This document shows positions 1 through 61,724 of a stretch of 61,724 bases of DNA, one piece after another. Numbering within the stretch: position 1 is the stretch's first letter; each line of letters begins with the position of its first letter. The DNA is taken from the NCBI GenBank assembly GCA_021802045.1, contig JAKABB010000005.1, positions 1 to 61,724 on the forward strand. The letters run 5' to 3'. The position numbers and the translations under genes were made by a program. The DNA is from a bacterium. Its GTDB lineage: Bacteria > Chloroflexota > Dormibacteria > Aeolococcales > Bog-877. Under the pieces are notes generated by a model. That model was not told the DNA's origin and did not search any database. It saw nothing but the letters and a program-made list of their open reading frames with translations.

Positions 1-433
1 GGAGCTGCCGGACCACGGCGCCGCGGTGGCCGACCAGGTCGTGGCCCGCGACCTCCTGGGCGAGGTCTGGGGGGCGATCGCGACCCTGCCGGAGCAGCAG
101 CGGACGGCCATGACCCTGAAGTACCAGGAGGACCTGAAGAACGCCCAGATCGGGCAGGTCCTGGGCAAGAGCGAGGGGGCGGTCAAACTCCTCGTCTTCC
201 GGGGCACGCGCGCGGTCCGGGACCGGCTCCGCGAACGCGGGGTGGTGCTGCCGGAGCTCGACGCCGCCCCCGAACCGCGCCCACGGGGGACCCGGCACGA
301 GCCGGTGGCGGGGGATGGCGGCGGCGTTCGACGCCGAACTGGCGAAGCATGGGATGAGCGCACGCGCACCCGGGACCACGACCAGATGACCTGTGCCACC
401 ATCGAGGACAACACATCGAGGACGAACGCTTGA
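1..433 (+). CDS. ECF sigma-70 factor, C-terminal part (5' end outside window)
   Basis: Region 4 signature LPEQQRTAMTLKYQEDLKNAQIGQVLGKSEGAVKLLVFRG; frame open to the window edge. Confidence 0.85.
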   Translation, partial: ELPDHGAAVADQVVARDLLGEVWGAIATLPEQQRTAMTLKYQEDLKNAQIGQVLGKSEGAVKLLVFRGTRAVRDRLRERGVVLPELDAAPEPRPRGTRHEPVAGDGGGVRRRTGEAWDERTRTRDHDQMTCATIEDNTSRTNA

Positions 434-479
434 AGGCGAGAGGCAGAGGCGATATCGTGTACCGGGACCGGATCCCGAC

Positions 480-683
480 ATGAGCAAGGTGCCCGTGGTC
501 GCTGCCGCCCTCGTGCACGACGTGTCGCCGGCGCAGCTGTCCTGGGGGCACTGGGCCGGACTTGGGCCGTTGCCCAGACCCCGCCCCGAGCTCAGCCCCG
601 TCGCGACTGTCCCCAGCCGGAGCCCCAGTCACAAGACCGAAACGGAGCTACGAAGGAGCCGCGATGTGAGAGGGGCGCGTTGA
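480..683 (+). CDS. Small hypothetical protein (67 aa)
   Basis: ATG at 480; its TGA overlaps the next ATG (TGATG at 681-685); no recognisable family. Confidence 0.3.
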   Translation: MSKVPVVAAALVHDVSPAQLSWGHWAGLGPLPRPRPELSPVATVPSRSPSHKTETELRRSRDVRGAR

Positions 684-1483
684 TGACCACGCTGATCATT
701 CCCGGCTGGCTCAACTCGGGCCCCGAACACTGGCAGTCCCTCTGGGAGCGGGCGCTACCTGATTGCGTACGGGTGGAGCAGGCCGATTGGCAGCGGCCGG
801 CTCGTGACCATTGGGTCGCGCGCCTGGACGAGGCCATCAGGCGGTGCACGGAGCCCCCCGTGCTGGCCGCGCACAGCCTGGGCTGCATCACGGTGGCGCA
901 CTGGGCGGCAGTTGGCCAGCATCCAGTGCGGGCGGCCCTGCTGGTGGCTCCACCCGATGTCGACACGACCGACGAGCCGGCGCTACATGAGTTTGGCCCC
1001 ATCCCCCGTGCGAGGCTTCCGTTTTCGACGCTGGTGGTCGGGAGTCGCAGCGACCCGTGGATGACTTACGACCGGGTGCGCGTGCTCGCGGACGCGTGGG
1101 GCGCGCGGTTCTTCGACGCCGGAGACGCGCGGCACATCAACGCCGAGGCGGGGTTCGGGCCATGGCCCGAGGGGCTCCGCCTGCTGGAGGAGCTGGCCCG
1201 CGACGCGACCACCGGAGCGGCAGGCCAGCGATGGGGCCGTCAGGCCGCTGCAGGCCACGCGCCGACCACCCCACGGTCCCACACCGCGACACCGTTCATC
1301 CAGAGAGTCTCCGGAAACCGTGAAGAGCCGCTGGGCGTGTGGGCACCGCCCGGGGCCGACGGGGCAGCCTTCGGGCCTCCCCCAGCGCACCGGGAGACGG
1401 CAGGGACGAGTGATCCAACTGTGGGCCCGCATGACGACCCGGCGGTGAGGTCGCGGGGCCGGGTGAGACCACCGCGCCCGTGA
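683..1483 (+). CDS. RBBP9/YdeN-family alpha/beta hydrolase
   Basis: IIPGWLNSGPEHWQSLWE start, AHSLG nucleophile elbow, SDPW and HIN..GFGPW motifs; low-complexity C-terminal tail. Confidence 0.9.
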   Translation: MTTLIIPGWLNSGPEHWQSLWERALPDCVRVEQADWQRPARDHWVARLDEAIRRCTEPPVLAAHSLGCITVAHWAAVGQHPVRAALLVAPPDVDTTDEPALHEFGPIPRARLPFSTLVVGSRSDPWMTYDRVRVLADAWGARFFDAGDARHINAEAGFGPWPEGLRLLEELARDATTGAAGQRWGRQAAAGHAPTTPRSHTATPFIQRVSGNREEPLGVWAPPGADGAAFGPPPAHRETAGTSDPTVGPHDDPAVRSRGRVRPPRP

Positions 1484-1967
1484 CCGGGCGCGGTGGCGAC
1501 TGCGGTGGCCGCGGTCGTCACGGGTCGCCACCGCGCCGCCGATCGCGGGGCAGCCATGCCGAGGCTGCAAGAACGGATGCTGCGGAGACACGCTGCCGGG
1601 CTGAGGTCGGGCTATGATCCCGCCGTCCGCGATCGCCACCGCTGGCCGCCCGCGGGCTTCTCGGGCCCCGCGCGCAGCAACCGGTTGGCGTGGGACCGTG
1701 AGCGGCCGTGTCGCATCCTAACGGGGCCTCCCATGCGCACGCCATCTAGTCCGCCACCTCCACTCGCTCCCCTACCGCTCGTCGTCCGCGGTCCGATCCG
1801 CCACCCGGCGCGGGCGGCGCACATCCGCTGTCTTCCACTCCCGGAAGCGCCTGGGCACCGCCGCGTGGGCCATGGACGGTCCCGGCCCCCTATGCACCCC
1901 AGTCCTGTGGGACGGGGCTGGCGCCTGCCGACGATCCGACGGTTGCGCTGGAAGCCCATACGAGCAA

Positions 1968-3314
1968 CTACTCGCCGACCGTCGACGGACCGGGGGCTGA
2001 CGCCCGCAAGCCCGCATCGAGGATGAATGCTGCTCGCTCGAACTGCTGCGTTGTCGTCGTCCACGGCGGCACGAACCGCAAGACCGTGCCTGCCCGCCGC
2101 ACACTGAACAGCAGCCCCTCCTGCCGGCAGAAGCGCTCAACCTCCCAACCCAGCCCGTCCGCGGGTTCGCGCGTCGTCCGATCCCTTACGAGTTCCACTC
2201 CCTGTATCAGACCCCGGCCGCGGATGTCGCCGATGACCGGGTGCTGTCGCGCGAGCGACTCGAGCCGCCCGCGCCATTCGGCCCCCAAGGACACCGCCCG
2301 CCCTGGCAGATCCTCCTCGACGATCGTCTCAAGGCTTGCCTCCGCCGCCGCACATGCCAGGGGGTCGGAGGTGTGCGAGTGACCGTGGACGAATCCAGCC
2401 GCCTGCGCGCGATCGGCAATCTCGTCCGTCGTGACCACCGCGCTGATCGATACTCCGCCGCCGAAGTGCTTGGAGATGGTGAGGATATCCGGGATGACCT
2501 GGGCAGGCTCACAGGCCCACATGGTCCCGAGTTTGCCCAGACCGGTCTGCGCCTCATCGAGGATCAGAAGCGCACCACGTTCCTCGCACTTGCGCTTGAG
2601 GGCGACAAGCCAGCCCTCCGGAGGTTCGATAACGCCACCCGCGCTGAACAGTGGTTCCGTAATGACCGCAGCAAGAGGGCTGTCGAGTTCGGCGTCCAAC
2701 AGTTCGAAGGTTGCATCGAGGCATACCAGCTGGCACTCGGGGAAGCTCCGCCGTATCGGGCAGCGATAGCAGTACGGCGCCATGATGGCGTGGTTGCCGT
2801 ACGCGTACGGCCCGTAGCCACGGTGCCAGTCGCGGACGCCGAAGGTCAAGGCTCTGGTGCTGTCGGAGAGCCCGTGGAAACTCACGTGGGGACTGGCAAC
2901 GTGGGTGCGACCGGTGTGGACCTTCGCTAGCTGGACCGCCGCCTCGTTGGCGTCGGCGCCCGACTCCAGGAAGAGGGAGCGGGTCAGGCCATACGGAGTC
3001 AACGCGGCGAGCCGCTCCGCCAGTGAGATTTCGTAGACGTTCAGGATGCTGCTGCTGGCGTGGATCAAGGTGTCACAGGCCTGCCGGATGGCCTCCACAA
3101 CTCGATGAGGCTGATGCCCCAGGGCTGCGCACATCTGTCCGGAGTTGAAGTCCAGGTACTGGCGACCCTCGGTATCCCAGACGACGCTGCCTTCGCCGCG
3201 TACCAGGACTGGTCCGTGGGCGCTACGCGCGTCCATTCGCGTGCTGAGGATGTAGTGCCGGGCTCTGGCGAGCCATTCGGCTTCGGAGAGCTGAGCGTTG
3301 GGACTCGACGTCAT
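1968..3314 (-). CDS. Class III PLP aminotransferase, 2,2-dialkylglycine decarboxylase-like
   Basis: LDFNSGQMCAALGH, EPLFSAGGVIE, LILDEAQTGLG, PDILTISK, H.SDPL, REPADGLG closely follow the DGD sequence as recalled; AGGAGG RBS. Confidence 0.85.
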   Translation of the reverse strand: MTSSPNAQLSEAEWLARARHYILSTRMDARSAHGPVLVRGEGSVVWDTEGRQYLDFNSGQMCAALGHQPHRVVEAIRQACDTLIHASSSILNVYEISLAERLAALTPYGLTRSLFLESGADANEAAVQLAKVHTGRTHVASPHVSFHGLSDSTRALTFGVRDWHRGYGPYAYGNHAIMAPYCYRCPIRRSFPECQLVCLDATFELLDAELDSPLAAVITEPLFSAGGVIEPPEGWLVALKRKCEERGALLILDEAQTGLGKLGTMWACEPAQVIPDILTISKHFGGGVSISAVVTTDEIADRAQAAGFVHGHSHTSDPLACAAAEASLETIVEEDLPGRAVSLGAEWRGRLESLARQHPVIGDIRGRGLIQGVELVRDRTTREPADGLGWEVERFCRQEGLLFSVRRAGTVLRFVPPWTTTTQQFERAAFILDAGLRASAPGPSTVGE

Positions 3315-3681
3315 GGGATATCTGTCCTCCTGAGGGTGAGCGACCGGGAGACGACGGGCGGATTGGCCTCCGGCACAGTCGGTCCCGGTGGCTGCAGCGC
3401 CAGGATCTTGGAGGAACCGAAGGCGGGGCAGGGCCGTCCTGTGAGAGCGACGCCGTATTGAATCCTATCGGCGAGACGGACCATCACTCTGCACTCGGTC
3501 AGCGTACCCAGGTTGATGAAGGCCTGACCGTTGATTGCGCGGACCGCGGACGGCTCCCTGGCGGCTGAGGGAGCGACCGCATCGTCCAGTGGTGTGCGGT
3601 CTCTGTCGCCACCACGCAGCTGGCAGCGTCTGCTGGGCTGGGAGTGGCAGTTGCCCAGTGGACGCCACGCACCTACGCGGG

Positions 3682-4632
3682 TCAGCGAGAACAGCACCGC
3701 CTCCACCTCGTGAGTTGAGGGCCGCTGACGATGAGCGCCACCCCCAAGGTGATCAACCCGGCGGCGAGGGTGCTGCCCGGGGTCAGGCGCTGGTTGAGGA
3801 TGACGAGTCCGAGGATGAGCGTCATGACAGGATTGACGTAGGCATATGTGGCGACGGTGCTGGCGGGCAGCACTTCAAGGGCGTAGACGTAGCAGGTGTA
3901 CCCCAGCAGCGACCCCACCACCACCAGCCACGCATACGCGTCCAGTGGTCCGCCCACGATGTGGTGCCATTGGATGTGGCGTGTCTCCATCGTCGCCATC
4001 CCGGCGAGGAGGAGTCCCACGCCGCCGACAACCATCTCGATGGCCGCGGCGACGAAGACCCTGGAGGGCAGGGGTGCCCGGCTCGAGTACAGCGACCCGA
4101 CGGCCCACAGCACCGCGGCGGCAAGCAGGCCCACGGTGGATGCGGGCGACAGCTGTCCCCCGGCTGTGGGGCCGACCAGGACGGCCACGCCGGCGAGTCC
4201 CAGGAGGATGCCCATCCATCCCAGCCCGCCAGGCGACGGGGCCCGTCCCCAGAGAAGCCCCACCACGGCGACCCAGAGGGGAACCGTCGCGATGAGGAGA
4301 GCGGCGATACCAGAGGGCACGCGCAGTTCGGCCCAGGTGATGAGGCCGCTGCCGCCGAGCACGAGGAACAATCCAACGATCCCCGCGCGGTAAGCCTCAG
4401 CTGGAGCGGGGAGTCGCCACCGCAGCTTGTCGGTGCGTCCCGCGACGGCGTACAGGACCAGCCCGGCGAGGAGGAAGCGACTTCCCGCCATGAGCAGAGG
4501 CGGCATAGCCCTCACCGCCACCTGGATGGCGGTGAAAGTCGAGCCCCAGGTTACATACACGACCGCCAGTGCGAGCCAGCCCTTGACCGTCGGGCTGCCC
4601 AGGACGCCGCCTCTCATCCGAGCGAACATCAC
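3682..4632 (-). CDS. EamA/DMT family transporter (YedA-like)
   Basis: VYVTWGSTFTAI, MPPLLMAGSRF, TYAYVNPV; about 10 hydrophobic segments. Confidence 0.9.
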   Translation of the reverse strand: MMFARMRGGVLGSPTVKGWLALAVVYVTWGSTFTAIQVAVRAMPPLLMAGSRFLLAGLVLYAVAGRTDKLRWRLPAPAEAYRAGIVGLFLVLGGSGLITWAELRVPSGIAALLIATVPLWVAVVGLLWGRAPSPGGLGWMGILLGLAGVAVLVGPTAGGQLSPASTVGLLAAAVLWAVGSLYSSRAPLPSRVFVAAAIEMVVGGVGLLLAGMATMETRHIQWHHIVGGPLDAYAWLVVVGSLLGYTCYVYALEVLPASTVATYAYVNPVMTLILGLVILNQRLTPGSTLAAGLITLGVALIVSGPQLTRWRRCCSR

Positions 4633-5436
4633 CCCGGCGGCGCGTCCATCATCTCCGGCCTCAGGCCCAGTCTGACTTCAGGGCGGCCGGAGATGATGGA
4701 CTGCTGGCGGAGCCTTCCCGTGTGGCGTCTGGCCACGACTCGGTGGCCGGGCAGCCGCCGCAGCCGGCGATCGCTTCCATCACCCCGAGACGACCCACTG
4801 CCGGCGAACGGCAGCCCGCGCGGTCGACCGAGCCGCTCCTGGAGTCCCCCGGCGGTGCCGCCGACCTCGGACACCGGGCCCCACGCGCCAGGGCGGCGAC
4901 GCGGGTCCCCACCGCGCGGCGGGGCAAGCCGGAGTGGCCCACCCGTAGGGCCACGGCCCCCCGGGCAGAGCCGTCCCAGACTGGAGGTCGGTCCGCAATC
5001 GTGGCAGGCAGCCTGCGCGTCCCCGAGCCACCGCTCTGGCACCGGGCAGCATCCATGTGGCAAAGGGCGCGTGCGCGGAACACTTCGGTCAAGCCTCCGT
5101 CCCCGCCGCTGTGCCGAGACGCCGGGATGTGGAGGCCGTCCAAGGCGACGTCGATCGGGAATGGTATGGCCTCCTGCCAGCTGCTGACGAGCCCCAGGCG
5201 AGCGCAGAAGAGGGGTGTCGGCCCGACATCCCCACCCCGTCGCCCGGGCGTGACCTGCCTCGCAATCGTCGCCGCTGACCCCCCGAGAGACGGGCGTGGC
5301 GCCACTGCTCCGAGCCGCGTCGTCGGACGTGGTCGCCAGCACCCGTCTGGAGTGGCTATCGGGGGGCCATCCACTGCCGGCGGCAACCACTACCGGGTGT
5401 CATCCTCGAGTCGCCTCCCCGCACCTCGGGGTCCGA

Positions 5437-7296
5437 TCACACCGCCGCATCCCCTTCCCCCGCGACCACGGCCGCTCCGCTGTCCGTGATGGCCTTGATC
5501 TCAGCAGTCGTGTAACCGCTGGCCAGGCCCCAGTAATAGGCGACCAGCCCGATGGGTAGGACCGCCACGCTGTCCCATGGGAACGGCACCAGCGGGCTTG
5601 CCAAGGGACCGTACCCGCCATAGTAGGAGAGCAGCAGCGACGCAAACACCAGGAAGATGAACCACCACGCCGCGGCCACCGCCTGCCGTCCCTCCCGGTT
5701 GCTCAGCGCCCACATTGCGGCGGTAAAGCCGACGACTTCACAGAGCTCCAGAGCGTAGTAGAGCAGGAAGGTTGGGTGTGCGCCCAGCGGGGTGCCGACG
5801 GCGGTCAGCACCCACCCGCCAAAGTATTGCGTCCCGATCCATGCCACCAGGAACGCACCCCCGAGAAGGGCGCCGGCTCTCTTCTCCAACCACCCCTGAC
5901 GGGGGCCGTAGAACCATGCCAATGCGGGCAGGACCACAAATACGGCGGCAACGACATTGATCAGGACGGCAAAGGTCGTCCAATACAGGATGATGACCGC
6001 CGCCAGAAATGCAATCGGACCCATGACACCGGCGCGCCAGAGCCGGAACGGCCGGTGCAGGTCGCCCGCCGTCCTCCGGAGGATCTGAACGCCCAGGCCT
6101 CCCCATATGTACGTGACGACTGTTGCCGCGGTAACGAACCCCACCAAGAGGTACCAACTGGGCACCGGCGCCAGGAACATCATGCCCAGGACAGTGCTCG
6201 CCACGAGGGCGATCCAGGGAATGCGGAACCGACGTGACAACGCCTGCCCGCCGCGCGACACATAACCGTTCACCGAGAGTCCGTACAGGCTGCGGGTGGC
6301 CGATCCCAGGAAGACGTAGCCACTCCCGGCCGGCGAAATGAACGCGTCGATCAGAAGAACCGTGCCAAAGGCGCCGAGGAAGCCGACGCCTGATGCCTTG
6401 AGCACGTCATAGAAGGGGGCACCTGCAAAGCTTCCCGAGGTGAGACCGGCCCAGTCGCCGAGCTTGATGCCGGCCTTTGACCACTCGATGGCCCCGGTAA
6501 AGGCGATCTGAAGCAGGACGTACAGGGCAATGAGCGTGGCGACCGCCAACAGGCTGGCCAAAGGCACGTCGCGCTGTGGATTGCGAGCCTCACCCGCAAA
6601 GTCAAAGGCCTTGCGGAAGCCGCCATAGGCGAAGACGATTCCCCCGATGGCGACGGCCACGAAGATGGGCTTGACCCCGAGTGGCGCAAAGCCGCCATAG
6701 GCGACGAAGTTGGCGGCATGAAACGAGAGTGTGAAGATCAGGAGGAAGGTGAGGGTGGGAACGACGATCTTCCAGATGGACACGGGCACATTGAATCGGC
6801 CGAGGAACTGCACGCCAAAGAGATTGATGAGGAAGAAGACGACCATCAGGACGAATGCCAGGATGATGCCGACCGGCCAGGCCAGCACGGTGACTCCTTG
6901 CTGAACCGCAACCAGGCCCTTCATGTAACTGGATGCGTAGGTCACGACGGCCTCGGCCTCTATGGGAGGCACTGCAGCCACTGCCAGGAGATATGCCCAC
7001 CCCATGAGGAGTCCCACGTATCCCCCGTGAGTCAGTTGCGGGAACCGGGCTATGGCTCCGCTGCGGGGGATCATTCCCACCGTTTCCGCGTACGTGAGGG
7101 CGACGGCGGCCACGAGGACCCCGCCGATGAGCCACGAGACGATGACCGCGGGCCCCGCCAGGGAGTCAGAGAGAAGAACTGCGAAGAGCCAGCCGGACCC
7201 GATCGTGCCTCCGGCTGCTATCAAGTAGAGTTGCCAGAATCCGAGTCGCTTCGATAAGCCTTGGTCGCCGGAGTGTTGAGCAATGCGTTTCGCCAT
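5437..7296 (-). CDS. APC family amino acid permease
   Basis: GGTIGSGWLF TM1 motif, TYAE..GMIPRSG, AGEARNPQRDVP; AAGGGGAGG RBS before ATG 7296. Confidence 0.9.
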   Translation of the reverse strand: MAKRIAQHSGDQGLSKRLGFWQLYLIAAGGTIGSGWLFAVLLSDSLAGPAVIVSWLIGGVLVAAVALTYAETVGMIPRSGAIARFPQLTHGGYVGLLMGWAYLLAVAAVPPIEAEAVVTYASSYMKGLVAVQQGVTVLAWPVGIILAFVLMVVFFLINLFGVQFLGRFNVPVSIWKIVVPTLTFLLIFTLSFHAANFVAYGGFAPLGVKPIFVAVAIGGIVFAYGGFRKAFDFAGEARNPQRDVPLASLLAVATLIALYVLLQIAFTGAIEWSKAGIKLGDWAGLTSGSFAGAPFYDVLKASGVGFLGAFGTVLLIDAFISPAGSGYVFLGSATRSLYGLSVNGYVSRGGQALSRRFRIPWIALVASTVLGMMFLAPVPSWYLLVGFVTAATVVTYIWGGLGVQILRRTAGDLHRPFRLWRAGVMGPIAFLAAVIILYWTTFAVLINVVAAVFVVLPALAWFYGPRQGWLEKRAGALLGGAFLVAWIGTQYFGGWVLTAVGTPLGAHPTFLLYYALELCEVVGFTAAMWALSNREGRQAVAAAWWFIFLVFASLLLSYYGGYGPLASPLVPFPWDSVAVLPIGLVAYYWGLASGYTTAEIKAITDSGAAVVAGEGDAAV

Positions 7297-7528
7297 GGCC
7301 TCCCCTTGAGTGGCACCCATCGCTTGGCATGGGCTGGTCATCGCCGACATGCGGTGTTGCAGGCGCGGTCTTCACAGATGCTTGTCACCGTGTTGCAGGG
7401 CTCTGGGCTGCAGTGGTCTCCCCCCAACTGCTCTGTGGGCAATGGCGCCGGGCGTCCCGGCCGTTCTGTGCCGTGTGCGGTCGCAGGTCCTCTCTCCCCT
7501 GGGCGGTGAGCCGCGGGGGACTGGGTGA

Positions 7529-8863
7529 TCAGGCTGGCTTGTAATCCGGGACCGAGGTGGCGACGTCCAGCTGGAAGTGCACGGTGCGGAAGCGGCGGCG
7601 GAGATCCAGCACCTGCCGCCGCCACTGGTCGGCGTGGCTGGGCTGGGTTAGGGCGTTGGTGACCAGGTCGGCGACTGGTCCCATGTCCGGCTCCGTCATG
7701 CCCCAGCGGGTCAACTCCTGCACGCCGAGCCGAATCCCCCCGTAGGGTTGTGCGTCGACAGAGGTCTCCACCGGGAGAGGGATGCCACTGAATAGAACGT
7801 TGCTACGCTCGGCCACTCGAGCCGCCTTGGTCCCGCCACCGAAGGGACGGGCATCGATTGCCACCAGATGGGAGTGAGTGGCCCGGCCGCCAGACTCTCC
7901 ATCGGGGTTCCAGACGGGGAGCCCGCAGAGGGCAAGGTCGGTTGCCAGGGCGCTGGCGTTCGCGATGCACTGGCGGGCATAGGTGGAGCCGAATTGGAGC
8001 TGCTCCACCGCGGCGATGGCGGTGCCGGCGAGGCGGCCCATGTCGAAGTTGGCCGTGAGCCCTGGGTAGACCACTTGGCGGACTCGAGCGGCCAGCTCTT
8101 CGTCGTTGGTCGCGACCAGCCCGCCAGCAGGACCGCCGAAGGACTTGTAGGTCGAGGTGGTGAGGAGATCGGCTCCCTCGTCAAGCGGCTGCTGAAAACA
8201 GCCGCCGACGATGAGACCGGCGACATGGGCGCCGTCATACATCAGCCGGGCTCCGACCCCGTGGGCGAGTGCTGCGACCCGCTCCAGCTTGTAGGGCAGG
8301 AGCGGTAGGCTGGTGCCCATCACGACGAGGCGGGGCCGGACGCGCTCCAGCTCGACCGCAAACGCTCCCCAGTCGATCAGGTGCGTCCCCGGCTGACAGG
8401 GGATCGAATGGACGTGCAGCCCGAAGAGGCCAGCTGCGCCCTCGGCGTGGTGGGTGGCATGCGCGCCCACCTCGAGCGGCATGGCGAAGATGTCGTCACC
8501 GGGTCTGGTGGTCGCCATGTAGGCGACTAGGTTCGCCATCGACCCGCTCAACGTACGAGGCTCGACGAAGCGGGCGTGAAAGGCTCGACCCAGGAGGTCC
8601 ATGGCCGCGACCTCGATACGGTCGCTGTAGACGAGACCGGTCTCGTACTTGTCGCCTGGGGGCCCGAGGCTGGGGCGGCTGTTCATCGTGGTAGCCATGG
8701 CCCGTCGCACGGCAGGGCTCTGGATGTTCGTTCCCGCGTAGAGATTCACGCACTCGGCGTCAACCAGCTGTTCGCTGTCGCCGATCCACGTGAAGACCGA
8801 CCTCGCGAGGGCGGCAGGGTCGGTGGGGTGCTGGTCGTGGCCTTGGGTCATCGCTGGTGACAT
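7529..8863 (-). CDS. SHMT-like PLP enzyme, alpha-methylserine aldolase-like subfamily
   Basis: SRPSLGPPGDKYETGL, HHAEGAAGLFG, QQPLDEGAD, STYKSFGGPAGG, YPGLTANFD; lacks canonical GlyA NKY.EGYP and TTHKTLRGP. Confidence 0.8.
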   Translation of the reverse strand: MSPAMTQGHDQHPTDPAALARSVFTWIGDSEQLVDAECVNLYAGTNIQSPAVRRAMATTMNSRPSLGPPGDKYETGLVYSDRIEVAAMDLLGRAFHARFVEPRTLSGSMANLVAYMATTRPGDDIFAMPLEVGAHATHHAEGAAGLFGLHVHSIPCQPGTHLIDWGAFAVELERVRPRLVVMGTSLPLLPYKLERVAALAHGVGARLMYDGAHVAGLIVGGCFQQPLDEGADLLTTSTYKSFGGPAGGLVATNDEELAARVRQVVYPGLTANFDMGRLAGTAIAAVEQLQFGSTYARQCIANASALATDLALCGLPVWNPDGESGGRATHSHLVAIDARPFGGGTKAARVAERSNVLFSGIPLPVETSVDAQPYGGIRLGVQELTRWGMTEPDMGPVADLVTNALTQPSHADQWRRQVLDLRRRFRTVHFQLDVATSVPDYKPA

Positions 8864-8877
8864 GTCAGGACTTGTTC

Positions 8878-9522
8878 CTAGTAGGAGGGCGGGCAGGATA
8901 CGGCAAGGACGATCGCTGGGCGGCCGTCGGGATTCGCCCAGTGGTGGGGGAAAGTGCAGGGGTAGTAGATGGTGTCGCCCTGATCAAGATCGACGACCTT
9001 CTCCTGGACCCAGACCCGAAGCGAGCCGTCCAGGACCGTGAGGAACTCCTCTCCTTCGTGGGTTATCGGACCACCGCTGGCGGCGCCGGCCGGGACGAGG
9101 AGAAGGGAGGGTTCCATCAGCACGTTGCTGGCATTCAACAGGTGCTCCTGGAGGACCTCTCCTTGGGCGGTGACGTTCCGCACGGACCGGACGCGGTCCC
9201 GTCGCCGGGTGATCTTCACGGGCTGGACTTCCTCAGTGAGGAAGAAGTCGGTGACGCTGCACCCGTAGAGGTGGGCGAACGTCATCAGTTCGACGACGGA
9301 GAGCTGCTGCTGGCCGCGCTCCACTCGGCTGAGTTGACTGGCCGAGACGCCGATCCGTTGCGCGGCCTCTGCCAGCGTCAGCCGTTGCGCGGTGCGCAAC
9401 ACCCGGAGCTTCTTCCCCAGTCGGACTCCGAACCCCTCGATGTCAGGGGGGGGCTCAGGCTGTTGCGCGACTTGAGGCTCATGCAAAACTGTATTAGGCG
9501 TAGGGCTGGATTCCCGTGGCAT
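8878..9522 (-). CDS. XRE-family HTH regulator with C-terminal cupin domain
   Basis: LTLAEAAQRIGVSASQLSRVERG HTH; HEGEEF..VLDG and PHHWAN cupin motifs. Confidence 0.92.
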   Translation of the reverse strand: MPRESSPTPNTVLHEPQVAQQPEPPPDIEGFGVRLGKKLRVLRTAQRLTLAEAAQRIGVSASQLSRVERGQQQLSVVELMTFAHLYGCSVTDFFLTEEVQPVKITRRRDRVRSVRNVTAQGEVLQEHLLNASNVLMEPSLLLVPAGAASGGPITHEGEEFLTVLDGSLRVWVQEKVVDLDQGDTIYYPCTFPHHWANPDGRPAIVLAVSCPPSY

Positions 9523-9557
9523 GCGTGGATGATAGCGACGGTTTGCAGAATCCGCAA
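9523..9557 (-). promoter_or_regulatory. Sigma70-type promoter with overlapping palindromic operator
   Basis: Minus strand TTGCGG-17 bp-TATCAT, 6 nt before ATG 9522; palindrome TTGCAGA-A-TCCGCAA at 9543-9557. Confidence 0.7.
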
Positions 9558-9748
9558 GAGGACGCCCCCCGGCTCCCTGCCTCCGCCTGGCGCGGCGGGT
9601 ACCGGGGCTCCGCCTGGGTCCTGATCGGGTCCAGCGAGCCCCAGCGGATACACCTCATCGACCCAGAGCGCACTCAACCCTTCGTGGGATGGCTCCGCCC
9701 CGCTCCGGGAGCTCCACGACCAGCCGGAACGCTTACGCTCCGGCGGTC

Positions 9749-9997
9749 GTGATCCCTGCCGGCGACGCCCCGGCTGCCGCCGCGCTCGCCAAGCGGACTG
9801 CGGCCCTGCTGCGTGACGCCCGCTCGGTCCAGCGCCGGCTGGACACCCTGGCGGCGACCGCGCTGGCCGTGGATGACCCCAGCCTGCCCCAGATCGCCGT
9901 GGCCAGGGAAGCGGTGCAGCGGCTCGTGGTCGAGCTCGCCTACCGGGAGCGCGGCGAGCAGCGTCGGGCCAAGGGGGCCGGGCGCCGGATCCGCTGA
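9749..9997 (+). CDS. Small helical hypothetical protein
   Basis: ORF 9689-9997; GTG 9749 overlaps an upstream TGA; protein-like composition, no family recognised. Confidence 0.45.
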   Translation: MIPAGDAPAAAALAKRTAALLRDARSVQRRLDTLAATALAVDDPSLPQIAVAREAVQRLVVELAYRERGEQRRAKGAGRRIR

Positions 9998-10027
9998 TCG
10001 GCTGGGGCTCAGATCGTCCCGGCCCCC

Positions 10028-10278
10028 TCACCGGCTGCCGAAAAGCTCTCGTTCAATCTCCGGCCGGGTCTTGCCCAGATGAGCGCTCACCTCGGCAAGA
10101 ATCGCTGCCAGCGTGCCCACCCGAAGCGGGCCTCCTGCCGGAATGGTCAAGTGTGCTCGCCGTTCCAGGTGGTGTCGAGACGCATGTGGCTGCCTGACTG
10201 GCGGACCACCGTATAGCCGTAGTGGCGTCGCAGCAGTCCCGCCAGCTCTTGCCCGCTGAGGTCCCGGGGCAGCCTCAG
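10028..10278 (-). pseudogene. hicA: HicA-family toxin, frameshifted
   Basis: LRLPRDLSGQEL..GYTVVRQSGSHMRL in one frame, LTIPAGGPLRVGTLAAIL in another; break at GAG CAC AC TTG near 10150. Confidence 0.85.
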
Positions 10279-11214
10279 AACGTGTTTGAGAACAGGATGA
10301 GGCGGGCCCCTGGACGAGCGGACCGGGGCCGGGCATGCTGGGGGGCATGTCGTCTTCTCCACGTCCTGCCCGCCGCTACCCGACCGATCTCACCGACGCC
10401 CAGTGGGCCCTCATCGCTCCGCTCCTCCCGCCGCCGAAGAGTGGCCCCGCCGGGGGCCGGCCCCCCAAGCATCCGATGCGGGAGATCGTCAATGCGATCC
10501 TCTACCTGGTCCGCACCGGCTGCGCCTGGCGCCTGCTGCCGCGCGACCTGCCGCCCTGGCCCACCGTGTACTGGTACTTCGCCGCCTGGACCAAGGATGG
10601 CAGCCTCGACCGCGTCCATGCCGCGCTCCGGGCCCGGCTGCGCACCGCCGCCGGCCGCGAGCCGGAGCCGAGTGCGGGCGTGGTGGACGCGCAGTCGTTG
10701 CGCGGGGCCGACACCGTCGGGACGGGCACCCGCGGGTACGATGCGGGCAAGCGCGTCAATGGGCGGAAGCGCCACATCGTGGTCGACACCCTGGGGCTCC
10801 TGCTGGTCGTCATGGTGACCGCCGCCAGCGTGCAGGACCGCGACGGCGGGCGCGGGCTGCTCAAGACGTTGCACCGGACGCGGCCCGGCGTGCAGCTGGT
10901 CTGGGCGGATGGCGGGTATGCGGGGAGCCTGGTCCGGGTGGCGAAGGCCGCCTGGCGGATCGTCGTGGTGGTCGTTCGCAAGCCCCCCGACCAGCGCGGG
11001 TTCGCGGTGCTCCCCCGCCGCTGGGTCGTCGAGCGGACCTTCGCCTGGATGATGCGGTGCCGCCGCCTGGTGCGCGACTACGAGCGCACCATCCCTCACC
11101 AGGAGGCGATGGTCCAGTGGGCCATGGTCGGCCTCATGACACGGCGGCTGGCCCCCGCCCCAGGACCCCGACCCTGGGCCCACACGCGCTCATGATGGGC
11201 TTTCAAACACGTTC
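10278..11214 (+). mobile_element. IS5-family insertion sequence (937 bp)
   Basis: Terminal inverted repeats GAACGTGTTTGA (10278-10289) and TCAAACACGTTC (11203-11214); TCA duplicated at 10275-10277 and 11215-11217. Confidence 0.93.
10347..11195 (+). CDS. IS5-family DDE transposase
   Basis: YPTDLTDAQW, VDAQS, GYDAGKRVNGRKRHIVVDTLG, WADGGY, RRWVVERTFAW. Confidence 0.95.
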   Translation: MSSSPRPARRYPTDLTDAQWALIAPLLPPPKSGPAGGRPPKHPMREIVNAILYLVRTGCAWRLLPRDLPPWPTVYWYFAAWTKDGSLDRVHAALRARLRTAAGREPEPSAGVVDAQSLRGADTVGTGTRGYDAGKRVNGRKRHIVVDTLGLLLVVMVTAASVQDRDGGRGLLKTLHRTRPGVQLVWADGGYAGSLVRVAKAAWRIVVVVVRKPPDQRGFAVLPRRWVVERTFAWMMRCRRLVRDYERTIPHQEAMVQWAMVGLMTRRLAPAPGPRPWAHTRS

Positions 11215-11427
11215 TCAGACCGCAAGCACCTCATCGCGCACCAGGTGCAGACGGAACACCCGTGGCCGCTCGGCCTCCTCAAAGTGGCAGATGAGTGCGT
11301 CCCGGACCATCTCCCGCAGGCTCTGCAGGTCGTCCGCCTCAGTGACGATCGACTCACCGAGCGCGCGCGCGATGTAGCCCCCCTCGGGGGCCTCCTCCAC
11401 GGCGAAGACAATCTCTGAACTCACCAC
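11215..11427 (-). CDS. HicB-like antitoxin (short, no HTH)
   Basis: EIVFAVEEAPEGGYIARALGESIVTEADDLQSLREMVRDALICHF; lies directly upstream of hicA once the IS is removed. Confidence 0.8.
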   Translation of the reverse strand: MVSSEIVFAVEEAPEGGYIARALGESIVTEADDLQSLREMVRDALICHFEEAERPRVFRLHLVRDEVLAV

Positions 11428-11560
11428 TGCAGAGACGATAGCACCCCGCCACCTCTCTCCCCGCAGTGGCCCCCTGCCAGCTTGACCGCGACCATCCCCG
11501 AACTCGGGGCAAGGCTCATCACAGAGATCGCGCCGCTAGCTGTCGGAGAGGAGGGCCGCG

Positions 11561-12826
11561 GTGAGGGTGGTGCGGACCCAGTCTTCCAACTGGTCGTAGC
11601 TGTAGCCCGCCACCTGGATCGCCGCCGCGACCCCGATCGCCGCCCTCGAGCTCCGCTAGAGCTCGGCCGCGGGCTTCTGGGCGACCCTGCTCATGACCTC
11701 GGCCGCGGCGCTGGTCACCCTGCACCGGCGCCGCTGGTCCGCGGCGGCCAGGCTCCGCCGGGCGATGGTGGAGTGCGGGCTGGTGGCGGGGGACACCCGG
11801 GGCCGCCTGCTCGCCCCCCGGGCGAAGCTGCGGGCCCGGTGGCAGGGATGCAACGTGACCCTGCGCTGGCGGATGCCACCCGGCATCACCATGCGGGATG
11901 TCCTCCAGCGCCAGGAGTCGCTGGAGTCCAGGTGCGAGTGCGAGCTCAGGGTCTGGGAGGAGTCCGGGGTGGTGGTGACCGAGATGCTGCGCCACCGGAT
12001 CCCGGACCACCTCTCCTACCGGGAGAGGTACGGTCCCCCCGCCCTCCAGGGCGCTTCCTGATCGGTCTGGGCCGGGGGCGCCGGGGCGCCCTCTGGGTGG
12101 ATCTGGACTCCTGTCCCCACCTCCTGGTGGGGGGCATGACCGGCGGGGGCAAGAGCGTCTTCCTGCGCCAGGCGCTGACCTTCCTCTGCCGCGAGCACGG
12201 ACCCGAGGACCTCCAGCTAGCCCTCGTCGACCTCAAGGGCGGGGTGGAGCTGGCCCACTTCAGCTACCTCCCCCACGCCATCCTGCCGGTGGCGGAAAGT
12301 CTCCTGGCGGCGGCGGAGACCCTGGAGCGGGTCCGCCGGGAGCTGGACCGGCGGCTCCAGGAGGTGCGGGCGGTTGCGGCCTCGGGCACTCCAGCTGCCC
12401 CGCCCCGCTGGCCCAGGCTGCTGGTGGTGGTGGACGAGGTGGCGGAGCTCACCTGCCGCGACCTGGGCGACGACAGGGCCGCCCGCGCCGGCCAGCAGGC
12501 GGCCAGCGGGCGGCCCTGTGAGATCGCCAGGCTGGGGCGGTCGGTGGGGGTCCACCTCGTCTGCTGCACCCAGCGCCCCGATGCCGAGGCGATCCCTGGG
12601 CAGCTGAAGGCCAACCTCGCCTTCCGGGTCCGAGCCGCCGTCAACAGCTACATCCTGCTGGACAGCGACCGGGCCGCCCTACTCCCGCCCCACCCCGGCC
12701 GGGCCATCTGGCAGGAGGACTTCACAGAGGAGTGAGGGGCGGTGGACTGCTCTCTGGAGGAGAGCCGGGAGCTGCTGCTGGCCGGGTGGCCCCGGACGGG
12801 GTTCCTCCCACCACGAGTCGCTGTCA
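11561..12826 (+). pseudogene. FtsK/SpoIIIE-family translocase remnant
   Basis: PHLLVGGMTGGGKS Walker A, VDLKGGVEL, VVVDEVAEL, GRSVGVHLVCCTQRP; in-frame TAGs at 11597, 11603, 11657, frameshift near 12040, TGA at 12733. Confidence 0.8.
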
Positions 12827-12853
12827 GTGGAGTTTGCGAGTTTTAGATGGGCA

Positions 12854-14140
12854 TCAGGCGGCCTCCGCGAGCACGTCGAGGAGGGTGGTGGCATTTTCGC
12901 GACGGAGTTCCGCGGCCGGGGAAGCCCCGAAAATCGTGAGGGTCCAGGTCTCGCGACGGAGCGCCGCGACGGCGTCGGCGAAGGACGGGGTGCGCTTGCG
13001 CGGGTACCAGGGCCGGGCCGGCCACGAGGCATGCGCGCGCTCGGTGACGAGGAACCAGTGCCACACGGCCGAGGAGAGCCAGCAGGCCGGCGCGACCGCC
13101 CGCGCCGGCCCGTCCCCGACCCAGGCCTGGGGGGCTTCGGCGCCCAGGAACTGCTTGCTGTTGCGGAAGCAGTCCTCGACGGCCCAGCGGTCGGCATAGG
13201 CGGCGGCCACGCGGGCCGGGGTCGCGGTGCCGTCCGTGGTCACGAAGAAGTCGTCGGGCTCGTGGCCGTCGGGGTCGCGGACGATGACGCACAGGACCAG
13301 CCGGTCGGGGCAGACGCCGTACCAGAGGACCGGGCGCGCCCAGCTGTCGCGCTCGAGGATGTGGCCCCGGCAGGCCACCGGGGCGCGGGTCCAGGCCGAA
13401 ACCGCGGCCGCCAGTTGCGGGGGCGTCGGCAGGCGGGCCCCCTTCCGGCGCGGGCGGCCCCGCCGCCCGGTGCGGGGCGGCGGCGGCTCGAAGAGGGCGG
13501 CATTCCGTTGCATCCGGGAGACGACGATCGTGCGCGGCAGCGCGCGGCCGATCAGGGGCGCATAGGCCCCGTCCGCCACCAGGCAGAAGTCGCGCGCGGG
13601 CAGCCAGGCGGTCACTTGCTCCACCATCGCCGCGGCCAACTCGATCAGGGGCGGGCCGCCCTTGCGGTGGAGCCGCACCAGGATGGGTAAGGCCAGGGGT
13701 TCCCCACCCCAGGGTGCCACCACGCGCAGGGCCAGCACCACGATGTTGAGGCCCCGGGCGGTGACCACGTGGGCGCGGGTGGAGTGGACCGCATCCCGGT
13801 ACATGCCGGCGCCCTCGATCCGGCGGCCGCTCTTCTTCATCAACGTGTCATCGCGGACCAGCGTGACGCGGCCCGGGGGAACCCAGTGGGCCACGAGGAG
13901 GCCCAGGAGTTGCCGCCCGAGCGTGTCCATCGACCAGCGGCCCGCCCGCAGCCAGCGGGCGTAGGCGCCGTAGCGATGCCGGACCGGCGCGGGGATGACG
14001 CTCCAGAGCCGGGTGAGGGTGTGCCGCCCGGGGCAGAGCACCCAGGCGGTCGCCAGCTGCTGGAACAGCCGCGCGCCCGGCGCGGTGAACCCGCCGGCGC
14101 AGGCGGACAGGATCCGGAGCCAAGTCGGGGGAGCAGGCAC
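12854..14140 (-). CDS. IS701-like DDE transposase
   Basis: DDT..KKSG, VADGAY, GRRGRPRRKGARL, YADRWAVEDCFRNSKQFLG, PWY..K..PSFAD. Confidence 0.9.
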   Translation of the reverse strand: MPAPPTWLRILSACAGGFTAPGARLFQQLATAWVLCPGRHTLTRLWSVIPAPVRHRYGAYARWLRAGRWSMDTLGRQLLGLLVAHWVPPGRVTLVRDDTLMKKSGRRIEGAGMYRDAVHSTRAHVVTARGLNIVVLALRVVAPWGGEPLALPILVRLHRKGGPPLIELAAAMVEQVTAWLPARDFCLVADGAYAPLIGRALPRTIVVSRMQRNAALFEPPPPRTGRRGRPRRKGARLPTPPQLAAAVSAWTRAPVACRGHILERDSWARPVLWYGVCPDRLVLCVIVRDPDGHEPDDFFVTTDGTATPARVAAAYADRWAVEDCFRNSKQFLGAEAPQAWVGDGPARAVAPACWLSSAVWHWFLVTERAHASWPARPWYPRKRTPSFADAVAALRRETWTLTIFGASPAAELRRENATTLLDVLAEAA

Positions 14141-14199
14141 GGTGAGAAGACCTCCCGACGCACCACCCGGCAGCCCCCGGCGTGGGCGCGGGGCGCGGC

Positions 14200-14228
14200 T
14201 TGACCGCGACGCCCCCGTGCGCTAGCAT
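14200..14228 (+). promoter_or_regulatory. Sigma70-type promoter inside the IS, opposite to the transposase
   Basis: TTGACC-17 bp-TAGCAT. Confidence 0.6.
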
Positions 14229-14234
14229 CCGCTG

Positions 14235-14291
14235 GCCCTCGTGTGGTGGTGTGGTTCAACACGCAACACCTTGCCACACGCGGGCTTTCTT
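14235..14291 (+). ncRNA. Candidate IS-encoded hairpin small RNA
   Basis: Begins 7 nt after TAGCAT; bulged stem GCCC..GTGTGG..GGTGT / ACACC..CCACAC..GGGC followed by TTTCTT. Confidence 0.4.
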
Positions 14292-14475
14292 GTGAACAGC
14301 CGTTCGCCGACCCCCATCCGGCCGGCCCCCACCCCGTCAGCGCCTCGATCCCGACCTCAGCCCCCCGCGGCCTCCGCGAACCGGCCGCCTACGCCCGGGG
14401 CAGGCGCCAAAAGTCGAAAACTCCACGGTCAGTCGACCCGCGGAAAGGGAGCTTAAGTGCTGCTATCGAAGTGGC

Positions 14476-14550
14476 TGGCTGGGGCGGGAGGATTCGAACC
14501 TCCGATAACCTGATCCAGAGTCAGGCGCCTTACCACTTGGCGACGCCCCA
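14476..14550 (-). tRNA. tRNA-Gln(CTG)
   Basis: TGGGGCG acceptor stem, CCTGA-CTCTGGA-TCAGG anticodon arm, GGTTCGAATCC T-loop, encoded CCA. Confidence 0.97.
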
Positions 14551-14591
14551 AGGCCCGGGGGCCATTGTACGGGCGGGGCGCGAAGGGCCCG

Positions 14592-16046
14592 TCAGGCCAG
14601 CAGAGCGGCCTCCGCCCGGCGCAGCCGCTCCAGCACCCGCTCCCGGCCGATCAGGGCCATCGACTCCGGCAGGGGCGGGGAGACCCGCTGTCCCGTCACC
14701 GCCACCCGCAGCACCTGCATGCAGGCCTTGAAGTGCCGGCGGTCCGCGGCCCCCGTCCCGCCCACGCGCTCGGCGGCCGCCCGCAACCGGTCCACCAGGT
14801 CCGCGGGGTCGCCCGGCAGGGCCTGAGGGACCTCGCGCAGGAAGGCCGCCGCCAGCGCGGGGTCGAGGGGGCCGCAGAGCGCCTCGGCGGACGGCTCCGG
14901 CTCCTCGAAGGCGAAGGCCACAAGGGCGGGGACCTCGTCCAGCCGCTGGATGCGCTCCCGCACCATCTCCGCGATCGCCTGGCGCTGGGCCGCGTCCGCC
15001 CGGGGGAGCCAGGGCTGCAGGCGCTGCGCCAGTTCGTCCGCCGCCAGCCGGCGGATCCAGACGCCGTTCAGGTGGTCAAGGCGGTCCGTGTCGAAGACCG
15101 CGGGGCTGGGCTGGATGCGCTCCGCCGTCATCCGGGCACGCAGCTCGGTGAGGGTGAAGACCTCCTCCTCCGTTCCCGGCGACCACCCCAGGAAGGCCAG
15201 GAAGTTGACCACCGCCTCGGGCAGGTACCCCCGATCACGGTACTCCTGCACCGGGGCCGCCCCATGGCGCTTGGAGAGCTTGCCGCGGTCGGGGCCCAGC
15301 ACCTGGGGCACGTGCCCGAAGGCCGGTGGCTCCCAGCCCAGGGCGGCGTAGAGGATCAGGTGCTTGGGGGTGGAGGGGAGCCACTCGCTGGCTCGGAGCA
15401 CGTGGGTGATCCCCATCACGTGGTCGTCCACCACGTGGGCCAGGTGGTAGGTGGGGAACCCGTCCGACTTCAGCAGGACCTGGTCATCGAGGACGGCGTT
15501 CTCGAACCGGCGCTCGCCCTGGACCAGGTCGTGCCAGGAGGTCTCGCCCGCCGGGATCCGCATGCGGACCACCTCGGGCGTGCCGGCCGCCCGGCGCTCG
15601 GCCACCGCCTCCGGGGTGAGCTCGCGGCAGTGCCCGTCGTAGCGAGGGGCCTGGCAGGCCGCGCGCTGCGCCGTCCGGACCGCCTCCAGTCGCTGCGGGG
15701 AGCAGAAGCAGGGGTAGGCGGCGCCGCTGGAGACCAGTCGGCCGGCTGCGGTCCGGTAGAGCGGGAGGCGCTGGGACTCCGTGTAGGGGGCGCATGGCCC
15801 GCCCACCTCCGGGCCCTCGTCCCACTGGAGGCCGAGCCAGCGGAGGGCCTCTGTGATCGAGGCCACGCTGTCGGGGTCGTACCGGGCCTGGTCGGTGTCC
15901 TCGATGCGCAGGACGAAGGTGCCGTCCGGCCCGGCCAGGCAGTAGCTGAAGACGGCGGTGCGCACGTTGCCCAGGTGGAGCTGCCCGGTGGGGCTGGGCG
16001 CGAACCGGAGCCGCCGCCCACCGGGGAGGTTGGGGGGAGGGCTCAG
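14592..16046 (-). CDS. gltX: Glutamate--tRNA ligase
   Basis: RFAPSPTGQLHLGN (HIGH-like), LRIEDTD, CFC..YDGHC, KLSKR and anticodon domain; start uncertain, CTG 16046 assumed. Confidence 0.93.
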   Translation of the reverse strand: MSPPPNLPGGRRLRFAPSPTGQLHLGNVRTAVFSYCLAGPDGTFVLRIEDTDQARYDPDSVASITEALRWLGLQWDEGPEVGGPCAPYTESQRLPLYRTAAGRLVSSGAAYPCFCSPQRLEAVRTAQRAACQAPRYDGHCRELTPEAVAERRAAGTPEVVRMRIPAGETSWHDLVQGERRFENAVLDDQVLLKSDGFPTYHLAHVVDDHVMGITHVLRASEWLPSTPKHLILYAALGWEPPAFGHVPQVLGPDRGKLSKRHGAAPVQEYRDRGYLPEAVVNFLAFLGWSPGTEEEVFTLTELRARMTAERIQPSPAVFDTDRLDHLNGVWIRRLAADELAQRLQPWLPRADAAQRQAIAEMVRERIQRLDEVPALVAFAFEEPEPSAEALCGPLDPALAAAFLREVPQALPGDPADLVDRLRAAAERVGGTGAADRRHFKACMQVLRVAVTGQRVSPPLPESMALIGRERVLERLRRAEAALLA

Positions 16047-16077
16047 GCCCGCCGCGGCGGGGTCGGCCTCGCCAGGC

Positions 16078-16305
16078 TCAGCGATGGAGGATTACCAGGT
16101 AGATCGCCATCGCCACCGCGCTGGCGAGCAGGAGCCCGCCGGCCACCAGCCACCCCTCGAGCCGGGAGGTCTGGACCGACACCTCCGCGTCCGGGCTGCT
16201 GCTCACCGTCAGTCCGCGGGTGCCGAGGTTGGGGTACTGGTCGGCGAGGGCGGCCGGCCGCGGCGGCACCGGGGCCTCGGCGGGAGTCGGTGGGTGCTTG
16301 GGCAC
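16078..16305 (-). CDS. Small membrane protein (75 aa)
   Basis: Single C-terminal hydrophobic helix, co-oriented directly upstream of gltX. Confidence 0.5.
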   Translation of the reverse strand: MPKHPPTPAEAPVPPRPAALADQYPNLGTRGLTVSSSPDAEVSVQTSRLEGWLVAGGLLLASAVAMAIYLVILHR

Positions 16306-16399
16306 CGGACGGGTCTCCTCGTGCGGCCGGCCATCACAGGACCGAGAGCCGTTCCCCGATTATAGGAAGGGCGTTCGGCCGGCTCGCGGCTGCCGGCGA

Positions 16400-16471
16400 G
16401 CCCGCATCGTCTAGCGGTCAGGACATCACCCTTTCAAGGTGGTAACCGGGGTTCGACTCCCCGTGCGGGTA
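16400..16471 (+). tRNA. tRNA-Glu(TTC)
   Basis: GCCCGCA/TGCGGGT acceptor stem, TCACC-CTTTCAA-GGTGG anticodon arm, GGTTCGACTCC; CCA not encoded. Confidence 0.95.
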
Positions 16472-16496
16472 CATCTCCCCGGGACGGGCCCAGCCG

Positions 16497-17279
16497 TCAG
16501 GGCCGGGGCGACAGCGCCTCCACGGGGTCGCCGACCCGCACCGGGCCGGGCTCGAGCACCTCGCCGTACATGCCAAAGAGCACCGACCGCCCATCGGCCG
16601 CGGTCCCCCGATAGGCCATGATCGCGCGCAGGGTGGGCAGCTGGTAGCGGCCCGTGGCCGGGTCCTGCTGGGTGACCGCGCACCGGGGCACCGGCTCTGT
16701 GACCCGCACCACCGCCGCCCCCATCCGCACCGGCCGGCCCGCCCAGGTGTCCTCCTCGTGGGCGGTGCACCCGTCGAGCTCGATGAGCATGCGGAAACGG
16801 CCGGTGTCGCCCGCGCGCGGGTCTCCGGCCCGCCTGGCCAGCTCCGCCCCCGAGGCGGTGCTCAGCACGGTCAGCGGCCAGACATCGACCCCGGCGCCCG
16901 GCCGGTCCACGCGCACCAGCCGGAGCGGGACCCCCGCATAGTCCGAGAGGGCCGTGCCGAACGGGCCCTCCAGCACGTGTCCGTCCACCATGCGCCCGTA
17001 GAAGTCCGTGCGCACGGGGGCATCCAGGTGGGTCGCCAGGCCCTGGACCGTGGTCCCGTCCGGGAAGGCCAGGGCCAGTTGCTCCGTGCCAGGGTCCCAC
17101 TCGCTGCGCACCCGCACCAGGGCCCCGCGCCGGGTGCCGTTGTAGAGGCGGCCCTGAGTGTCGACGAGGTGGAAGCGGCGGTTGGCGGCGACACCCCAGG
17201 GTTCCAGGACGATCTGCTCGGGGTGCTGCAGCGCCAGTGACTTGACGGCGGCGATCGACAGCCGGGCCACCGTCCTCAT
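16497..17279 (-). CDS. MOSC domain protein
   Basis: VARLSIAAVKS, NRRFHLVD, RFRMLIELDG..HEEDTW, PRCAVTQQDPATG, FGMYGEV..PG.VRVGD. Confidence 0.88.
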   Translation of the reverse strand: MRTVARLSIAAVKSLALQHPEQIVLEPWGVAANRRFHLVDTQGRLYNGTRRGALVRVRSEWDPGTEQLALAFPDGTTVQGLATHLDAPVRTDFYGRMVDGHVLEGPFGTALSDYAGVPLRLVRVDRPGAGVDVWPLTVLSTASGAELARRAGDPRAGDTGRFRMLIELDGCTAHEEDTWAGRPVRMGAAVVRVTEPVPRCAVTQQDPATGRYQLPTLRAIMAYRGTAADGRSVLFGMYGEVLEPGPVRVGDPVEALSPRP

Positions 17280-17397
17280 CCCGGTGTCGCCCGGCCCACC
17301 GGGCGTCCCCGGGCATTCACCCGCCGAGGATAGAGGCCCGGGGGCGGCCACCTCGCTCTCGTGGTGCCGGCCCGGCCGGTGCTGCGGTCGCGGGCGT

Positions 17398-17543
17398 GGG
17401 CTGGCGAGTGCTGCCGACGGTGCAAGCCTGTAGCGCCTGCACAACTGGTCGGCGCTCCGGTTCGTGGGAGGAGCCCGATGGCGTGGGGGCCCGCCAGGCG
17501 CCAGGCTTCAAGTCCCACGCCGGCAGGATGGCCACCAGTCCCC
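17398..17543 (+). ncRNA. Probable 6S RNA
   Basis: Rod-like fold: GGGCTGG/CCAGTCCC, CTGCCG/CGGCAG, AAGCCTG/CAGGCTT, GCGCCTG/CAGGCGC around a central bubble; 3' arm GGCTTCAAG and CGGCA resemble 6S motifs. Confidence 0.5.
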
Positions 17544-17697
17544 GGCCCGACGGTCGGCGTGGGCCGGCCCGGGGGCCGCGAGCCCCGAGAGGCATGCGGG
17601 AGGGCTCCGGAGGGGCCCGCGGCTGGGGAGGGGGCTGGGTTCCCCAGCCGCCGGGAGCCCGCGAGGCGTCCCCGCCCGACCGGGCGAGGCTACGAGG

Positions 17698-18093
17698 CTA
17701 CTGGGACCGGCGGGTGACGAGGGCCAGGCCCAGGGCGAAGAGGCCCAGGGCTCCGCCCAGCGCTGGCCGTCGGCCCCCGATGTGGGCGGCGGTGTGGATC
17801 GCCGTCAGTCCCATGCCGCCGGCCGCGGCCAGGCCGGCCAGGCCCAGGGTCGCGGCCCGGAGCTCCCGGCGGGTCACACCGGCCGCCCCGGCGGCGGCGC
17901 AGCCGGTCAGGGCCAGCCACACGGCCAGGCCCATGACCGAGCCGCGAGCCCGGCCCGGGGCGGTCTGGAACATCGTGCGGCGGCTGAGGATGAACTGGGC
18001 GACGTCGGCGGTCCCACCCGCGGCCACCGCCACCAGGCCCAGCCGTGCGGCCCGCCCGCTGCCAACGCCGGTGAAGGTGCTCACGGCGCTCAA
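17698..18093 (-). CDS. Small integral membrane protein
   Basis: About four hydrophobic segments; TTG start overlaps stop of the upstream regulator (TTGA). Confidence 0.6.
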   Translation of the reverse strand: MSAVSTFTGVGSGRAARLGLVAVAAGGTADVAQFILSRRTMFQTAPGRARGSVMGLAVWLALTGCAAAGAAGVTRRELRAATLGLAGLAAAGGMGLTAIHTAAHIGGRRPALGGALGLFALGLALVTRRSQ

Positions 18094-19409
18094 TGATGCC
18101 GCAGGTGGGACCGGCGCAGGGTGAGGGCGGTGGTGGGGCCGGTGGCGGCCGGGGCCCCGACCGCCTCCAGCAGCCGGGCCCCGCGCAGGGCGAGGAGGAT
18201 GCGCAGCCGCGGCTCCAGGCCGTCCCACCGCCCGACCAGCTCCTGGATCCGCTCCATCCGGTAGAGCAGGGTGTGACGGTGGACGCCCAGGGCGCGGGCC
18301 GCCGCTGTCGGGCCCTCGTGGGTCAGGAGTGTCTCCAGGGTCTCGCGCAGGGGCAGGCGCCGACGCCGGTCATGGGCCAGGAGCGGCCCGATGGTCGTCT
18401 CCACGAACTCCTGGAGGCCGGGCAGGTCGTGCAGCCAGCCCCGGTAGACGTGGAGCTCGGCGGCCGAGAGGGTGGTCGCCTCAGGCATCAGGACCCGGCC
18501 GACGGTGAGAGTGTCGCGGGTGGCCCGGACCATGGCCGGGAGCTCTTGCAGGGTGTGGGCGACCGGTCCGACCGCCAGCCGCCAGGGGCCGGCCTCACTG
18601 CCGGTGGCGGGACGGAGCAGCCGCACCAGGGTCTCCACTCGGACGCCGACCGGGACCAGGCCCACCACCATGGCCTGGTAGAGGGCGACGTGGGCCCGCT
18701 GGGTCCGCCAGGCGGTGGCCACCGCGGCCTCCGCGGTGGTGTCGTCGGCGTCGACCGCCACCACCCGGTATGGGAAGTCCAGGACCGTTCCATCGTCGAT
18801 CGCCACCTGCGCCAGCAGGGCGGGGTCGCCGGTGCCGCCGAGGATGACCGCGAAGAACTGGTCGTGGCGGCGGTCCTGCTCCCGGCGGAGTCGTTCCCGG
18901 GTCCGGAGGTAGCTGGTGCTGACCGCCACGCTGATGGCGTCCAAGTAGTCGAAGAGGGGCCCCACCGCTGTCAGCACGGACTGGGGCTCAATCTCGGGGT
19001 GAACACGGACCATCTCGATGACGTGCTGCCAGATGACCAGGGCGGCCACCCGGTAGGCGCGCAGGATGGCGTCCAGCGGCATCCCGGTGGTGCCCAGGCG
19101 GCCCCCCATCCCCGCCAGGCGGTGGAGCTCGGCGGCCGACGGCGGGCGCTCCTCGGCCCACAGGGCCAGCAGGGTGGTGAGCCCCTCCCGGCACGCGGCC
19201 AGCACCTCGCTGCCGAAGGTGGAGCCGCCGCTGTCGCCCTCGGCCAGGGGGATCGCCCGACCGATCTCGATGGCCATCCGACGCGCCAGCCGTTCCACCC
19301 GGCGCCGGAGCGAGTCGATGATGATCGGGCTGACGGACGGCATGTCCGAATACCGGCGCGAGTGCGTGGAGATCTGGTCGTCGCGTTCTACTCGCCGTCC
19401 CATGCGCAT
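18090..19409 (-). CDS. PucR/CdaR-family transcriptional regulator
   Basis: LDAILRAYRV N-terminal domain; C-terminal HTH AAARALGVHRHTLLYRMERIQELVG. Confidence 0.9.
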   Translation of the reverse strand: MRMGRRVERDDQISTHSRRYSDMPSVSPIIIDSLRRRVERLARRMAIEIGRAIPLAEGDSGGSTFGSEVLAACREGLTTLLALWAEERPPSAAELHRLAGMGGRLGTTGMPLDAILRAYRVAALVIWQHVIEMVRVHPEIEPQSVLTAVGPLFDYLDAISVAVSTSYLRTRERLRREQDRRHDQFFAVILGGTGDPALLAQVAIDDGTVLDFPYRVVAVDADDTTAEAAVATAWRTQRAHVALYQAMVVGLVPVGVRVETLVRLLRPATGSEAGPWRLAVGPVAHTLQELPAMVRATRDTLTVGRVLMPEATTLSAAELHVYRGWLHDLPGLQEFVETTIGPLLAHDRRRRLPLRETLETLLTHEGPTAAARALGVHRHTLLYRMERIQELVGRWDGLEPRLRILLALRGARLLEAVGAPAATGPTTALTLRRSHLRHH

Positions 19410-19736
19410 TCAGCATACGTGCCGATCCCACCTGGGCGCCGGCGATACGGGTGGGGGCCCGCGGGCCCCCACCCCCGGAAAAATCATCCCAGTGGGGGAT
19501 GCCGGATCGGGTGGCGGCGGCTACGGTTGAGGAGCTGTCGGGGTGGCGCTCCGATTGGTGGTGCGCCGGCCACCCGAGCCGGGTCCGTGGAGCACGACCG
19601 CCGTCCCCACCGTGACCGTGCCGGGAGGGTCGGTTCTCCCCTCACCGCCGCGGGTCCGCTCGTGAGCCCGCCCCATCGGCCGGTCCGGGCCCGCGGCGGC
19701 GCGGTGCGGGTTCCGGACCGCGGTCGCCGCGGCGGT

Positions 19737-20465
19737 TCAGACCACGAAGACCTGGACCTCGCCGTCAGGCATCACCCGGCTGCGCAGGCGCGGGAGTGGC
19801 GGCAGGCCGCTCGGATAGGCCCCCGGCCACGCGGTCCCGGCGTAGGCGCCGCTCCGCGCGAAGCGGGCGCCGTGGCAGGGGCAGACGAACACCCGCTCGG
19901 TGGCCGCCCAGCCCACGCGGCAGCCGAGGTGGGTGCAGATCGCAGAGAGGGCGGCGATGCCGCCGCCGCGCTCCCGGACCAGGACGCCGGCGATCGCTCC
20001 CGCCACGAACGGCACCGGGTGGTCGGCGGTGATGGCCTCGACGTGGGCGATCCCCTGCCACCGGCCCTGGTCCGGCACCAGGGGCCCTTGGTCGATGGGC
20101 GTGGGCGCGGCCGGGTGCCCGGGCAGCAGCTCGCCCAGGAGCGCGCCCGACACCCCGGCCGCCACCGCCACCCCCGTCCCGGCCAGCCACTGCCGCCGGG
20201 ACCAGGTCTGACCTCGGCCCGGGTGGCCGACCGCGGGGTCCTCGCCGCGGCCGCCGCCCAGCTCGCGGTCGATCAGCCGGTGCAGCCGGCGGGTGAACGC
20301 CGGCCGGGGGGTGGTGGCGCCCGGGCGCTGACCGGCCAGGGCCGCGGCCAGTTGGTGCGGCCGCGGGTCGCCGGCGGCTCCCGGGGGCGCGGGCTGGCCG
20401 CGCTGGTCCGAGAGGAGACGGTCGGTGGCCGCCTCCAGGGCGCGGTCCTCGTCCGGGCCCGTCAC
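19737..20465 (-). CDS. Rieske [2Fe-2S] membrane protein with N-terminal anti-sigma-like extension
   Basis: CTHLGC..CPCHG; internal SRRQWL followed by a TM helix; GTGA overlap with the sigma gene. Confidence 0.85.
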   Translation of the reverse strand: MTGPDEDRALEAATDRLLSDQRGQPAPPGAAGDPRPHQLAAALAGQRPGATTPRPAFTRRLHRLIDRELGGGRGEDPAVGHPGRGQTWSRRQWLAGTGVAVAAGVSGALLGELLPGHPAAPTPIDQGPLVPDQGRWQGIAHVEAITADHPVPFVAGAIAGVLVRERGGGIAALSAICTHLGCRVGWAATERVFVCPCHGARFARSGAYAGTAWPGAYPSGLPPLPRLRSRVMPDGEVQVFVV

Positions 20466-21055
20466 GGCAGGACCTCCCGGAGGCTGGCCGCTCGCCGCAG
20501 GGCCCGCAGCTGCAGGACCCGCACGTTGCCGGGTCGGATCCCCATCCCCTTGGCGGTGTCGCGGACCGAGCGCCCCTCCAGGAAGCGCAGCTCCAGCACC
20601 CGCCGGTAGTTCTCGGGGAGGGCCGCCAGGAGCGTCCGCACCCGCTGGGCCGCGGCGGGCTCGCCGTCCGGCTCCGGGGGGCCGTCGCCGGGGTCCGTCA
20701 GTTCCAGCGGGCCGGCGTCGAGCGGGGCCGGGGCCTCGCTGTAGAGCCGGCTCCAGTGCTCGGCCAGGACCGCCCGGGCGATGGTGAAGAGCAGCCCGCG
20801 CACCCGCTCCGGGTCCAGCGGCTGCCGGCCGCGCAGCGCTCGCAGGAAGGCCTCCGCGGTGAGGTCCTCGGCGTCAGCGGCGCTGCCGACGCGGCGGGCG
20901 ATGAAGGCGTAGATCGCCGGGGCCTCAACCCGGTAGGCCGCGGCCAGCACCCGCTGGCGCGCGACCGCCGGCCCGTCCGGTGGGGCGGCCTCCAAGGACT
21001 CCCCCGGCGGGGGTGGGCCGGTCGACATCCCCGAGGGGCGCGGCTCAGCCGCCAT
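20462..21055 (-). CDS. ECF sigma-70 factor
   Basis: DAEDLTAEAFLRAL region 2; LPENYRRVLELRFLEGRSVRDTAKGMG..NVRVLQLRAL region 4. Confidence 0.92.
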   Translation of the reverse strand: MAAEPRPSGMSTGPPPPGESLEAAPPDGPAVARQRVLAAAYRVEAPAIYAFIARRVGSAADAEDLTAEAFLRALRGRQPLDPERVRGLLFTIARAVLAEHWSRLYSEAPAPLDAGPLELTDPGDGPPEPDGEPAAAQRVRTLLAALPENYRRVLELRFLEGRSVRDTAKGMGIRPGNVRVLQLRALRRAASLREVLP

Positions 21056-21065
21056 GCACCGCCCT

Positions 21066-21130
21066 CATGCCTTGTCCTTCCCGGCAGGTTACACCGCGGC
21101 CCCGTAACGCTCGGGGGAATACCAGGGTGA
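21066..21130. promoter_or_regulatory. Back-to-back candidate ECF promoters
   Basis: Minus strand TGTAAC-16 bp-GGCATG; plus strand CGTAAC-16 bp-GGGTGA. Confidence 0.45.
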
Positions 21131-21173
21131 GCGTCGGATGGACCTTCGCCGCCCCGATTCTGGAGGCATGCCC

Positions 21174-21659
21174 ATGTGGCACCGAGCGATGCATCGACTC
21201 CTTCCCGTGAGCGTGGCCGGCTGCGCCCTGGCCCTGGCCGCCTGCGGCGCCTCGACCGCCAGCCCCGTCGCCCACCACCACGGGGCCGCCAGCCCCAACA
21301 CCCAGCCCGCCGCCGCCAGCAGCTGCCACCTGGCCGTGGCGATCACCACCGCGGCCGGCACCACCTGGGGGACCGTGACCGCGACCTACGGCTCGACCAC
21401 GGACACCTTCACCGCCCCGGCGAGAACGATCGCCGTCCCCTGCGGGACCACGGTCACGCTCTCGCAGACCGCGACCAGCACCACCACCTGGCCCTTTGCC
21501 CACTGGACCGTGCCGAGCGGAACGGTGAAGGGGTCCACCACCACCGTGGATGTGGCCTCGGGGACCGTCCACGCCACCGCGGTCTACGCCCTGGCCGGGG
21601 CGGCGGCTTCGGGCAGTGGCTCCAGCTCATCGGGGGGCAGCTCCGGCTGGTCCGGGTAG
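21174..21659 (+). CDS. Thr/Ser-rich lipoprotein
   Basis: Signal peptide with lipobox LAAC; GGAGG RBS; beta-rich body with two further Cys. Confidence 0.75.
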   Translation: MWHRAMHRLLPVSVAGCALALAACGASTASPVAHHHGAASPNTQPAAASSCHLAVAITTAAGTTWGTVTATYGSTTDTFTAPARTIAVPCGTTVTLSQTATSTTTWPFAHWTVPSGTVKGSTTTVDVASGTVHATAVYALAGAAASGSGSSSSGGSSGWSG

Positions 21660-21783
21660 CGCCGGCCCGGCGCCGACCCCATACACTCGGAGCCGCGAGG
21701 GGACGGAGCTCGGGGCCCTCCTCCCTGGATGCCGGTAACTGGCCGTGCCGCGTGGACGGGCCCGGATGGATGCGGAGGGCGTC

Positions 21784-22839
21784 ATGCGGGCCATCTACGC
21801 GACCAGGGGCGGTGGTGACGACCCACTGGCCAACCTGGAGATCGGCGAGCGACCGGTCCCCGACCCGCCCCCGGGCTTCGCCCGGGTCCGGGTGACCGCG
21901 TCCTCCCTCAACCGCCACGACCTCTGGACCCTGCAGGGGGTCACCGGGGAGCCGATCACCTTCCCGCGCATCCTGGGCTGCGACGTGGCGGGGACGGTCG
22001 ACGCCTACGGGCCGCAGACCCCCGAGACCTTCCCGCCGGGAACACCGGTGGTGGCCCACAGTCTCATCACCTGCGGACGCTGCGAGGCGTGCCTGGGTCC
22101 GGACGAGACCCTGTGCCAGCATTTCGCCATCCTCAGCGACGGACCCTACGAGGGGACCCTGGCCGAGTACACCCTGGTGCCCGCCGCCAACCTGTTCCTC
22201 CTCCCCCCCCAGTTCACCGACGCCGAGGCCGCCTGCCTGCCGACGGCGTACCTCACCGCCTTCCGGATGCTGTTCGGCCGGGCCCGGGTCCGGCCCGGCG
22301 ACACCGTCCTGATCCAGGGGGCGGGCGGTGGGGTGGCCACGGCGGCGGAGGCGATCGCCCGCCTGGCCGGGATGCGGGTGATCGTCACCAGCCGGGACGC
22401 CACCCGTCGGCAGGCCGCCCTGGCCCGGGGGGCGCACCACGCCGTCGAGACCGGCCGCGCGGCGGCCGGCGAGATCCTCGGCCTGACCGCCGGCCGGGGC
22501 GTGGACGCGGTCCTAGAGACCGTCGGCGAGGCGACCTGGGCCACCAGCCTGCGGGCGGTCCGGCCCGGGGGGACGATCGTGGTCGCGGGCGCCACCACCG
22601 GGGCCAACCCCAAGGCCGACCTCGCCCGGATCTTCTGGCGCCAGCTCACCGTGATGGGCTCCACCATGGGCAGCCGGGCCGAGTTCGCGGCGCTGCTGCG
22701 CTTCGCCGAGGTCAGCGGCCTGACCCCGATGGTGGACTCGGTGGTGCCCATGGACCAGGCTCCCGCCGCCTTCCGGCGGCTGGCGGAGGGGACGGCCCTG
22801 GGCAAGCTGGTCGTGCGGATCGCCCCCCAGCCCCGGTAG
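21784..22839 (+). CDS. Zinc-binding medium-chain dehydrogenase/reductase
   Basis: SSLNRHDLW, ILGCDVAG, CGRCEAC..C, GAGGGVA, GSTMG. Confidence 0.92.
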   Translation: MRAIYATRGGGDDPLANLEIGERPVPDPPPGFARVRVTASSLNRHDLWTLQGVTGEPITFPRILGCDVAGTVDAYGPQTPETFPPGTPVVAHSLITCGRCEACLGPDETLCQHFAILSDGPYEGTLAEYTLVPAANLFLLPPQFTDAEAACLPTAYLTAFRMLFGRARVRPGDTVLIQGAGGGVATAAEAIARLAGMRVIVTSRDATRRQAALARGAHHAVETGRAAAGEILGLTAGRGVDAVLETVGEATWATSLRAVRPGGTIVVAGATTGANPKADLARIFWRQLTVMGSTMGSRAEFAALLRFAEVSGLTPMVDSVVPMDQAPAAFRRLAEGTALGKLVVRIAPQPR

Positions 22840-22905
22840 GCGCCCCCGGCGGCGCCGGACACCTCGGGACGGGGTCAGCCCGGCCGCCGGACAAGGCGGG
22901 GTCGC

Positions 22906-22968
22906 TTGACCCCCGGGGGTCGTCCGCCTATGATGCATAAGGAATCGTTTATCAAACAGTCCTTTATC
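22906..22968 (+). promoter_or_regulatory. Sigma70-type promoter and AT-rich candidate ArsR operator
   Basis: TTGACC-17 bp-TATGAT followed by ATAAGGAATCGTTTATCAAACAGTCCTTTAT. Confidence 0.7.
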
Positions 22969-22975
22969 TGAAACC

Positions 22976-23386
22976 TTGCTGAACTCACCACCGCGCCGCC
23001 ATGTCCTGCCCCGGGCGCTGGCCGCCGTCCCGGACGGTGACCTGGCCGCTCCGTTCGAGAGCCTGGGGAACCCCACCCGCCTGCGCATCGTGGAGCGGCT
23101 GGCGGCCACCCGAGAGGTGAGGGTCTCGGACCTTGCGCTCCAGCTGGGCGTCAGCCAGCCACGGCTCTCGTGGCACCTGCGGCTCCTGCGCCGCAGCCGC
23201 ATCGTCACCACGCGCCGCGAGGGCCGCGAGGTCCTGTGCCGGCTCGATCGCGAAGCCATCCTCGACCATCTGGGCCGCTTCCGGGCGCTCATCGATGGTC
23301 GGCTGTCCATCGACCCCACCCCGTCTCCGGCCGCGGTGCTCGGGGTGCCCACGCGGGAGAACCCGCTGCCGGAGGTGTTGCCATGA
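22976..23386 (+). CDS. ArsR/SmtB-family regulator
   Basis: [31 protein letters not shown]. Confidence 0.9.
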
Positions 23387-24612
23387 GTCAGAAGGTCCGG
23401 GTCGCCGTCATCGGGGTCGGCAACTGCGCGTCCTCCCTGGTCCAGGGTGTCGAGTACTACCGCCACGCCGAACCCGGGGATTTCGTGCCCGGCCTGATGC
23501 ACGTCGACCTCGGCGGCTACCACATCAGCGACATCGAGTTCTCGGCGGCCTTCGACATCGACAAGGAGAAGGTCGGCCGCGACCTCGGGGAGGCGATCGG
23601 CCGGGGCCAGAACAACACCGTCACCTTCGCCACCGTGGGTCAGCTGGGGGTGCCGGTGCACCGTGGCATGACCCACGACGGGCTCGGCAAGTACCTGTCC
23701 GAGGTGATCGAGAAGGCCCCCGGCCCCACCGCGGACATCGTCAGGATCCTCAAGGACACGGGCACCGACGTGGTGGTGAACTACCTCCCGGTGGGCTCGG
23801 AGATGGCCACCAAGTGGTACGCCGAGCAGATCCTGGAGGCGGGCTGCGCCATGGTCAACTGCATGCCGGTCTTCCTGGCCCGCGAGGACTACTGGCAGGA
23901 GCGTTTCCGGCAGCACAACCTGCCGATCATCGGGGACGACATCAAGTCCCAGGTGGGCGCCACCATCATCCACCGGGTGCTGGCCCGCCTCTTCCGCGAG
24001 CGCGGGGTCAAGCTGGAGCACACCTACCAGCTGAACTTCGGGGGCAACACCGACTTCCTCAACATGCTGGAGCGCGAGCGGCTGGTCAGCAAGAAGATCA
24101 GCAAGACCAACTCGGTCCTCTCCCAGCTCGACCACCCCATGGCCAAGGAGGACGTCCACATCGGGCCCTCCGACTACGTGCCCTGGCTGCGGGACCGCAA
24201 GTGGGCCCACATCCGCCTGGAGGGCCGGTCGTTCGGCGACGTGCCGCTGAACGTCGACCTCAAGCTCGAGGTGCACGACTCCCCCAACTCGGCCGGCATC
24301 GTCATCGACGCCGTCCGCTGCTGCAAGCTGGGTCTCGACCGCGGGCTCTCCGGGGCCCTGGAGGGCCCGTCGGCCTACTTCATGAAGTCCCCGCCCATCC
24401 AGGTGGCGGACCCGGTGGCGCGGGACCTGACCGAAGCCTTCATCGCCGGCCGGGTCGGCGCCGACTGCCTCAGCGGGCGTGGGCCCGCCGGTGCCACCGG
24501 CGGGCCGGTGGCACCGGCGTTGGCCCCCGCCACCAACGGGGCCAGCGATGGTCACGGTGCGGAGCTGGACCGCCGCGCCGGCGCCGAGGCCACCGCGGGC
24601 GCCGGGGGATGA
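23383..24612 (+). CDS. ino1: myo-inositol-1-phosphate synthase
   Basis: [60 protein letters not shown]. Confidence 0.97.
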
Positions 24613-24636
24613 CCCTATGGGCGCGACCCCGCCGCC

Positions 24637-25641
24637 GTGCCCGCTGAACTCGTCGCTGGCCCGGTGGGAGCGCCGATGACCGTCGCCAGCCAGCGCCGCC
24701 CCGCATCACCCGGTCCGGTGCCGTCGCCGGGGCGCCGGCTGGGCCGCTGGGTGGCCCGCGGGGGCCCCACGGCCCTGGGGCTCCAGCTCGCGGAGCTGGT
24801 GGCGGACCGCGTGCCGGTCCCGGTCCGCTACGGGCTCGCCGACCTCGGCGGGTGGGCCGCATACCACCTGCTGTCGGACCGCGCCGCCGTCACCCGGGCC
24901 AACTTCCGCGCCGTCCTGGGGCCGGGCCGGCCGCCCCAGGTGGTGGATCAGGTGGCCCGTCGCGCCTTCCAGAACTACGGTCGCACCGTGGTCGACTTCC
25001 TGGTCCTGGAGCAGCTCGTCGCCGACCTCCGCCGTCGGGGGGCCCTCACCGGCGCCGACCACTTGGAGGCGGCGCTGGCCGAGGGCTGCGGGGCGCTCCT
25101 GGTCAGCGCCCACTTCGGGAGCTGGGACCTGGGCGCCGCCTCGGCGGCCCTCACCGGCCACCCGGTGCACACCCTGGCAGACCCCTTCGGCCCCCCCGCG
25201 GTCGACGAGCGTGTCCGCCGGGCCCGGGAGCGCCTCGGTGTCCACGTGCTCGACCCCGGGCCGGCCGGGGTGCGGGCCGCCCTGCGGGTGCTGCGGCGCA
25301 ATGAGATCCTGGCCCTGGCCGCCGACCTGGACCCCGGGACCGGGGGGGTCGTGGTCCCGTTCTTCGGCCGGCCGGCGGCGATCCCCGCTGGGCCGGCGGC
25401 GCTGGCCCTGCGCACCGGAGCCCCGATCGTGGCCGGGTACATCTGGCGCGACCGGGACGGGCGCTATCAGGGGATCGTCGAGCCCCCCATCCGCCCCGAC
25501 GCCACCGCCGACCGGGCGGCGGAGACCGAGCGGCTCACGGCAGCCGTGGTCGCCAGCTTCGAGCGCGTCATCCGACGGGCGCCGGACCAGTGGTCGATCT
25601 TCCGCCCCATCTGGCGGGCCGCGGCCGAGGCGGTCGGATGA
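24637..25641 (+). CDS. PatA/LpxL-like lipid acyltransferase (copy 1)
   Basis: HFGSWD (HxxxxD), VPFFGRPA..PAGPAALA, PDQW. Confidence 0.85.
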   Translation: MPAELVAGPVGAPMTVASQRRPASPGPVPSPGRRLGRWVARGGPTALGLQLAELVADRVPVPVRYGLADLGGWAAYHLLSDRAAVTRANFRAVLGPGRPPQVVDQVARRAFQNYGRTVVDFLVLEQLVADLRRRGALTGADHLEAALAEGCGALLVSAHFGSWDLGAASAALTGHPVHTLADPFGPPAVDERVRRARERLGVHVLDPGPAGVRAALRVLRRNEILALAADLDPGTGGVVVPFFGRPAAIPAGPAALALRTGAPIVAGYIWRDRDGRYQGIVEPPIRPDATADRAAETERLTAAVVASFERVIRRAPDQWSIFRPIWRAAAEAVG

Positions 25642-26729
25642 GCGGCCAGTCCGCTCCCGGCCTTCGCCTGGTCCGCACCCGGCTGGCGGCCGCCCGCCGG
25701 CGCGTCCGGCCGGCGCCCGCCGCCGTCGCGACCTCCCCCGGGGAGTCCGTCCTGCCCTACCTTGGGCTGCGGGCCGCCGAGCTCGCCCTGCGCGGCCTCA
25801 GCCGGCGGGGCGCCTACCGGATGACCGGGCCCCTGGCCGCCGCCCTGACCCTCTGCTGGCCCGGCCACTGGGAGGGGCTGCGGGCCAACCTGGCGGTGGT
25901 GCGGCCGGAGCTGGACCGGCGCAGCCGGCGCCGGCTCCTGCGGGCCAACGTGGCCAACTTCCTCAAGGCCTGGATCGACGTCCTCCAGATGCCCCACCGG
26001 CCGATCGCGGACTGGCGGCCGTGGGTCACGGTGGAGGGGCTGGACCACCTGGAGGCGGCGCGGGCGGGCGGGCGCGGGGTGATCATGGTCAGCTGCCACC
26101 TGGGCGCCTGGGAGTCGGCCATCGTCTCGCTGCGGGATCACTTTCCCGAGCTGGCCCTGCTGGCGGAGCGGGTCCGGCCCATCCGCTGCTTCAACTGGCT
26201 GCGGCGCACCCGCATGCGCTCCGGCTGCCAGGTCATCCCGCTGGACGTGGACGCCACCCGGCGCGGGGACCTGGCCGCCGCCCAGCGCTCCGGGGCGGCC
26301 GCGGTGCGCGACATCTACCGGGTGCTGCGGCGGGGCGGGGTGGTGGTGATGGCCATCGACCGTGACCTGCTCGGGACCGGGGTGCCGATGCCCTTCTTCG
26401 GCCACCGGGTCTCGGTCCCGCTGGGAGCGGCCACCATCGCCGCCCGCACCGGAGCGGCGCTGCTCCCGGTGGTGGTGCTGCGGCAGCCGGACGACAGCTA
26501 CCTGGCCCGCGGCTACCCCCCGGTCTGGATCCCGCCCACGGGCCCCGACCCGGCCGCCGCCGACCAGGCGGCGCGGACCGCCAGCGGGGAGCTGCTGCGG
26601 TCGATGGAGCCGCTGCTGCGCCACCACGCCGACCAGTGGCATGTGCTCAGCCCGCTCTTCGGGCCGCCGATGGAGGCGGGGCCCCCGGCCCGGGCCCCGC
26701 GCTCGCCCGCGGAGGAGCGGGCATGCTGA
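25638..26729 (+). CDS. PatA/LpxL-like lipid acyltransferase (copy 2)
   Basis: HLGAWE, IDRDL..GVPMPFFG, DQWH. Confidence 0.85.
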   Translation: MSGQSAPGLRLVRTRLAAARRRVRPAPAAVATSPGESVLPYLGLRAAELALRGLSRRGAYRMTGPLAAALTLCWPGHWEGLRANLAVVRPELDRRSRRRLLRANVANFLKAWIDVLQMPHRPIADWRPWVTVEGLDHLEAARAGGRGVIMVSCHLGAWESAIVSLRDHFPELALLAERVRPIRCFNWLRRTRMRSGCQVIPLDVDATRRGDLAAAQRSGAAAVRDIYRVLRRGGVVVMAIDRDLLGTGVPMPFFGHRVSVPLGAATIAARTGAALLPVVVLRQPDDSYLARGYPPVWIPPTGPDPAAADQAARTASGELLRSMEPLLRHHADQWHVLSPLFGPPMEAGPPARAPRSPAEERAC

Positions 26730-27901
26730 AGGTGGGTCTGGTCTCCGCGTACGATGCCACCCGGCCGGGCGGCGTCGGCGAGCACGTCCGTCACCTCGCC
26801 GAGGAGCTGCGGGCGCGCGGCCACGGGGTTCGGATCCTGGCGCCCGCCTCCGACAGCGAGCACGCCGCCGCCATCGAAGGCCTGGTGCCGCTGGGGCGGG
26901 CCCTGCCGGTCCCGGCCAACGGCTCCATCGCCCGGATCTCCCTGAGCTTCCACCTCGCCCGCCGCATCCGCCGGACGCTGGACCAGGAGCGCTTCGACGT
27001 CCTGCACTTCCACGAGCCGCTGATGCCGGCGCTGCCAGTGACCGCGCTGCGCCTCAACCGCCACGGGGTCAATGTCGGCACCTTCCACGCCTACGCGCGC
27101 CAGAACCTGGGCTACTACTACGGCCGGCCGATCCTGCGCCGCCTCTTCCGCCGTCTCGATGCCTGCATCGCGGTCTCCGAGCCCGCCCGCACCTTCGTCA
27201 ACCGCTACTTCCCGGCCGACTACCACGTGATCCCCAACGGGGTCGACGTGTCCCGCTTCCGCCCCGGCCTGGAGCCCGCGGCCGACGTGCGCCGGGCCGG
27301 CCGACAGACGCTGCTGTTCGTGGGCCGGCTGGAGGATCGAAAAGGGCTGGCCACCCTCCTGGAGGCCTACGGGCTGCTCCGGCAGGTGCGGACCGACTGC
27401 CAGCTGGTGGTGGTCGGCGACGGCCCGCTGCGGCTGGGCTACGAGCGCTGGGTGGAGGAGGAGGGGATCCCCGACGTCCGCTTCCTGGGCTACGTGCCCG
27501 AGGCGGCCAAGCCGGCCACCTTCGCCGCCGCCGACATCTTCTGCGCCCCCAACTACGGCAAGGAGTCGTTCGGCATCATCCTCCTGGAGGCGATGGCCAG
27601 CGGCCGGCCGGTGGTGGCCACCGCCATCGACGGCTTCCGCCAGGTGATGCGCGACGGCCAGGAGGGCCGGCTGGTGCCGCCGCACGATGCCGGTGCCCTG
27701 GCCGGGGCGCTGCGCGAGCTCCTCGACGACGCGGCCGCCCGGCAGCGGATGGGCGCCGCCGGCCACCGGACGGCCCAGCAGTACCGCTGGGCGCGGGTGA
27801 CAGACCAGGTCCTTGGGGTCTACGCCGCCGCCCGCGCGGCCGCCGCCCCCCCCTCACAGGTGTCCTCCCTTGTTCAGCAGCCGGCTCCAGAGCTTCGTTA
27901 G
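26723..27901 (+). CDS. pimA: GT4 glycosyltransferase, phosphatidylinositol mannosyltransferase PimA-like
   Basis: PGGVGEHV, VPANGSIARI, DVLHFHEP, GTFH, ESFGIILLEAMA; inositol-lipid operon context. Confidence 0.8.
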   Translation: MLKVGLVSAYDATRPGGVGEHVRHLAEELRARGHGVRILAPASDSEHAAAIEGLVPLGRALPVPANGSIARISLSFHLARRIRRTLDQERFDVLHFHEPLMPALPVTALRLNRHGVNVGTFHAYARQNLGYYYGRPILRRLFRRLDACIAVSEPARTFVNRYFPADYHVIPNGVDVSRFRPGLEPAADVRRAGRQTLLFVGRLEDRKGLATLLEAYGLLRQVRTDCQLVVVGDGPLRLGYERWVEEEGIPDVRFLGYVPEAAKPATFAAADIFCAPNYGKESFGIILLEAMASGRPVVATAIDGFRQVMRDGQEGRLVPPHDAGALAGALRELLDDAAARQRMGAAGHRTAQQYRWARVTDQVLGVYAAARAAAAPPSQVSSLVQQPAPELR

Positions 27902-28568
27902 GCGGGGCGCGGCGCGCCTCGCCGCCGCCCTCGGCTTCCTGCGCCTCAGCCCCAATGCGGTGACCCTGATCGGGCTCGGGGTCACGGTGGTGGGGGCGGT
28001 CCTGATCGCCCTCGACCAGCTGTGGCCGGCGGGGCTGGTCCTGCTGCTGGCGGGCTCCTTCGACATCCTCGACGGGGCGGTGGCCCGGGTGACCGGGAAG
28101 ATGCACCGCTACGGCGCCTTCCTGGACAGCACCGCCGACCGCTACGGCGAGGGGGTCACCTATCTCGGGCTGCTGTACCTCCTGCTGGTGCGGGACCACC
28201 GCCAGCTGGAACCGTTCCTGGTGGCGGCGGCGCTGGCCGGGTCGTTCCTGGTCAGCTACGTGCGGGCCCGCGCCCAGTCGCTGGGGTTCTCGTGCGACGG
28301 CGGCTGGTTCGCCCGCCCCGAGCGCATCGTCGTCACCGCCCTCGGGCTGCTCACCGGCCAGCTGACCATCATGCTCTGGGTGCTGGCGCTGGCCACCAAC
28401 CTCACCGCCGGGCAGCGCATCCGCGAGGTCTGGCAGCAGCACCGCGCCCAGCTCGCCGCCGAGAGCGCGGGGGGGGACGCCGCCGCGGAGGCCACCGCCG
28501 GCCGCGACCCGTCGTCGCCCACCGGGCGCTCGTCGCCGGCCTCGCTGGCTGAGCCTCGCGCCCTGTAG
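27870..28568 (+). CDS. pgsA: CDP-alcohol phosphatidyltransferase (phosphatidylinositol phosphate synthase-like)
   Basis: SPNAVT, DILDGAVAR..G.FLDSTADR, VSYVRARAQ, RPER. Confidence 0.88.
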   Translation: MFSSRLQSFVRRGAARLAAALGFLRLSPNAVTLIGLGVTVVGAVLIALDQLWPAGLVLLLAGSFDILDGAVARVTGKMHRYGAFLDSTADRYGEGVTYLGLLYLLLVRDHRQLEPFLVAAALAGSFLVSYVRARAQSLGFSCDGGWFARPERIVVTALGLLTGQLTIMLWVLALATNLTAGQRIREVWQQHRAQLAAESAGGDAAAEATAGRDPSSPTGRSSPASLAEPRAL

Positions 28569-28633
28569 CCGCGGGCCCGGCCGCGGCCACCAGCGAGGCC
28601 CCCTCGGCAGCGGCGCCCCTGAGTCGCCGCCTG

Positions 28634-29803
28634 GTGGGGCTGATGGCCGTCGCGGCCGGGCTGGTGGTGGCCAACCTCTACTACGCCCAGCCGCTCCTGG
28701 CCCAGATGGGCCGCGACTTCCACGTCGGTCCCGGGCGCGCCGGCCTGCTGGTGACGGTGACCCAGGCCGGGTTCACCGCCGGGCTGCTCTTCCTCGTGCC
28801 CCTGGGCGACCGCCTGGAGCGCCGGGGCCTGATCACCGGGGTCCTGTGGGGCACCGCCCTGGCCCTGGCGGTGCTGGGGAGTGCCCCCACCCTCCCGATC
28901 CTGCTGCTGGCGGCGGCGGCGGTCGGGTTGACCTCGGTCGCCGTCCAGATGCTGGTGCCCCTGGCCGCCGCCCTGGCCGCGGAGCGGGAGCGCGGCCGGG
29001 TGGTGGGCACGGTGATGAGCGGCCTCCTCCTCGGCGTGCTGGCCAGCCGCACCCTGGCGGGCCTGGTCGGCGGCGCCCTCTCCTGGCGGGCGGTCTACTG
29101 GCTGGCGGCCGGGGCCATGGTCGGGCTGGCCGTCGTCCTCCGGCGGGCCCTGCCCCGCAGTCGCCCGACGGTCGCCCTCTCCTACCCGAGATTGCTGCGG
29201 TCCCTGCCCGGGCTGCTGCGGGCCGAGCCCGTCCTGCGCTGGCGCACCCTCTACGGGATGGCCGGGTTCGCGGCCTTCAACGTCTTCTGGACGACCATGG
29301 CCTTCCTGCTCAGCCGGGCCCCGTACCGCTTCCCTCCGGCGGTCATCGGCCTCTTCGGGCTGGTCGGCGTGGTGGGGGCGCTGGCCGCCTCCGTGCTGGG
29401 TCGCGTCGCCGACCGTGGCTGGCAGCGCCCGGCCACCGGCGTGTGCCTGCTGCTGTTGGGCGTGGGCTACGGCCCGATCCTGCTCGGCGGGCACAGCGTC
29501 GTCTGGCTGGTGGTCGGCATCAGCCTGCTGGACTTCGGCGCCCAGGGGACCCACATCCTCAACCAGAGCCAGATCTACCGTCTCGATCCGCGGGCCCGCA
29601 GCCGGGTCACCACCGTCTACATGACCGGGTACTTCGCCGCGGGGGCGGCGGGCTCGGCCGCAGCCGCGCTCCTGTATTCGGCCGGCGGCTGGCCGGTGAT
29701 CTGCGCCCTGGGCGCCGGGTGCGGGGCCCTCGGGCTGGCGGGCTGGCTGGGGGAGGGGTGGTGGCGCCGGCTCAGCCGATCCAGCCCAGGACGTCGACCA
29801 TGA
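28634..29803 (+). CDS. MFS transporter
   Basis: VANLYYAQPLL, PLGDRLERR, GTVMSGLLLG; about 12 TM segments. Confidence 0.92.
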   Translation: MGLMAVAAGLVVANLYYAQPLLAQMGRDFHVGPGRAGLLVTVTQAGFTAGLLFLVPLGDRLERRGLITGVLWGTALALAVLGSAPTLPILLLAAAAVGLTSVAVQMLVPLAAALAAERERGRVVGTVMSGLLLGVLASRTLAGLVGGALSWRAVYWLAAGAMVGLAVVLRRALPRSRPTVALSYPRLLRSLPGLLRAEPVLRWRTLYGMAGFAAFNVFWTTMAFLLSRAPYRFPPAVIGLFGLVGVVGALAASVLGRVADRGWQRPATGVCLLLLGVGYGPILLGGHSVVWLVVGISLLDFGAQGTHILNQSQIYRLDPRARSRVTTVYMTGYFAAGAAGSAAAALLYSAGGWPVICALGAGCGALGLAGWLGEGWWRRLSRSSPGRRP

Positions 29804-32144
29804 CCTGGGTCGACCCCTGCATGTTGAAGACGCTGACCGTCCCGCCGGGACTGAGGGGGACGATGACCAGGTTGGCGACCGGCCGCTCGGCGGGGGCGTT
29901 GACGGCGCTGGCCAGCGGGCGGCGCACCTGGGCGGGGTAGACCTCGAGGACGGTGGGGGCGCTCTCGCGGAGGGCGGTCACCTCCAGGATGGCCGCGCGC
30001 GGCCGCGCCGCCGCCGCCATCGCCGGCACCCCGCCCCGCCCGGCGACGGTCACGGTCGCGGTCTGCCCGCGGCCGAGCGGCCGGCGGACCCCGCCGAAGC
30101 CGGTCTGGGTGTTGAAGATCCGGGCCGGGGCCAGGGGATGGAGGCCGGCGGCCCCGAGGGGGGCGCCGGAGCCGGCCGTCAGCCAGCCCTCGGCGTCCAC
30201 CACCAGCTGCAGCGGCGCCGGGGACTCGTTCCAGACGGTGACCTGTCCGCCCCGGCCCACCTGGACCAGGTCCAGGGTGGCGGTCGTCGTCCCGTCGGCA
30301 AAGACGACGGCGGTCGCGGCTGGGCGCGCGCCCCCGGCCGGGTAGGCCACCAGCGAGCCGGCCGCGGCCGGGGCCACGGCGGTGAGGTTCAGCGCCGCCG
30401 CGGCCACGCCGGTGGCGGGGATCCCGCCTCGCCCGGCGACCTGGAGGGTGAGGGACCCGTGGGCGGGCAGGGTCGAGCCCGCACAGGGCAGGCCGCTGCC
30501 GCGGCGGGTGTCACAGATGCGGGCCGGGACCAGGGGGACGTAGAGGCCGGCGGCCGTGGCCCCGGGGGCCGCCTCGATCCAGCCCAGCACCCACAGCGTG
30601 GCCTCGGTCCGGCCCTGCCAGTTGTGGACGGCCACCGCTCCGGCCGCGCCCACCGGGACCTCCACCGTGCCCGCCACGGTCTGTCCCGCGGTGAAGTGGA
30701 GGGTGGAGGTGTCGAGCCCGGTGACGCCGGCCGGGTAGACCTGCAGGAAGCCGCTGACCGTGGGCCGGCTGGCCCCGACCTGGAGCAGCACCCCCGCCAC
30801 CCCCGTGGCTGGGACCCCGCCCCGGCCCACGACGGGCACGGTGGCGGTGGCGTTCGGGCCCAGCGGAGCGCGGGGCGCCCCCAGGCCGGTGGCGGTGTCC
30901 AGCACCGGGAAGGGCGCGACCGACACGTAGGCCCCCGCCGGCCGCGGCTGGGCGGAGGGGCTGGGGGTCGGGGTCGGCACCGGCGCGTAGGCGAAGGCGG
31001 CCCCCCCGGCCGAGCCCATCCAATCCGTGACCGTGACCGGGACGGTGCCCGAGCCCGGAGGGGCCACGGCCAGGATGGTGGTCGCGCCGACGACGGTGAC
31101 CGACCCGGCGGCTCTGGCCCCGAAGGTCACGGTGGCCGGGGCGATGAAGCCCTGGCCGTCCAGGGTGACCACCGTCCCCCCGGTGCCCGCGCCCCCGGAC
31201 GGGCTGCTGGAGGTGGTGGTGACGGGCGCCTGCCCCGGCACCGTGAACGGGAACCAGTAGTTGGGCAGCTGGCCGGCCGTCTGCACCACGACCGATCCGG
31301 CCACGGTCGGGCTGGGGGCGGTGAACGCCAGCCGGGCGGTCCCCCAGCCGCTGGCGGCCACCGCCCGCCCCTCCCACCAGCTGGCGGTGGGCACCGTGCC
31401 GCCGTCGACGTAGACCGTGGCGCCGGGGCCCGCGGCGCCGAAGACCGCGCTGGGGGCGGAGACCGTGGCGCCGGTCGCCGCGGCCATGGCGGAGAGGGTG
31501 GGGGCGGCGACCGGCGTGCCGCTGTAGAGGCGGACCGACTGGATGCCGGTGGCGGGGTTGCCGTAGCGGGACTGGAAGGTGGTGGTGTCCCCGGTCCAGG
31601 GGTCGTTCATCCAGATCGTCCCGCCCGGGCCCAGGCCGGTGAGGAGCACGAAGTGCATGTTCCCGTCCAGGGTCACCTGGGCGATGACCGGCTCGCCCGC
31701 CGCCAGGTAGCGGTCGATGGTGGCAAGGCTGGTGGAGGCGTACCCGGTGTACGTGACGGGGTGCCCCATGGCCCGGGCCGCCGCCGCGACCGCGCCCCAG
31801 ACCAGCAGGTCCTGGGCGACGAAGCCGCCGTGGGCCACCAGCCAGCCGTTCAGCTGGCCCGGGGTCGTCGCCACCCCGTAGGTGCGCAGCAGCATGGCGG
31901 CGGCGGTGAGGGCACAACCGTCGCGGCCGATGGTGACCGAGCTGGTGCCCAGGTGCGCTGTGCCCCAGGGCGCCCAGCGCTGTCCGAAGACCGGCCGGCT
32001 GGGGCCGCCGGGGCTGCCGAGGGGGGCGGTGGCCGCGGTCAGCCGCAGCGCCAGCGGCCGGCTGGCGGGGGCGACGGCGACGGTGGCCAGCGCGGTGGCG
32101 GCGGCGAGGGTGGCGGCGGCCCCGCGCCAGCCCGGGCGCCTCAT
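29772..32144 (-). CDS. Secreted C39-like cysteine peptidase domain protein with IPT/TIG and C-terminal repeat domains
   Basis: Signal peptide; [22 protein letters not shown]; IPT-like GGTVVTLDG; three [12 protein letters not shown] repeats. Confidence 0.75.
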
Positions 32145-32731
32145 CGCGCCACCGTGAGGGTGGCCGTGCCGACGCCGTCCACCGGGCGCAGGGGGGCGTT
32201 GCCGGGGAACTGGAAGCCGCTGACCGTGACGGTCCCGGCCCGGAGGGTGTCCGGCGCCACCGAGAGGGTGGTGCTGGCACCGGGACCGGGCAGGGTCAGC
32301 ACGTAGCGCTGGCCCCAGTAGACGAAGATCAGCTGTCCCTGCGCCCAGCCGCCAGCGGCGGCGCGCACCGTGACGACCGCCCGGGACCCGGACACCATGT
32401 GGGGGGTGAGGGTGAGCTGGCCCACCGCCACGGTGCCGCCGGCGTCGAGGGGGTACGGGTACTGGCCGGCCGGGGTGGGCTCCGCCGCCGGCGGCGGGTT
32501 CTTGCTCTTGGGGGTCGGCGCGGGCGTGGTGGCAACGGTGGCCGTGGCGGCCCGCGGCGAGGGGGTGGCGGTCGCGGGCTCCTCGGTCACCTGCACCGTC
32601 GGTTGTCCGGCGACCGGGTGGCCGACCTGGGCCCTGGTGTCCAGGGCGTGAACCACGATCGCCCCGCTGGCGATGGTGGCCAGGCACACGGCGGCGACGG
32701 CGGTGGTGTGGAGCGAGCGGGAATGGAACAT
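32141..32731 (-). CDS. Secreted or membrane-anchored hypothetical protein
   Basis: N-terminal hydrophobic helix, Pro/Thr linker, beta-rich domain; ATGA overlap with the peptidase gene. Confidence 0.65.
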
Positions 32732-33007
32732 GGCGAAGGGGGAGCGGTGCTGGGGCGGGTGGCCGAGATGGCGGGATCATCCGGTGCCCCGCGATCCCCG
32801 CCCGTCACCGTTGCAGGATCGCGGCAGGGTCGCGGGGCGGTGGGGGCGGCCGGCACCGGCCCGTCACCGTTTCGAGGCCGCCCCGTGCCATGCCCCCGGC
32901 GCTGGGGCCGGCGTGCGCCGCGGCCCCCTCGCCAGCGGTACCGTTGCGGGGCCGGCCCGTCGTCCGGACGCGATGCGGCCGGCGCACAGGCCAGGAGGAG
33001 GTGCCGC

Positions 33008-33541
33008 TTGGCCCCGCCCGCCGCGACCCCGGTGATCGGCATCGTCATGGGCTCGACGTCCGACTGGGACACCCTGCGCCACGCCGCCGACATCCTGGCG
33101 GGCCTTGGCGTTCCCTTCGAGACCCGGGTGGTGTCGGCCCACCGGACGCCGGACCTGCTGATGGAGTACGCGGCGGGGGCGGAGGCCCGGGGGCTGCAGG
33201 TGCTGGTGGCCGGGGCCGGGGGCGCCGCCCACCTGCCGGGCATGCTGGCCGCCAAGACCCTCCTGCCGGTGCTGGGGGTTCCGGTCCAGGGCCCCGCGCT
33301 GCAGGGGCTGGACTCCCTGCTCGCCATCGTCCAGATGCCGGCGGGGGTGCCGGTCGGCACCCTGGCCATCGGGCCCGCGGGGGCTGTCAACGCCGCCCTC
33401 CTGGCCGCCGCCATCGTGGCCCGCCGGGAGCCGGCGGTCCGGGAGGCCCTGGCCCGCCATCGGGCGGAGCAGACGGCGCGGGTGCTGGCCACGCCCGACC
33501 CCCGGACCACAGGCGGCGCCGCCACCCCACCGGGGGCGTGA
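33008..33541 (+). CDS. purE: N5-CAIR mutase
   Basis: [39 protein letters not shown]. Confidence 0.97.
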
Positions 33542-34677
33542 CCGAGATCGTCGGGGTCGTGGGCGGGGGCCAGCTCGGCCGGATGCTGGCCATCGCCGGC
33601 CTGCCCCTCGACCTGCGCTTCCGCTTCCTCGACCCGGACCCGGCGGCCCCGGCCGGCGCGGTCGGCGAGCTGGTGGTGGGCGCCTACGAAGATCCGGACC
33701 GGCTGGCCGCCCTCGCCCAGGGCGCGGCGGCGGTCACCTGGGAGTTCGAGAACGTGCCCGCCGCGAGCGCGGAGCGGCTGCGCGCGCTGGGGCCGGTCTA
33801 CCCGCCGCCACCGGCCCTGGCGGTGGCCCAGGACCGACTCCAGGAGAAGCGGCTCTTCGAGCGCCTCCACATCCCCTGCGCCGCCTATCGGGCGGTGGAT
33901 GCTCCCGAGGCGGTGGGCCCGGCGGCGCGCGCCGTCGGGCTCCCGGCCCGCCTGAAGACCCGCCGGCTGGGCTACGACGGTCGGGGGCAGGTGGTGCTGG
34001 AGCGGGGCACCGACGCCGAGGGTGCCGCCGCCCTGGCCGCCCTGGGAGGCGTCCCCTGCCTGGTGGAGGCGTCGGTGCCCTTCGAGCGCGAGCTGTCCGT
34101 CATCGGAGTGCGCGGCGGCGCCGGCCGGGTCGCGGTGTACCCGCTGGTGGAGAACCATCACGCTGGCGGCATCCTCCAGCTCAGCCTGGCCCCCGCGCCC
34201 CGGCTCTCGGCGGCGCTGCAGGCGTCGGGCGCGGCCCTGTGCGTTCGCATCCTGGAGGCGCTGGACTACCGCGGCGTGCTGGCGGTGGAGTGCTTCCAGG
34301 TCGCTGGCCGGCTGCTGGCCAGCGAGATCGCGCCCCGGGTCCACAACTCCGGCCACTGGACCATCGAGGGGGCCGAGACCAGCCAGTTCGAGAACCACCT
34401 GCGCGCCGGGCTGGGCTGGCCACTGGGCTCCACCGCCGCCCGCGGGGTGTCGGCGATGGTCAACTGCCTGGGGACGCTGCCCGACGCCGACGCGGTGCTG
34501 GCCGTCCCCGGGGCCCACCTGCACCGCTACGGCAAGGCCCCCCGGGCGCAGCGCAAGGTGGGGCACGTCACCGTCGCCGCCGAGGACGCGGGCGGCCTGC
34601 GCGCGCGCCTGGCCCAGCTGGCGACGGTGCTGCCGCTGCCGGCCCTCGGCCGCGACCCGGCCGCCGCGGGCGCGTAG
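33538..34677 (+). CDS. purK: N5-CAIR synthase
   Basis: [43 protein letters not shown]. Confidence 0.97.
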
Positions 34678-34687
34678 CATCGCCTGG

Positions 34688-35758
34688 ATGCCGGCTCTCG
34701 ACGACGTCGTCGGCCACGCCGCCGCCGTGGCCGCCCTGCGTCAGCAGCTGGCGGAGGGCGGCGTCGCCCACGCCTACTGGCTGACGGGCCCGGCCGAGGT
34801 CGGCAAGACCACGCTGGCCCGGGCCCTGCTCACGGAGTACCTCGGGGCCGGCGAGCACCCGGGCGGCCTGGCGGCGCACCCCGACTTCTGGGGCGAGGAC
34901 GAGGAGCGCGGGACCATCCGGATCCGGCAGGTCCGGATGCGGCCGGACGAGGAGCCCGAGCGCTCCCTGCAGTACTTCCTCAGCCTCTCGGGCTACCTCA
35001 GCCAGCGGCGCGGGGTGCTCATCGCCAACGCCGAGCGGCTGTCCCTGGAGGCCGCCAACGGACTGCTGCGGCTCCTAGAGGAGCCGCCGCCCGGGGCCGT
35101 CATCTGCCTCACCACCTCCCGGCCCGACCACGAGCACCTGCCGCCGACCCTCCCCAGCCGCTGCCAGCCCCTGGGGCTGTCGGTGGTGGACCCCGGACTC
35201 ACCGCCCGCTGGCTTCAGGAGCGCCGGGGCATCGCGCCGGAGCGCGCCGCCACCGCCACCGCCCTGGCCGAGGGCCGCCCCGGACGGGCGTGGCGGCTGG
35301 CCACCGCCCCGGAGGAGACGGAGGCCATCGTCGCCGCGGTCGACGGCCTCCTCGCCTGCCCCGGGCAGGGAGCGGACGGATGGCTCGCCCTCAGCGCGGC
35401 CCTGGTGACGGGCGAGGCCGGCCGCGGGGCCAGCCGCGCGCTGCAGGCCTGGAGCGCCTTCCTGCGCGACGTCTGCGCCATCGCCGCCGGCGCCCCGGAG
35501 CGGGTCCGCTGGCCGGCCTACGCCCCGGCGGCCACCACCTGGGCCCAGCGTCTCGGGCTGGCCGGGGCCCTGGCCGCGCTGACCGACGCCACGGATGGGC
35601 TCAGCCGGCTGGGTGCGGGGGCGACGCCGCGGCTCGTCCTCGACCGCTTCCTGCTGCGCACCTTCGGCTCCGGGCCCCGATCCGCCATCATCGACGGTGG
35701 ACACGCGGCCCCCGGCGCCCCGACCCGGGCCGCGTCCGCCGCCCCCCACCCCTCGTGA
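34688..35758 (+). CDS. holB: DNA polymerase III delta-prime subunit
   Basis: HAYWLTGPAEVGK, HPD, AANGLLRLLEEPP, TLPSRC; followed by PSP1 gene. Confidence 0.85.
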   Translation: MPALDDVVGHAAAVAALRQQLAEGGVAHAYWLTGPAEVGKTTLARALLTEYLGAGEHPGGLAAHPDFWGEDEERGTIRIRQVRMRPDEEPERSLQYFLSLSGYLSQRRGVLIANAERLSLEAANGLLRLLEEPPPGAVICLTTSRPDHEHLPPTLPSRCQPLGLSVVDPGLTARWLQERRGIAPERAATATALAEGRPGRAWRLATAPEETEAIVAAVDGLLACPGQGADGWLALSAALVTGEAGRGASRALQAWSAFLRDVCAIAAGAPERVRWPAYAPAATTWAQRLGLAGALAALTDATDGLSRLGAGATPRLVLDRFLLRTFGSGPRSAIIDGGHAAPGAPTRAASAAPHPS

Positions 35759-35771
35759 GAGGATCCCCTCA

Positions 35772-36620
35772 ATGCCCCTTGTCATCGGTGTGAAGTTCCG
35801 GCGCCACGGGCCCCTCAACTACTACGACCCCGGGGGCGAGTCGTTCGCCCCCGGCGCGCTGGTGGTGGCCCAGACCGCCCGCGGCCCGGAGATCGGGGAG
35901 GTGGTCATGGCCGAGGTCGACCTGGCCCCCGAGCTGTGCCCGTCCCCGCTCCAGCCGGTGCTCCGCCGGGCCACCGCCGAGGACCGGGCGGCTCGCGCCG
36001 AGCTCGACGCCCGCGTCCCCGAGGTGATGCGCATCGCCCGCGAGCGGGTGGCGGAGCGCGGCCTGGCGGTGAAGATGGCACGGGCCGACCTCAGCTTCGA
36101 CGGCACCCGGATCCTGTTCGACTTCACCAGCGAGGGCAAGCTCGACTTCCGCGACCTCGCCAAGGAGCTGGCCGCGGCCCTGCGCTGCCGGGTGGAGCTG
36201 CGGCAGGTCGGCGCCCGCGACGAGGCGCGACTCCAGGACGGCTACGGGCCCTGTGGGCGGCGGCTGTGCTGCTCCTCCTGGCTGAAGGAGTTCGTGCCGG
36301 TGACCATCAAGATGGCCAAGGAGCAGGGGCTGCCCCTCAACCCGACCCGGCTCAACGGGATGTGCGGCAAGCTCAAGTGCTGCCTGCAGTACGAGAACGA
36401 GCAGTACGTGGACCTCAGGCTCCGCGTGCCTCCGCCGGGCAGCGTGGTGGAGATCGACGGTCAGGCCGGCCGGGTCACCGAGGTCAACGTGGTGCGGGAG
36501 CAGGTCTTGGTCACCATGACCGAGACCGGGACCGTCCTGGCGGTGCCCGCCGAGACTCTGGCCGGGGAACGCCGGCGGGACTCCGAGGGGTCGTCGCGCC
36601 GGCGCCCCGTCCGGGGCTAG
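35772..36620 (+). CDS. ricT: PSP1 domain Fe-S protein (RicT/YaaT)
   Basis: DFRDLAKEL, RQVGARDEA, GPCGRRLCC, GMCGKLKCCLQYE. Confidence 0.92.
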   Translation: MPLVIGVKFRRHGPLNYYDPGGESFAPGALVVAQTARGPEIGEVVMAEVDLAPELCPSPLQPVLRRATAEDRAARAELDARVPEVMRIARERVAERGLAVKMARADLSFDGTRILFDFTSEGKLDFRDLAKELAAALRCRVELRQVGARDEARLQDGYGPCGRRLCCSSWLKEFVPVTIKMAKEQGLPLNPTRLNGMCGKLKCCLQYENEQYVDLRLRVPPPGSVVEIDGQAGRVTEVNVVREQVLVTMTETGTVLAVPAETLAGERRRDSEGSSRRRPVRG

Positions 36621-36636
36621 GCGCCGCCCCCAACGG

Positions 36637-37308
36637 TCACCGCCGCCGCCGGGGGCCGCGCCGCCACCATGCCAGGCCCCGGACGGCGGCGGTCAGAAGG
36701 ACGACCGCGGCGGTGCCGCCGGCCGCCAGGAGGGCCGGCCGGCGGGGGCGGACCCGCGCCACCACCCGCCGCCAGCCGCTGGCCCTCTCGGCCAGGGGCA
36801 CGATCTCCATCGCCGGAAAGGGCGTGAGCGCCGGCTGAAGGGGGGCTGCCGCCGGGGCGGGGGCCTGCTGGTCGGCGCGCAGGGCCGCCCGGCGGGTGGC
36901 CAGCAGGACGCGGTGCACGGTCGCTGCCGTGGTGGCGCCGTCGAGTGCGGCCACCGCGCCGGTCCCCTCGATCGAGACCCGCACCGTCACCGCGGTGGTG
37001 GCCGCGCGGGCCTGCAGGGACACCTCCAGGTCGGCGGTGACGGTCCCTCCGCCGCGCACCTCCCGCCCGGCCAGGCGCCAGCGGACGTGCTGCCGCGCGG
37101 GGTCGGCCTCGGCGGCCCCGGTCCCGCGGTAGGTCACCGTGCGATCGCCGATGCGCAGGCGCCAGCGCATCTGCTGGGGGCCGGGCCCGCCCAGCGAGGT
37201 GAGCCCCGGGACGCAGGCGGCCAGACGCGCCGGCTCCGTGACGGCGGCCCAGACGATGTCCACGGGCAGGGGCACGACCACGGTGTCGTCGATGGCCAGG
37301 GCTCGCAC
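36637..37308 (-). CDS. CoxG/SRPBCC domain protein with C-terminal TM
   Basis: VPLPVDIVW..EPARLAACVPG, TYRG, GRE.RGGG. Confidence 0.75.
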   Translation of the reverse strand: MRALAIDDTVVVPLPVDIVWAAVTEPARLAACVPGLTSLGGPGPQQMRWRLRIGDRTVTYRGTGAAEADPARQHVRWRLAGREVRGGGTVTADLEVSLQARAATTAVTVRVSIEGTGAVAALDGATTAATVHRVLLATRRAALRADQQAPAPAAAPLQPALTPFPAMEIVPLAERASGWRRVVARVRPRRPALLAAGGTAAVVLLTAAVRGLAWWRRGPRRRR

Positions 37309-37388
37309 CTCCGTCGCTGCCGATGCGGCGTGCCCCGACGATACACCGCCGCCAGGCGGGTGGGCCCGAGCCGGGGGCGACGCGGTGC

Positions 37389-38039
37389 TTAGCCGGCGCG
37401 GACCAGCGTCGTCAGAGGCTGCCCCACCTCGTCGGTGCGCACCACCATGGAGCGCCCGAGGAGGTCCTCCAGCGCTCGCCCGTCGCGACGGGTGAGGAAC
37501 AGGACGGGGTTGAAGACGAACACCAGCAGGAGCAGGTAGATGGTCAGCGACGGCACCAGGAAGGGGAGCCAGAAGGGGACGGAGCGCAGCACCGCGTCGA
37601 TGGCCCGCAGGGGACGCCCGTCGACACGGGTGATGCGCAGGCGGAAGACCAGCTTGCCCACGGTGGCGCCGGCGTACAGGTAGCCACCGATGAGGTACAC
37701 CGCGGTCAGGGCCTCGCAGACGATGATCGCGTGGTAGAGGCCGATCTCCAGCCCCGGGCTGTGGGCCAGCACCACCGGGGGGGTCGCGTGCGGGTGCTGG
37801 GCCACGTAGCGGGCGTAGCGCCGCACCGGGGCGCCGATCAGGATCTCGGTGATGATGAATTGGGGGATGGCCAGGACGAAAAAGTCGACCAGCCCGGCGC
37901 CCAGCCGCTCCAGCCGGGGCCGGGCACGCCGGGACCCGTCACCGGGCGGGGAGATCGACAAGCCAAGTCCTCCAGGGACGGCGCCGGCTCCTCGCCTCCG
38001 GGGGCGTGCGGAGGGGCGACGATCCGGTAACGGAAGCAT
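37389..38039 (-). CDS. RDD family membrane protein
   Basis: RLGAGLVDF, GATVGK..RLRI, LEDLLGRSMVV; start uncertain. Confidence 0.8.
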   Translation of the reverse strand: MLPLPDRRPSARPRRRGAGAVPGGLGLSISPPGDGSRRARPRLERLGAGLVDFFVLAIPQFIITEILIGAPVRRYARYVAQHPHATPPVVLAHSPGLEIGLYHAIIVCEALTAVYLIGGYLYAGATVGKLVFRLRITRVDGRPLRAIDAVLRSVPFWLPFLVPSLTIYLLLLVFVFNPVLFLTRRDGRALEDLLGRSMVVRTDEVGQPLTTLVRAG

Positions 38040-38081
38040 ACGGGTGCCACCGATGGCCTGTCGCGCGCCTAGGATCCGCCC

Positions 38082-38297
38082 ATGTTGACTCGTCAGTGGT
38101 GGTGGCGGTTGCGCTCCCGGCTGGCGCCGACGATGGGCGGCGATCCTCGCGACGACCGGGGCCAGGGGATGGTGGAGTACGCGCTGATCCTCCTCTTCGT
38201 GGCCCTGGTGGTGATCTTGGCCGTGCAGCTCTTCGGGCACCAGGTCAGCAACACCTACTCCAACGTCTCCAACGGTCTGACCCGCGCCGGCGCCTGA
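38082..38297 (+). CDS. Flp/Fap type IVc pilin
   Basis: DDRG-QGMVEYALIL prepilin motif and hydrophobic helix. Confidence 0.9.
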   Translation: MLTRQWWWRLRSRLAPTMGGDPRDDRGQGMVEYALILLFVALVVILAVQLFGHQVSNTYSNVSNGLTRAGA

Positions 38298-38748
38298 CCG
38301 GCCTCGTCCCTGCGCAGCGGCGCGGACTACCCTGGGCCGGGTGCAGCAGCGCAGGGCCGGGCGGCGTGCGCGATCCAGGGCCCAGGGGGGCTGGCGGGCG
38401 GCCCGCGTCCTGCTCAGCGCCCTGGTGCTATTGGGCTCCACGGTGACCACCACGGGGGGGCGGGCGCCCACCATCCGCATCTGCCCGGAGGTCACCGTGA
38501 TCGGGGCCGGGGGCGCGCTGAGGACCCGGCCCCACTGTCGGACCGGGGACGGGATCGCTGTCAGCGGGCCCCGGCTGGTGGTGGCGTGGGCCCCGGCGCC
38601 GTCCCTCCCGGCTCCCCGGCGCGCCGGCCGCTGGACCTGACCGCGGCCGGTCGGGCGGCCACACCCCCTCTGCTACCATCCATGCGGTTCTGGGCCCGTT
38701 GCGGATCTGGTCCGCGGGGGAGCCCGGCGCTGTGAGGAGCCACCTTCC

Positions 38749-39045
<297 letters not shown>

Positions 39046-39215
39046 CCGGCTGCGCCTGAGGGCACGTTCCTGTGTGAACCACACGAACTTGGTGGTCTCG
39101 CATTAGGCGGAGCTGCACGAGGTTTGCCGCCAGGGCGGGCGCTACGGTGGAAGCACCGAGGTCCAGGACCCGCGCACCTCGGGATGGCGGTGGCGCGACG
39201 CCCGGGAGGTGCCCC

Positions 39216-40667
39216 ATGGCGATCGACGAGTACCTGTCCGTCGAGTCCCGGTCCGACCCCAAGGCGGTGATCTCCTACGCCCGCGAGCAGGGCGTGCGGA
39301 TCGTCGACTTCCGCTTCACCGACCTGCCCGGGCAGTGGCAGCACTTCAGCGTGCCCTTGACCGAGCTGAGTGAGGGCCTCTTCCGCGACGGCATCGGTTT
39401 CGATGGCAGCAGCATCCGGGGCTTCCAGGCCATCCACGAGAGCGACATGCTGCTGCGGCCGGATCCCCGGACGGCGTTCGTCGACCCGGTGCTGCAGGTG
39501 CCCACGCTGGCGCTCATCTGCGACGTCGTCGACCCCACCACCGGGGAGCGCTACACCCGGGACCCGCGTCACGTGGCCGACAAGGCGGAGGCTTTCCTGC
39601 GCAGCACCGGCATCGCCGACACCAGCTACTGGGGCCCCGAGCTCGAGTTCTACATCTTCAACTCCATCCGCTTCGACCAGAACGTCCATGAGGGCTACTA
39701 CCACGTGGACTCGATCGAGGGGATCTGGAACTCGGGCCAGAACGGCAGCCCCAACCAGGGGTTCCGCCCGCGGCAGAAGGAGGGGTACTTCCCGGTGCCG
39801 CCGGTGGACAAGCTGCAGGACCTGCGCAGCGAGATCACCCTGGCCCTGATCGAGGCCGGGATCGACGTGGAGGTGCATCACCACGAGGTGGGCACGGCCG
39901 GTCAGACCGAGATCGACATGCGCTACGACACCCTGGCCCTGACCGCCGATCGGGTGCAGACCTTCAAGTACATCGTCAAGAACGTCTGCTACCAGCGCGG
40001 CTTCACGGCGACCTTCATGCCCAAGCCGCTCTTCGGCGACAACGGCAGCGGCATGCACACCCACCAGTCGCTGTGGAAGGACGGCACCCCGCTGTTCTTC
40101 GACGCCAAGGGCTACGCCCTGCTCAGCGACCTCGCCCGCTGGTACATCGGGGGGCTGCTGGCCCACGCGCCGGCCCTGCTGGCCCTGTCCGCGCCCACCA
40201 CCAACAGCTACCGGCGGCTGGTCCCGGGCTACGAGGCGCCGATCAAGCTGGCCTACAGCGCCCGCAACCGCTCGGCCTGCATCCGCATCCCGACCTACAG
40301 TGACAAGCCCGCCCTGCGCCGGCTGGAGTTCCGCTCGCCGGACCCCACCGCCAACCCCTACCTCGCCTTCGCGGCCATGCTGATGGCCGGAGTGGACGGC
40401 ATCCGGCGCAAGATCGAGCCCCCCGAGCCGATGGAGATCGACCTCTACGAGGCGGAGAACGAGGCGGCCCAGCGGGTGCGGGACCTCCCCGGCAGCCTGG
40501 ACGAGGTGCTGCGGGCCCTGGAGGGCGACCACGCCTTCCTGCTGGAGGGGGATGTCTTCACCCCGGACGTGATCGCCACCTGGATCGCCTACAAGCGGGA
40601 GCGCGAGGTGGACCCGATCCGCCTGCGCCCGCACCCCTACGAGTTCTTCCTGTACGCCGACGCCTGA
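39216..40667 (+). CDS. glnA: Glutamine synthetase type I (beta)
   Basis: FDGSSIRGF, HHHEV, FMPKP..GDNGSGMH, NRSACIRIP, adenylylation-type DLYE. Confidence 0.98.
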   Translation: MAIDEYLSVESRSDPKAVISYAREQGVRIVDFRFTDLPGQWQHFSVPLTELSEGLFRDGIGFDGSSIRGFQAIHESDMLLRPDPRTAFVDPVLQVPTLALICDVVDPTTGERYTRDPRHVADKAEAFLRSTGIADTSYWGPELEFYIFNSIRFDQNVHEGYYHVDSIEGIWNSGQNGSPNQGFRPRQKEGYFPVPPVDKLQDLRSEITLALIEAGIDVEVHHHEVGTAGQTEIDMRYDTLALTADRVQTFKYIVKNVCYQRGFTATFMPKPLFGDNGSGMHTHQSLWKDGTPLFFDAKGYALLSDLARWYIGGLLAHAPALLALSAPTTNSYRRLVPGYEAPIKLAYSARNRSACIRIPTYSDKPALRRLEFRSPDPTANPYLAFAAMLMAGVDGIRRKIEPPEPMEIDLYEAENEAAQRVRDLPGSLDEVLRALEGDHAFLLEGDVFTPDVIATWIAYKREREVDPIRLRPHPYEFFLYADA

Positions 40668-40680
40668 TCGCCCCTCCGGC

Positions 40681-40710
40681 CCGGGCCGGGGCCTCACGGC
40701 CCCGGCCCGG
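40681..40710 (+). terminator. GC hairpin after glnA
   Basis: Perfect 13-bp stem CCGGGCCGGGGCC-TCAC-GGCCCCGGCCCGG; no long U tract. Confidence 0.55.
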
Positions 40711-40962
40711 TTGGGGCCCCAGGCCGTGTCCCCAGCGGCTCCCTGGGCAGCGGGCCGACGCCCCTGCCCCAGGGCCGGCCGCACCGTGACCACCGTCCAC
40801 TCCAGGTCTGCCATGTCCCCGTCGACGCCAACGCCGCGGTGGCGCCCCGCCACCACCCCAGGCGCCGCCGGCCGGCCCCCAGCGGCCGGCCTCCCCGGCG
40901 TTCCGCCCGCCGCCGCGTCCCCCCGGCCCGGGGCGTCGGCGGCACTTCGCTAGCATCTCCCG

Positions 40963-43900
40963 ATGGACGAGGGACCGGCGTTGGCGCGCACCCTCTATCG
41001 GGGTGACCTGGAGCACGACGCCTGCGGCCTGGGCCTGGTGGTGCGCATCTCCGGGGCCGCCGACCACGCGGTGGTCCGCCAGGGCCTGCAGGTGCTGCGC
41101 CGTCTGGAGCACCGGGGGGCGTCCGGCCACGACCCCGCCACCGGCGACGGGGCCGGGATCCTGGTCCAGACGCCGGACGCCTTCCTGCGGGCCGTGGCCG
41201 GCGTCGATCTGCCCCCCCGGGGCGCCTACGCCACCGGCATCGCCTTCCTCCCGCGGGAGGCCCGGCGGATCGCGGCGGCGCGCGCGGCCGTCGAGGCCAT
41301 CGCCGCCGGTGAGGGCTGCGTCGCCCTGGGCTGGCGGGAGGTGCCGGTGCGGCCCGAGGGCGTGGGGGCGGCGGCCCTGGCCGCGGCCCCGGCCTTCCAC
41401 CAGCTCTTCCTGCACGCGCCCGGGCTGGCCGGCCTGGACCTGGAGCGCCGGGCCTTCGTGGTGCGCAAGCGGGTGGAGCGCGAGGTCGAGGGGGCCTACT
41501 TCCCCAGCCTCTCCAGCCGGACCCTGGTCTACAAGGGGATGCTCACCGCGCCCCAGCTGCAGCAGTTCTATCCCGACCTCGCCGATCCCCGCCTGACCTC
41601 GGCCCTGGCCCTGGTCCACTCGCGCTTCTCCACCAACACCTTCCCCTCCTGGCCCCTGGCCCACCCCTTCCGCCTGATCGCCCACAACGGGGAGATCAAC
41701 ACCGTGCGCGGGAACCGGGGGTGGATGCGGGCCCGCGAGGCCCTGCTCGCCAGCGACGCCCTGCCCGGGCTGGAGCGGGCCCTGCCCGTCCTCACCGCTG
41801 GGGCCTCCGACTCCGCGTCCTTCGACGAGGTGGTGGAGCTGCTGACCCTGGCGGGCCGGTCCCTGCCCCACGCGCTCTGCATGATGGTGCCCGAGGCCTG
41901 GGAGCACGACGACACCATGAGCCCGGCCCGGCGGGCCTTCTTCCAGTACCACGCCTGCCTGATGGAGCCCTGGGACGGTCCGGCGGCGATCGGCTTCACC
42001 GACGGCACCGTGGCCGGCGCCGTGGTCGATCGCAACGGCCTGCGCCCGGCCCGGTGGTGGCGCACCGATGACGGCCTGCTGGTGCTGGCCTCCGAGGTGG
42101 GGGTGCTGGACGTCGCCCCGGGGCGGGTGGTGGAGAAGGGGGCCCTCCAGCCGGGCCGGATGCTGCTGGTGGACACCGCCACCGGCCGGCTGGTGCCCGA
42201 TGAGGAGATCAAGGCCGAGCTGGCTGCGAGCGCGCCCTACCAGGCCTGGCTGGACGCCGGCCTGCTCCGCCTGGACCCGTCGGCGCCGGCCACCGAGCCA
42301 CCCGGCGACGAGAGGGCCCTGGCCCGGGACCAGGCGCTCTTCGGCTACGGCGAGGAGGAGCTGCGCCTGGTCCTGCGGCCCATGGCCGCGACCGGGGCCG
42401 AACCGGTCGGGTCGATGGGCTCCGACACCCCGCCGGCGGTGCTCTCCACCCGCCCGCGGCTGCTCTTCGACTACTTCACCCAGGGCTTCGCCCAGGTCAC
42501 CAACCCGCCCCTCGACGCCCTCTGGGAGGAGCTGGTCACCTCCGTCGCCGGGACCCTGGGGCCGGAGGGCAACCTCCTGGCCCCCGGGCCCGGGTCCTGC
42601 CGCCAGGTGGTGGTGCCCTACCCGGTCCTGACCGGACCGGAGCTGGCCCGACTCCAGGCCCTGCCCGACCACGCCGAGGGCCCCCACCTCCGGGCGGTGG
42701 TCATCGACGGTCTCTTCCCCGTGGCCCAGGGCGGCCGGGGGCTGGGCCGGGCCCTGGCCGAGGTCGGGGAGCGGGCCAGCGCGGCCATCGCCGGTGGCGC
42801 CGGCATCCTGGTGCTCTCCGACCGGCGCCACAGCGCGGAGCTGGCCCCGATCCCCTCGCTGCTGCTGACCGCGGCGGTGCATCACCACCTGGTCCAGCAG
42901 CGGACCCGCACCCGGGTCGGCCTGGTGGTGGAGGCCGGGGACGTGCGCGAGGTGCACCACCTGGCCCTGCTCCTCGGCTACGGGGCGGGGGCGGTCCATC
43001 CCTACCTGGCCCTGCAGAGCGTGGCCCGGCTGGCTGCCGATGGCGAGCTGGAGGGGGTCCCGGCGTCCCTGGCGGTGCGCAACTACGTGCAGGCGGCGGG
43101 CAAGGGCGTGCTCAAGGTGATGTCCAAGATGGGCATCTCCACCCTCGCCTCCTACACCGGGGCCCAGGTCTTCGAGGTGCTGGGGCTGGCCGACGCGGTG
43201 GTCGACGCCTACTTCTCCGACACCCCCCGCCGCCTGGGCGGGGTGGGGCTGGACGTCCTGGCCGCGGAGGTCGCGGCCCGCCACCGGACGGCGTACCCCG
43301 GTGAGCCCGCCCGGGCGCCGGTGGGGATCGGCCCGGGCTCGGGGGAGTACCAGTGGCGCCGGGACGGCGAGGTGCACCTCTTCGACCCCGAGACGGTCTT
43401 CCGCCTCCAGCACGCCACCCGCTCCCGGCGGCGCGACATCTTCCGGGCCTACACCCAGGGCATCGACCAGCCCTCCGGCGGGCTGGTCACCCTGCGCGGC
43501 CTGCTGCGGCTCCGCACCGGGGAGCGGCCGCCGGTGCCCCTGGACCAGGTCGAGCCGGCCCCGGCGATCATGCGCCGCTTCGCCACCGGGGCCATGTCCT
43601 ACGGTTCCATCTCCGCCGAGGCCCACGAGACCTTGGCCGTCGCCATGAACCGCATCGGGGCCCGGTCGAACTCCGGCGAGGGCGGCGAGGACCCCGAGCG
43701 GGACCGGGACGACGAGGGCGGTGACTCCCGGCGCAGCCGCGTCCGCCAGGTGGCCTCGGCCCGCTTCGGCGTGACCAGCGTCTACCTGGTGGGCGCCGAC
43801 GACCTCCAGATCAAGATCGCCCAGGGGGCCAAGCCGGGCGAGGGCGGGCAGCTCCCGGGGCACAAGGTCTACCCCTGGATCGCCCGCACGCGCCACTCGA

Positions 43901-45448
43901 CCCCGGGCGTCGCGCTCATCTCCCCCGCCCCCCACCACGACATCTACTCCATCGAGGACCTGGCCCAGCTGGTCCTGGACCTCAAGAGCGCCAACCCCCG
44001 GGCCCGGGTCCACGTCAAGCTGGTCTCCCAGGTGGGAGTGGGCACCGTCGCCGCCGGCGTGGCCAAGGCGAGGGCCGACGTCATCCTCATCTCCGGGGGG
44101 GACGGGGGGACCGGGGCCGCGCCGCTCACCTCGCTGAAGCACGCCGGGGCACCCTGGGAGCTGGGCCTGGCCGAGACCCAGCAGACCCTGCTGGCCAACG
44201 GGCTGCGGGACCGGGTGACGGTGCAGGTGGACGGCCAGCTGCGCACCGGGCGCGACGTGGTGGTGGCCGCCCTCCTGGGGGCCGAGGAGTACGGCTTCGC
44301 CACCGCCGCCCTGGTGGTCTCGGGCTGCGTGATGATGCGGGTCTGCCACCTCAACACCTGCCCGGTGGGGATCGCCACCCAGGACCCCGAGCTGCGCCGC
44401 CGCTTCACCGGCCGCCCGGAGTTCGTGGAGACCTTCTTCGAGTACGTGGCCGAAGAGGTGCGCGAGCACCTGGCCGCCCTGGGCCTGCGCACCCTCGACG
44501 AGGCCATCGGACGGGTGGAGCTCCTGGAGGCGGTCCCCGCCGCCGGGCACTGGAAGGCGTCGTCGCTGGACCTCTCGGCGCTCCTGGTCCGGCCGCCGCT
44601 GCCGGCGGGTGCCCCCCGGCGGCGGACCACCGGGCAGGACCACAAGCTGGCCGGGGCCTTCGACGAGCGCCTGCTGGAGGGCTGCCGGCCGGCGCTGGAG
44701 CGGGGCGACCCGGTGGAGCTCAGCCTGCCCGTCAGCAACGCCGACCGCGCCGTCGGCACCCGCCTCGGCTACGAGGTCACCCGCCGCCACGGCGGCGCCG
44801 GGCTGGCGGCGGACACCGTACGGCTCCACTGCCGCGGGTCGGCCGGCCAGAGCTTCGGGGCCTTCCTGCCACCCGGCATCACCCTGCGGCTGACGGGCGA
44901 CGCCAACGACTACGTGGGCAAGGGGCTGTCGGGGGGCCGGCTGATCCTGTGCCCGCCGCCGGAGTCGCGCTTCGCGGCCGAGGCCAACGTGATCGCCGGC
45001 AACGTGGCGCTCTACGGCGCCACCGCCGGTGAGCTGTTCGTGCGCGGCCGGGCGGGGGAGCGCTTCGCCGTGCGCAACTCGGGGGCCACCGCGGTGGTGG
45101 AGGGGGTGGGCAACCACGGCTGCGAGTACATGACCGGGGGGCGGGTGGTGGTGCTGGGCCCCACCGGGCGCAACTTCGCCGCCGGCATGTCCGGCGGCGC
45201 GGCCTTCGTCCTCGACGCCGACGGGACCTTCGGACAGCGCTGCAACCTGGGCCTGGTCGGGCTCGGGCCGCCCCCGGCCGAGGACGCGGAGTGGCTGCGG
45301 GCGCTGCTGCAGCGCCACCACCAGCTGACCGGCTCGCCGGTGGCGGCCCGCGTGCTGGCGGGCGGCCTGGAGCGGATGGTCAAGGTGATGCCCACCGAGC
45401 TGCAGCGGCTGCCGCCGGCGCCGCCGGCGCCCCTGGCGGTGGCGGCCG

Positions 45449-45456
<8 letters not shown>
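40963..45456 (+). CDS. gltB: Glutamate synthase large subunit
   Basis: [40 protein letters not shown], GxGxG repeats. Confidence 0.98.
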
Positions 45457-46882
<1,426 letters not shown>

Positions 46883-46884
46883 GC

Positions 46885-46914
46885 CGCCCGCCCGGCCCCG
46901 CGGCCGGGCGGGCG
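46885..46914. terminator. Hairpin between convergent gltD and amt
   Basis: 13-bp stem CGCCCGCCCGGCC-CCGC-GGCCGGGCGGGCG. Confidence 0.5.
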
Positions 46915-46934
46915 CGGCGGCCGGGCGGGGACCC

Positions 46935-48317
46935 TCATCCGCCCAGGGCGGGCGCGGAGTGCTTCCCGCGGCCCCCGGCCGGGGGCAGCGGTTCCGGCAC
47001 CGGGATCGGGTGGTGCAGTTCGAAGACCTCCTCGTCGAAGATCGCCCGGTCGCCCCCCTCCAGCTCGCGCTCGGACATGCGCAGGGGCACGAAGAGGGCG
47101 ATCAGCTTGAGGATGCCCCAGGTGGCCAGCCCGTCGTAGGCGGTGACCACCGCCAGGCCCAGCACCTGCACCAGGAGCTGGTGGGGGTTGCCGTACAGCA
47201 GCCCGCTGACGCTGGCCCCGGCGCTCCCGTGGGCCCCCAGGTAGACCAGCATGGCGGGGTTGGCGACGAGGCCCACCATCACCCCGCCGATCGCGCCCGC
47301 CAGGTAGTGGGTGTGGATCACGCCCAGGGTGTCGTCGGCCTTGCGGAAGGGCCAGACGCCGCTCATCCGGTTCATGGTGAACCAGGGCAGGGCGCTGCCC
47401 GCGACCCCGATCAGGATGGCCCCGAAGCCGTCGACGTACCCCGCCGCCGGGGTGATCGCCACCAGGCCGCAGATCATGCCGTTGATGGCCCCGACGATGG
47501 AGAGCTTGCGATTGAGGCCCATCTCCAGGAAGAACCAGGTGAGCATGGCCATGGCGGTGGCCAGGTTGGTGTTGAGCACGGCGGCGGCGGCATCGGCGTT
47601 GGCGAAGTAGGGGTCCCCGCCGTTGAAGCCGTTCCAGCCCAGCCAGAGGATGCCCGCGCCCATCACCGCCAGCAGCATGTTGTTGGGCTTGAAGTCGCGC
47701 TGGTCCTGGAGGGTGCGGGGCCCGACCACCAGCGCCGCCACGAAGCCGGAGATGCCGGCCGCGACGTGGATCACGTAGCCACCGCTGTAGTCGACGACCC
47801 CCAGCTGGGCCAGCCAGCCGCCGCCCCAGATGGTGAAGGCGTTGACGCTGTAGACCAGCAGCGACCAGAGGGGGACGAAGATCATCCAGGCCTTGAGGTT
47901 CATGCGCCCGAAGACCGCCCCGGCCAGGATGATCGGGGTGATGGCGGCGAAGACGAACTGGAAGTAGATGAGGGACGAGGCGGGCAGGCGGAAGGCGGGC
48001 ATCAGCCCCTTCAGGAGCGGGATGGCCGCCCGGCCCTCCTCCTGCAGGGCCCCCAGCACCGGCAGGGGTTGCCCCACCAGGTTGCCGATCCAGGGGTGGC
48101 CGAAGCCCATGCTGAACCCGGCCAGGACCCAGACCACCAGCACGGCGCCGAAGGCGTACAGGGCCATCATGGCCGAGCTCACCGCCCACTTCCGCTTGAC
48201 GACGCCCCCGTAGAGCACCGCCAGGCCCGGGATCGACATCAGGCCGACCAGGGTGGCGGCGGTCAGCTGCCAGGCGTTGTCGCCGGGACTGAGGTAGCTG
48301 GACGACGGGATGTACAT
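46935..48317 (-). CDS. amtB: Ammonium transporter
   Basis: FQFVFAAIT, DYSGGYVIH, LWLGWNGFNGG, GLVAITPAAG, DDTLGVIHTH. Confidence 0.96.
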   Translation of the reverse strand: MYIPSSSYLSPGDNAWQLTAATLVGLMSIPGLAVLYGGVVKRKWAVSSAMMALYAFGAVLVVWVLAGFSMGFGHPWIGNLVGQPLPVLGALQEEGRAAIPLLKGLMPAFRLPASSLIYFQFVFAAITPIILAGAVFGRMNLKAWMIFVPLWSLLVYSVNAFTIWGGGWLAQLGVVDYSGGYVIHVAAGISGFVAALVVGPRTLQDQRDFKPNNMLLAVMGAGILWLGWNGFNGGDPYFANADAAAAVLNTNLATAMAMLTWFFLEMGLNRKLSIVGAINGMICGLVAITPAAGYVDGFGAILIGVAGSALPWFTMNRMSGVWPFRKADDTLGVIHTHYLAGAIGGVMVGLVANPAMLVYLGAHGSAGASVSGLLYGNPHQLLVQVLGLAVVTAYDGLATWGILKLIALFVPLRMSERELEGGDRAIFDEEVFELHHPIPVPEPLPPAGGRGKHSAPALGG

Positions 48318-48729
48318 CGTGCAGGAACTCCCAAAGGCTCACGGGGCACGGGGCCCTGTCCGTGCCGGTCGCCTTCCGACTCTGGGAGCGCGGGCGCCTC
48401 AGGTCATGGTGGGGTGGGCATGAATCCCCGGCCTGGAATCTGTGTGCCCGGCCCAAGGCCTGGCCCGGGCGCAGTTCCAGGCCACGGGCGCTGCCGGCCC
48501 GCTGCGGCGACCGGCCGTAGCGTGCCCGCAGCGCTCCATGCACGCTCCTCGTTTCGGGTCACGGCCTGGGTCGAGTCCCCGCGCTGGTCGCCGGTGACGT
48601 CGCGAGCCAAACCCGTCATCGACCGTCGCGGGCCCGCCCGCCCCGCCGCCAGCGTCCAGCCCGTCACCGTCACGGCCCGGGCGGCCGACGACGGGGCGGT
48701 GGCCCGGTGGCGAGAGCGGCGGAGTCCGG

Positions 48730-48761
48730 TTCATCCGGGGTTCACCCCGCCTCTCCAGTGT
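48730..48761 (+). promoter_or_regulatory. Candidate response-regulator box before murE
   Basis: TTCAT-CCGGGG-TTCAC, 10 nt, then -10-like CAGTGT. Confidence 0.6.
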
Positions 48762-48780
48762 TGCCGGTCGGAGGTGACCG

Positions 48781-50322
48781 ATGGCGACCCCTGGACGTGT
48801 CGATCTGCTCGACCCTCAACCCTGGGACCGGCTGGCACGGTGCGTGGCCGGTCTGGGCGGGCACTGCCCCACGGCAGGCCCCCCCCTCACGGGACTGGCC
48901 TGGGACTCGCGGGCCGTCCAGCCGGGGGACCTCTTCGTGGCCGTCCGGGGGCAGGTGCATGACGGACATGACCACCTCGCGGAGGCCGTGCGGGCCGGAA
49001 GCCGTGCCCTGGTGGTCGAGCCGCCGCCGGTTCCGATGGCTCCGTGCGCGGTGGTGGCCGACAGCCGGCGCGCCCTCGGGGCCATCTCCGCGGCCCTCTT
49101 CGGTGAGCCGGGACGGCGGATGCGGTTGGTCGGGGTCACGGGGACGGATGGCAAGACGACGACCACGCACCTGACCGCGGCGGTGCTGTCGGAGCTCGGT
49201 CTCAAGACCTGCGCGCTCAGCACGGTGGCATTGCTGGGCGGGGAAGGGACCTCCCGCCGGAACCAGACCGACATGACGACACCTGAGGCTCCGGTCCTGC
49301 ACCGGTTCCTGGCCGAACAGCTGCGGCAGGGCGTCCGCGCGGGCGTCCTCGAGGTGACGTCCCACGCCCTGGTGCAGCAGCGAGTCGACCAGTGCCCGTT
49401 CGAGGTGGCCGTCGTCACCAACTTCACCCCCGAACACCTGGACTTCCACGGCTCGCTCGAGGAGTACGCGCGGGCCAAGCTCCATCTTCTCGACCTGTTG
49501 GGGGGAACGCTGGTGACGCATGCCGACGACCCCGAGCTCGACCGGTTCCGACGGGCGTGGCCGGGTCGTCACCTCGGCTTCGGCGCCAAGGCAGGCGATG
49601 TCCGCGCCGGCGGTCTGGAGGGGTCGCGGGATGGGACCAGCTTTCGTCTGGTGTTCGGAGGAGACCGGGCGCGAGTTCAGCTGCGGCTGGCCGGCGGGCA
49701 CAACGTCCTCAACGCGATGGCGGCCGCCTCCGTCGGCCTGGCCCTGGGGGGTCGCGCCAAGGAGGTGGCGGTGGGACTGGGTCGGATCCCCTGCGTGGTC
49801 GGACGGCTGCAGAGGGTCGCGCGCGGCCAGCCCTTCGAGTTCTATGTCGACTTCGCGCACACCGTCAGGGGGCTGGAAGAGGTGCTGCGCACCCTCCGCC
49901 CCTGGACGACGGGGCGGCTGGTGGTCGTCTTCGGGAGCGCGGGTGGCCGGGACGCGCTGAAGCGCCCAGGGCTGGGAGGAGCCGCCGCCCGCCTGGCGGA
50001 CCACGCCATCCTCACCACGGACGATCCCCGCCACGAGGACCCCGCTGTGATCGCCGCCGAGATCTCCGCCGGCATGGAGGCCGAGGGGTGGCGGCGCGAC
50101 GACCAATTCGAGGTGATCCTCGATCGAGCCGCCGCCGTCCGGAGCGCCATCGCCACCGCCGGTCCGGGCGACACGGTGCTGCTGGCCGGCAAGGGCGGGC
50201 AGACCACGATGTACCTCCAGGGGAGCGGCATTCCCTGGGACGACGTGGCGCTCACCGAGGCGGCGCTGGCGGCGGCCGGGTATGCGGCGCCAGCCCCGCG
50301 CGAGCTCTCGTGCCCGGCGTGA
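48781..50322 (+). CDS. murE: MurE-family UDP-MurNAc-dipeptide amino acid ligase (variant)
   Basis: VTGTDGKTTT, TTPE, EVTSHAL, EHLDFHG, VDFAHT, DDPR; GGAGGT RBS. Confidence 0.92.
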   Translation: MATPGRVDLLDPQPWDRLARCVAGLGGHCPTAGPPLTGLAWDSRAVQPGDLFVAVRGQVHDGHDHLAEAVRAGSRALVVEPPPVPMAPCAVVADSRRALGAISAALFGEPGRRMRLVGVTGTDGKTTTTHLTAAVLSELGLKTCALSTVALLGGEGTSRRNQTDMTTPEAPVLHRFLAEQLRQGVRAGVLEVTSHALVQQRVDQCPFEVAVVTNFTPEHLDFHGSLEEYARAKLHLLDLLGGTLVTHADDPELDRFRRAWPGRHLGFGAKAGDVRAGGLEGSRDGTSFRLVFGGDRARVQLRLAGGHNVLNAMAAASVGLALGGRAKEVAVGLGRIPCVVGRLQRVARGQPFEFYVDFAHTVRGLEEVLRTLRPWTTGRLVVVFGSAGGRDALKRPGLGGAAARLADHAILTTDDPRHEDPAVIAAEISAGMEAEGWRRDDQFEVILDRAAAVRSAIATAGPGDTVLLAGKGGQTTMYLQGSGIPWDDVALTEAALAAAGYAAPAPRELSCPA

Positions 50323-50402
50323 GGCCCGGACCGGCGCACGGGCTGGGCCCGCCGCCGGCGGACGCAGCGCCCCTGGCGCGATAGCGGGGCTCCGCCATTC
50401 TG

Positions 50403-52169
50403 TTGAGGCTGGTCCCTGCCCGGGCCAGGATGCCCCTGGCCCGGGCAGGGACCAGCGGGCGCCGTCTCCTGGGCTGGCTCCTGACGCCGGGGAGTCCGGA
50501 GGCGGCTGCGTGCCAGAGGTCGGGGTCGCGGAGTACCCGGCGGCGCGAGCGCATCACCGTGGTCATCGGGGCAGCCGCGCTGGCGGCGGTCGCGGTCAGA
50601 GTCGCGGCGCAGCTGCAATCCGGATTCCTGACCGGGCTGTGGCAGTACGACGACGCTGTGTACCTCGGGGCGGCGCTGCGCATCGTCCACGGCGTGCAGC
50701 CCTACCACGGGGCCTTCGTGCTCATGGGGCCGCCCGGCGCGCCCCTTCTGCTGACCCCTCTGGCCGAGCTCGCGCGAGTGGTGGGGACGCAGAGGGCGTT
50801 GGTGGTCGCGCGACTCGCCATGCCGCTGGTGGCGGGGGCAAATGTCGTGCTCCTGGGGCTGCTGCTGCGACACCGTGCGCCCCTGGTGGCGGCTGTGGCC
50901 TGTTTCGCGCTGGCGCTGTACCCCGACGGGATCCTGACCACCTTGACCGTCATGCTGGAACCCCCGCTCGAGTTCTTCTGCCTGCTGGGGGCCGTCATTC
51001 TCTTCGATGGGGACGATCTCGCGCGGTCCCGGCGGCGTGTTCTGCTCGCCGGGGTCACCTTCGGCGTGGCCGGGACGGTGAAGGCGTGGGCCATCCTCCC
51101 CGTGGTCGTGATCGTCGTGCTGTGCCTTCCCCGGCGGCGTCAGCGCCTGATCCCCTTCAGTGCCGGGGTGGCCGGGGGGTTTCTCGCGATCTGCGGACCC
51201 TTCTTGGTCGCGACCCCGGTGGCATTCATGCAGCAGGTGGTCTTCGCCCAACTCGGCCGACGTGGACCGAGCCGGGCCTCGGCCGCGGTCCGGCTGGAGT
51301 TTCTCTCCGGCCTGTGGGCGGGCCTCCGGACGGGCGCGCAGACCCCCCAGCTTCTGCTGCTGACCGGGGCCGTGTGCACGGCGACCCTCATCACCGTGGG
51401 GGCGGTCTTCGCCGCCGCCCACCGTCCAGTCGATGCGGCCCCACGAGTGGGAGATGGGCCGCCGAGAGCAGGGACGTCGCCGCTGGAGCGCTTCGCTCTG
51501 GGCGCGGCCGGGGTGGTCCTGGCGGGCCTGCTGTGGCCGCCCGAGTTCTGGTACCACTACCCCGCCTTCTTCGGGCCCTTCTTGGCGCTGGTGCTGGGTC
51601 TGACGGCGGGCCGCGCCGCAGCGGCACGGCCCTTCCCGGTCCTCGCCACCATCGCCGTGGTGCTGGCGGCCGCGGCCTATCACGCGGCGGCGATTCCTTG
51701 GTCGCTGCCGACCCTCCGCAACCCCGCCGCCCAGATCGCGGCCGTGGACGCCCTCGTTCCGGCCGGTGCCTGCGTGGTGACCAACAATCCCGAGTTCACC
51801 ATCGGGGTTGATCGCTACACCGCGAGCTCGGCCCGCTGTCCGCAGATCGTCGATCCCCTCGCCACCACGACGGTGCTCTCCGGCGACCGCTCCACCCCCA
51901 GGGGGGACGCCAGGGCGGCGAGTGCATGGCTGCGCTACTTCCACCGAGCCCAGTACCTGATGCTCTCCACCGGCAGCCACGCCCGCGTCCTGTGGAGCCC
52001 CGCGTTGACGCGCTACGTGCACCAGCATTTCGTGCTGGTCTCCAGGACCCCGTGGCTGATCCTGAAGCACGTGAGCTCAAGCCCCCTCCGTCCACCGAGT
52101 GGCGCACCCCGCCTGCCCCGAAAGGTCGCGAGCAGGGGCCGGCGTCCGGGCAGCGGCTCCGTGACCTGA
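50403..52169 (+). CDS. GT-C fold membrane glycosyltransferase (ArnT/PMT-like)
   Basis: YDDAVY after TM1, PY..F..PPG, many TM segments, extracellular C-terminal domain; start uncertain. Confidence 0.75.
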   Translation: MRLVPARARMPLARAGTSGRRLLGWLLTPGSPEAAACQRSGSRSTRRRERITVVIGAAALAAVAVRVAAQLQSGFLTGLWQYDDAVYLGAALRIVHGVQPYHGAFVLMGPPGAPLLLTPLAELARVVGTQRALVVARLAMPLVAGANVVLLGLLLRHRAPLVAAVACFALALYPDGILTTLTVMLEPPLEFFCLLGAVILFDGDDLARSRRRVLLAGVTFGVAGTVKAWAILPVVVIVVLCLPRRRQRLIPFSAGVAGGFLAICGPFLVATPVAFMQQVVFAQLGRRGPSRASAAVRLEFLSGLWAGLRTGAQTPQLLLLTGAVCTATLITVGAVFAAAHRPVDAAPRVGDGPPRAGTSPLERFALGAAGVVLAGLLWPPEFWYHYPAFFGPFLALVLGLTAGRAAAARPFPVLATIAVVLAAAAYHAAAIPWSLPTLRNPAAQIAAVDALVPAGACVVTNNPEFTIGVDRYTASSARCPQIVDPLATTTVLSGDRSTPRGDARAASAWLRYFHRAQYLMLSTGSHARVLWSPALTRYVHQHFVLVSRTPWLILKHVSSSPLRPPSGAPRLPRKVASRGRRPGSGSVT

Positions 52170-52351
52170 CGCCCCGGGCACCGCCCGAGGCGGTCGGAGA
52201 CCAGGGCCCGCGCCCGGGGGGGCGGAGGCGGCCCGCAGGAGAGGGAGGGCAGGGCCCGCCGCTGCCCCTGGGTGGCCGGCGGCTGTCTGGGACGGGAGGA
52301 CAGCATGTCAGAGGACCGTGAGAGACAGTGGGGGACGCCCACAGCACTCCG

Positions 52352-53779
52352 TCACGTGGGCGGCCAGCGGTTGGCCGCGACCGCGCTCCGTTGGGGTGCC
52401 GGCTGGCTCGGTGGAGGGCCTCCGGAGGCTGGAGAGTGAGGTGAGCACCCCTCCACGCGCTGTGCCATCGCCGCCGGGGCTCCGAGATTCCGGGCGTCGC
52501 GGCGGCGGTGCCCACCCCGTCGACTCACCGCGAACAGCACCAGGGCCAGCACCATCAGGCTGGTCAACGGCGCAGCGGTTCCGCCGCGCACCGGGATGCG
52601 CGGGAAGACCACGGGAACCAGAAGCAGTGCGCTCACGATCACCCAGGGCAGGGGCCGCCGCAACTCGACCCCATCAGGCCCCAGGGTGAGGATGAGCAGG
52701 GGAAGCAGGACCACGAGGTCGTACGGGTGGACGTAGGGGCAGACCAGCAGCCAGATCGCGAGCGGCAGGAGCAGGCCCCCTCCGGCGCGTTCGGCTCGCG
52801 CCCGGTCTGTGTCCCCCGCCCGCACGGGCTCACTCACGACGCGGACCATCGCGGCCAGTCCCGCGCCGACCAGGCCGAGAGTGGTGAGGCTGGCCGGCCC
52901 GGCACTGGGGTGCCATGAGGCGGGCAGCAGATGCACCAACCCCGGGAGCCCGACCAGTGCCAGCTGACCCTGGCCAATCCCGTGTGAGAAGTGAAGCGCC
53001 AGCTGGAGCCAGGCCCGCGTCCTCCCCGGGTCGAGGATCGACGGTCCGCCCAGCAGGACCGCCACGGCGATCGCCTGGCCGGCGAGGACGGATCGCAGCG
53101 ACCCGCGCTCCCGGACCGCGAAGATCCACAGCAGCGGCGCCAGCGGGAGGGCCACCTGGGGCTTGAGCAGGGCCGCGGCTATCGACGCCAGGCCCGCCGC
53201 GGTCCAGTGGCCACGGCCGGCGGCGACGGCGGTGGCGACCAGTAGGGCCACCACCATGGCGTCGAACTGCCCCACCTGATAGCCGAGACAGGCGGTCGTC
53301 GAGACCGAGGCCAGGATGGCGACGGGCCAGGCCCGGCGCCATCCGAGGTTCCGGGCCCAGACCCGGGCCGCTCCCAGGACCAACGACCAGCTCAGCACTT
53401 CCCACAGGACGAGGGCCGGGGTGTAGGGAAGCAGGCTCCAGGGCGTCATGATCCACCCGACCCAGGGCAGGTACGGGAAGGCGCCGAGGGTCTGGCCAGC
53501 GCCGGCTCCGATGGCCGCGACCGAGGCCCGGGCGAGGGAACGCCCCTGGTAGGGATCGAGGCCATGGCGAAGGGCCCAGCCGGCCGCGTAGAAGATGCGG
53601 AAGTCGATGCCCCGCAGCGCGTCTGGGGTCACCAGCATCGCGCCCAGGATGAGCAGGCTGACGCCGAGGCTGAGAACCGCCAGGGCCACGGCCCCGGCGG
53701 TCACGCAGAGCGCGCCACGACCGCTGGAGGTGCGGGCCGGCAACGCCTCTGCGGTGGGGGGGAGCGCCTGCTCAGCCAT
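52352..53779 (-). CDS. GT87 (DUF2029) membrane glycosyltransferase
   Basis: IDFRIFYAAG..GLDPY, FPYLP, GQFD, LLKPQ, HPYDL. Confidence 0.82.
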   Translation of the reverse strand: MAEQALPPTAEALPARTSSGRGALCVTAGAVALAVLSLGVSLLILGAMLVTPDALRGIDFRIFYAAGWALRHGLDPYQGRSLARASVAAIGAGAGQTLGAFPYLPWVGWIMTPWSLLPYTPALVLWEVLSWSLVLGAARVWARNLGWRRAWPVAILASVSTTACLGYQVGQFDAMVVALLVATAVAAGRGHWTAAGLASIAAALLKPQVALPLAPLLWIFAVRERGSLRSVLAGQAIAVAVLLGGPSILDPGRTRAWLQLALHFSHGIGQGQLALVGLPGLVHLLPASWHPSAGPASLTTLGLVGAGLAAMVRVVSEPVRAGDTDRARAERAGGGLLLPLAIWLLVCPYVHPYDLVVLLPLLILTLGPDGVELRRPLPWVIVSALLLVPVVFPRIPVRGGTAAPLTSLMVLALVLFAVSRRGGHRRRDARNLGAPAAMAQRVEGCSPHSPASGGPPPSQPAPQRSAVAANRWPPT

Positions 53780-54323
53780 GGGCCGACGCGTCCCGCGTGT
53801 CCTGGCGGCACTCCCGGCGGAGGCGTTGGTGCAGGGTCGCGGTGGCCTGGACCACGAGCAGCCGGGCCGCCTCTTCACTGGTGTCCAGGATGGCGGCGAT
53901 CGCCGCCATCCTGAGGCCCGCGCCGAACTTCAGGGTCAGGGCGACGCGCGGTTGGTCAGGCAGTGACTCGACGAGGATCCGGATGTCGCTGGCGCCAATC
54001 CGCTGAGTCCCCTCGCCCCCTTCGGTGGGGAGGGCGCCGACCAGCTCGGGCGCGTCGTCCCACCCGCTCTCGGCCCGTCCCCAGGACCGGCTGTGGTCGG
54101 CGATCGTCTGGACCGCGATCCGGTAGAGCCGGACCGAGGGGGACTGGTCCACACGACGGTCACGCCCCATTGACCGCAGGGCCGTGAAGAAGACCTCGCC
54201 AGTGAGGTCCTGGGCCAGCTGCTGGTTGCCGACCCTGAGGGCAATGTATCGGTGTATCTGCGGGAAGTACTGGTCATAGAGTTCGCCAAACCTCTTCGGA
54301 CTCCGGCTGGCTCTCGCGATCAG
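53772..54323 (-). CDS. Divergent ECF sigma-70 factor
   Basis: Frame continues upstream of the track ORF: FGELYDQYFPQIHRYI..AQDLTGEVFFTAL (region 2) and LPDQPRVALTLKF (region 4); only a CTG start available, preceded by GGAGG. Confidence 0.75.
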   Translation of the reverse strand: MIARASRSPKRFGELYDQYFPQIHRYIALRVGNQQLAQDLTGEVFFTALRSMGRDRRVDQSPSVRLYRIAVQTIADHSRSWGRAESGWDDAPELVGALPTEGGEGTQRIGASDIRILVESLPDQPRVALTLKFGAGLRMAAIAAILDTSEEAARLLVVQATATLHQRLRRECRQDTRDASAHG

Positions 54324-54452
54324 AGCGCCCTCCCCGTGGTCGGTGGAGCGGGTGACTGCGGGTCAGCCGCGGCGGCGCGTCGACGGTTGGGGGTCGGACC
54401 CGGGGAGTGTGAGGGGATGGCTCGCGCCATCCCCTCACGGCCGCGAGCGCGG

Positions 54453-54725
54453 TCAGGCGCCAGCGGGCGATGAGGCCGTGGACTCGGCGCCGTCCGGCCC
54501 GCCCTGCTGCAGGTTGGCGCCGCTCTGCAGGTTGGCGCCGCTCTGCAGGTTGGCGCCGCCCGCCACCGTGGCGCCGGTGCTCAAGGTGCCCGTAGTCACA
54601 GTGACCGCGGGCGGCACGCGGGTCGTCGCCGATACCGGGATCACTCCACCACCGAAGGCGACTAGTCCGCCACCCGTGGCCAGCGCGCCAAGGCCGGTGA
54701 GCATTCTCTTTCGCAGGTCCATCAT
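54453..54725 (-). CDS. Small secreted protein (90 aa) with GANLQS repeats
   Basis: AGGAG RBS, RKR plus hydrophobic signal peptide, in-frame tandem repeats. Confidence 0.75.
   Translation of the reverse strand: MMDLRKRMLTGLGALATGGGLVAFGGGVIPVSATTRVPPAVTVTTGTLSTGATVAGGANLQSGANLQSGANLQQGGPDGAESTASSPAGA
54507..54559. repeat. 18-bp tandem repeat, three copies
   Basis: CTGCAGGTTGGCGCCGCT at 54507, 54525, 54543 (last base differs in the third). Confidence 0.95.
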
Positions 54726-54771
54726 GGTCGTTCTCCTGTTGTCTGGACCCCTACGCGGGATCCTGGAGTGC

Positions 54772-54803
54772 AAGCTAGCCGGCGCAAGTGAACCTCAGAT
54801 GAA
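54772..54803 (-). promoter_or_regulatory. Candidate response-regulator box before the small secreted protein
   Basis: Minus strand TTCAT-CTGAGG-TTCAC, 10 nt, TAGCTT. Confidence 0.65.
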
Positions 54804-54854
54804 GCACGGCAACGCCCCTTGGCGCGGCAGGGCTGTCACGGGCGGTGGGCCCGA

Positions 54855-56279
54855 CTAGCTCCCGGGCGCCGCGCGGGCTTGAGAGGGAGCGGCGCTCGGC
54901 GTGGTCGGAAGATGGACCACGAAGCGGGCACCGCGCGCTGAGGCCGCGAGCGCGATCCCGCCGCCGTGGGCGACGGCGATGGCGTGGCACAGGGAGAGGC
55001 CCAGACCAGCACCACCCTTGTGCGGCGTGCGAGCCGGATCGGCCCGTGCGAACCGCTCGAAGAGGTGGGGCCTGAGGGCGGGATCGACTCCGGGACCGGT
55101 GTCGTCGACCGTCAGGGTCCACCACGGTCCCTCCAGGGCCGACACGACCACGACGTGCCCACCGGATGGTGTGTGGCGCAGCGCGTTGTCGACGAGATTG
55201 TCGAGGCACCGGCGGAGGAGGTCGCGATCTCCCAGCATCACGCCCCCGGGACTCACATGCGCTCCCAGGTGGACGCCGTGCTGGGTGGCCAGGGGCTGCC
55301 AGCGGCTGACAACCTCCTCCACGAAGGCCCCGGGTTCGACGGGGAGCCGTTGCACGACCAGCGAGCCCGCGTCGGCGCGAGCGAGGAGCAGCAACTGCTC
55401 CGTCATCCGGCTGAGGTGCTCGATCTCTCCCAGCACCACCCGGTGGCTGGCACGGTAGTCCTCCGGGGTGCGATCGTGGCGCAGGGTGACCTCCAGCTGG
55501 GTGCGCATCAGCGTGAGCGGGGCGCGGAGTTCGTGCGCCGCGTCGGCGGTGAAGCGACGCAGCCCATCGAAGGCCGTCTCCAGTCGGGCCAGCATGGCGT
55601 CGAAGGTGGCCCCCAACTCACCCAGCTCGTCGCCGGGCGGCAGCTCCAGGCGGAGTCGTCGTCCCAGGTCGTGCTCGCTGATGTCCCGCGCGGTGGCCGC
55701 CATCACCCGCACCGGCCGGAGGGCGCGACCAGCCACCCAGTAGCCGAGCACGGCGTTGGAGACGATCAGCCCGACCACGATGGTGACCAGCAGGATCGCA
55801 GTCGTGGCGAGGGTCTGCTGGAGCTGGCCGATCGGCTGGGCCAGGACCAGCAGCGCCTGACCGCCCGCGACCGGCAGCACGAGGACCCGGTCAGAGCGGC
55901 CGGCCACGGGCAGGTTGAACGGAGTGCCCGGGGGCGGACCGGCGCGAGTCGCTCTGACCAGTGCGCTCGAGCCGGCTCCGTTGCCCGATTGGTCGATGAT
56001 CTTCCCCACGCGGCTCACCAGGAGCGCCGCGATGGCAATCCCGCGCTTGGTCTCGCCCGGCAGGGGGGTGTCACCGCGGAAGTTGACCTGCCCGTTGCCG
56101 ACATTGAGCCCGCCGGAGATCAGGCGGGCTTGCGCGGCGAGCCCGCTGTCCACGGCGGCGTACTCGAAGTGTGCAAAGGCCAGCCAGAAGGCCACCCCAG
56201 CCAGCCCAGCCATGGCCGCGAAGGCCGTGACGTAGGTGAGGGTTAGGCGGACGCGGGTGCGACGGAGCCGGTGACGCAC
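54855..56279 (-). CDS. Sensor histidine kinase (HAMP-HisKA-HATPase)
   Basis: Two TM helices, FTADAAHELRAPL, NLVDNALRH, DTGPG, FERF, GAGLGL. Confidence 0.96.
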   Translation of the reverse strand: MRHRLRRTRVRLTLTYVTAFAAMAGLAGVAFWLAFAHFEYAAVDSGLAAQARLISGGLNVGNGQVNFRGDTPLPGETKRGIAIAALLVSRVGKIIDQSGNGAGSSALVRATRAGPPPGTPFNLPVAGRSDRVLVLPVAGGQALLVLAQPIGQLQQTLATTAILLVTIVVGLIVSNAVLGYWVAGRALRPVRVMAATARDISEHDLGRRLRLELPPGDELGELGATFDAMLARLETAFDGLRRFTADAAHELRAPLTLMRTQLEVTLRHDRTPEDYRASHRVVLGEIEHLSRMTEQLLLLARADAGSLVVQRLPVEPGAFVEEVVSRWQPLATQHGVHLGAHVSPGGVMLGDRDLLRRCLDNLVDNALRHTPSGGHVVVVSALEGPWWTLTVDDTGPGVDPALRPHLFERFARADPARTPHKGGAGLGLSLCHAIAVAHGGGIALAASARGARFVVHLPTTPSAAPSQARAAPGS

Positions 56280-56956
56280 GACGGTTCAGGGTCGAAGCGG
56301 TAGCCCGCCCCGCGCAGGGTCGAGATCGGCTGGTGGCCGCCAGCGGCGACCAGCTTGCGGCGGAGGCGTCCCACGTACACGTCCACGAGATTGGATTGGC
56401 CCTGGAAGTCATAGTTCCAGACGTGCTCCTCGATCTGGGCTCGGCTCAGCACCTGTCGGGGATGGAGCATGAGATGTTCGAGGATGGCCAGCTCCTTGCT
56501 GGTCAGGCGCACAGGGCGGCCGGCCACCGTGAGCTCCCGGGCCGTGGTGTCGAGTTGCAGGAGGCCGGCGGTGAGGACCGCGGAGCGGTTGGCGAGGTGG
56601 CGCCGGGAGAGGGCGCGGAGGCGGGCCAGCAGTTCCTGGAAGGCGAAGGGCTTGGGCAGGTAGTCATCGGCACCGGCCTCCAGGCCCCGAACGCGATCCT
56701 CGACGGCGTCACGGGCAGTCAGCATGAGGACTGGGGCCCCGACCCGTCGGCGCCGGAGTTCGGCGCACAGCGCGAAGCCGTCCTGACGACCCGGAAGCAT
56801 GACGTCCAGGCTGATGACGTCAAAGGTGGTGGTCATGCAGGCCGCGACCGCCGTCTCGGCAGTGGTGACGACGTCGACCGCGCAGCCCTCCTCGGTCAGG
56901 CCTTGCCCCAGGACGGTCGCCAGCCTCAGGTCGTCTTCGACGAGGAGCACGCGCAC
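56243..56956 (-). CDS. OmpR-family response regulator
   Basis: LLVEDD, LDVMLPG, LTARD, GADDYLPKPF, SNLVDVYVGRLRRKL, TLRGAGY. Confidence 0.96.
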   Translation of the reverse strand: MRVLLVEDDLRLATVLGQGLTEEGCAVDVVTTAETAVAACMTTTFDVISLDVMLPGRQDGFALCAELRRRRVGAPVLMLTARDAVEDRVRGLEAGADDYLPKPFAFQELLARLRALSRRHLANRSAVLTAGLLQLDTTARELTVAGRPVRLTSKELAILEHLMLHPRQVLSRAQIEEHVWNYDFQGQSNLVDVYVGRLRRKLVAAGGHQPISTLRGAGYRFDPEPSCVTGSVAPASA

Positions 56957-56962
56957 GGCGGC

Positions 56963-56994
56963 ATTCTCCCACCCATTCATGACCCCTTCATGAA
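56963..56994 (-). promoter_or_regulatory. Candidate autoregulatory box of the response regulator
   Basis: Minus strand TTCAT-GAAGGG-GTCAT, 10 nt, GAGAAT, 6 nt, GTG start. Confidence 0.6.
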
Positions 56995-58269
56995 TGGGTG
57001 GGGTGGCCGGTGGCGGGGAGGGACGGTCATGGCAGTGAGCGCGCCGCGCCCGTCCGTCGCGAACCCGCACCGTCAGCCCGGGGGACCTGCCAGAACATCT
57101 CGAGGCCATGGTGAGGCGGCTGCGCCCTGCCGGGTCCCGGTGCAGGGTCCCCGTCACCGGACGAGGTCGGCGACTGCCCAACCGCCCGGCACCCGGCGGC
57201 TGCGCGCCATGCGAGCCAGTCAGGTGGCGTGACGTCCGTCCCGGCTCACCTCGCGGCCGATGATGGACCGTTGGTGACCTCCTGAGCAATCATGGTGCCA
57301 CCGACTTGGCGACCGCGACCGCCGGGGGCCTGGCGACCTCCGTGCCGTTCGTCCACGATCCCGTGGTCGGCGCCCAGGGGACGATCCTGAGGCGCCGCAT
57401 GCACCAGCACCAACGGTGGCCCGGCCCGGCGCCTGGCGGCGCGCCGGTCATCGTTCGCGGGCCCGCCCCGCACGGCACACCGTCCTGACACGCCGGTCAG
57501 GCCGCGCCCGGTCGGGTCGTCCCCGCGGGGCGGGGCAGCACGGCCCACGTTCACGGACCGCTGGTCGTGCATGACGGGCCGGCCCGGGTCGCGGCGCCGG
57601 GGCGCCGGTCCACCGGGTGTCACGCACCGCGCCAGGCCATGGTCGGTGGACGACGCGCCGCCGGTGATCAGGTCCGGGCGGCCGGGCACGGCCGTCGGCA
57701 CCGGGGGCCAGTGCGGATGCGTCAGCGTGGCTTCCGGTGTGCGGTGCTCTCGGCCTGGCCAGTGACAGGCGCGGCGCGTGGGGACGTGGCGCACCGGTCA
57801 TGGTCCGGCGCCGGCTCTTCCCGGTCCGGGAGCGGCAACGCGGGCCCCGTCAGCACCGATCCGGGCCTGGCAACCAGGTCCCACCAGCTCCGGCGTCGCG
57901 ACGGCCGCCCCGTCGCCGCCGGTGGGCGCTGGACCCCGGATCTGGCGAGCGGGGGGGTGGCGGGGCCGGCGACGCGGTCCGAGCGGCGCTGGGGCGGTCG
58001 TCGGCCTGGAGGCTGGGGGGAGCGGGCAGCGCGGGCCAGGGCCCCACGAGGTCAGGGCCCCCACAACGACCAACCGCCGCTCCGGGGAACCCGGAACGGC
58101 GGCGGTCCGCCGGCTTGGGGACCGGCGGCGCGGGGAGAGGAGGATGCGCCGGGCGGGTCATGTAATGGGAGGGCCATGCCCGCCGCGCACCAGCAGGCTA
58201 TAGCCGCCCCGCGCCGGCGGCCACAGCCGTTACAGGATCGTGGCAGGGCGTGGGGCGCCCAGCCGCCGG

Positions 58270-59196
58270 TCAGGCCGTGCCGGCGACCGCCGGGGGATTG
58301 GAGGCCGGGGCCTGGCGCTGCTGCACCACGGTGGCCACCCCGAGGAGGATCAGGGCCCCGCCGGCCAGGGTGGCGGCGGACGGCCGCTCGCCCCGGATCA
58401 GCACCGCCAGGGCGGTGCCCACCAGGGGCTGGATGAAGAGCAGCGGCGCCAGCCGGCCGGGCATCACCCGGCGCAGGCCGTAGAACCAGCCCCAGTAGCA
58501 CACGGCGGTGCTGATCACCCCGAGGTAGGCGGCCCCGACCCAGCCGCCGAGGCCGAGCCCGGGCCAGTGGTCGGCGGCCAGGGCCGCCAGCCCGGCCGGC
58601 CACCACACCAGCAGGCTGCCAGCCACCGCGGCCGCGGTCAGGAGCAGGGGCGGGTAGCGCTGCACCATCGAGGCGCCGACCAGGGTGAAGACGGCCTCGA
58701 TGCCCAGGGCGGCGACCACCAGGAGGTTGCCCAGGGCGACGGGGCCGGTGGCCCCCTGGGGCCATCCCAGCCCGCCGGCGACCACCAGGTCGACGCCGAC
58801 GGCCCCCGCCAGCAGGCCCAGGACCTCGAGGCGACGCAGGCGCTCGCCCAGGATCAGCACGCTCAGCAGCACCGTGGCCAGGGCCTCGGCGGCGATCAGG
58901 AGCGCGGTGTCGGTGGCCGTGGTCAGGCTGAGGCCCCAGTACTCCAGGGTCTTGTTGGCGACAAAGCCGATGGCGCACATGGCGACCAGGCGCCAGCGGT
59001 CGCCCCGGCCCCGCGGCAGGGCCCGCCGCTGGCGCCACAGCACCGGCGCCAACACCACGGTGGCGATGCTGAAGCGCAGCATGTTCAGGCTGGCGAAGGG
59101 CCAGGTGGCCAGCACCGCCTTGCCGGCCACGTAGGACCCGGCCCACAGGACGTTGCTGCCGGCCAGGACCAGGAGCGCGCGGTTCCGTCCCCCCAA
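58270..59196 (-). CDS. EamA/DMT family transporter
   Basis: LWAGSYVAGK, LILGERL, QPLVG..GERP; about 10 TM segments. Confidence 0.88.
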   Translation of the reverse strand: MGGRNRALLVLAGSNVLWAGSYVAGKAVLATWPFASLNMLRFSIATVVLAPVLWRQRRALPRGRGDRWRLVAMCAIGFVANKTLEYWGLSLTTATDTALLIAAEALATVLLSVLILGERLRRLEVLGLLAGAVGVDLVVAGGLGWPQGATGPVALGNLLVVAALGIEAVFTLVGASMVQRYPPLLLTAAAVAGSLLVWWPAGLAALAADHWPGLGLGGWVGAAYLGVISTAVCYWGWFYGLRRVMPGRLAPLLFIQPLVGTALAVLIRGERPSAATLAGGALILLGVATVVQQRQAPASNPPAVAGTA

Positions 59197-59226
59197 CGGA
59201 CCCGCCGTCAGACGGGCGGCGGGCCG

Positions 59227-61179
59227 TCAGCCAACCGCGCGCTCCCCGGCCGGCGGGCGCGCCCGCCCGGGCTGGGCGGAGGCGTCGAGGGCGGCGCGGG
59301 CCGCGTCCCGGACCCCCTCCGCGGTGAGGCCGGCGTCGGCCAGCACCTCGGCCTGGCTGCCGTGCGGCAGGAAGCGGTCCGGCAGGGCCACGTGCCGCAC
59401 CGGCCGCAGCACGCCGGCCTCGGCCAGGGCCTCGCTGACGGCCGCGCCCAGACCGCCGCGGACGGTGTTGTCCTCCACCGTCACCAGCGCCCGGTGCCGG
59501 CGGGCCATCGCCGGCAGGTCGGGGTCCAGCGGCTTGATGAAACGGGCGTTGACCACCGTGGCCCGCACCCCGTCGCGGGCCAGCAGCTCGGCGGCGTTGT
59601 CGGCCACCGCCACCATCTTGCCGGCGGCGCAGAGCAGGACGTCGGTGCCGTCCTCGCGCACCACCTCCCACCGCCCGATGGGCAGCGGGCGGAGGTCGAC
59701 GACCGACTCCGCAACCGGCCCCTTGGGGTAGCGCAGGGCGAAGGGGCCGGGATGGGCGGTGGCGGTGGCCAGCAGGCGCCCCAGCTCGGCCGCGTCGCGG
59801 GGGGTGGCCAGGACCAGGTTGGGGATCGCCCGCAGGTAGGTGAGGTCGAACATCCCGTGGTGGGAGCTGCCGTCGTCCCCGGTCACCCCGGCGCGGTCCA
59901 GGACCAGCGTGACCGGCAGGTTGTGCAGGGCCACGTCGAGGCAGACCTGGTCGAAGGCCCGCTGCAGGAAGGTGGAGTAGATGCAGACCACGGGGTGGAG
60001 CCCGCCCAGCGCCAGCCCGGCGGCGAAGGTCACCGCGTGCTGCTCGGCGATGCCGACGTCGTAGAACCGGTCGGGATGGAGCCGGGCGAAGTCCAGCAGG
60101 CCGGCGGACGAGGCCATGGCCGCGGTGATCGCCACCAGGGTGGGGTCGGTCTCGGCCAGGGCGCACAGGCACTCGCCGAAGACGTCGGTGTACGAGAGCT
60201 TGCGGGCCACCGGGCGGGTGGGGACGGCCGCCACCGGGGCCGCCGAGACGGAGTGCAGCTTGTCGATCTCGTCGTCCTCGGCCGGGCCGTACCCCCGGCC
60301 CTTCTCGGTGGTGACGTGGACCAGGACCGGGCCGGTCAGGCGGCGGGCCAGCTCCAGGGCCCGCTCCACCGCCACCTGGTCGTGGCCGTCGATGGGGCCG
60401 GAGTACTTGATGCCCAGGTCCTCGAAGACGACCTGGGGCGCCAGCAGCTGCTTCATGCCGGTCTTGAGGCGGCGGGCCACCTCGTGGGCGGGCTCGCCGA
60501 CGCGGGGCAGGCCGGACAGGAAGTCGCCGATCCCGGCCTTGGCGGCCTCGTAGCGGGGGTCCAGCCGGAGCCGGGCCAGGTGGTTGGCCAGCCCGCCCAC
60601 GGTGGGGGCGTAGGAGCGGCCGTTGTCGTTGAGGACGATGACCAGGTCGGGCCGCAGGGCCCCGATGTTGTTCAGCGCCTCGTAGGCCATCCCCCCGGTG
60701 AGGGCCCCGTCGCCGATGACCGCCACCACCCGGCCGGGATGCCCCTGCCGGCGGCGGGCCTGGACCAGGCCCAGGGCGTAGCTGAGCGAGGTGGACGCGT
60801 GGCTGTTCTCGATCCAGTCGTGGGGCGACTCGGATCGCCGCGGGTAGCCGGAGAGCCCTCCGGCCTGGCGCAGGCTGGGGAACTGGGTCCGGCGCGCGGT
60901 CAGCAGCTTGTGGACGTAGGCCTGATGGCCGGTGTCGAAGATGATCGCGTCGGTGGGGCTGTCGAAGACCCGGTGCAGGGCCAGGGTGAGCTCGACCACC
61001 CCGAGGTTGGGGCCGAGGTGGCCCCCGGTCTGGGTGACCGTCTCGATGAGGAACTGGCGGATCTCCCCGGCGAGGTCGCGGCACTCCGCGGGCGAGAGCG
61101 CCCGGCAGGCCGCCGGCCCGTCGATGCTTTCCAGCAGGGGCCAGGACCCGCCGGGAGGGGGGGCGATGGCGTCCGACAC
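59227..61179 (-). CDS. dxs: 1-deoxy-D-xylulose-5-phosphate synthase
   Basis: GGHLGPNLG, DTGHQAYVHK, GDGALTGG..LNDN, DVGIAEQHAV, DRAG. Confidence 0.97.
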   Translation of the reverse strand: MSDAIAPPPGGSWPLLESIDGPAACRALSPAECRDLAGEIRQFLIETVTQTGGHLGPNLGVVELTLALHRVFDSPTDAIIFDTGHQAYVHKLLTARRTQFPSLRQAGGLSGYPRRSESPHDWIENSHASTSLSYALGLVQARRRQGHPGRVVAVIGDGALTGGMAYEALNNIGALRPDLVIVLNDNGRSYAPTVGGLANHLARLRLDPRYEAAKAGIGDFLSGLPRVGEPAHEVARRLKTGMKQLLAPQVVFEDLGIKYSGPIDGHDQVAVERALELARRLTGPVLVHVTTEKGRGYGPAEDDEIDKLHSVSAAPVAAVPTRPVARKLSYTDVFGECLCALAETDPTLVAITAAMASSAGLLDFARLHPDRFYDVGIAEQHAVTFAAGLALGGLHPVVCIYSTFLQRAFDQVCLDVALHNLPVTLVLDRAGVTGDDGSSHHGMFDLTYLRAIPNLVLATPRDAAELGRLLATATAHPGPFALRYPKGPVAESVVDLRPLPIGRWEVVREDGTDVLLCAAGKMVAVADNAAELLARDGVRATVVNARFIKPLDPDLPAMARRHRALVTVEDNTVRGGLGAAVSEALAEAGVLRPVRHVALPDRFLPHGSQAEVLADAGLTAEGVRDAARAALDASAQPGRARPPAGERAVG

Positions 61180-61233
61180 CGGGCGATTATAGGCGGGGTC
61201 GAGATCCGGCCCCGGTCCGACGATGGCTCTTGC

Positions 61234-61724
61234 TCAGCCCAGCAGGGCCCGCATGGCCCGCGGCTGGAGCACGCAGAGCCGGGCCCCGGCCTCCCGATAG
61301 GCGTCCAGCCGGAGCCGGCATTGGCGCCGCGACCCCTCGATCACCAGAGCCTCCCAGGCGGGCCCCGCCTCCAGGGCCGCGGCCAGCTCGCCGGGCTGGT
61401 CCGCCTCCAGCCGCGCCAGCAGGGCCAGGCGCTCCGGTCCGGGCAGCCCGGCGTGGGCGAGCACCGTCCGCCCGGCCCCCTCCGTCCGCAGGCTGCCCAG
61501 CAGCGAGCGGCGGGCGCTGGCCCGGACCGCGGCGGTGTCCGGGCGGTCGTGGACCACCACCAGGCACCAGACCGCGACGTCGACGCGGGCCGGGTCCCGG
61601 CCGGCGTCGCGAGCGCCGGCGGCGACCTCGGCTGCCGCCCAGCGCACGAAGGCGGGCGAGGTGCCCAGGTTGAGCAGCACCCCGTCGGCCAGGGCGCCCG
61701 CCAGGCGCAGGCCGCGCGGGCCGC
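61234..61724 (-). CDS. LLM-class flavin-dependent oxidoreductase, C-terminal part
   Basis: GPRGLRLAGALADGVLLN, GARDAGRDP, YREAGA; frame open to window edge. Confidence 0.75.
   Translation of the reverse strand, partial: GPRGLRLAGALADGVLLNLGTSPAFVRWAAAEVAAGARDAGRDPARVDVAVWCLVVVHDRPDTAAVRASARRSLLGSLRTEGAGRTVLAHAGLPGPERLALLARLEADQPGELAAALEAGPAWEALVIEGSRRQCRLRLDAYREAGARLCVLQPRAMRALLG

Follow-up and report, generated by a model that had tools for sequence, protein, structure and literature searches.

The main finding of this analysis is that the gene cluster at positions 48730-56994 of the window, a 61,724-nucleotide stretch of the 3.0-Mb genome (G000) of an uncultured soil-type bacterium of the Dormibacteria, is on balance probably a small regulon under one two-component system, with a switched MurE-type ligase (MurE2) and envelope glycosylation as its output. 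By way of a common DNA box, MurE2 and the envelope sugar-transferases seem to be linked to a single sensor-regulator pair, which suggests a switchable cell-wall chemistry, and we rate the cluster as a new form of the envelope responses of the VanRS and CseBC-sigE type. MurE2 and a GT-C transferase are carried on the plus strand, and an OmpR-type regulator, a histidine kinase, a secreted repeat protein, an ECF sigma factor and a GT87 transferase on the minus strand. The features, in order of position, are as follows.

48730-48745, plus strand: box 1, TTCATCCGGGGTTCAC, in the place of the -35 element of the murE2 promoter; its two half-sites, 5 nt each, are spaced by 11 nt
48756-48761, plus strand: -10-like hexamer CAGTGT, 10 nt past box 1, read from the sequence
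48781-50322, plus strand: MurE2, MurE-type ligase (TIGR01085, 408.3 bits against a cut-off of 257.3)
50403-52169, plus strand: GT-C fold membrane glycosyltransferase, ArnT/STT3/Aft-like, of a family related to GT87 and PMT (AlphaFold and Foldseek)
50408-50456, plus strand: perfect hairpin (22-bp stem, 5-nt loop) that separates murE2 from the conserved GT-C gene body
52352-53779, minus strand: GT87-family (PimE-type) membrane glycosyltransferase (Pfam PF09594, 43.7 bits against a cut-off of 25)
53772-54323, minus strand: ECF-type sigma factor (Pfam and NCBIfam)
54409-54438, minus strand: 13-bp hairpin directly past the stop of the small gene (-37.9 kcal/mol, z -4.6)
54453-54725, minus strand: small secreted protein, 90 aa (sequence features)
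54772-54803, minus strand: box 2, TTCATCTGAGGTTCAC (54803-54788), then 10 nt and the -10-like TAGCTT (54777-54772)
54855-56279, minus strand: sensor histidine kinase, HAMP/HisKA/HATPase (Pfam and NCBIfam)
56243-56956, minus strand: OmpR/PhoB-family response regulator, 237 aa, GTG start (Pfam and NCBIfam)
56963-56994, minus strand: box 3, TTCATGAAGGGGTCAT (56994-56979), then 10 nt and the -10-like GAGAAT (56968-56963)
56957-58269, no strand: 1.3-kb stretch upstream of the regulator gene, almost without codon periodicity

Pfam and NCBIfam searches upheld each gene identity that the initial annotation had proposed, and the long non-coding gaps that it described measure 463 bp (48318-48780) and 1313 bp (56957-58269). 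The longer gap gave no match in an Rfam search and has no copy elsewhere in the genome, where only three chance-level matches of 38-47 nt were found. The regulator belongs to the OmpR/PhoB family by its receiver (PF00072, 91.5 bits) and its Trans_reg_C winged helix (PF00486, 89.0 bits). In the kinase, two membrane-spanning regions flank an extracytoplasmic domain of ~100-120 aa and are followed by HAMP, HisKA and HATPase. The small protein, which has homologues located after the kinase in genomes G009 (47% identity) and G008, is Thr/Gly-rich, with a signal-peptide-like N terminus, a GGPD motif and three GANLQS/Q repeats encoded by an 18-nt tandem. The sigma factor is of ECF type, with PF04542 at 32.2 (cut-off 24), PF08281 slightly below its cut-off (23.4 against 25.7) and region 4 matched by several NCBIfam ECF models; its best NCBIfam model is BldN-type, at 83 against a cut-off of 206, and no anti-sigma gene adjoins it in the cluster. 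Its gene, whose stop shares an 8-nt overlap with the start of the GT87 gene, has no ATG, GTG or TTG ahead of region 2. The start is likely CTG 54323 or ATC 54320, behind GGGGAGGG, and the sigma gene of G009 has an identical CTGATCGC context behind a strong Shine-Dalgarno.

The common box that had been claimed before each of the three transcription units is indeed found at all three: a 16-nt direct repeat, TTCAT-N6-(G/T)TCA(C/T), followed each time by 10 nt and a -10-like hexamer. TTCATNNNNGGKTCAY occurs three times in the window, at 48730-48745 (plus strand), 54788-54803 (minus) and 56979-56994 (minus), against 0.01 expected and with three reached in 0 of 100 shuffles, and four times in the 3.0-Mb genome, three of these inside the cluster, although both statistics are inflated because the pattern was defined post hoc, once the sites had been seen. 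A search of the genome with a matrix built from 13 sites, three of them from the window itself, gave 14 matches scoring at least 17, and the three cluster sites all rank within the top 4. Elsewhere in the genome, a strict match at C93 and a high-scoring one at C152 have no clear targets.

The murE2 leader is 19 nt long, with GGAGG at 48770-48774 and then ATG at 48781. Box 3 doubles as an inverted repeat, and its GAGAAT lies 6 nt from the regulator GTG; this promoter, judged by its layout, is probably autoregulated and leaderless. The same layout precedes the regulator gene in G009, G008, G022 and G028, and the distance from the -10-like hexamer to the start codon is 6-7 nt in these genomes and G000. 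The 22-bp hairpin after murE2 (-57.7 kcal/mol, z -6.2), which occurs once in the genome and holds ATG 50430 in its loop, is a likely terminator or attenuator, and the 13-bp hairpin is a predicted terminator or attenuator ahead of the sigma gene.

The orthologous cluster of G009, a genome of another genus, serves as an independent check on the box pattern. There, in a different genomic context, regulator, kinase, small protein, ECF sigma and GT87 genes are convergent with MurE2; the gene co-occurrence that the initial annotation had proposed as a check holds for these six and fails for GT-C, which is missing. A looser direct-repeat pattern has exactly three matches in 17.4 kb, one per orthologous promoter, all with the same geometry of 10 nt and then a -10-like hexamer; at murE2 the box is followed by 10 nt, the hexamer AAATGT and a leader of 19 nt that contains GGAGG. 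A hairpin with a different stem sequence stands at the equivalent site after the small gene. Box, -35 placement, 10-nt spacer and -10-like hexamer are kept at three promoters in two genera, and this pattern supports the view that the three units form one regulon.

The second important finding is that MurE2 is an extra and rare MurE. The proposal depended on its not being the sole copy, and a housekeeping MurE with 46% identity is encoded at C164; the separate murE that the initial annotation had suggested looking for therefore exists, although not in a dcw cluster, and the dcw contig C47 carries PBP-MraY-MurG-MurB without murE or murF. MurE was found in 40 of 41 relatives, with a second, MurE2-type copy only in G000, G009 and G032, and just three genomes have MurE2-type genes, whether counted among the 161 of the order or the 374 of the class. 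Among scored matches from 5.8 billion proteins the MurE2 clade comprises only eight clusters, beyond which identity is at most 48%. In a tree it is monophyletic (8/8, support 1.0, long stem) and falls outside the housekeeping clade (28/28), and its identity to the housekeeping copy is only 44-46%. That a cell has two MurE enzymes is a claim based on metagenome bins: three bins hold both copies, and the housekeeping genes on the window contig are single-copy in its bin. MurE2 aligns with TIGR01085 over its full length (profile positions 4-471 of 472), has the three Mur ligase domains of a MurE, each above its cut-off (PF01225, PF08245 and PF02875), and retains an intact catalytic core in the alignment (P-loop GTDGKTT, TSHA, EHLDFHG and the AK lysine). 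Every one of the nearest relatives with a solved structure is a MurE enzyme.

The substrate pocket is where MurE2 departs from the family, with DDPR for DNPR/EDPR and GKGGQ for GKGHE. Both changes are present in all three MurE2-type genes (G000, G009 and G032), whereas the housekeeping copies, 28 of 28, read EDPR and GKGHE, and the protein search found them in all seven full-length clade members and the partial P0010. GKGGQ appears in none of the ~110 other MurE matches listed; DDPR is not exclusive to the clade, as four other listed matches pair it with GKGHE. According to a study of MurE (PMC3829189), the epsilon-amino group is bound by Glu-468 of the E. coli enzyme and by Glu-460 of that of S. 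aureus, in which the E460A mutant has almost no activity, and the Asn and Arg of the DNPR motif bind the distal carboxylate. The Glu replaced in MurE2 aligns with these two residues, the equivalence of Q474 to Glu-468 being taken from alignment ranges, and on this alignment GKGGQ removes the Glu that is predicted to bind residue 3 of the stem at its distal amine. By motif, MurE2 departs from a meso-DAP-specific MurE, which would have DNPR and the Glu of GKGHE. Since the Arg of the DNPR-type motif is kept and the meso-DAP ligase equivalog NF001126 is narrowly passed (381 against 373 bits), MurE2 may still use the usual substrate or one that differs from it only slightly.

In a tentative reading, the amine-binding carboxylate of the pocket would have moved (Asn to Asp, Glu to Gln), and MurE2 could load another diamino acid or another stereoisomer. 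The third stem residue would thereby be switchable on demand through kinase-induced MurE2, with a sigma cascade and GT87/GT-C re-decorating the envelope. We find it unlikely, though deserving of serious attention, that within the same regulon MurE2 would be an isozyme acting on the housekeeping substrate, leaving the stem unchanged and either raising precursor flux or bypassing an inhibited or damaged MurE under envelope stress. In its favour, MurE2 passes the DAP-ligase model and retains the Asp and Arg of the DNPR-type motif; the net charge of the pocket is also the same, because Asn to Asp is offset by Glu to Gln, and DAP should be at hand in a genome that encodes DapF and LysA. However, the paired pocket motifs are fixed clade-wide, with GKGGQ confined to the clade among the matches listed, S. 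aureus MurE depends critically on the lost Glu to bind its substrate, and the clade is old and distant from the housekeeping copy.

Less probable again is that MurE2, like other Mur ligase paralogues, acts off peptidoglycan and attaches its amino acid to a different envelope polymer or a nucleotide-linked intermediate, together with the neighbouring glycosyltransferases or a glycosidase-like protein. The canonical GKGHE is gone, and the downstream glycan-enzyme partners vary between genomes: GT-C in the window, while G009 has a GH31/GH36-like protein and G032 a polysaccharide deacetylase close by. Against this stand the full-length match to the MurE subfamily (4-471 of 472, 408 bits), the three Mur domains including the UDP-binding N-domain, and nearest solved relatives that are all MurE enzymes.

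As for GT-C itself, its Pfam PMT match is under the cut-off (22.2 against 22.7), and its assignment comes from an AlphaFold model (pLDDT 82, pTM 0.85), for which Foldseek returned STT3, ArnT, AftD, AftA and PglB. Against the PDB there were 19 matches at E<=1e-3, the best-ranked 30 were all GT-C enzymes, and ArnT gave a TM of 0.52-0.57. D83 of YDDAVY, in the position of the acidic motif of the first outer loop, is invariant across 21 homologues, 7 of which match the GT87 model PF09594 although the protein itself does not. The modelled product of 50403-52169 thus has the multi-pass GT-C fold of ArnT, STT3, PglB and Aft; its start is uncertain (TTG 50403, ATG 50430 or GTG near 50559). The initial proposal that it belongs to the module gained no support: G009 has an unrelated gene instead, and the 22-bp hairpin parts it from murE2.

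The sensor pair is far more widespread than MurE2. Of the 161 genomes of the order, 35 have the kinase and regulator and 3 have MurE2, so the system is not dedicated to MurE2; 33 genomes of the order have the pair without MurE2. The pair has different neighbours in other genomes of the order, and from its wide spread in such company we conclude that MurE2 is an occasional recruit. In G032, an unpublished genome, MurE2 lies on a short 8.8-kb contig without the pair or such neighbours, and a search of the whole genome at E<=1e-70 gave no orthologue of the kinase.

It is very improbable that the pair is a metal sensor of the CusRS/CopRS type, suited to a mine-drainage habitat, with the envelope genes as mere neighbours. 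The top NCBIfam matches are heavy-metal kinase and regulator subfamilies and the source runs are labelled mine drainage metagenome, but both models (TIGR01386 and TIGR01387) are under their cut-offs (262.9 against 292.55 and 195 against 279.2 bits), the kinase match spans only residues 139-458 and leaves the sensor domain outside, that domain has no His, Met or Cys, Pfam finds no metal-resistance gene in the cluster, and boxes preceding envelope genes in two genera exclude the unrelated-neighbours idea. Metal or acid may be the signal all the same. Chance adjacency of unrelated genes with a coincidental box, to which the post hoc pattern and the target-less matches at C93 and C152 would lend themselves, is scarcely credible and largely refuted by G009, where the gene order persists, as does the box with its spacer and -10 geometry at orthologous promoters, despite the different genomic context.

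In the regulon that we favour, the membrane kinase, through its extracytoplasmic sensor domain, would respond to a presumed signal, for which the initial annotation had suggested a stress or an antibiotic, and phosphorylate the OmpR-family regulator. We infer that the latter binds the TTCAT-N6-(G/T)TCA(C/T) repeat in place of a -35 element and activates, rather than represses, three promoters. These would be those of the regulator-kinase operon itself, probably leaderless; of the strongly terminated gene for the small Thr/Gly-rich secreted protein, with read-through into ECF sigma and GT87; and of the accessory MurE ligase, with possible read-through into GT-C. The output would be a second UDP-MurNAc-tripeptide pool, differing from the housekeeping pool in its third residue or stereochemistry, and altered glycosylation of an envelope glycolipid or polymer, and the ECF sigma would widen the response. 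In favour of this reading, certain neighbours of the sensor pair or MurE2 recur in relatives: the small secreted protein, polysaccharide deacetylase, GT87 and a secreted ~800-aa protein resembling GH31/GH36. If, on the tentative reading above, the third stem residue is indeed switchable, the chemistry of the cross-links would change, and with it the way in which lytic enzymes, antibiotics or phage endolysins recognise the wall, and the system would be a position-3 counterpart to the position-5 Van switch, in an uncultured phylum-level lineage.

Comparison with known systems places these parts in context. The best single-domain solved relative of MurE2 is the L-/D-lysine-adding MurE of Thermotoga maritima (PDB 4BUB, E 4.4e-76), which shares DDPR and has GRGHE where MurE2 has GKGGQ; to our knowledge T. 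maritima has no other MurE, and this one is not an inducible paralogue. As in the pho boxes of PhoB/PhoP (OmpR/PhoB class II activation, 11-bp period), a pair of similar half-sites with an 11-nt spacing stands in for the -35 element at a fixed distance from the -10, although the bound regulator is here putative. The half-site GTTCA may resemble actinomycete PHO boxes, and both the PhoB and PhoP models score under cut-off for the regulator. The VanRS van clusters of actinomycetes (PMC4790382, PMC6767563) likewise have an OmpR-family two-component system beside, and presumably driving, precursor-changing enzymes, and the Mur ligase paralogue that the initial annotation ascribed to van-type loci is found in the teicoplanin cluster, with murF2 beside vanHAX and a two-component system (PMC4790382). 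However, the paralogue there is MurF (positions 4-5) and here MurE (position 3), van hosts are Actinomycetota or Bacillota and the host here is of Dormibacteria, and Pfam finds no vanH, vanA or vanX (no dehydrogenase, D-Ala-D-X ligase or D,D-dipeptidase) among the cluster genes. VanRS identity was rejected, VanR (136 against 505) and VanS (118 against 720) being far under cut-off. Identity with CseBC-sigmaE was likewise rejected (CseB 161 against 350, SigE-family 35.5 against 141.55). According to PMC6767563, CseBC of Streptomyces controls sigE without an anti-sigma factor, with >90% termination past sigE, the first gene of the operon. The two systems would share two-component control of an ECF sigma lacking an anti-sigma, a small extracytoplasmic protein in the unit, a strongly terminated first operon gene and cell-envelope glycan genes as output. 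They differ in gene order (sigE-cseA-cseB-cseC in CseBC) and in the small protein, which here lacks the lipobox. Finally, the sigE promoter is apparently the sole target of CseB, whereas the regulator described here apparently has three, including that of a Mur ligase.

The main result of this analysis is that the genes at 48730–56994 of the window form a co-regulated, mobile envelope module controlled by a two-component system, a reading that is well supported. The genes and the shared box reported here by the initial annotation are confirmed, together with a promoter geometry that is conserved in a relative. The source genome (G000, of which the window is contig C166) is a metagenome-assembled genome of 3.0 Mb, 86% complete; the window has a GC content of ~72–78%, its nearest named protein relatives are from Candidatus Dormibacteria, and its DNA is present in four DNA runs of one study, labelled mine drainage metagenome. 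Coding frames were chosen by third-position GC and named with Pfam and NCBIfam, which bore out the gene list in full, with the predicted fold used for the membrane glycosyltransferase.

Features of the cluster (window coordinates, strand, description)
48730–48745 (+): box 1, upstream of murE2
48781–50322 (+): MurE2, accessory MurE ligase; TIGR01085 408 bits against a cut-off of 257; all three Mur ligase domains
50403–52169 (+): GT-C, 588-aa membrane protein; Pfam PMT score slightly below cut-off
52352–53779 (−): GT87 transferase (Pfam)
53772–54323 (−): two-domain (ECF-type) sigma factor (Pfam/NCBIfam)
54453–54725 (−): 90-aa small protein; signal-peptide-like N-terminus, Thr/Gly-rich body, three GANLQS/Q repeats
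54803–54788 (−): box 2, upstream of the small-protein gene
54855–56279 (−): HAMP/HisKA/HATPase kinase (Pfam/NCBIfam)
56243–56956 (−): OmpR-family regulator (Pfam/NCBIfam)
56994–56979 (−): box 3, upstream of the regulator gene

The cluster is flanked on the left by amt and gltBD, from which a 463-bp gap separates it, and on the right by an EamA transporter gene and dxs (Pfam). The right-hand stretch upstream of the regulator gene (56957–58269, 1313 bp) lacks codon periodicity and has no copy in the rest of the genome or in the fetched loci, where only three chance-level matches of 38–47 nt were seen; it may be a decayed gene. An Rfam scan of 48000–58400 at E ≤ 1 matched nothing. At the left border, amt (46935–48317, −) is inverted relative to gltB–gltD, a local rearrangement; gltBD lies beside amt in 9 of 13 relatives' loci, and in all 9 the three genes are co-directional. 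Elsewhere, the window holds two DDE transposase genes (IS4/5-type, DDE_5) and a second ECF-type sigma factor, at 10290–11195 (+), 12854–14221 (−) and 20462–21064 (−).

Co-regulation is argued for chiefly by the promoters. As the initial annotation had proposed, a shared box precedes each of the three transcription units, and at all three it reads TTCAT-N6-(G/T)TCA(C/T). Within the window, TTCATNNNNGGKTCAY matches 3 times (0.01 expected; 3 was reached in 0/100 shuffles), and genome-wide 4 times; these statistics overstate significance since the pattern was written after the sites had been seen. Each box is followed, after exactly 10 nt, by a −10-like hexamer with A at position 2 and T at position 6 (CAGTGT, TAGCTT and GAGAAT). 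The same arrangement is found in G009, a genome of the same family and another genus, where a loose direct-repeat pattern has exactly three matches in a 17.4-kb locus, one per orthologous unit, each followed after 10 nt by a −10-like hexamer (AAATGT, TAGCCT and CACAAT). This conserved geometry is stronger evidence than the box counts. The murE2 leader is 19 nt long and carries GGAGG in both genomes; the hexamer of the regulator gene ends 6 nt ahead of its GTG start in the window, and the G009 regulator ATG lies 7 nt past its hexamer. Such spacing in the window would be a layout typical of leaderless mRNA. A sigma-70 consensus scan gave 0 promoter-like sites, and terminator-like sites numbered 2 against 1.4 expected. 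In a genome-wide scan with a matrix that was built with the window's own sites included, a site on a 3.3-kb contig (C152:1243–1258, −), in an AT-richer stretch, scored 24.5, comparable to the three cluster sites. It has no clear downstream gene, and a further match (C93:70838–70853) lies inside or beside an integrase-like gene; both were taken as possible chance matches. The box and its promoter geometry are among the few cis-regulatory predictions available for the Dormibacteria lineage.

Mobility is indicated by the setting of the cluster in a second genome. MurE2-type genes occur in only two other genomes among the 41 nearest relatives, in 3/374 genomes of the class and in 2/401 of an even sample of the phylum, and a MurE2 search of genome contigs confirmed 6 loci, in which the single MurE2-type relative (71% identity) was the G009 contig again. 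The gene grouping of the initial annotation recurs in G009 in the order regulator, kinase, small protein, ECF sigma and GT87, convergent with MurE2 (identities of 75, 72, 47, 44, 59 and 71%, respectively), but GT-C is missing from it; the full cluster minus GT-C is carried by this one relative only. The G009 cluster is bordered by NAPRTase, aldose epimerase and DsbA-like genes on one side and by sulfite reductase and siroheme synthase genes on the other, a genomic context different from that in the window, from which we conclude that the cluster moved as a whole. No clean insertion site was found around it, the flanks differing between the two genomes. Base composition gives no horizontal-transfer signature: the third-position GC of the cluster (0.82–0.87) falls in the 9th–25th percentile of 1095 long ORFs, which is low but no outlier.

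Expression within the small-protein unit may be graded. A hairpin (54409–54438) lies directly 3′ of the small-protein gene, with its position kept and its stem sequence different in G009, which suggests strong termination with partial read-through into the sigma–GT87 genes. Neither sigma gene (53772–54323, −, in the window; 5665–6228 of the G009 locus L078) has an ATG, GTG or TTG ahead of region 2. Both have CTGATCGC behind a strong Shine–Dalgarno sequence, an indication that translation starts at a conserved CTG or ATC.

The membrane glycosyltransferase downstream of murE2 is a doubtful member of the cluster. Between murE2 and the conserved GT-C body stands a perfect 22-bp hairpin at 50408–50456 (+), unique in the genome (−57.7 kcal/mol, z −6.2), whose 5-nt loop contains an ATG in frame with GT-C, so that membership of the murE2 operon is uncertain. 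Its identity as a glycosyltransferase required a fold search, since a profile of 21 homologues had no match at E ≤ 1 among PDB sequences. The fold predicted with these 21 homologues aligned (pLDDT 82, pTM 0.85) gave 19 PDB matches at E ≤ 1e-3, and the best-ranked 30 were all GT-C glycosyltransferases, including STT3, ArnT (TM 0.52–0.57), AftD, AftA, PglB, ALG9/12 and Pmt4, with PimE lower in the ranking; 7 of the 21 homologues match Pfam GT87 and 3 match PMT. The source genome holds two further GT-C paralogues (65% and 45% identity) and further GT87 paralogues. Four genes in a row at 23041–28568 (+)—encoding a myo-inositol-1-phosphate synthase, a lipid-A-type acyltransferase (PF03279), a GT4 glycosyltransferase and a CDP-alcohol phosphatidyltransferase—form a set that we take to resemble the phosphatidylinositol and early PIM operon of mycobacteria, and would supply a plausible lipid substrate for the GT87 (PimE-type) enzymes of the genome. 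In G009 the position after murE2 is occupied by the gene for an unrelated secreted protein of 806 aa that matches no Pfam family and for which a language-model search places GH31/GH36 glycosidases nearest (score 0.96), a lead only. It is one of a set of secreted ~800-aa proteins that recur beside the sensor pair (L078 7666–10086, −; L121 3053–5368; L120 3922–6300), with about 50% identity among G009, G022 and G003, and have no counterpart in the source genome.

The description of the module as self-contained in the initial annotation is only partly apt, as the sensor pair has other partners in other genomes. Kinase orthologues whose alignment spans the whole protein, with the sensor domain, are present in 35/161 genomes of the order, against 3/161 for MurE2. 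The regulator gene is adjacent in 20/20 kinase loci fetched, in which tblastn (E ≤ 1e-4) found no small-protein, sigma or MurE2 gene, and for GT87 only one weak paralogue match (34% identity, ~3 kb from the kinase, in G022). These loci are not strictly free of the partner genes of the cluster, because a small-protein homologue after the kinase in G008 was missed by tblastn and came to light only when the frame was read. Boxes of this type lie ahead of the regulator gene in G008, G022 and G028; ahead of the small-secreted-protein homologue of G008, at a contig end; ahead of a ~510–560-aa protein with a weak beta-propeller match in G003, whose homologue in the same place in G012 has no detectable box; and, in G022, ahead of an orthologue of the 806-aa protein that adjoins a polysaccharide deacetylase gene. 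The MurE2-type gene of G032, on an 8.8-kb contig, is also beside a polysaccharide deacetylase gene, with no box or sensor pair there (G032 and G022 are unpublished genomes). In two more distant orthologous loci, from the other family of the order (L127 and L129), the kinase gene is followed by one for a protein of ~210 aa that carries a lipoprotein-type signal, with Cys behind a hydrophobic segment, an arrangement reminiscent of CseA beside CseBC. As to the signal, the best NCBIfam matches of the sensor pair are heavy-metal kinase and regulator subfamilies, both below cut-off; the kinase match spans residues 139–458 only, and His, Met and Cys are all absent from the extracytoplasmic domain. 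The mine-drainage label would be in keeping with metal or acid stress, which the sequence does not support.

MurE2 itself is an extra copy, and an old one. The separate murE that the initial annotation envisaged in a dcw cluster exists, but not in that place: it lies on contig C164, is 46% identical to MurE2 and groups in the tree with the single MurE of relatives, whereas the dcw contig (C47) carries PBP–MraY–MurG–MurB and no murE or murF, none lying between PBP and MraY. Across contigs C47, C164, C37 and C77, the housekeeping murE has only unrelated genes around it, and murF is found together with ddl. The whole analysis is based on metagenome bins, three of which suggest that two MurE genes reside in one cell; that the housekeeping genes of the window contig are single-copy in the bin backs this co-residence. 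Among the matches listed from a search of 5.8 billion proteins, 8 clusters with 53–100% identity and no JGI member make up the MurE2 clade, and the next matches are at ≤48%. A tree of 74 sequences recovers the clade as monophyletic (support 1.0, stem 0.57) and outside the clade of 28 housekeeping Dormibacteria enzymes; the tree (FastTree, midpoint root, no outgroup) does not fix its sister group.

The catalytic motifs of MurE2 are intact, and the differences lie in the substrate pocket. The DNPR motif of meso-DAP enzymes is DDPR in MurE2 and EDPR in 28/28 housekeeping copies (loci L002 and L051–L077, L077 being from the unpublished genome G007; four more unpublished genomes enter tallies only), and GKGHE is replaced by GKGGQ in every member of the clade and in no other MurE among the matches listed. 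Passages of PMC3829189 describe the Asn and Arg of DNPR as binding the meso-DAP distal carboxylate, the first Asp of the motif and Glu-468 (Escherichia coli) or Glu-460 (Staphylococcus aureus) as binding the epsilon-amino group, and the E460A mutant of S. aureus MurE as almost inactive. From the alignment ranges and an alignment with Thermotoga maritima MurE, which has DDPR and GRGHE, we infer that Q474 of MurE2 is the equivalent of these glutamates and that both altered positions contact the distal end of the third-residue substrate. The net effect would be that negative charge is moved, not lost, which makes a different diamino acid or a stereoisomer likelier than a neutral residue. With DapF and LysA encoded, LL-DAP, meso-DAP and L-Lys would all be available; the genome, which is incomplete (86%), yielded no DapA. 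Alternatively, MurE2 specificity may be unchanged, as the Arg of the DNPR-type motif is kept and the protein narrowly passes the NCBIfam equivalog named for DAP ligase (381 against 373 bits). Given the regulon, we regard it as plausible, with the balance about even, that the module would change stem-peptide position 3. In the 120 MurE matches listed, this motif most often reads DDPL (42) or EDPR (26), with a single DNPR; in the Dormibacteria lineage, the third stem residue may be other than meso-DAP.

A second MurF (C77:84410–85699 in G000, C4:10422–12080 in G009), 57% identical to the ddl-linked copy, was considered as a possible MurE2 partner. Of 44 family genomes, 3 (G000, G009 and G521) have two MurF copies; in G000 and G009, which are the family's two carriers of MurE2, the extra one adjoins isocitrate dehydrogenase. 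The pairing is a lead only, as G032 has one MurF copy, G521 (7% contamination) has two without MurE2, and the genome-wide matrix scan of G000 placed no box ahead of the extra copy. That copy may act on an altered tripeptide together with MurE2, or may be an artefact of binning. Both MurF-like proteins of G000 have no detectable PF01225 N-domain and a common conserved hydrophobic N-terminal extension of ~170 aa.

Known inducible changes to the peptidoglycan precursor mostly concern the terminal D-Ala-D-Ala (Van systems), and the third stem residue is treated as a fixed species trait. A regulated second MurE with an altered pocket would, if true, make position 3 a regulated variable. To our knowledge, Dormibacteria have no cultured members, and in open-access full text we found nothing on Dormibacterota peptidoglycan beyond genome surveys and no description of a two-component-controlled MurE paralogue. 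With two enzymes and one regulator with three short operators, the cluster would give a simple entry to the cell-wall biology of this group.

The cluster belongs to neither of the two known systems that it most resembles: VanR, VanS, CseB and SigE models all score far below cut-off, and Pfam identified no vanHAX genes in it. Like VanRS loci, it places a two-component system beside a precursor-modifying enzyme, and, in the part of PMC4790382 on the teicoplanin cluster, a Mur ligase paralogue, murF2, lies beside vanHAX and a two-component system. Like Streptomyces CseBC–sigE, it has an ECF sigma factor without an anti-sigma factor under a two-component system; the relevant part of PMC6767563 describes a small extracytoplasmic protein in that unit and strong termination after the first operon gene, sigE. 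By analogy, the logic of the cluster would combine these two described designs, VanRS and CseBC–sigE.
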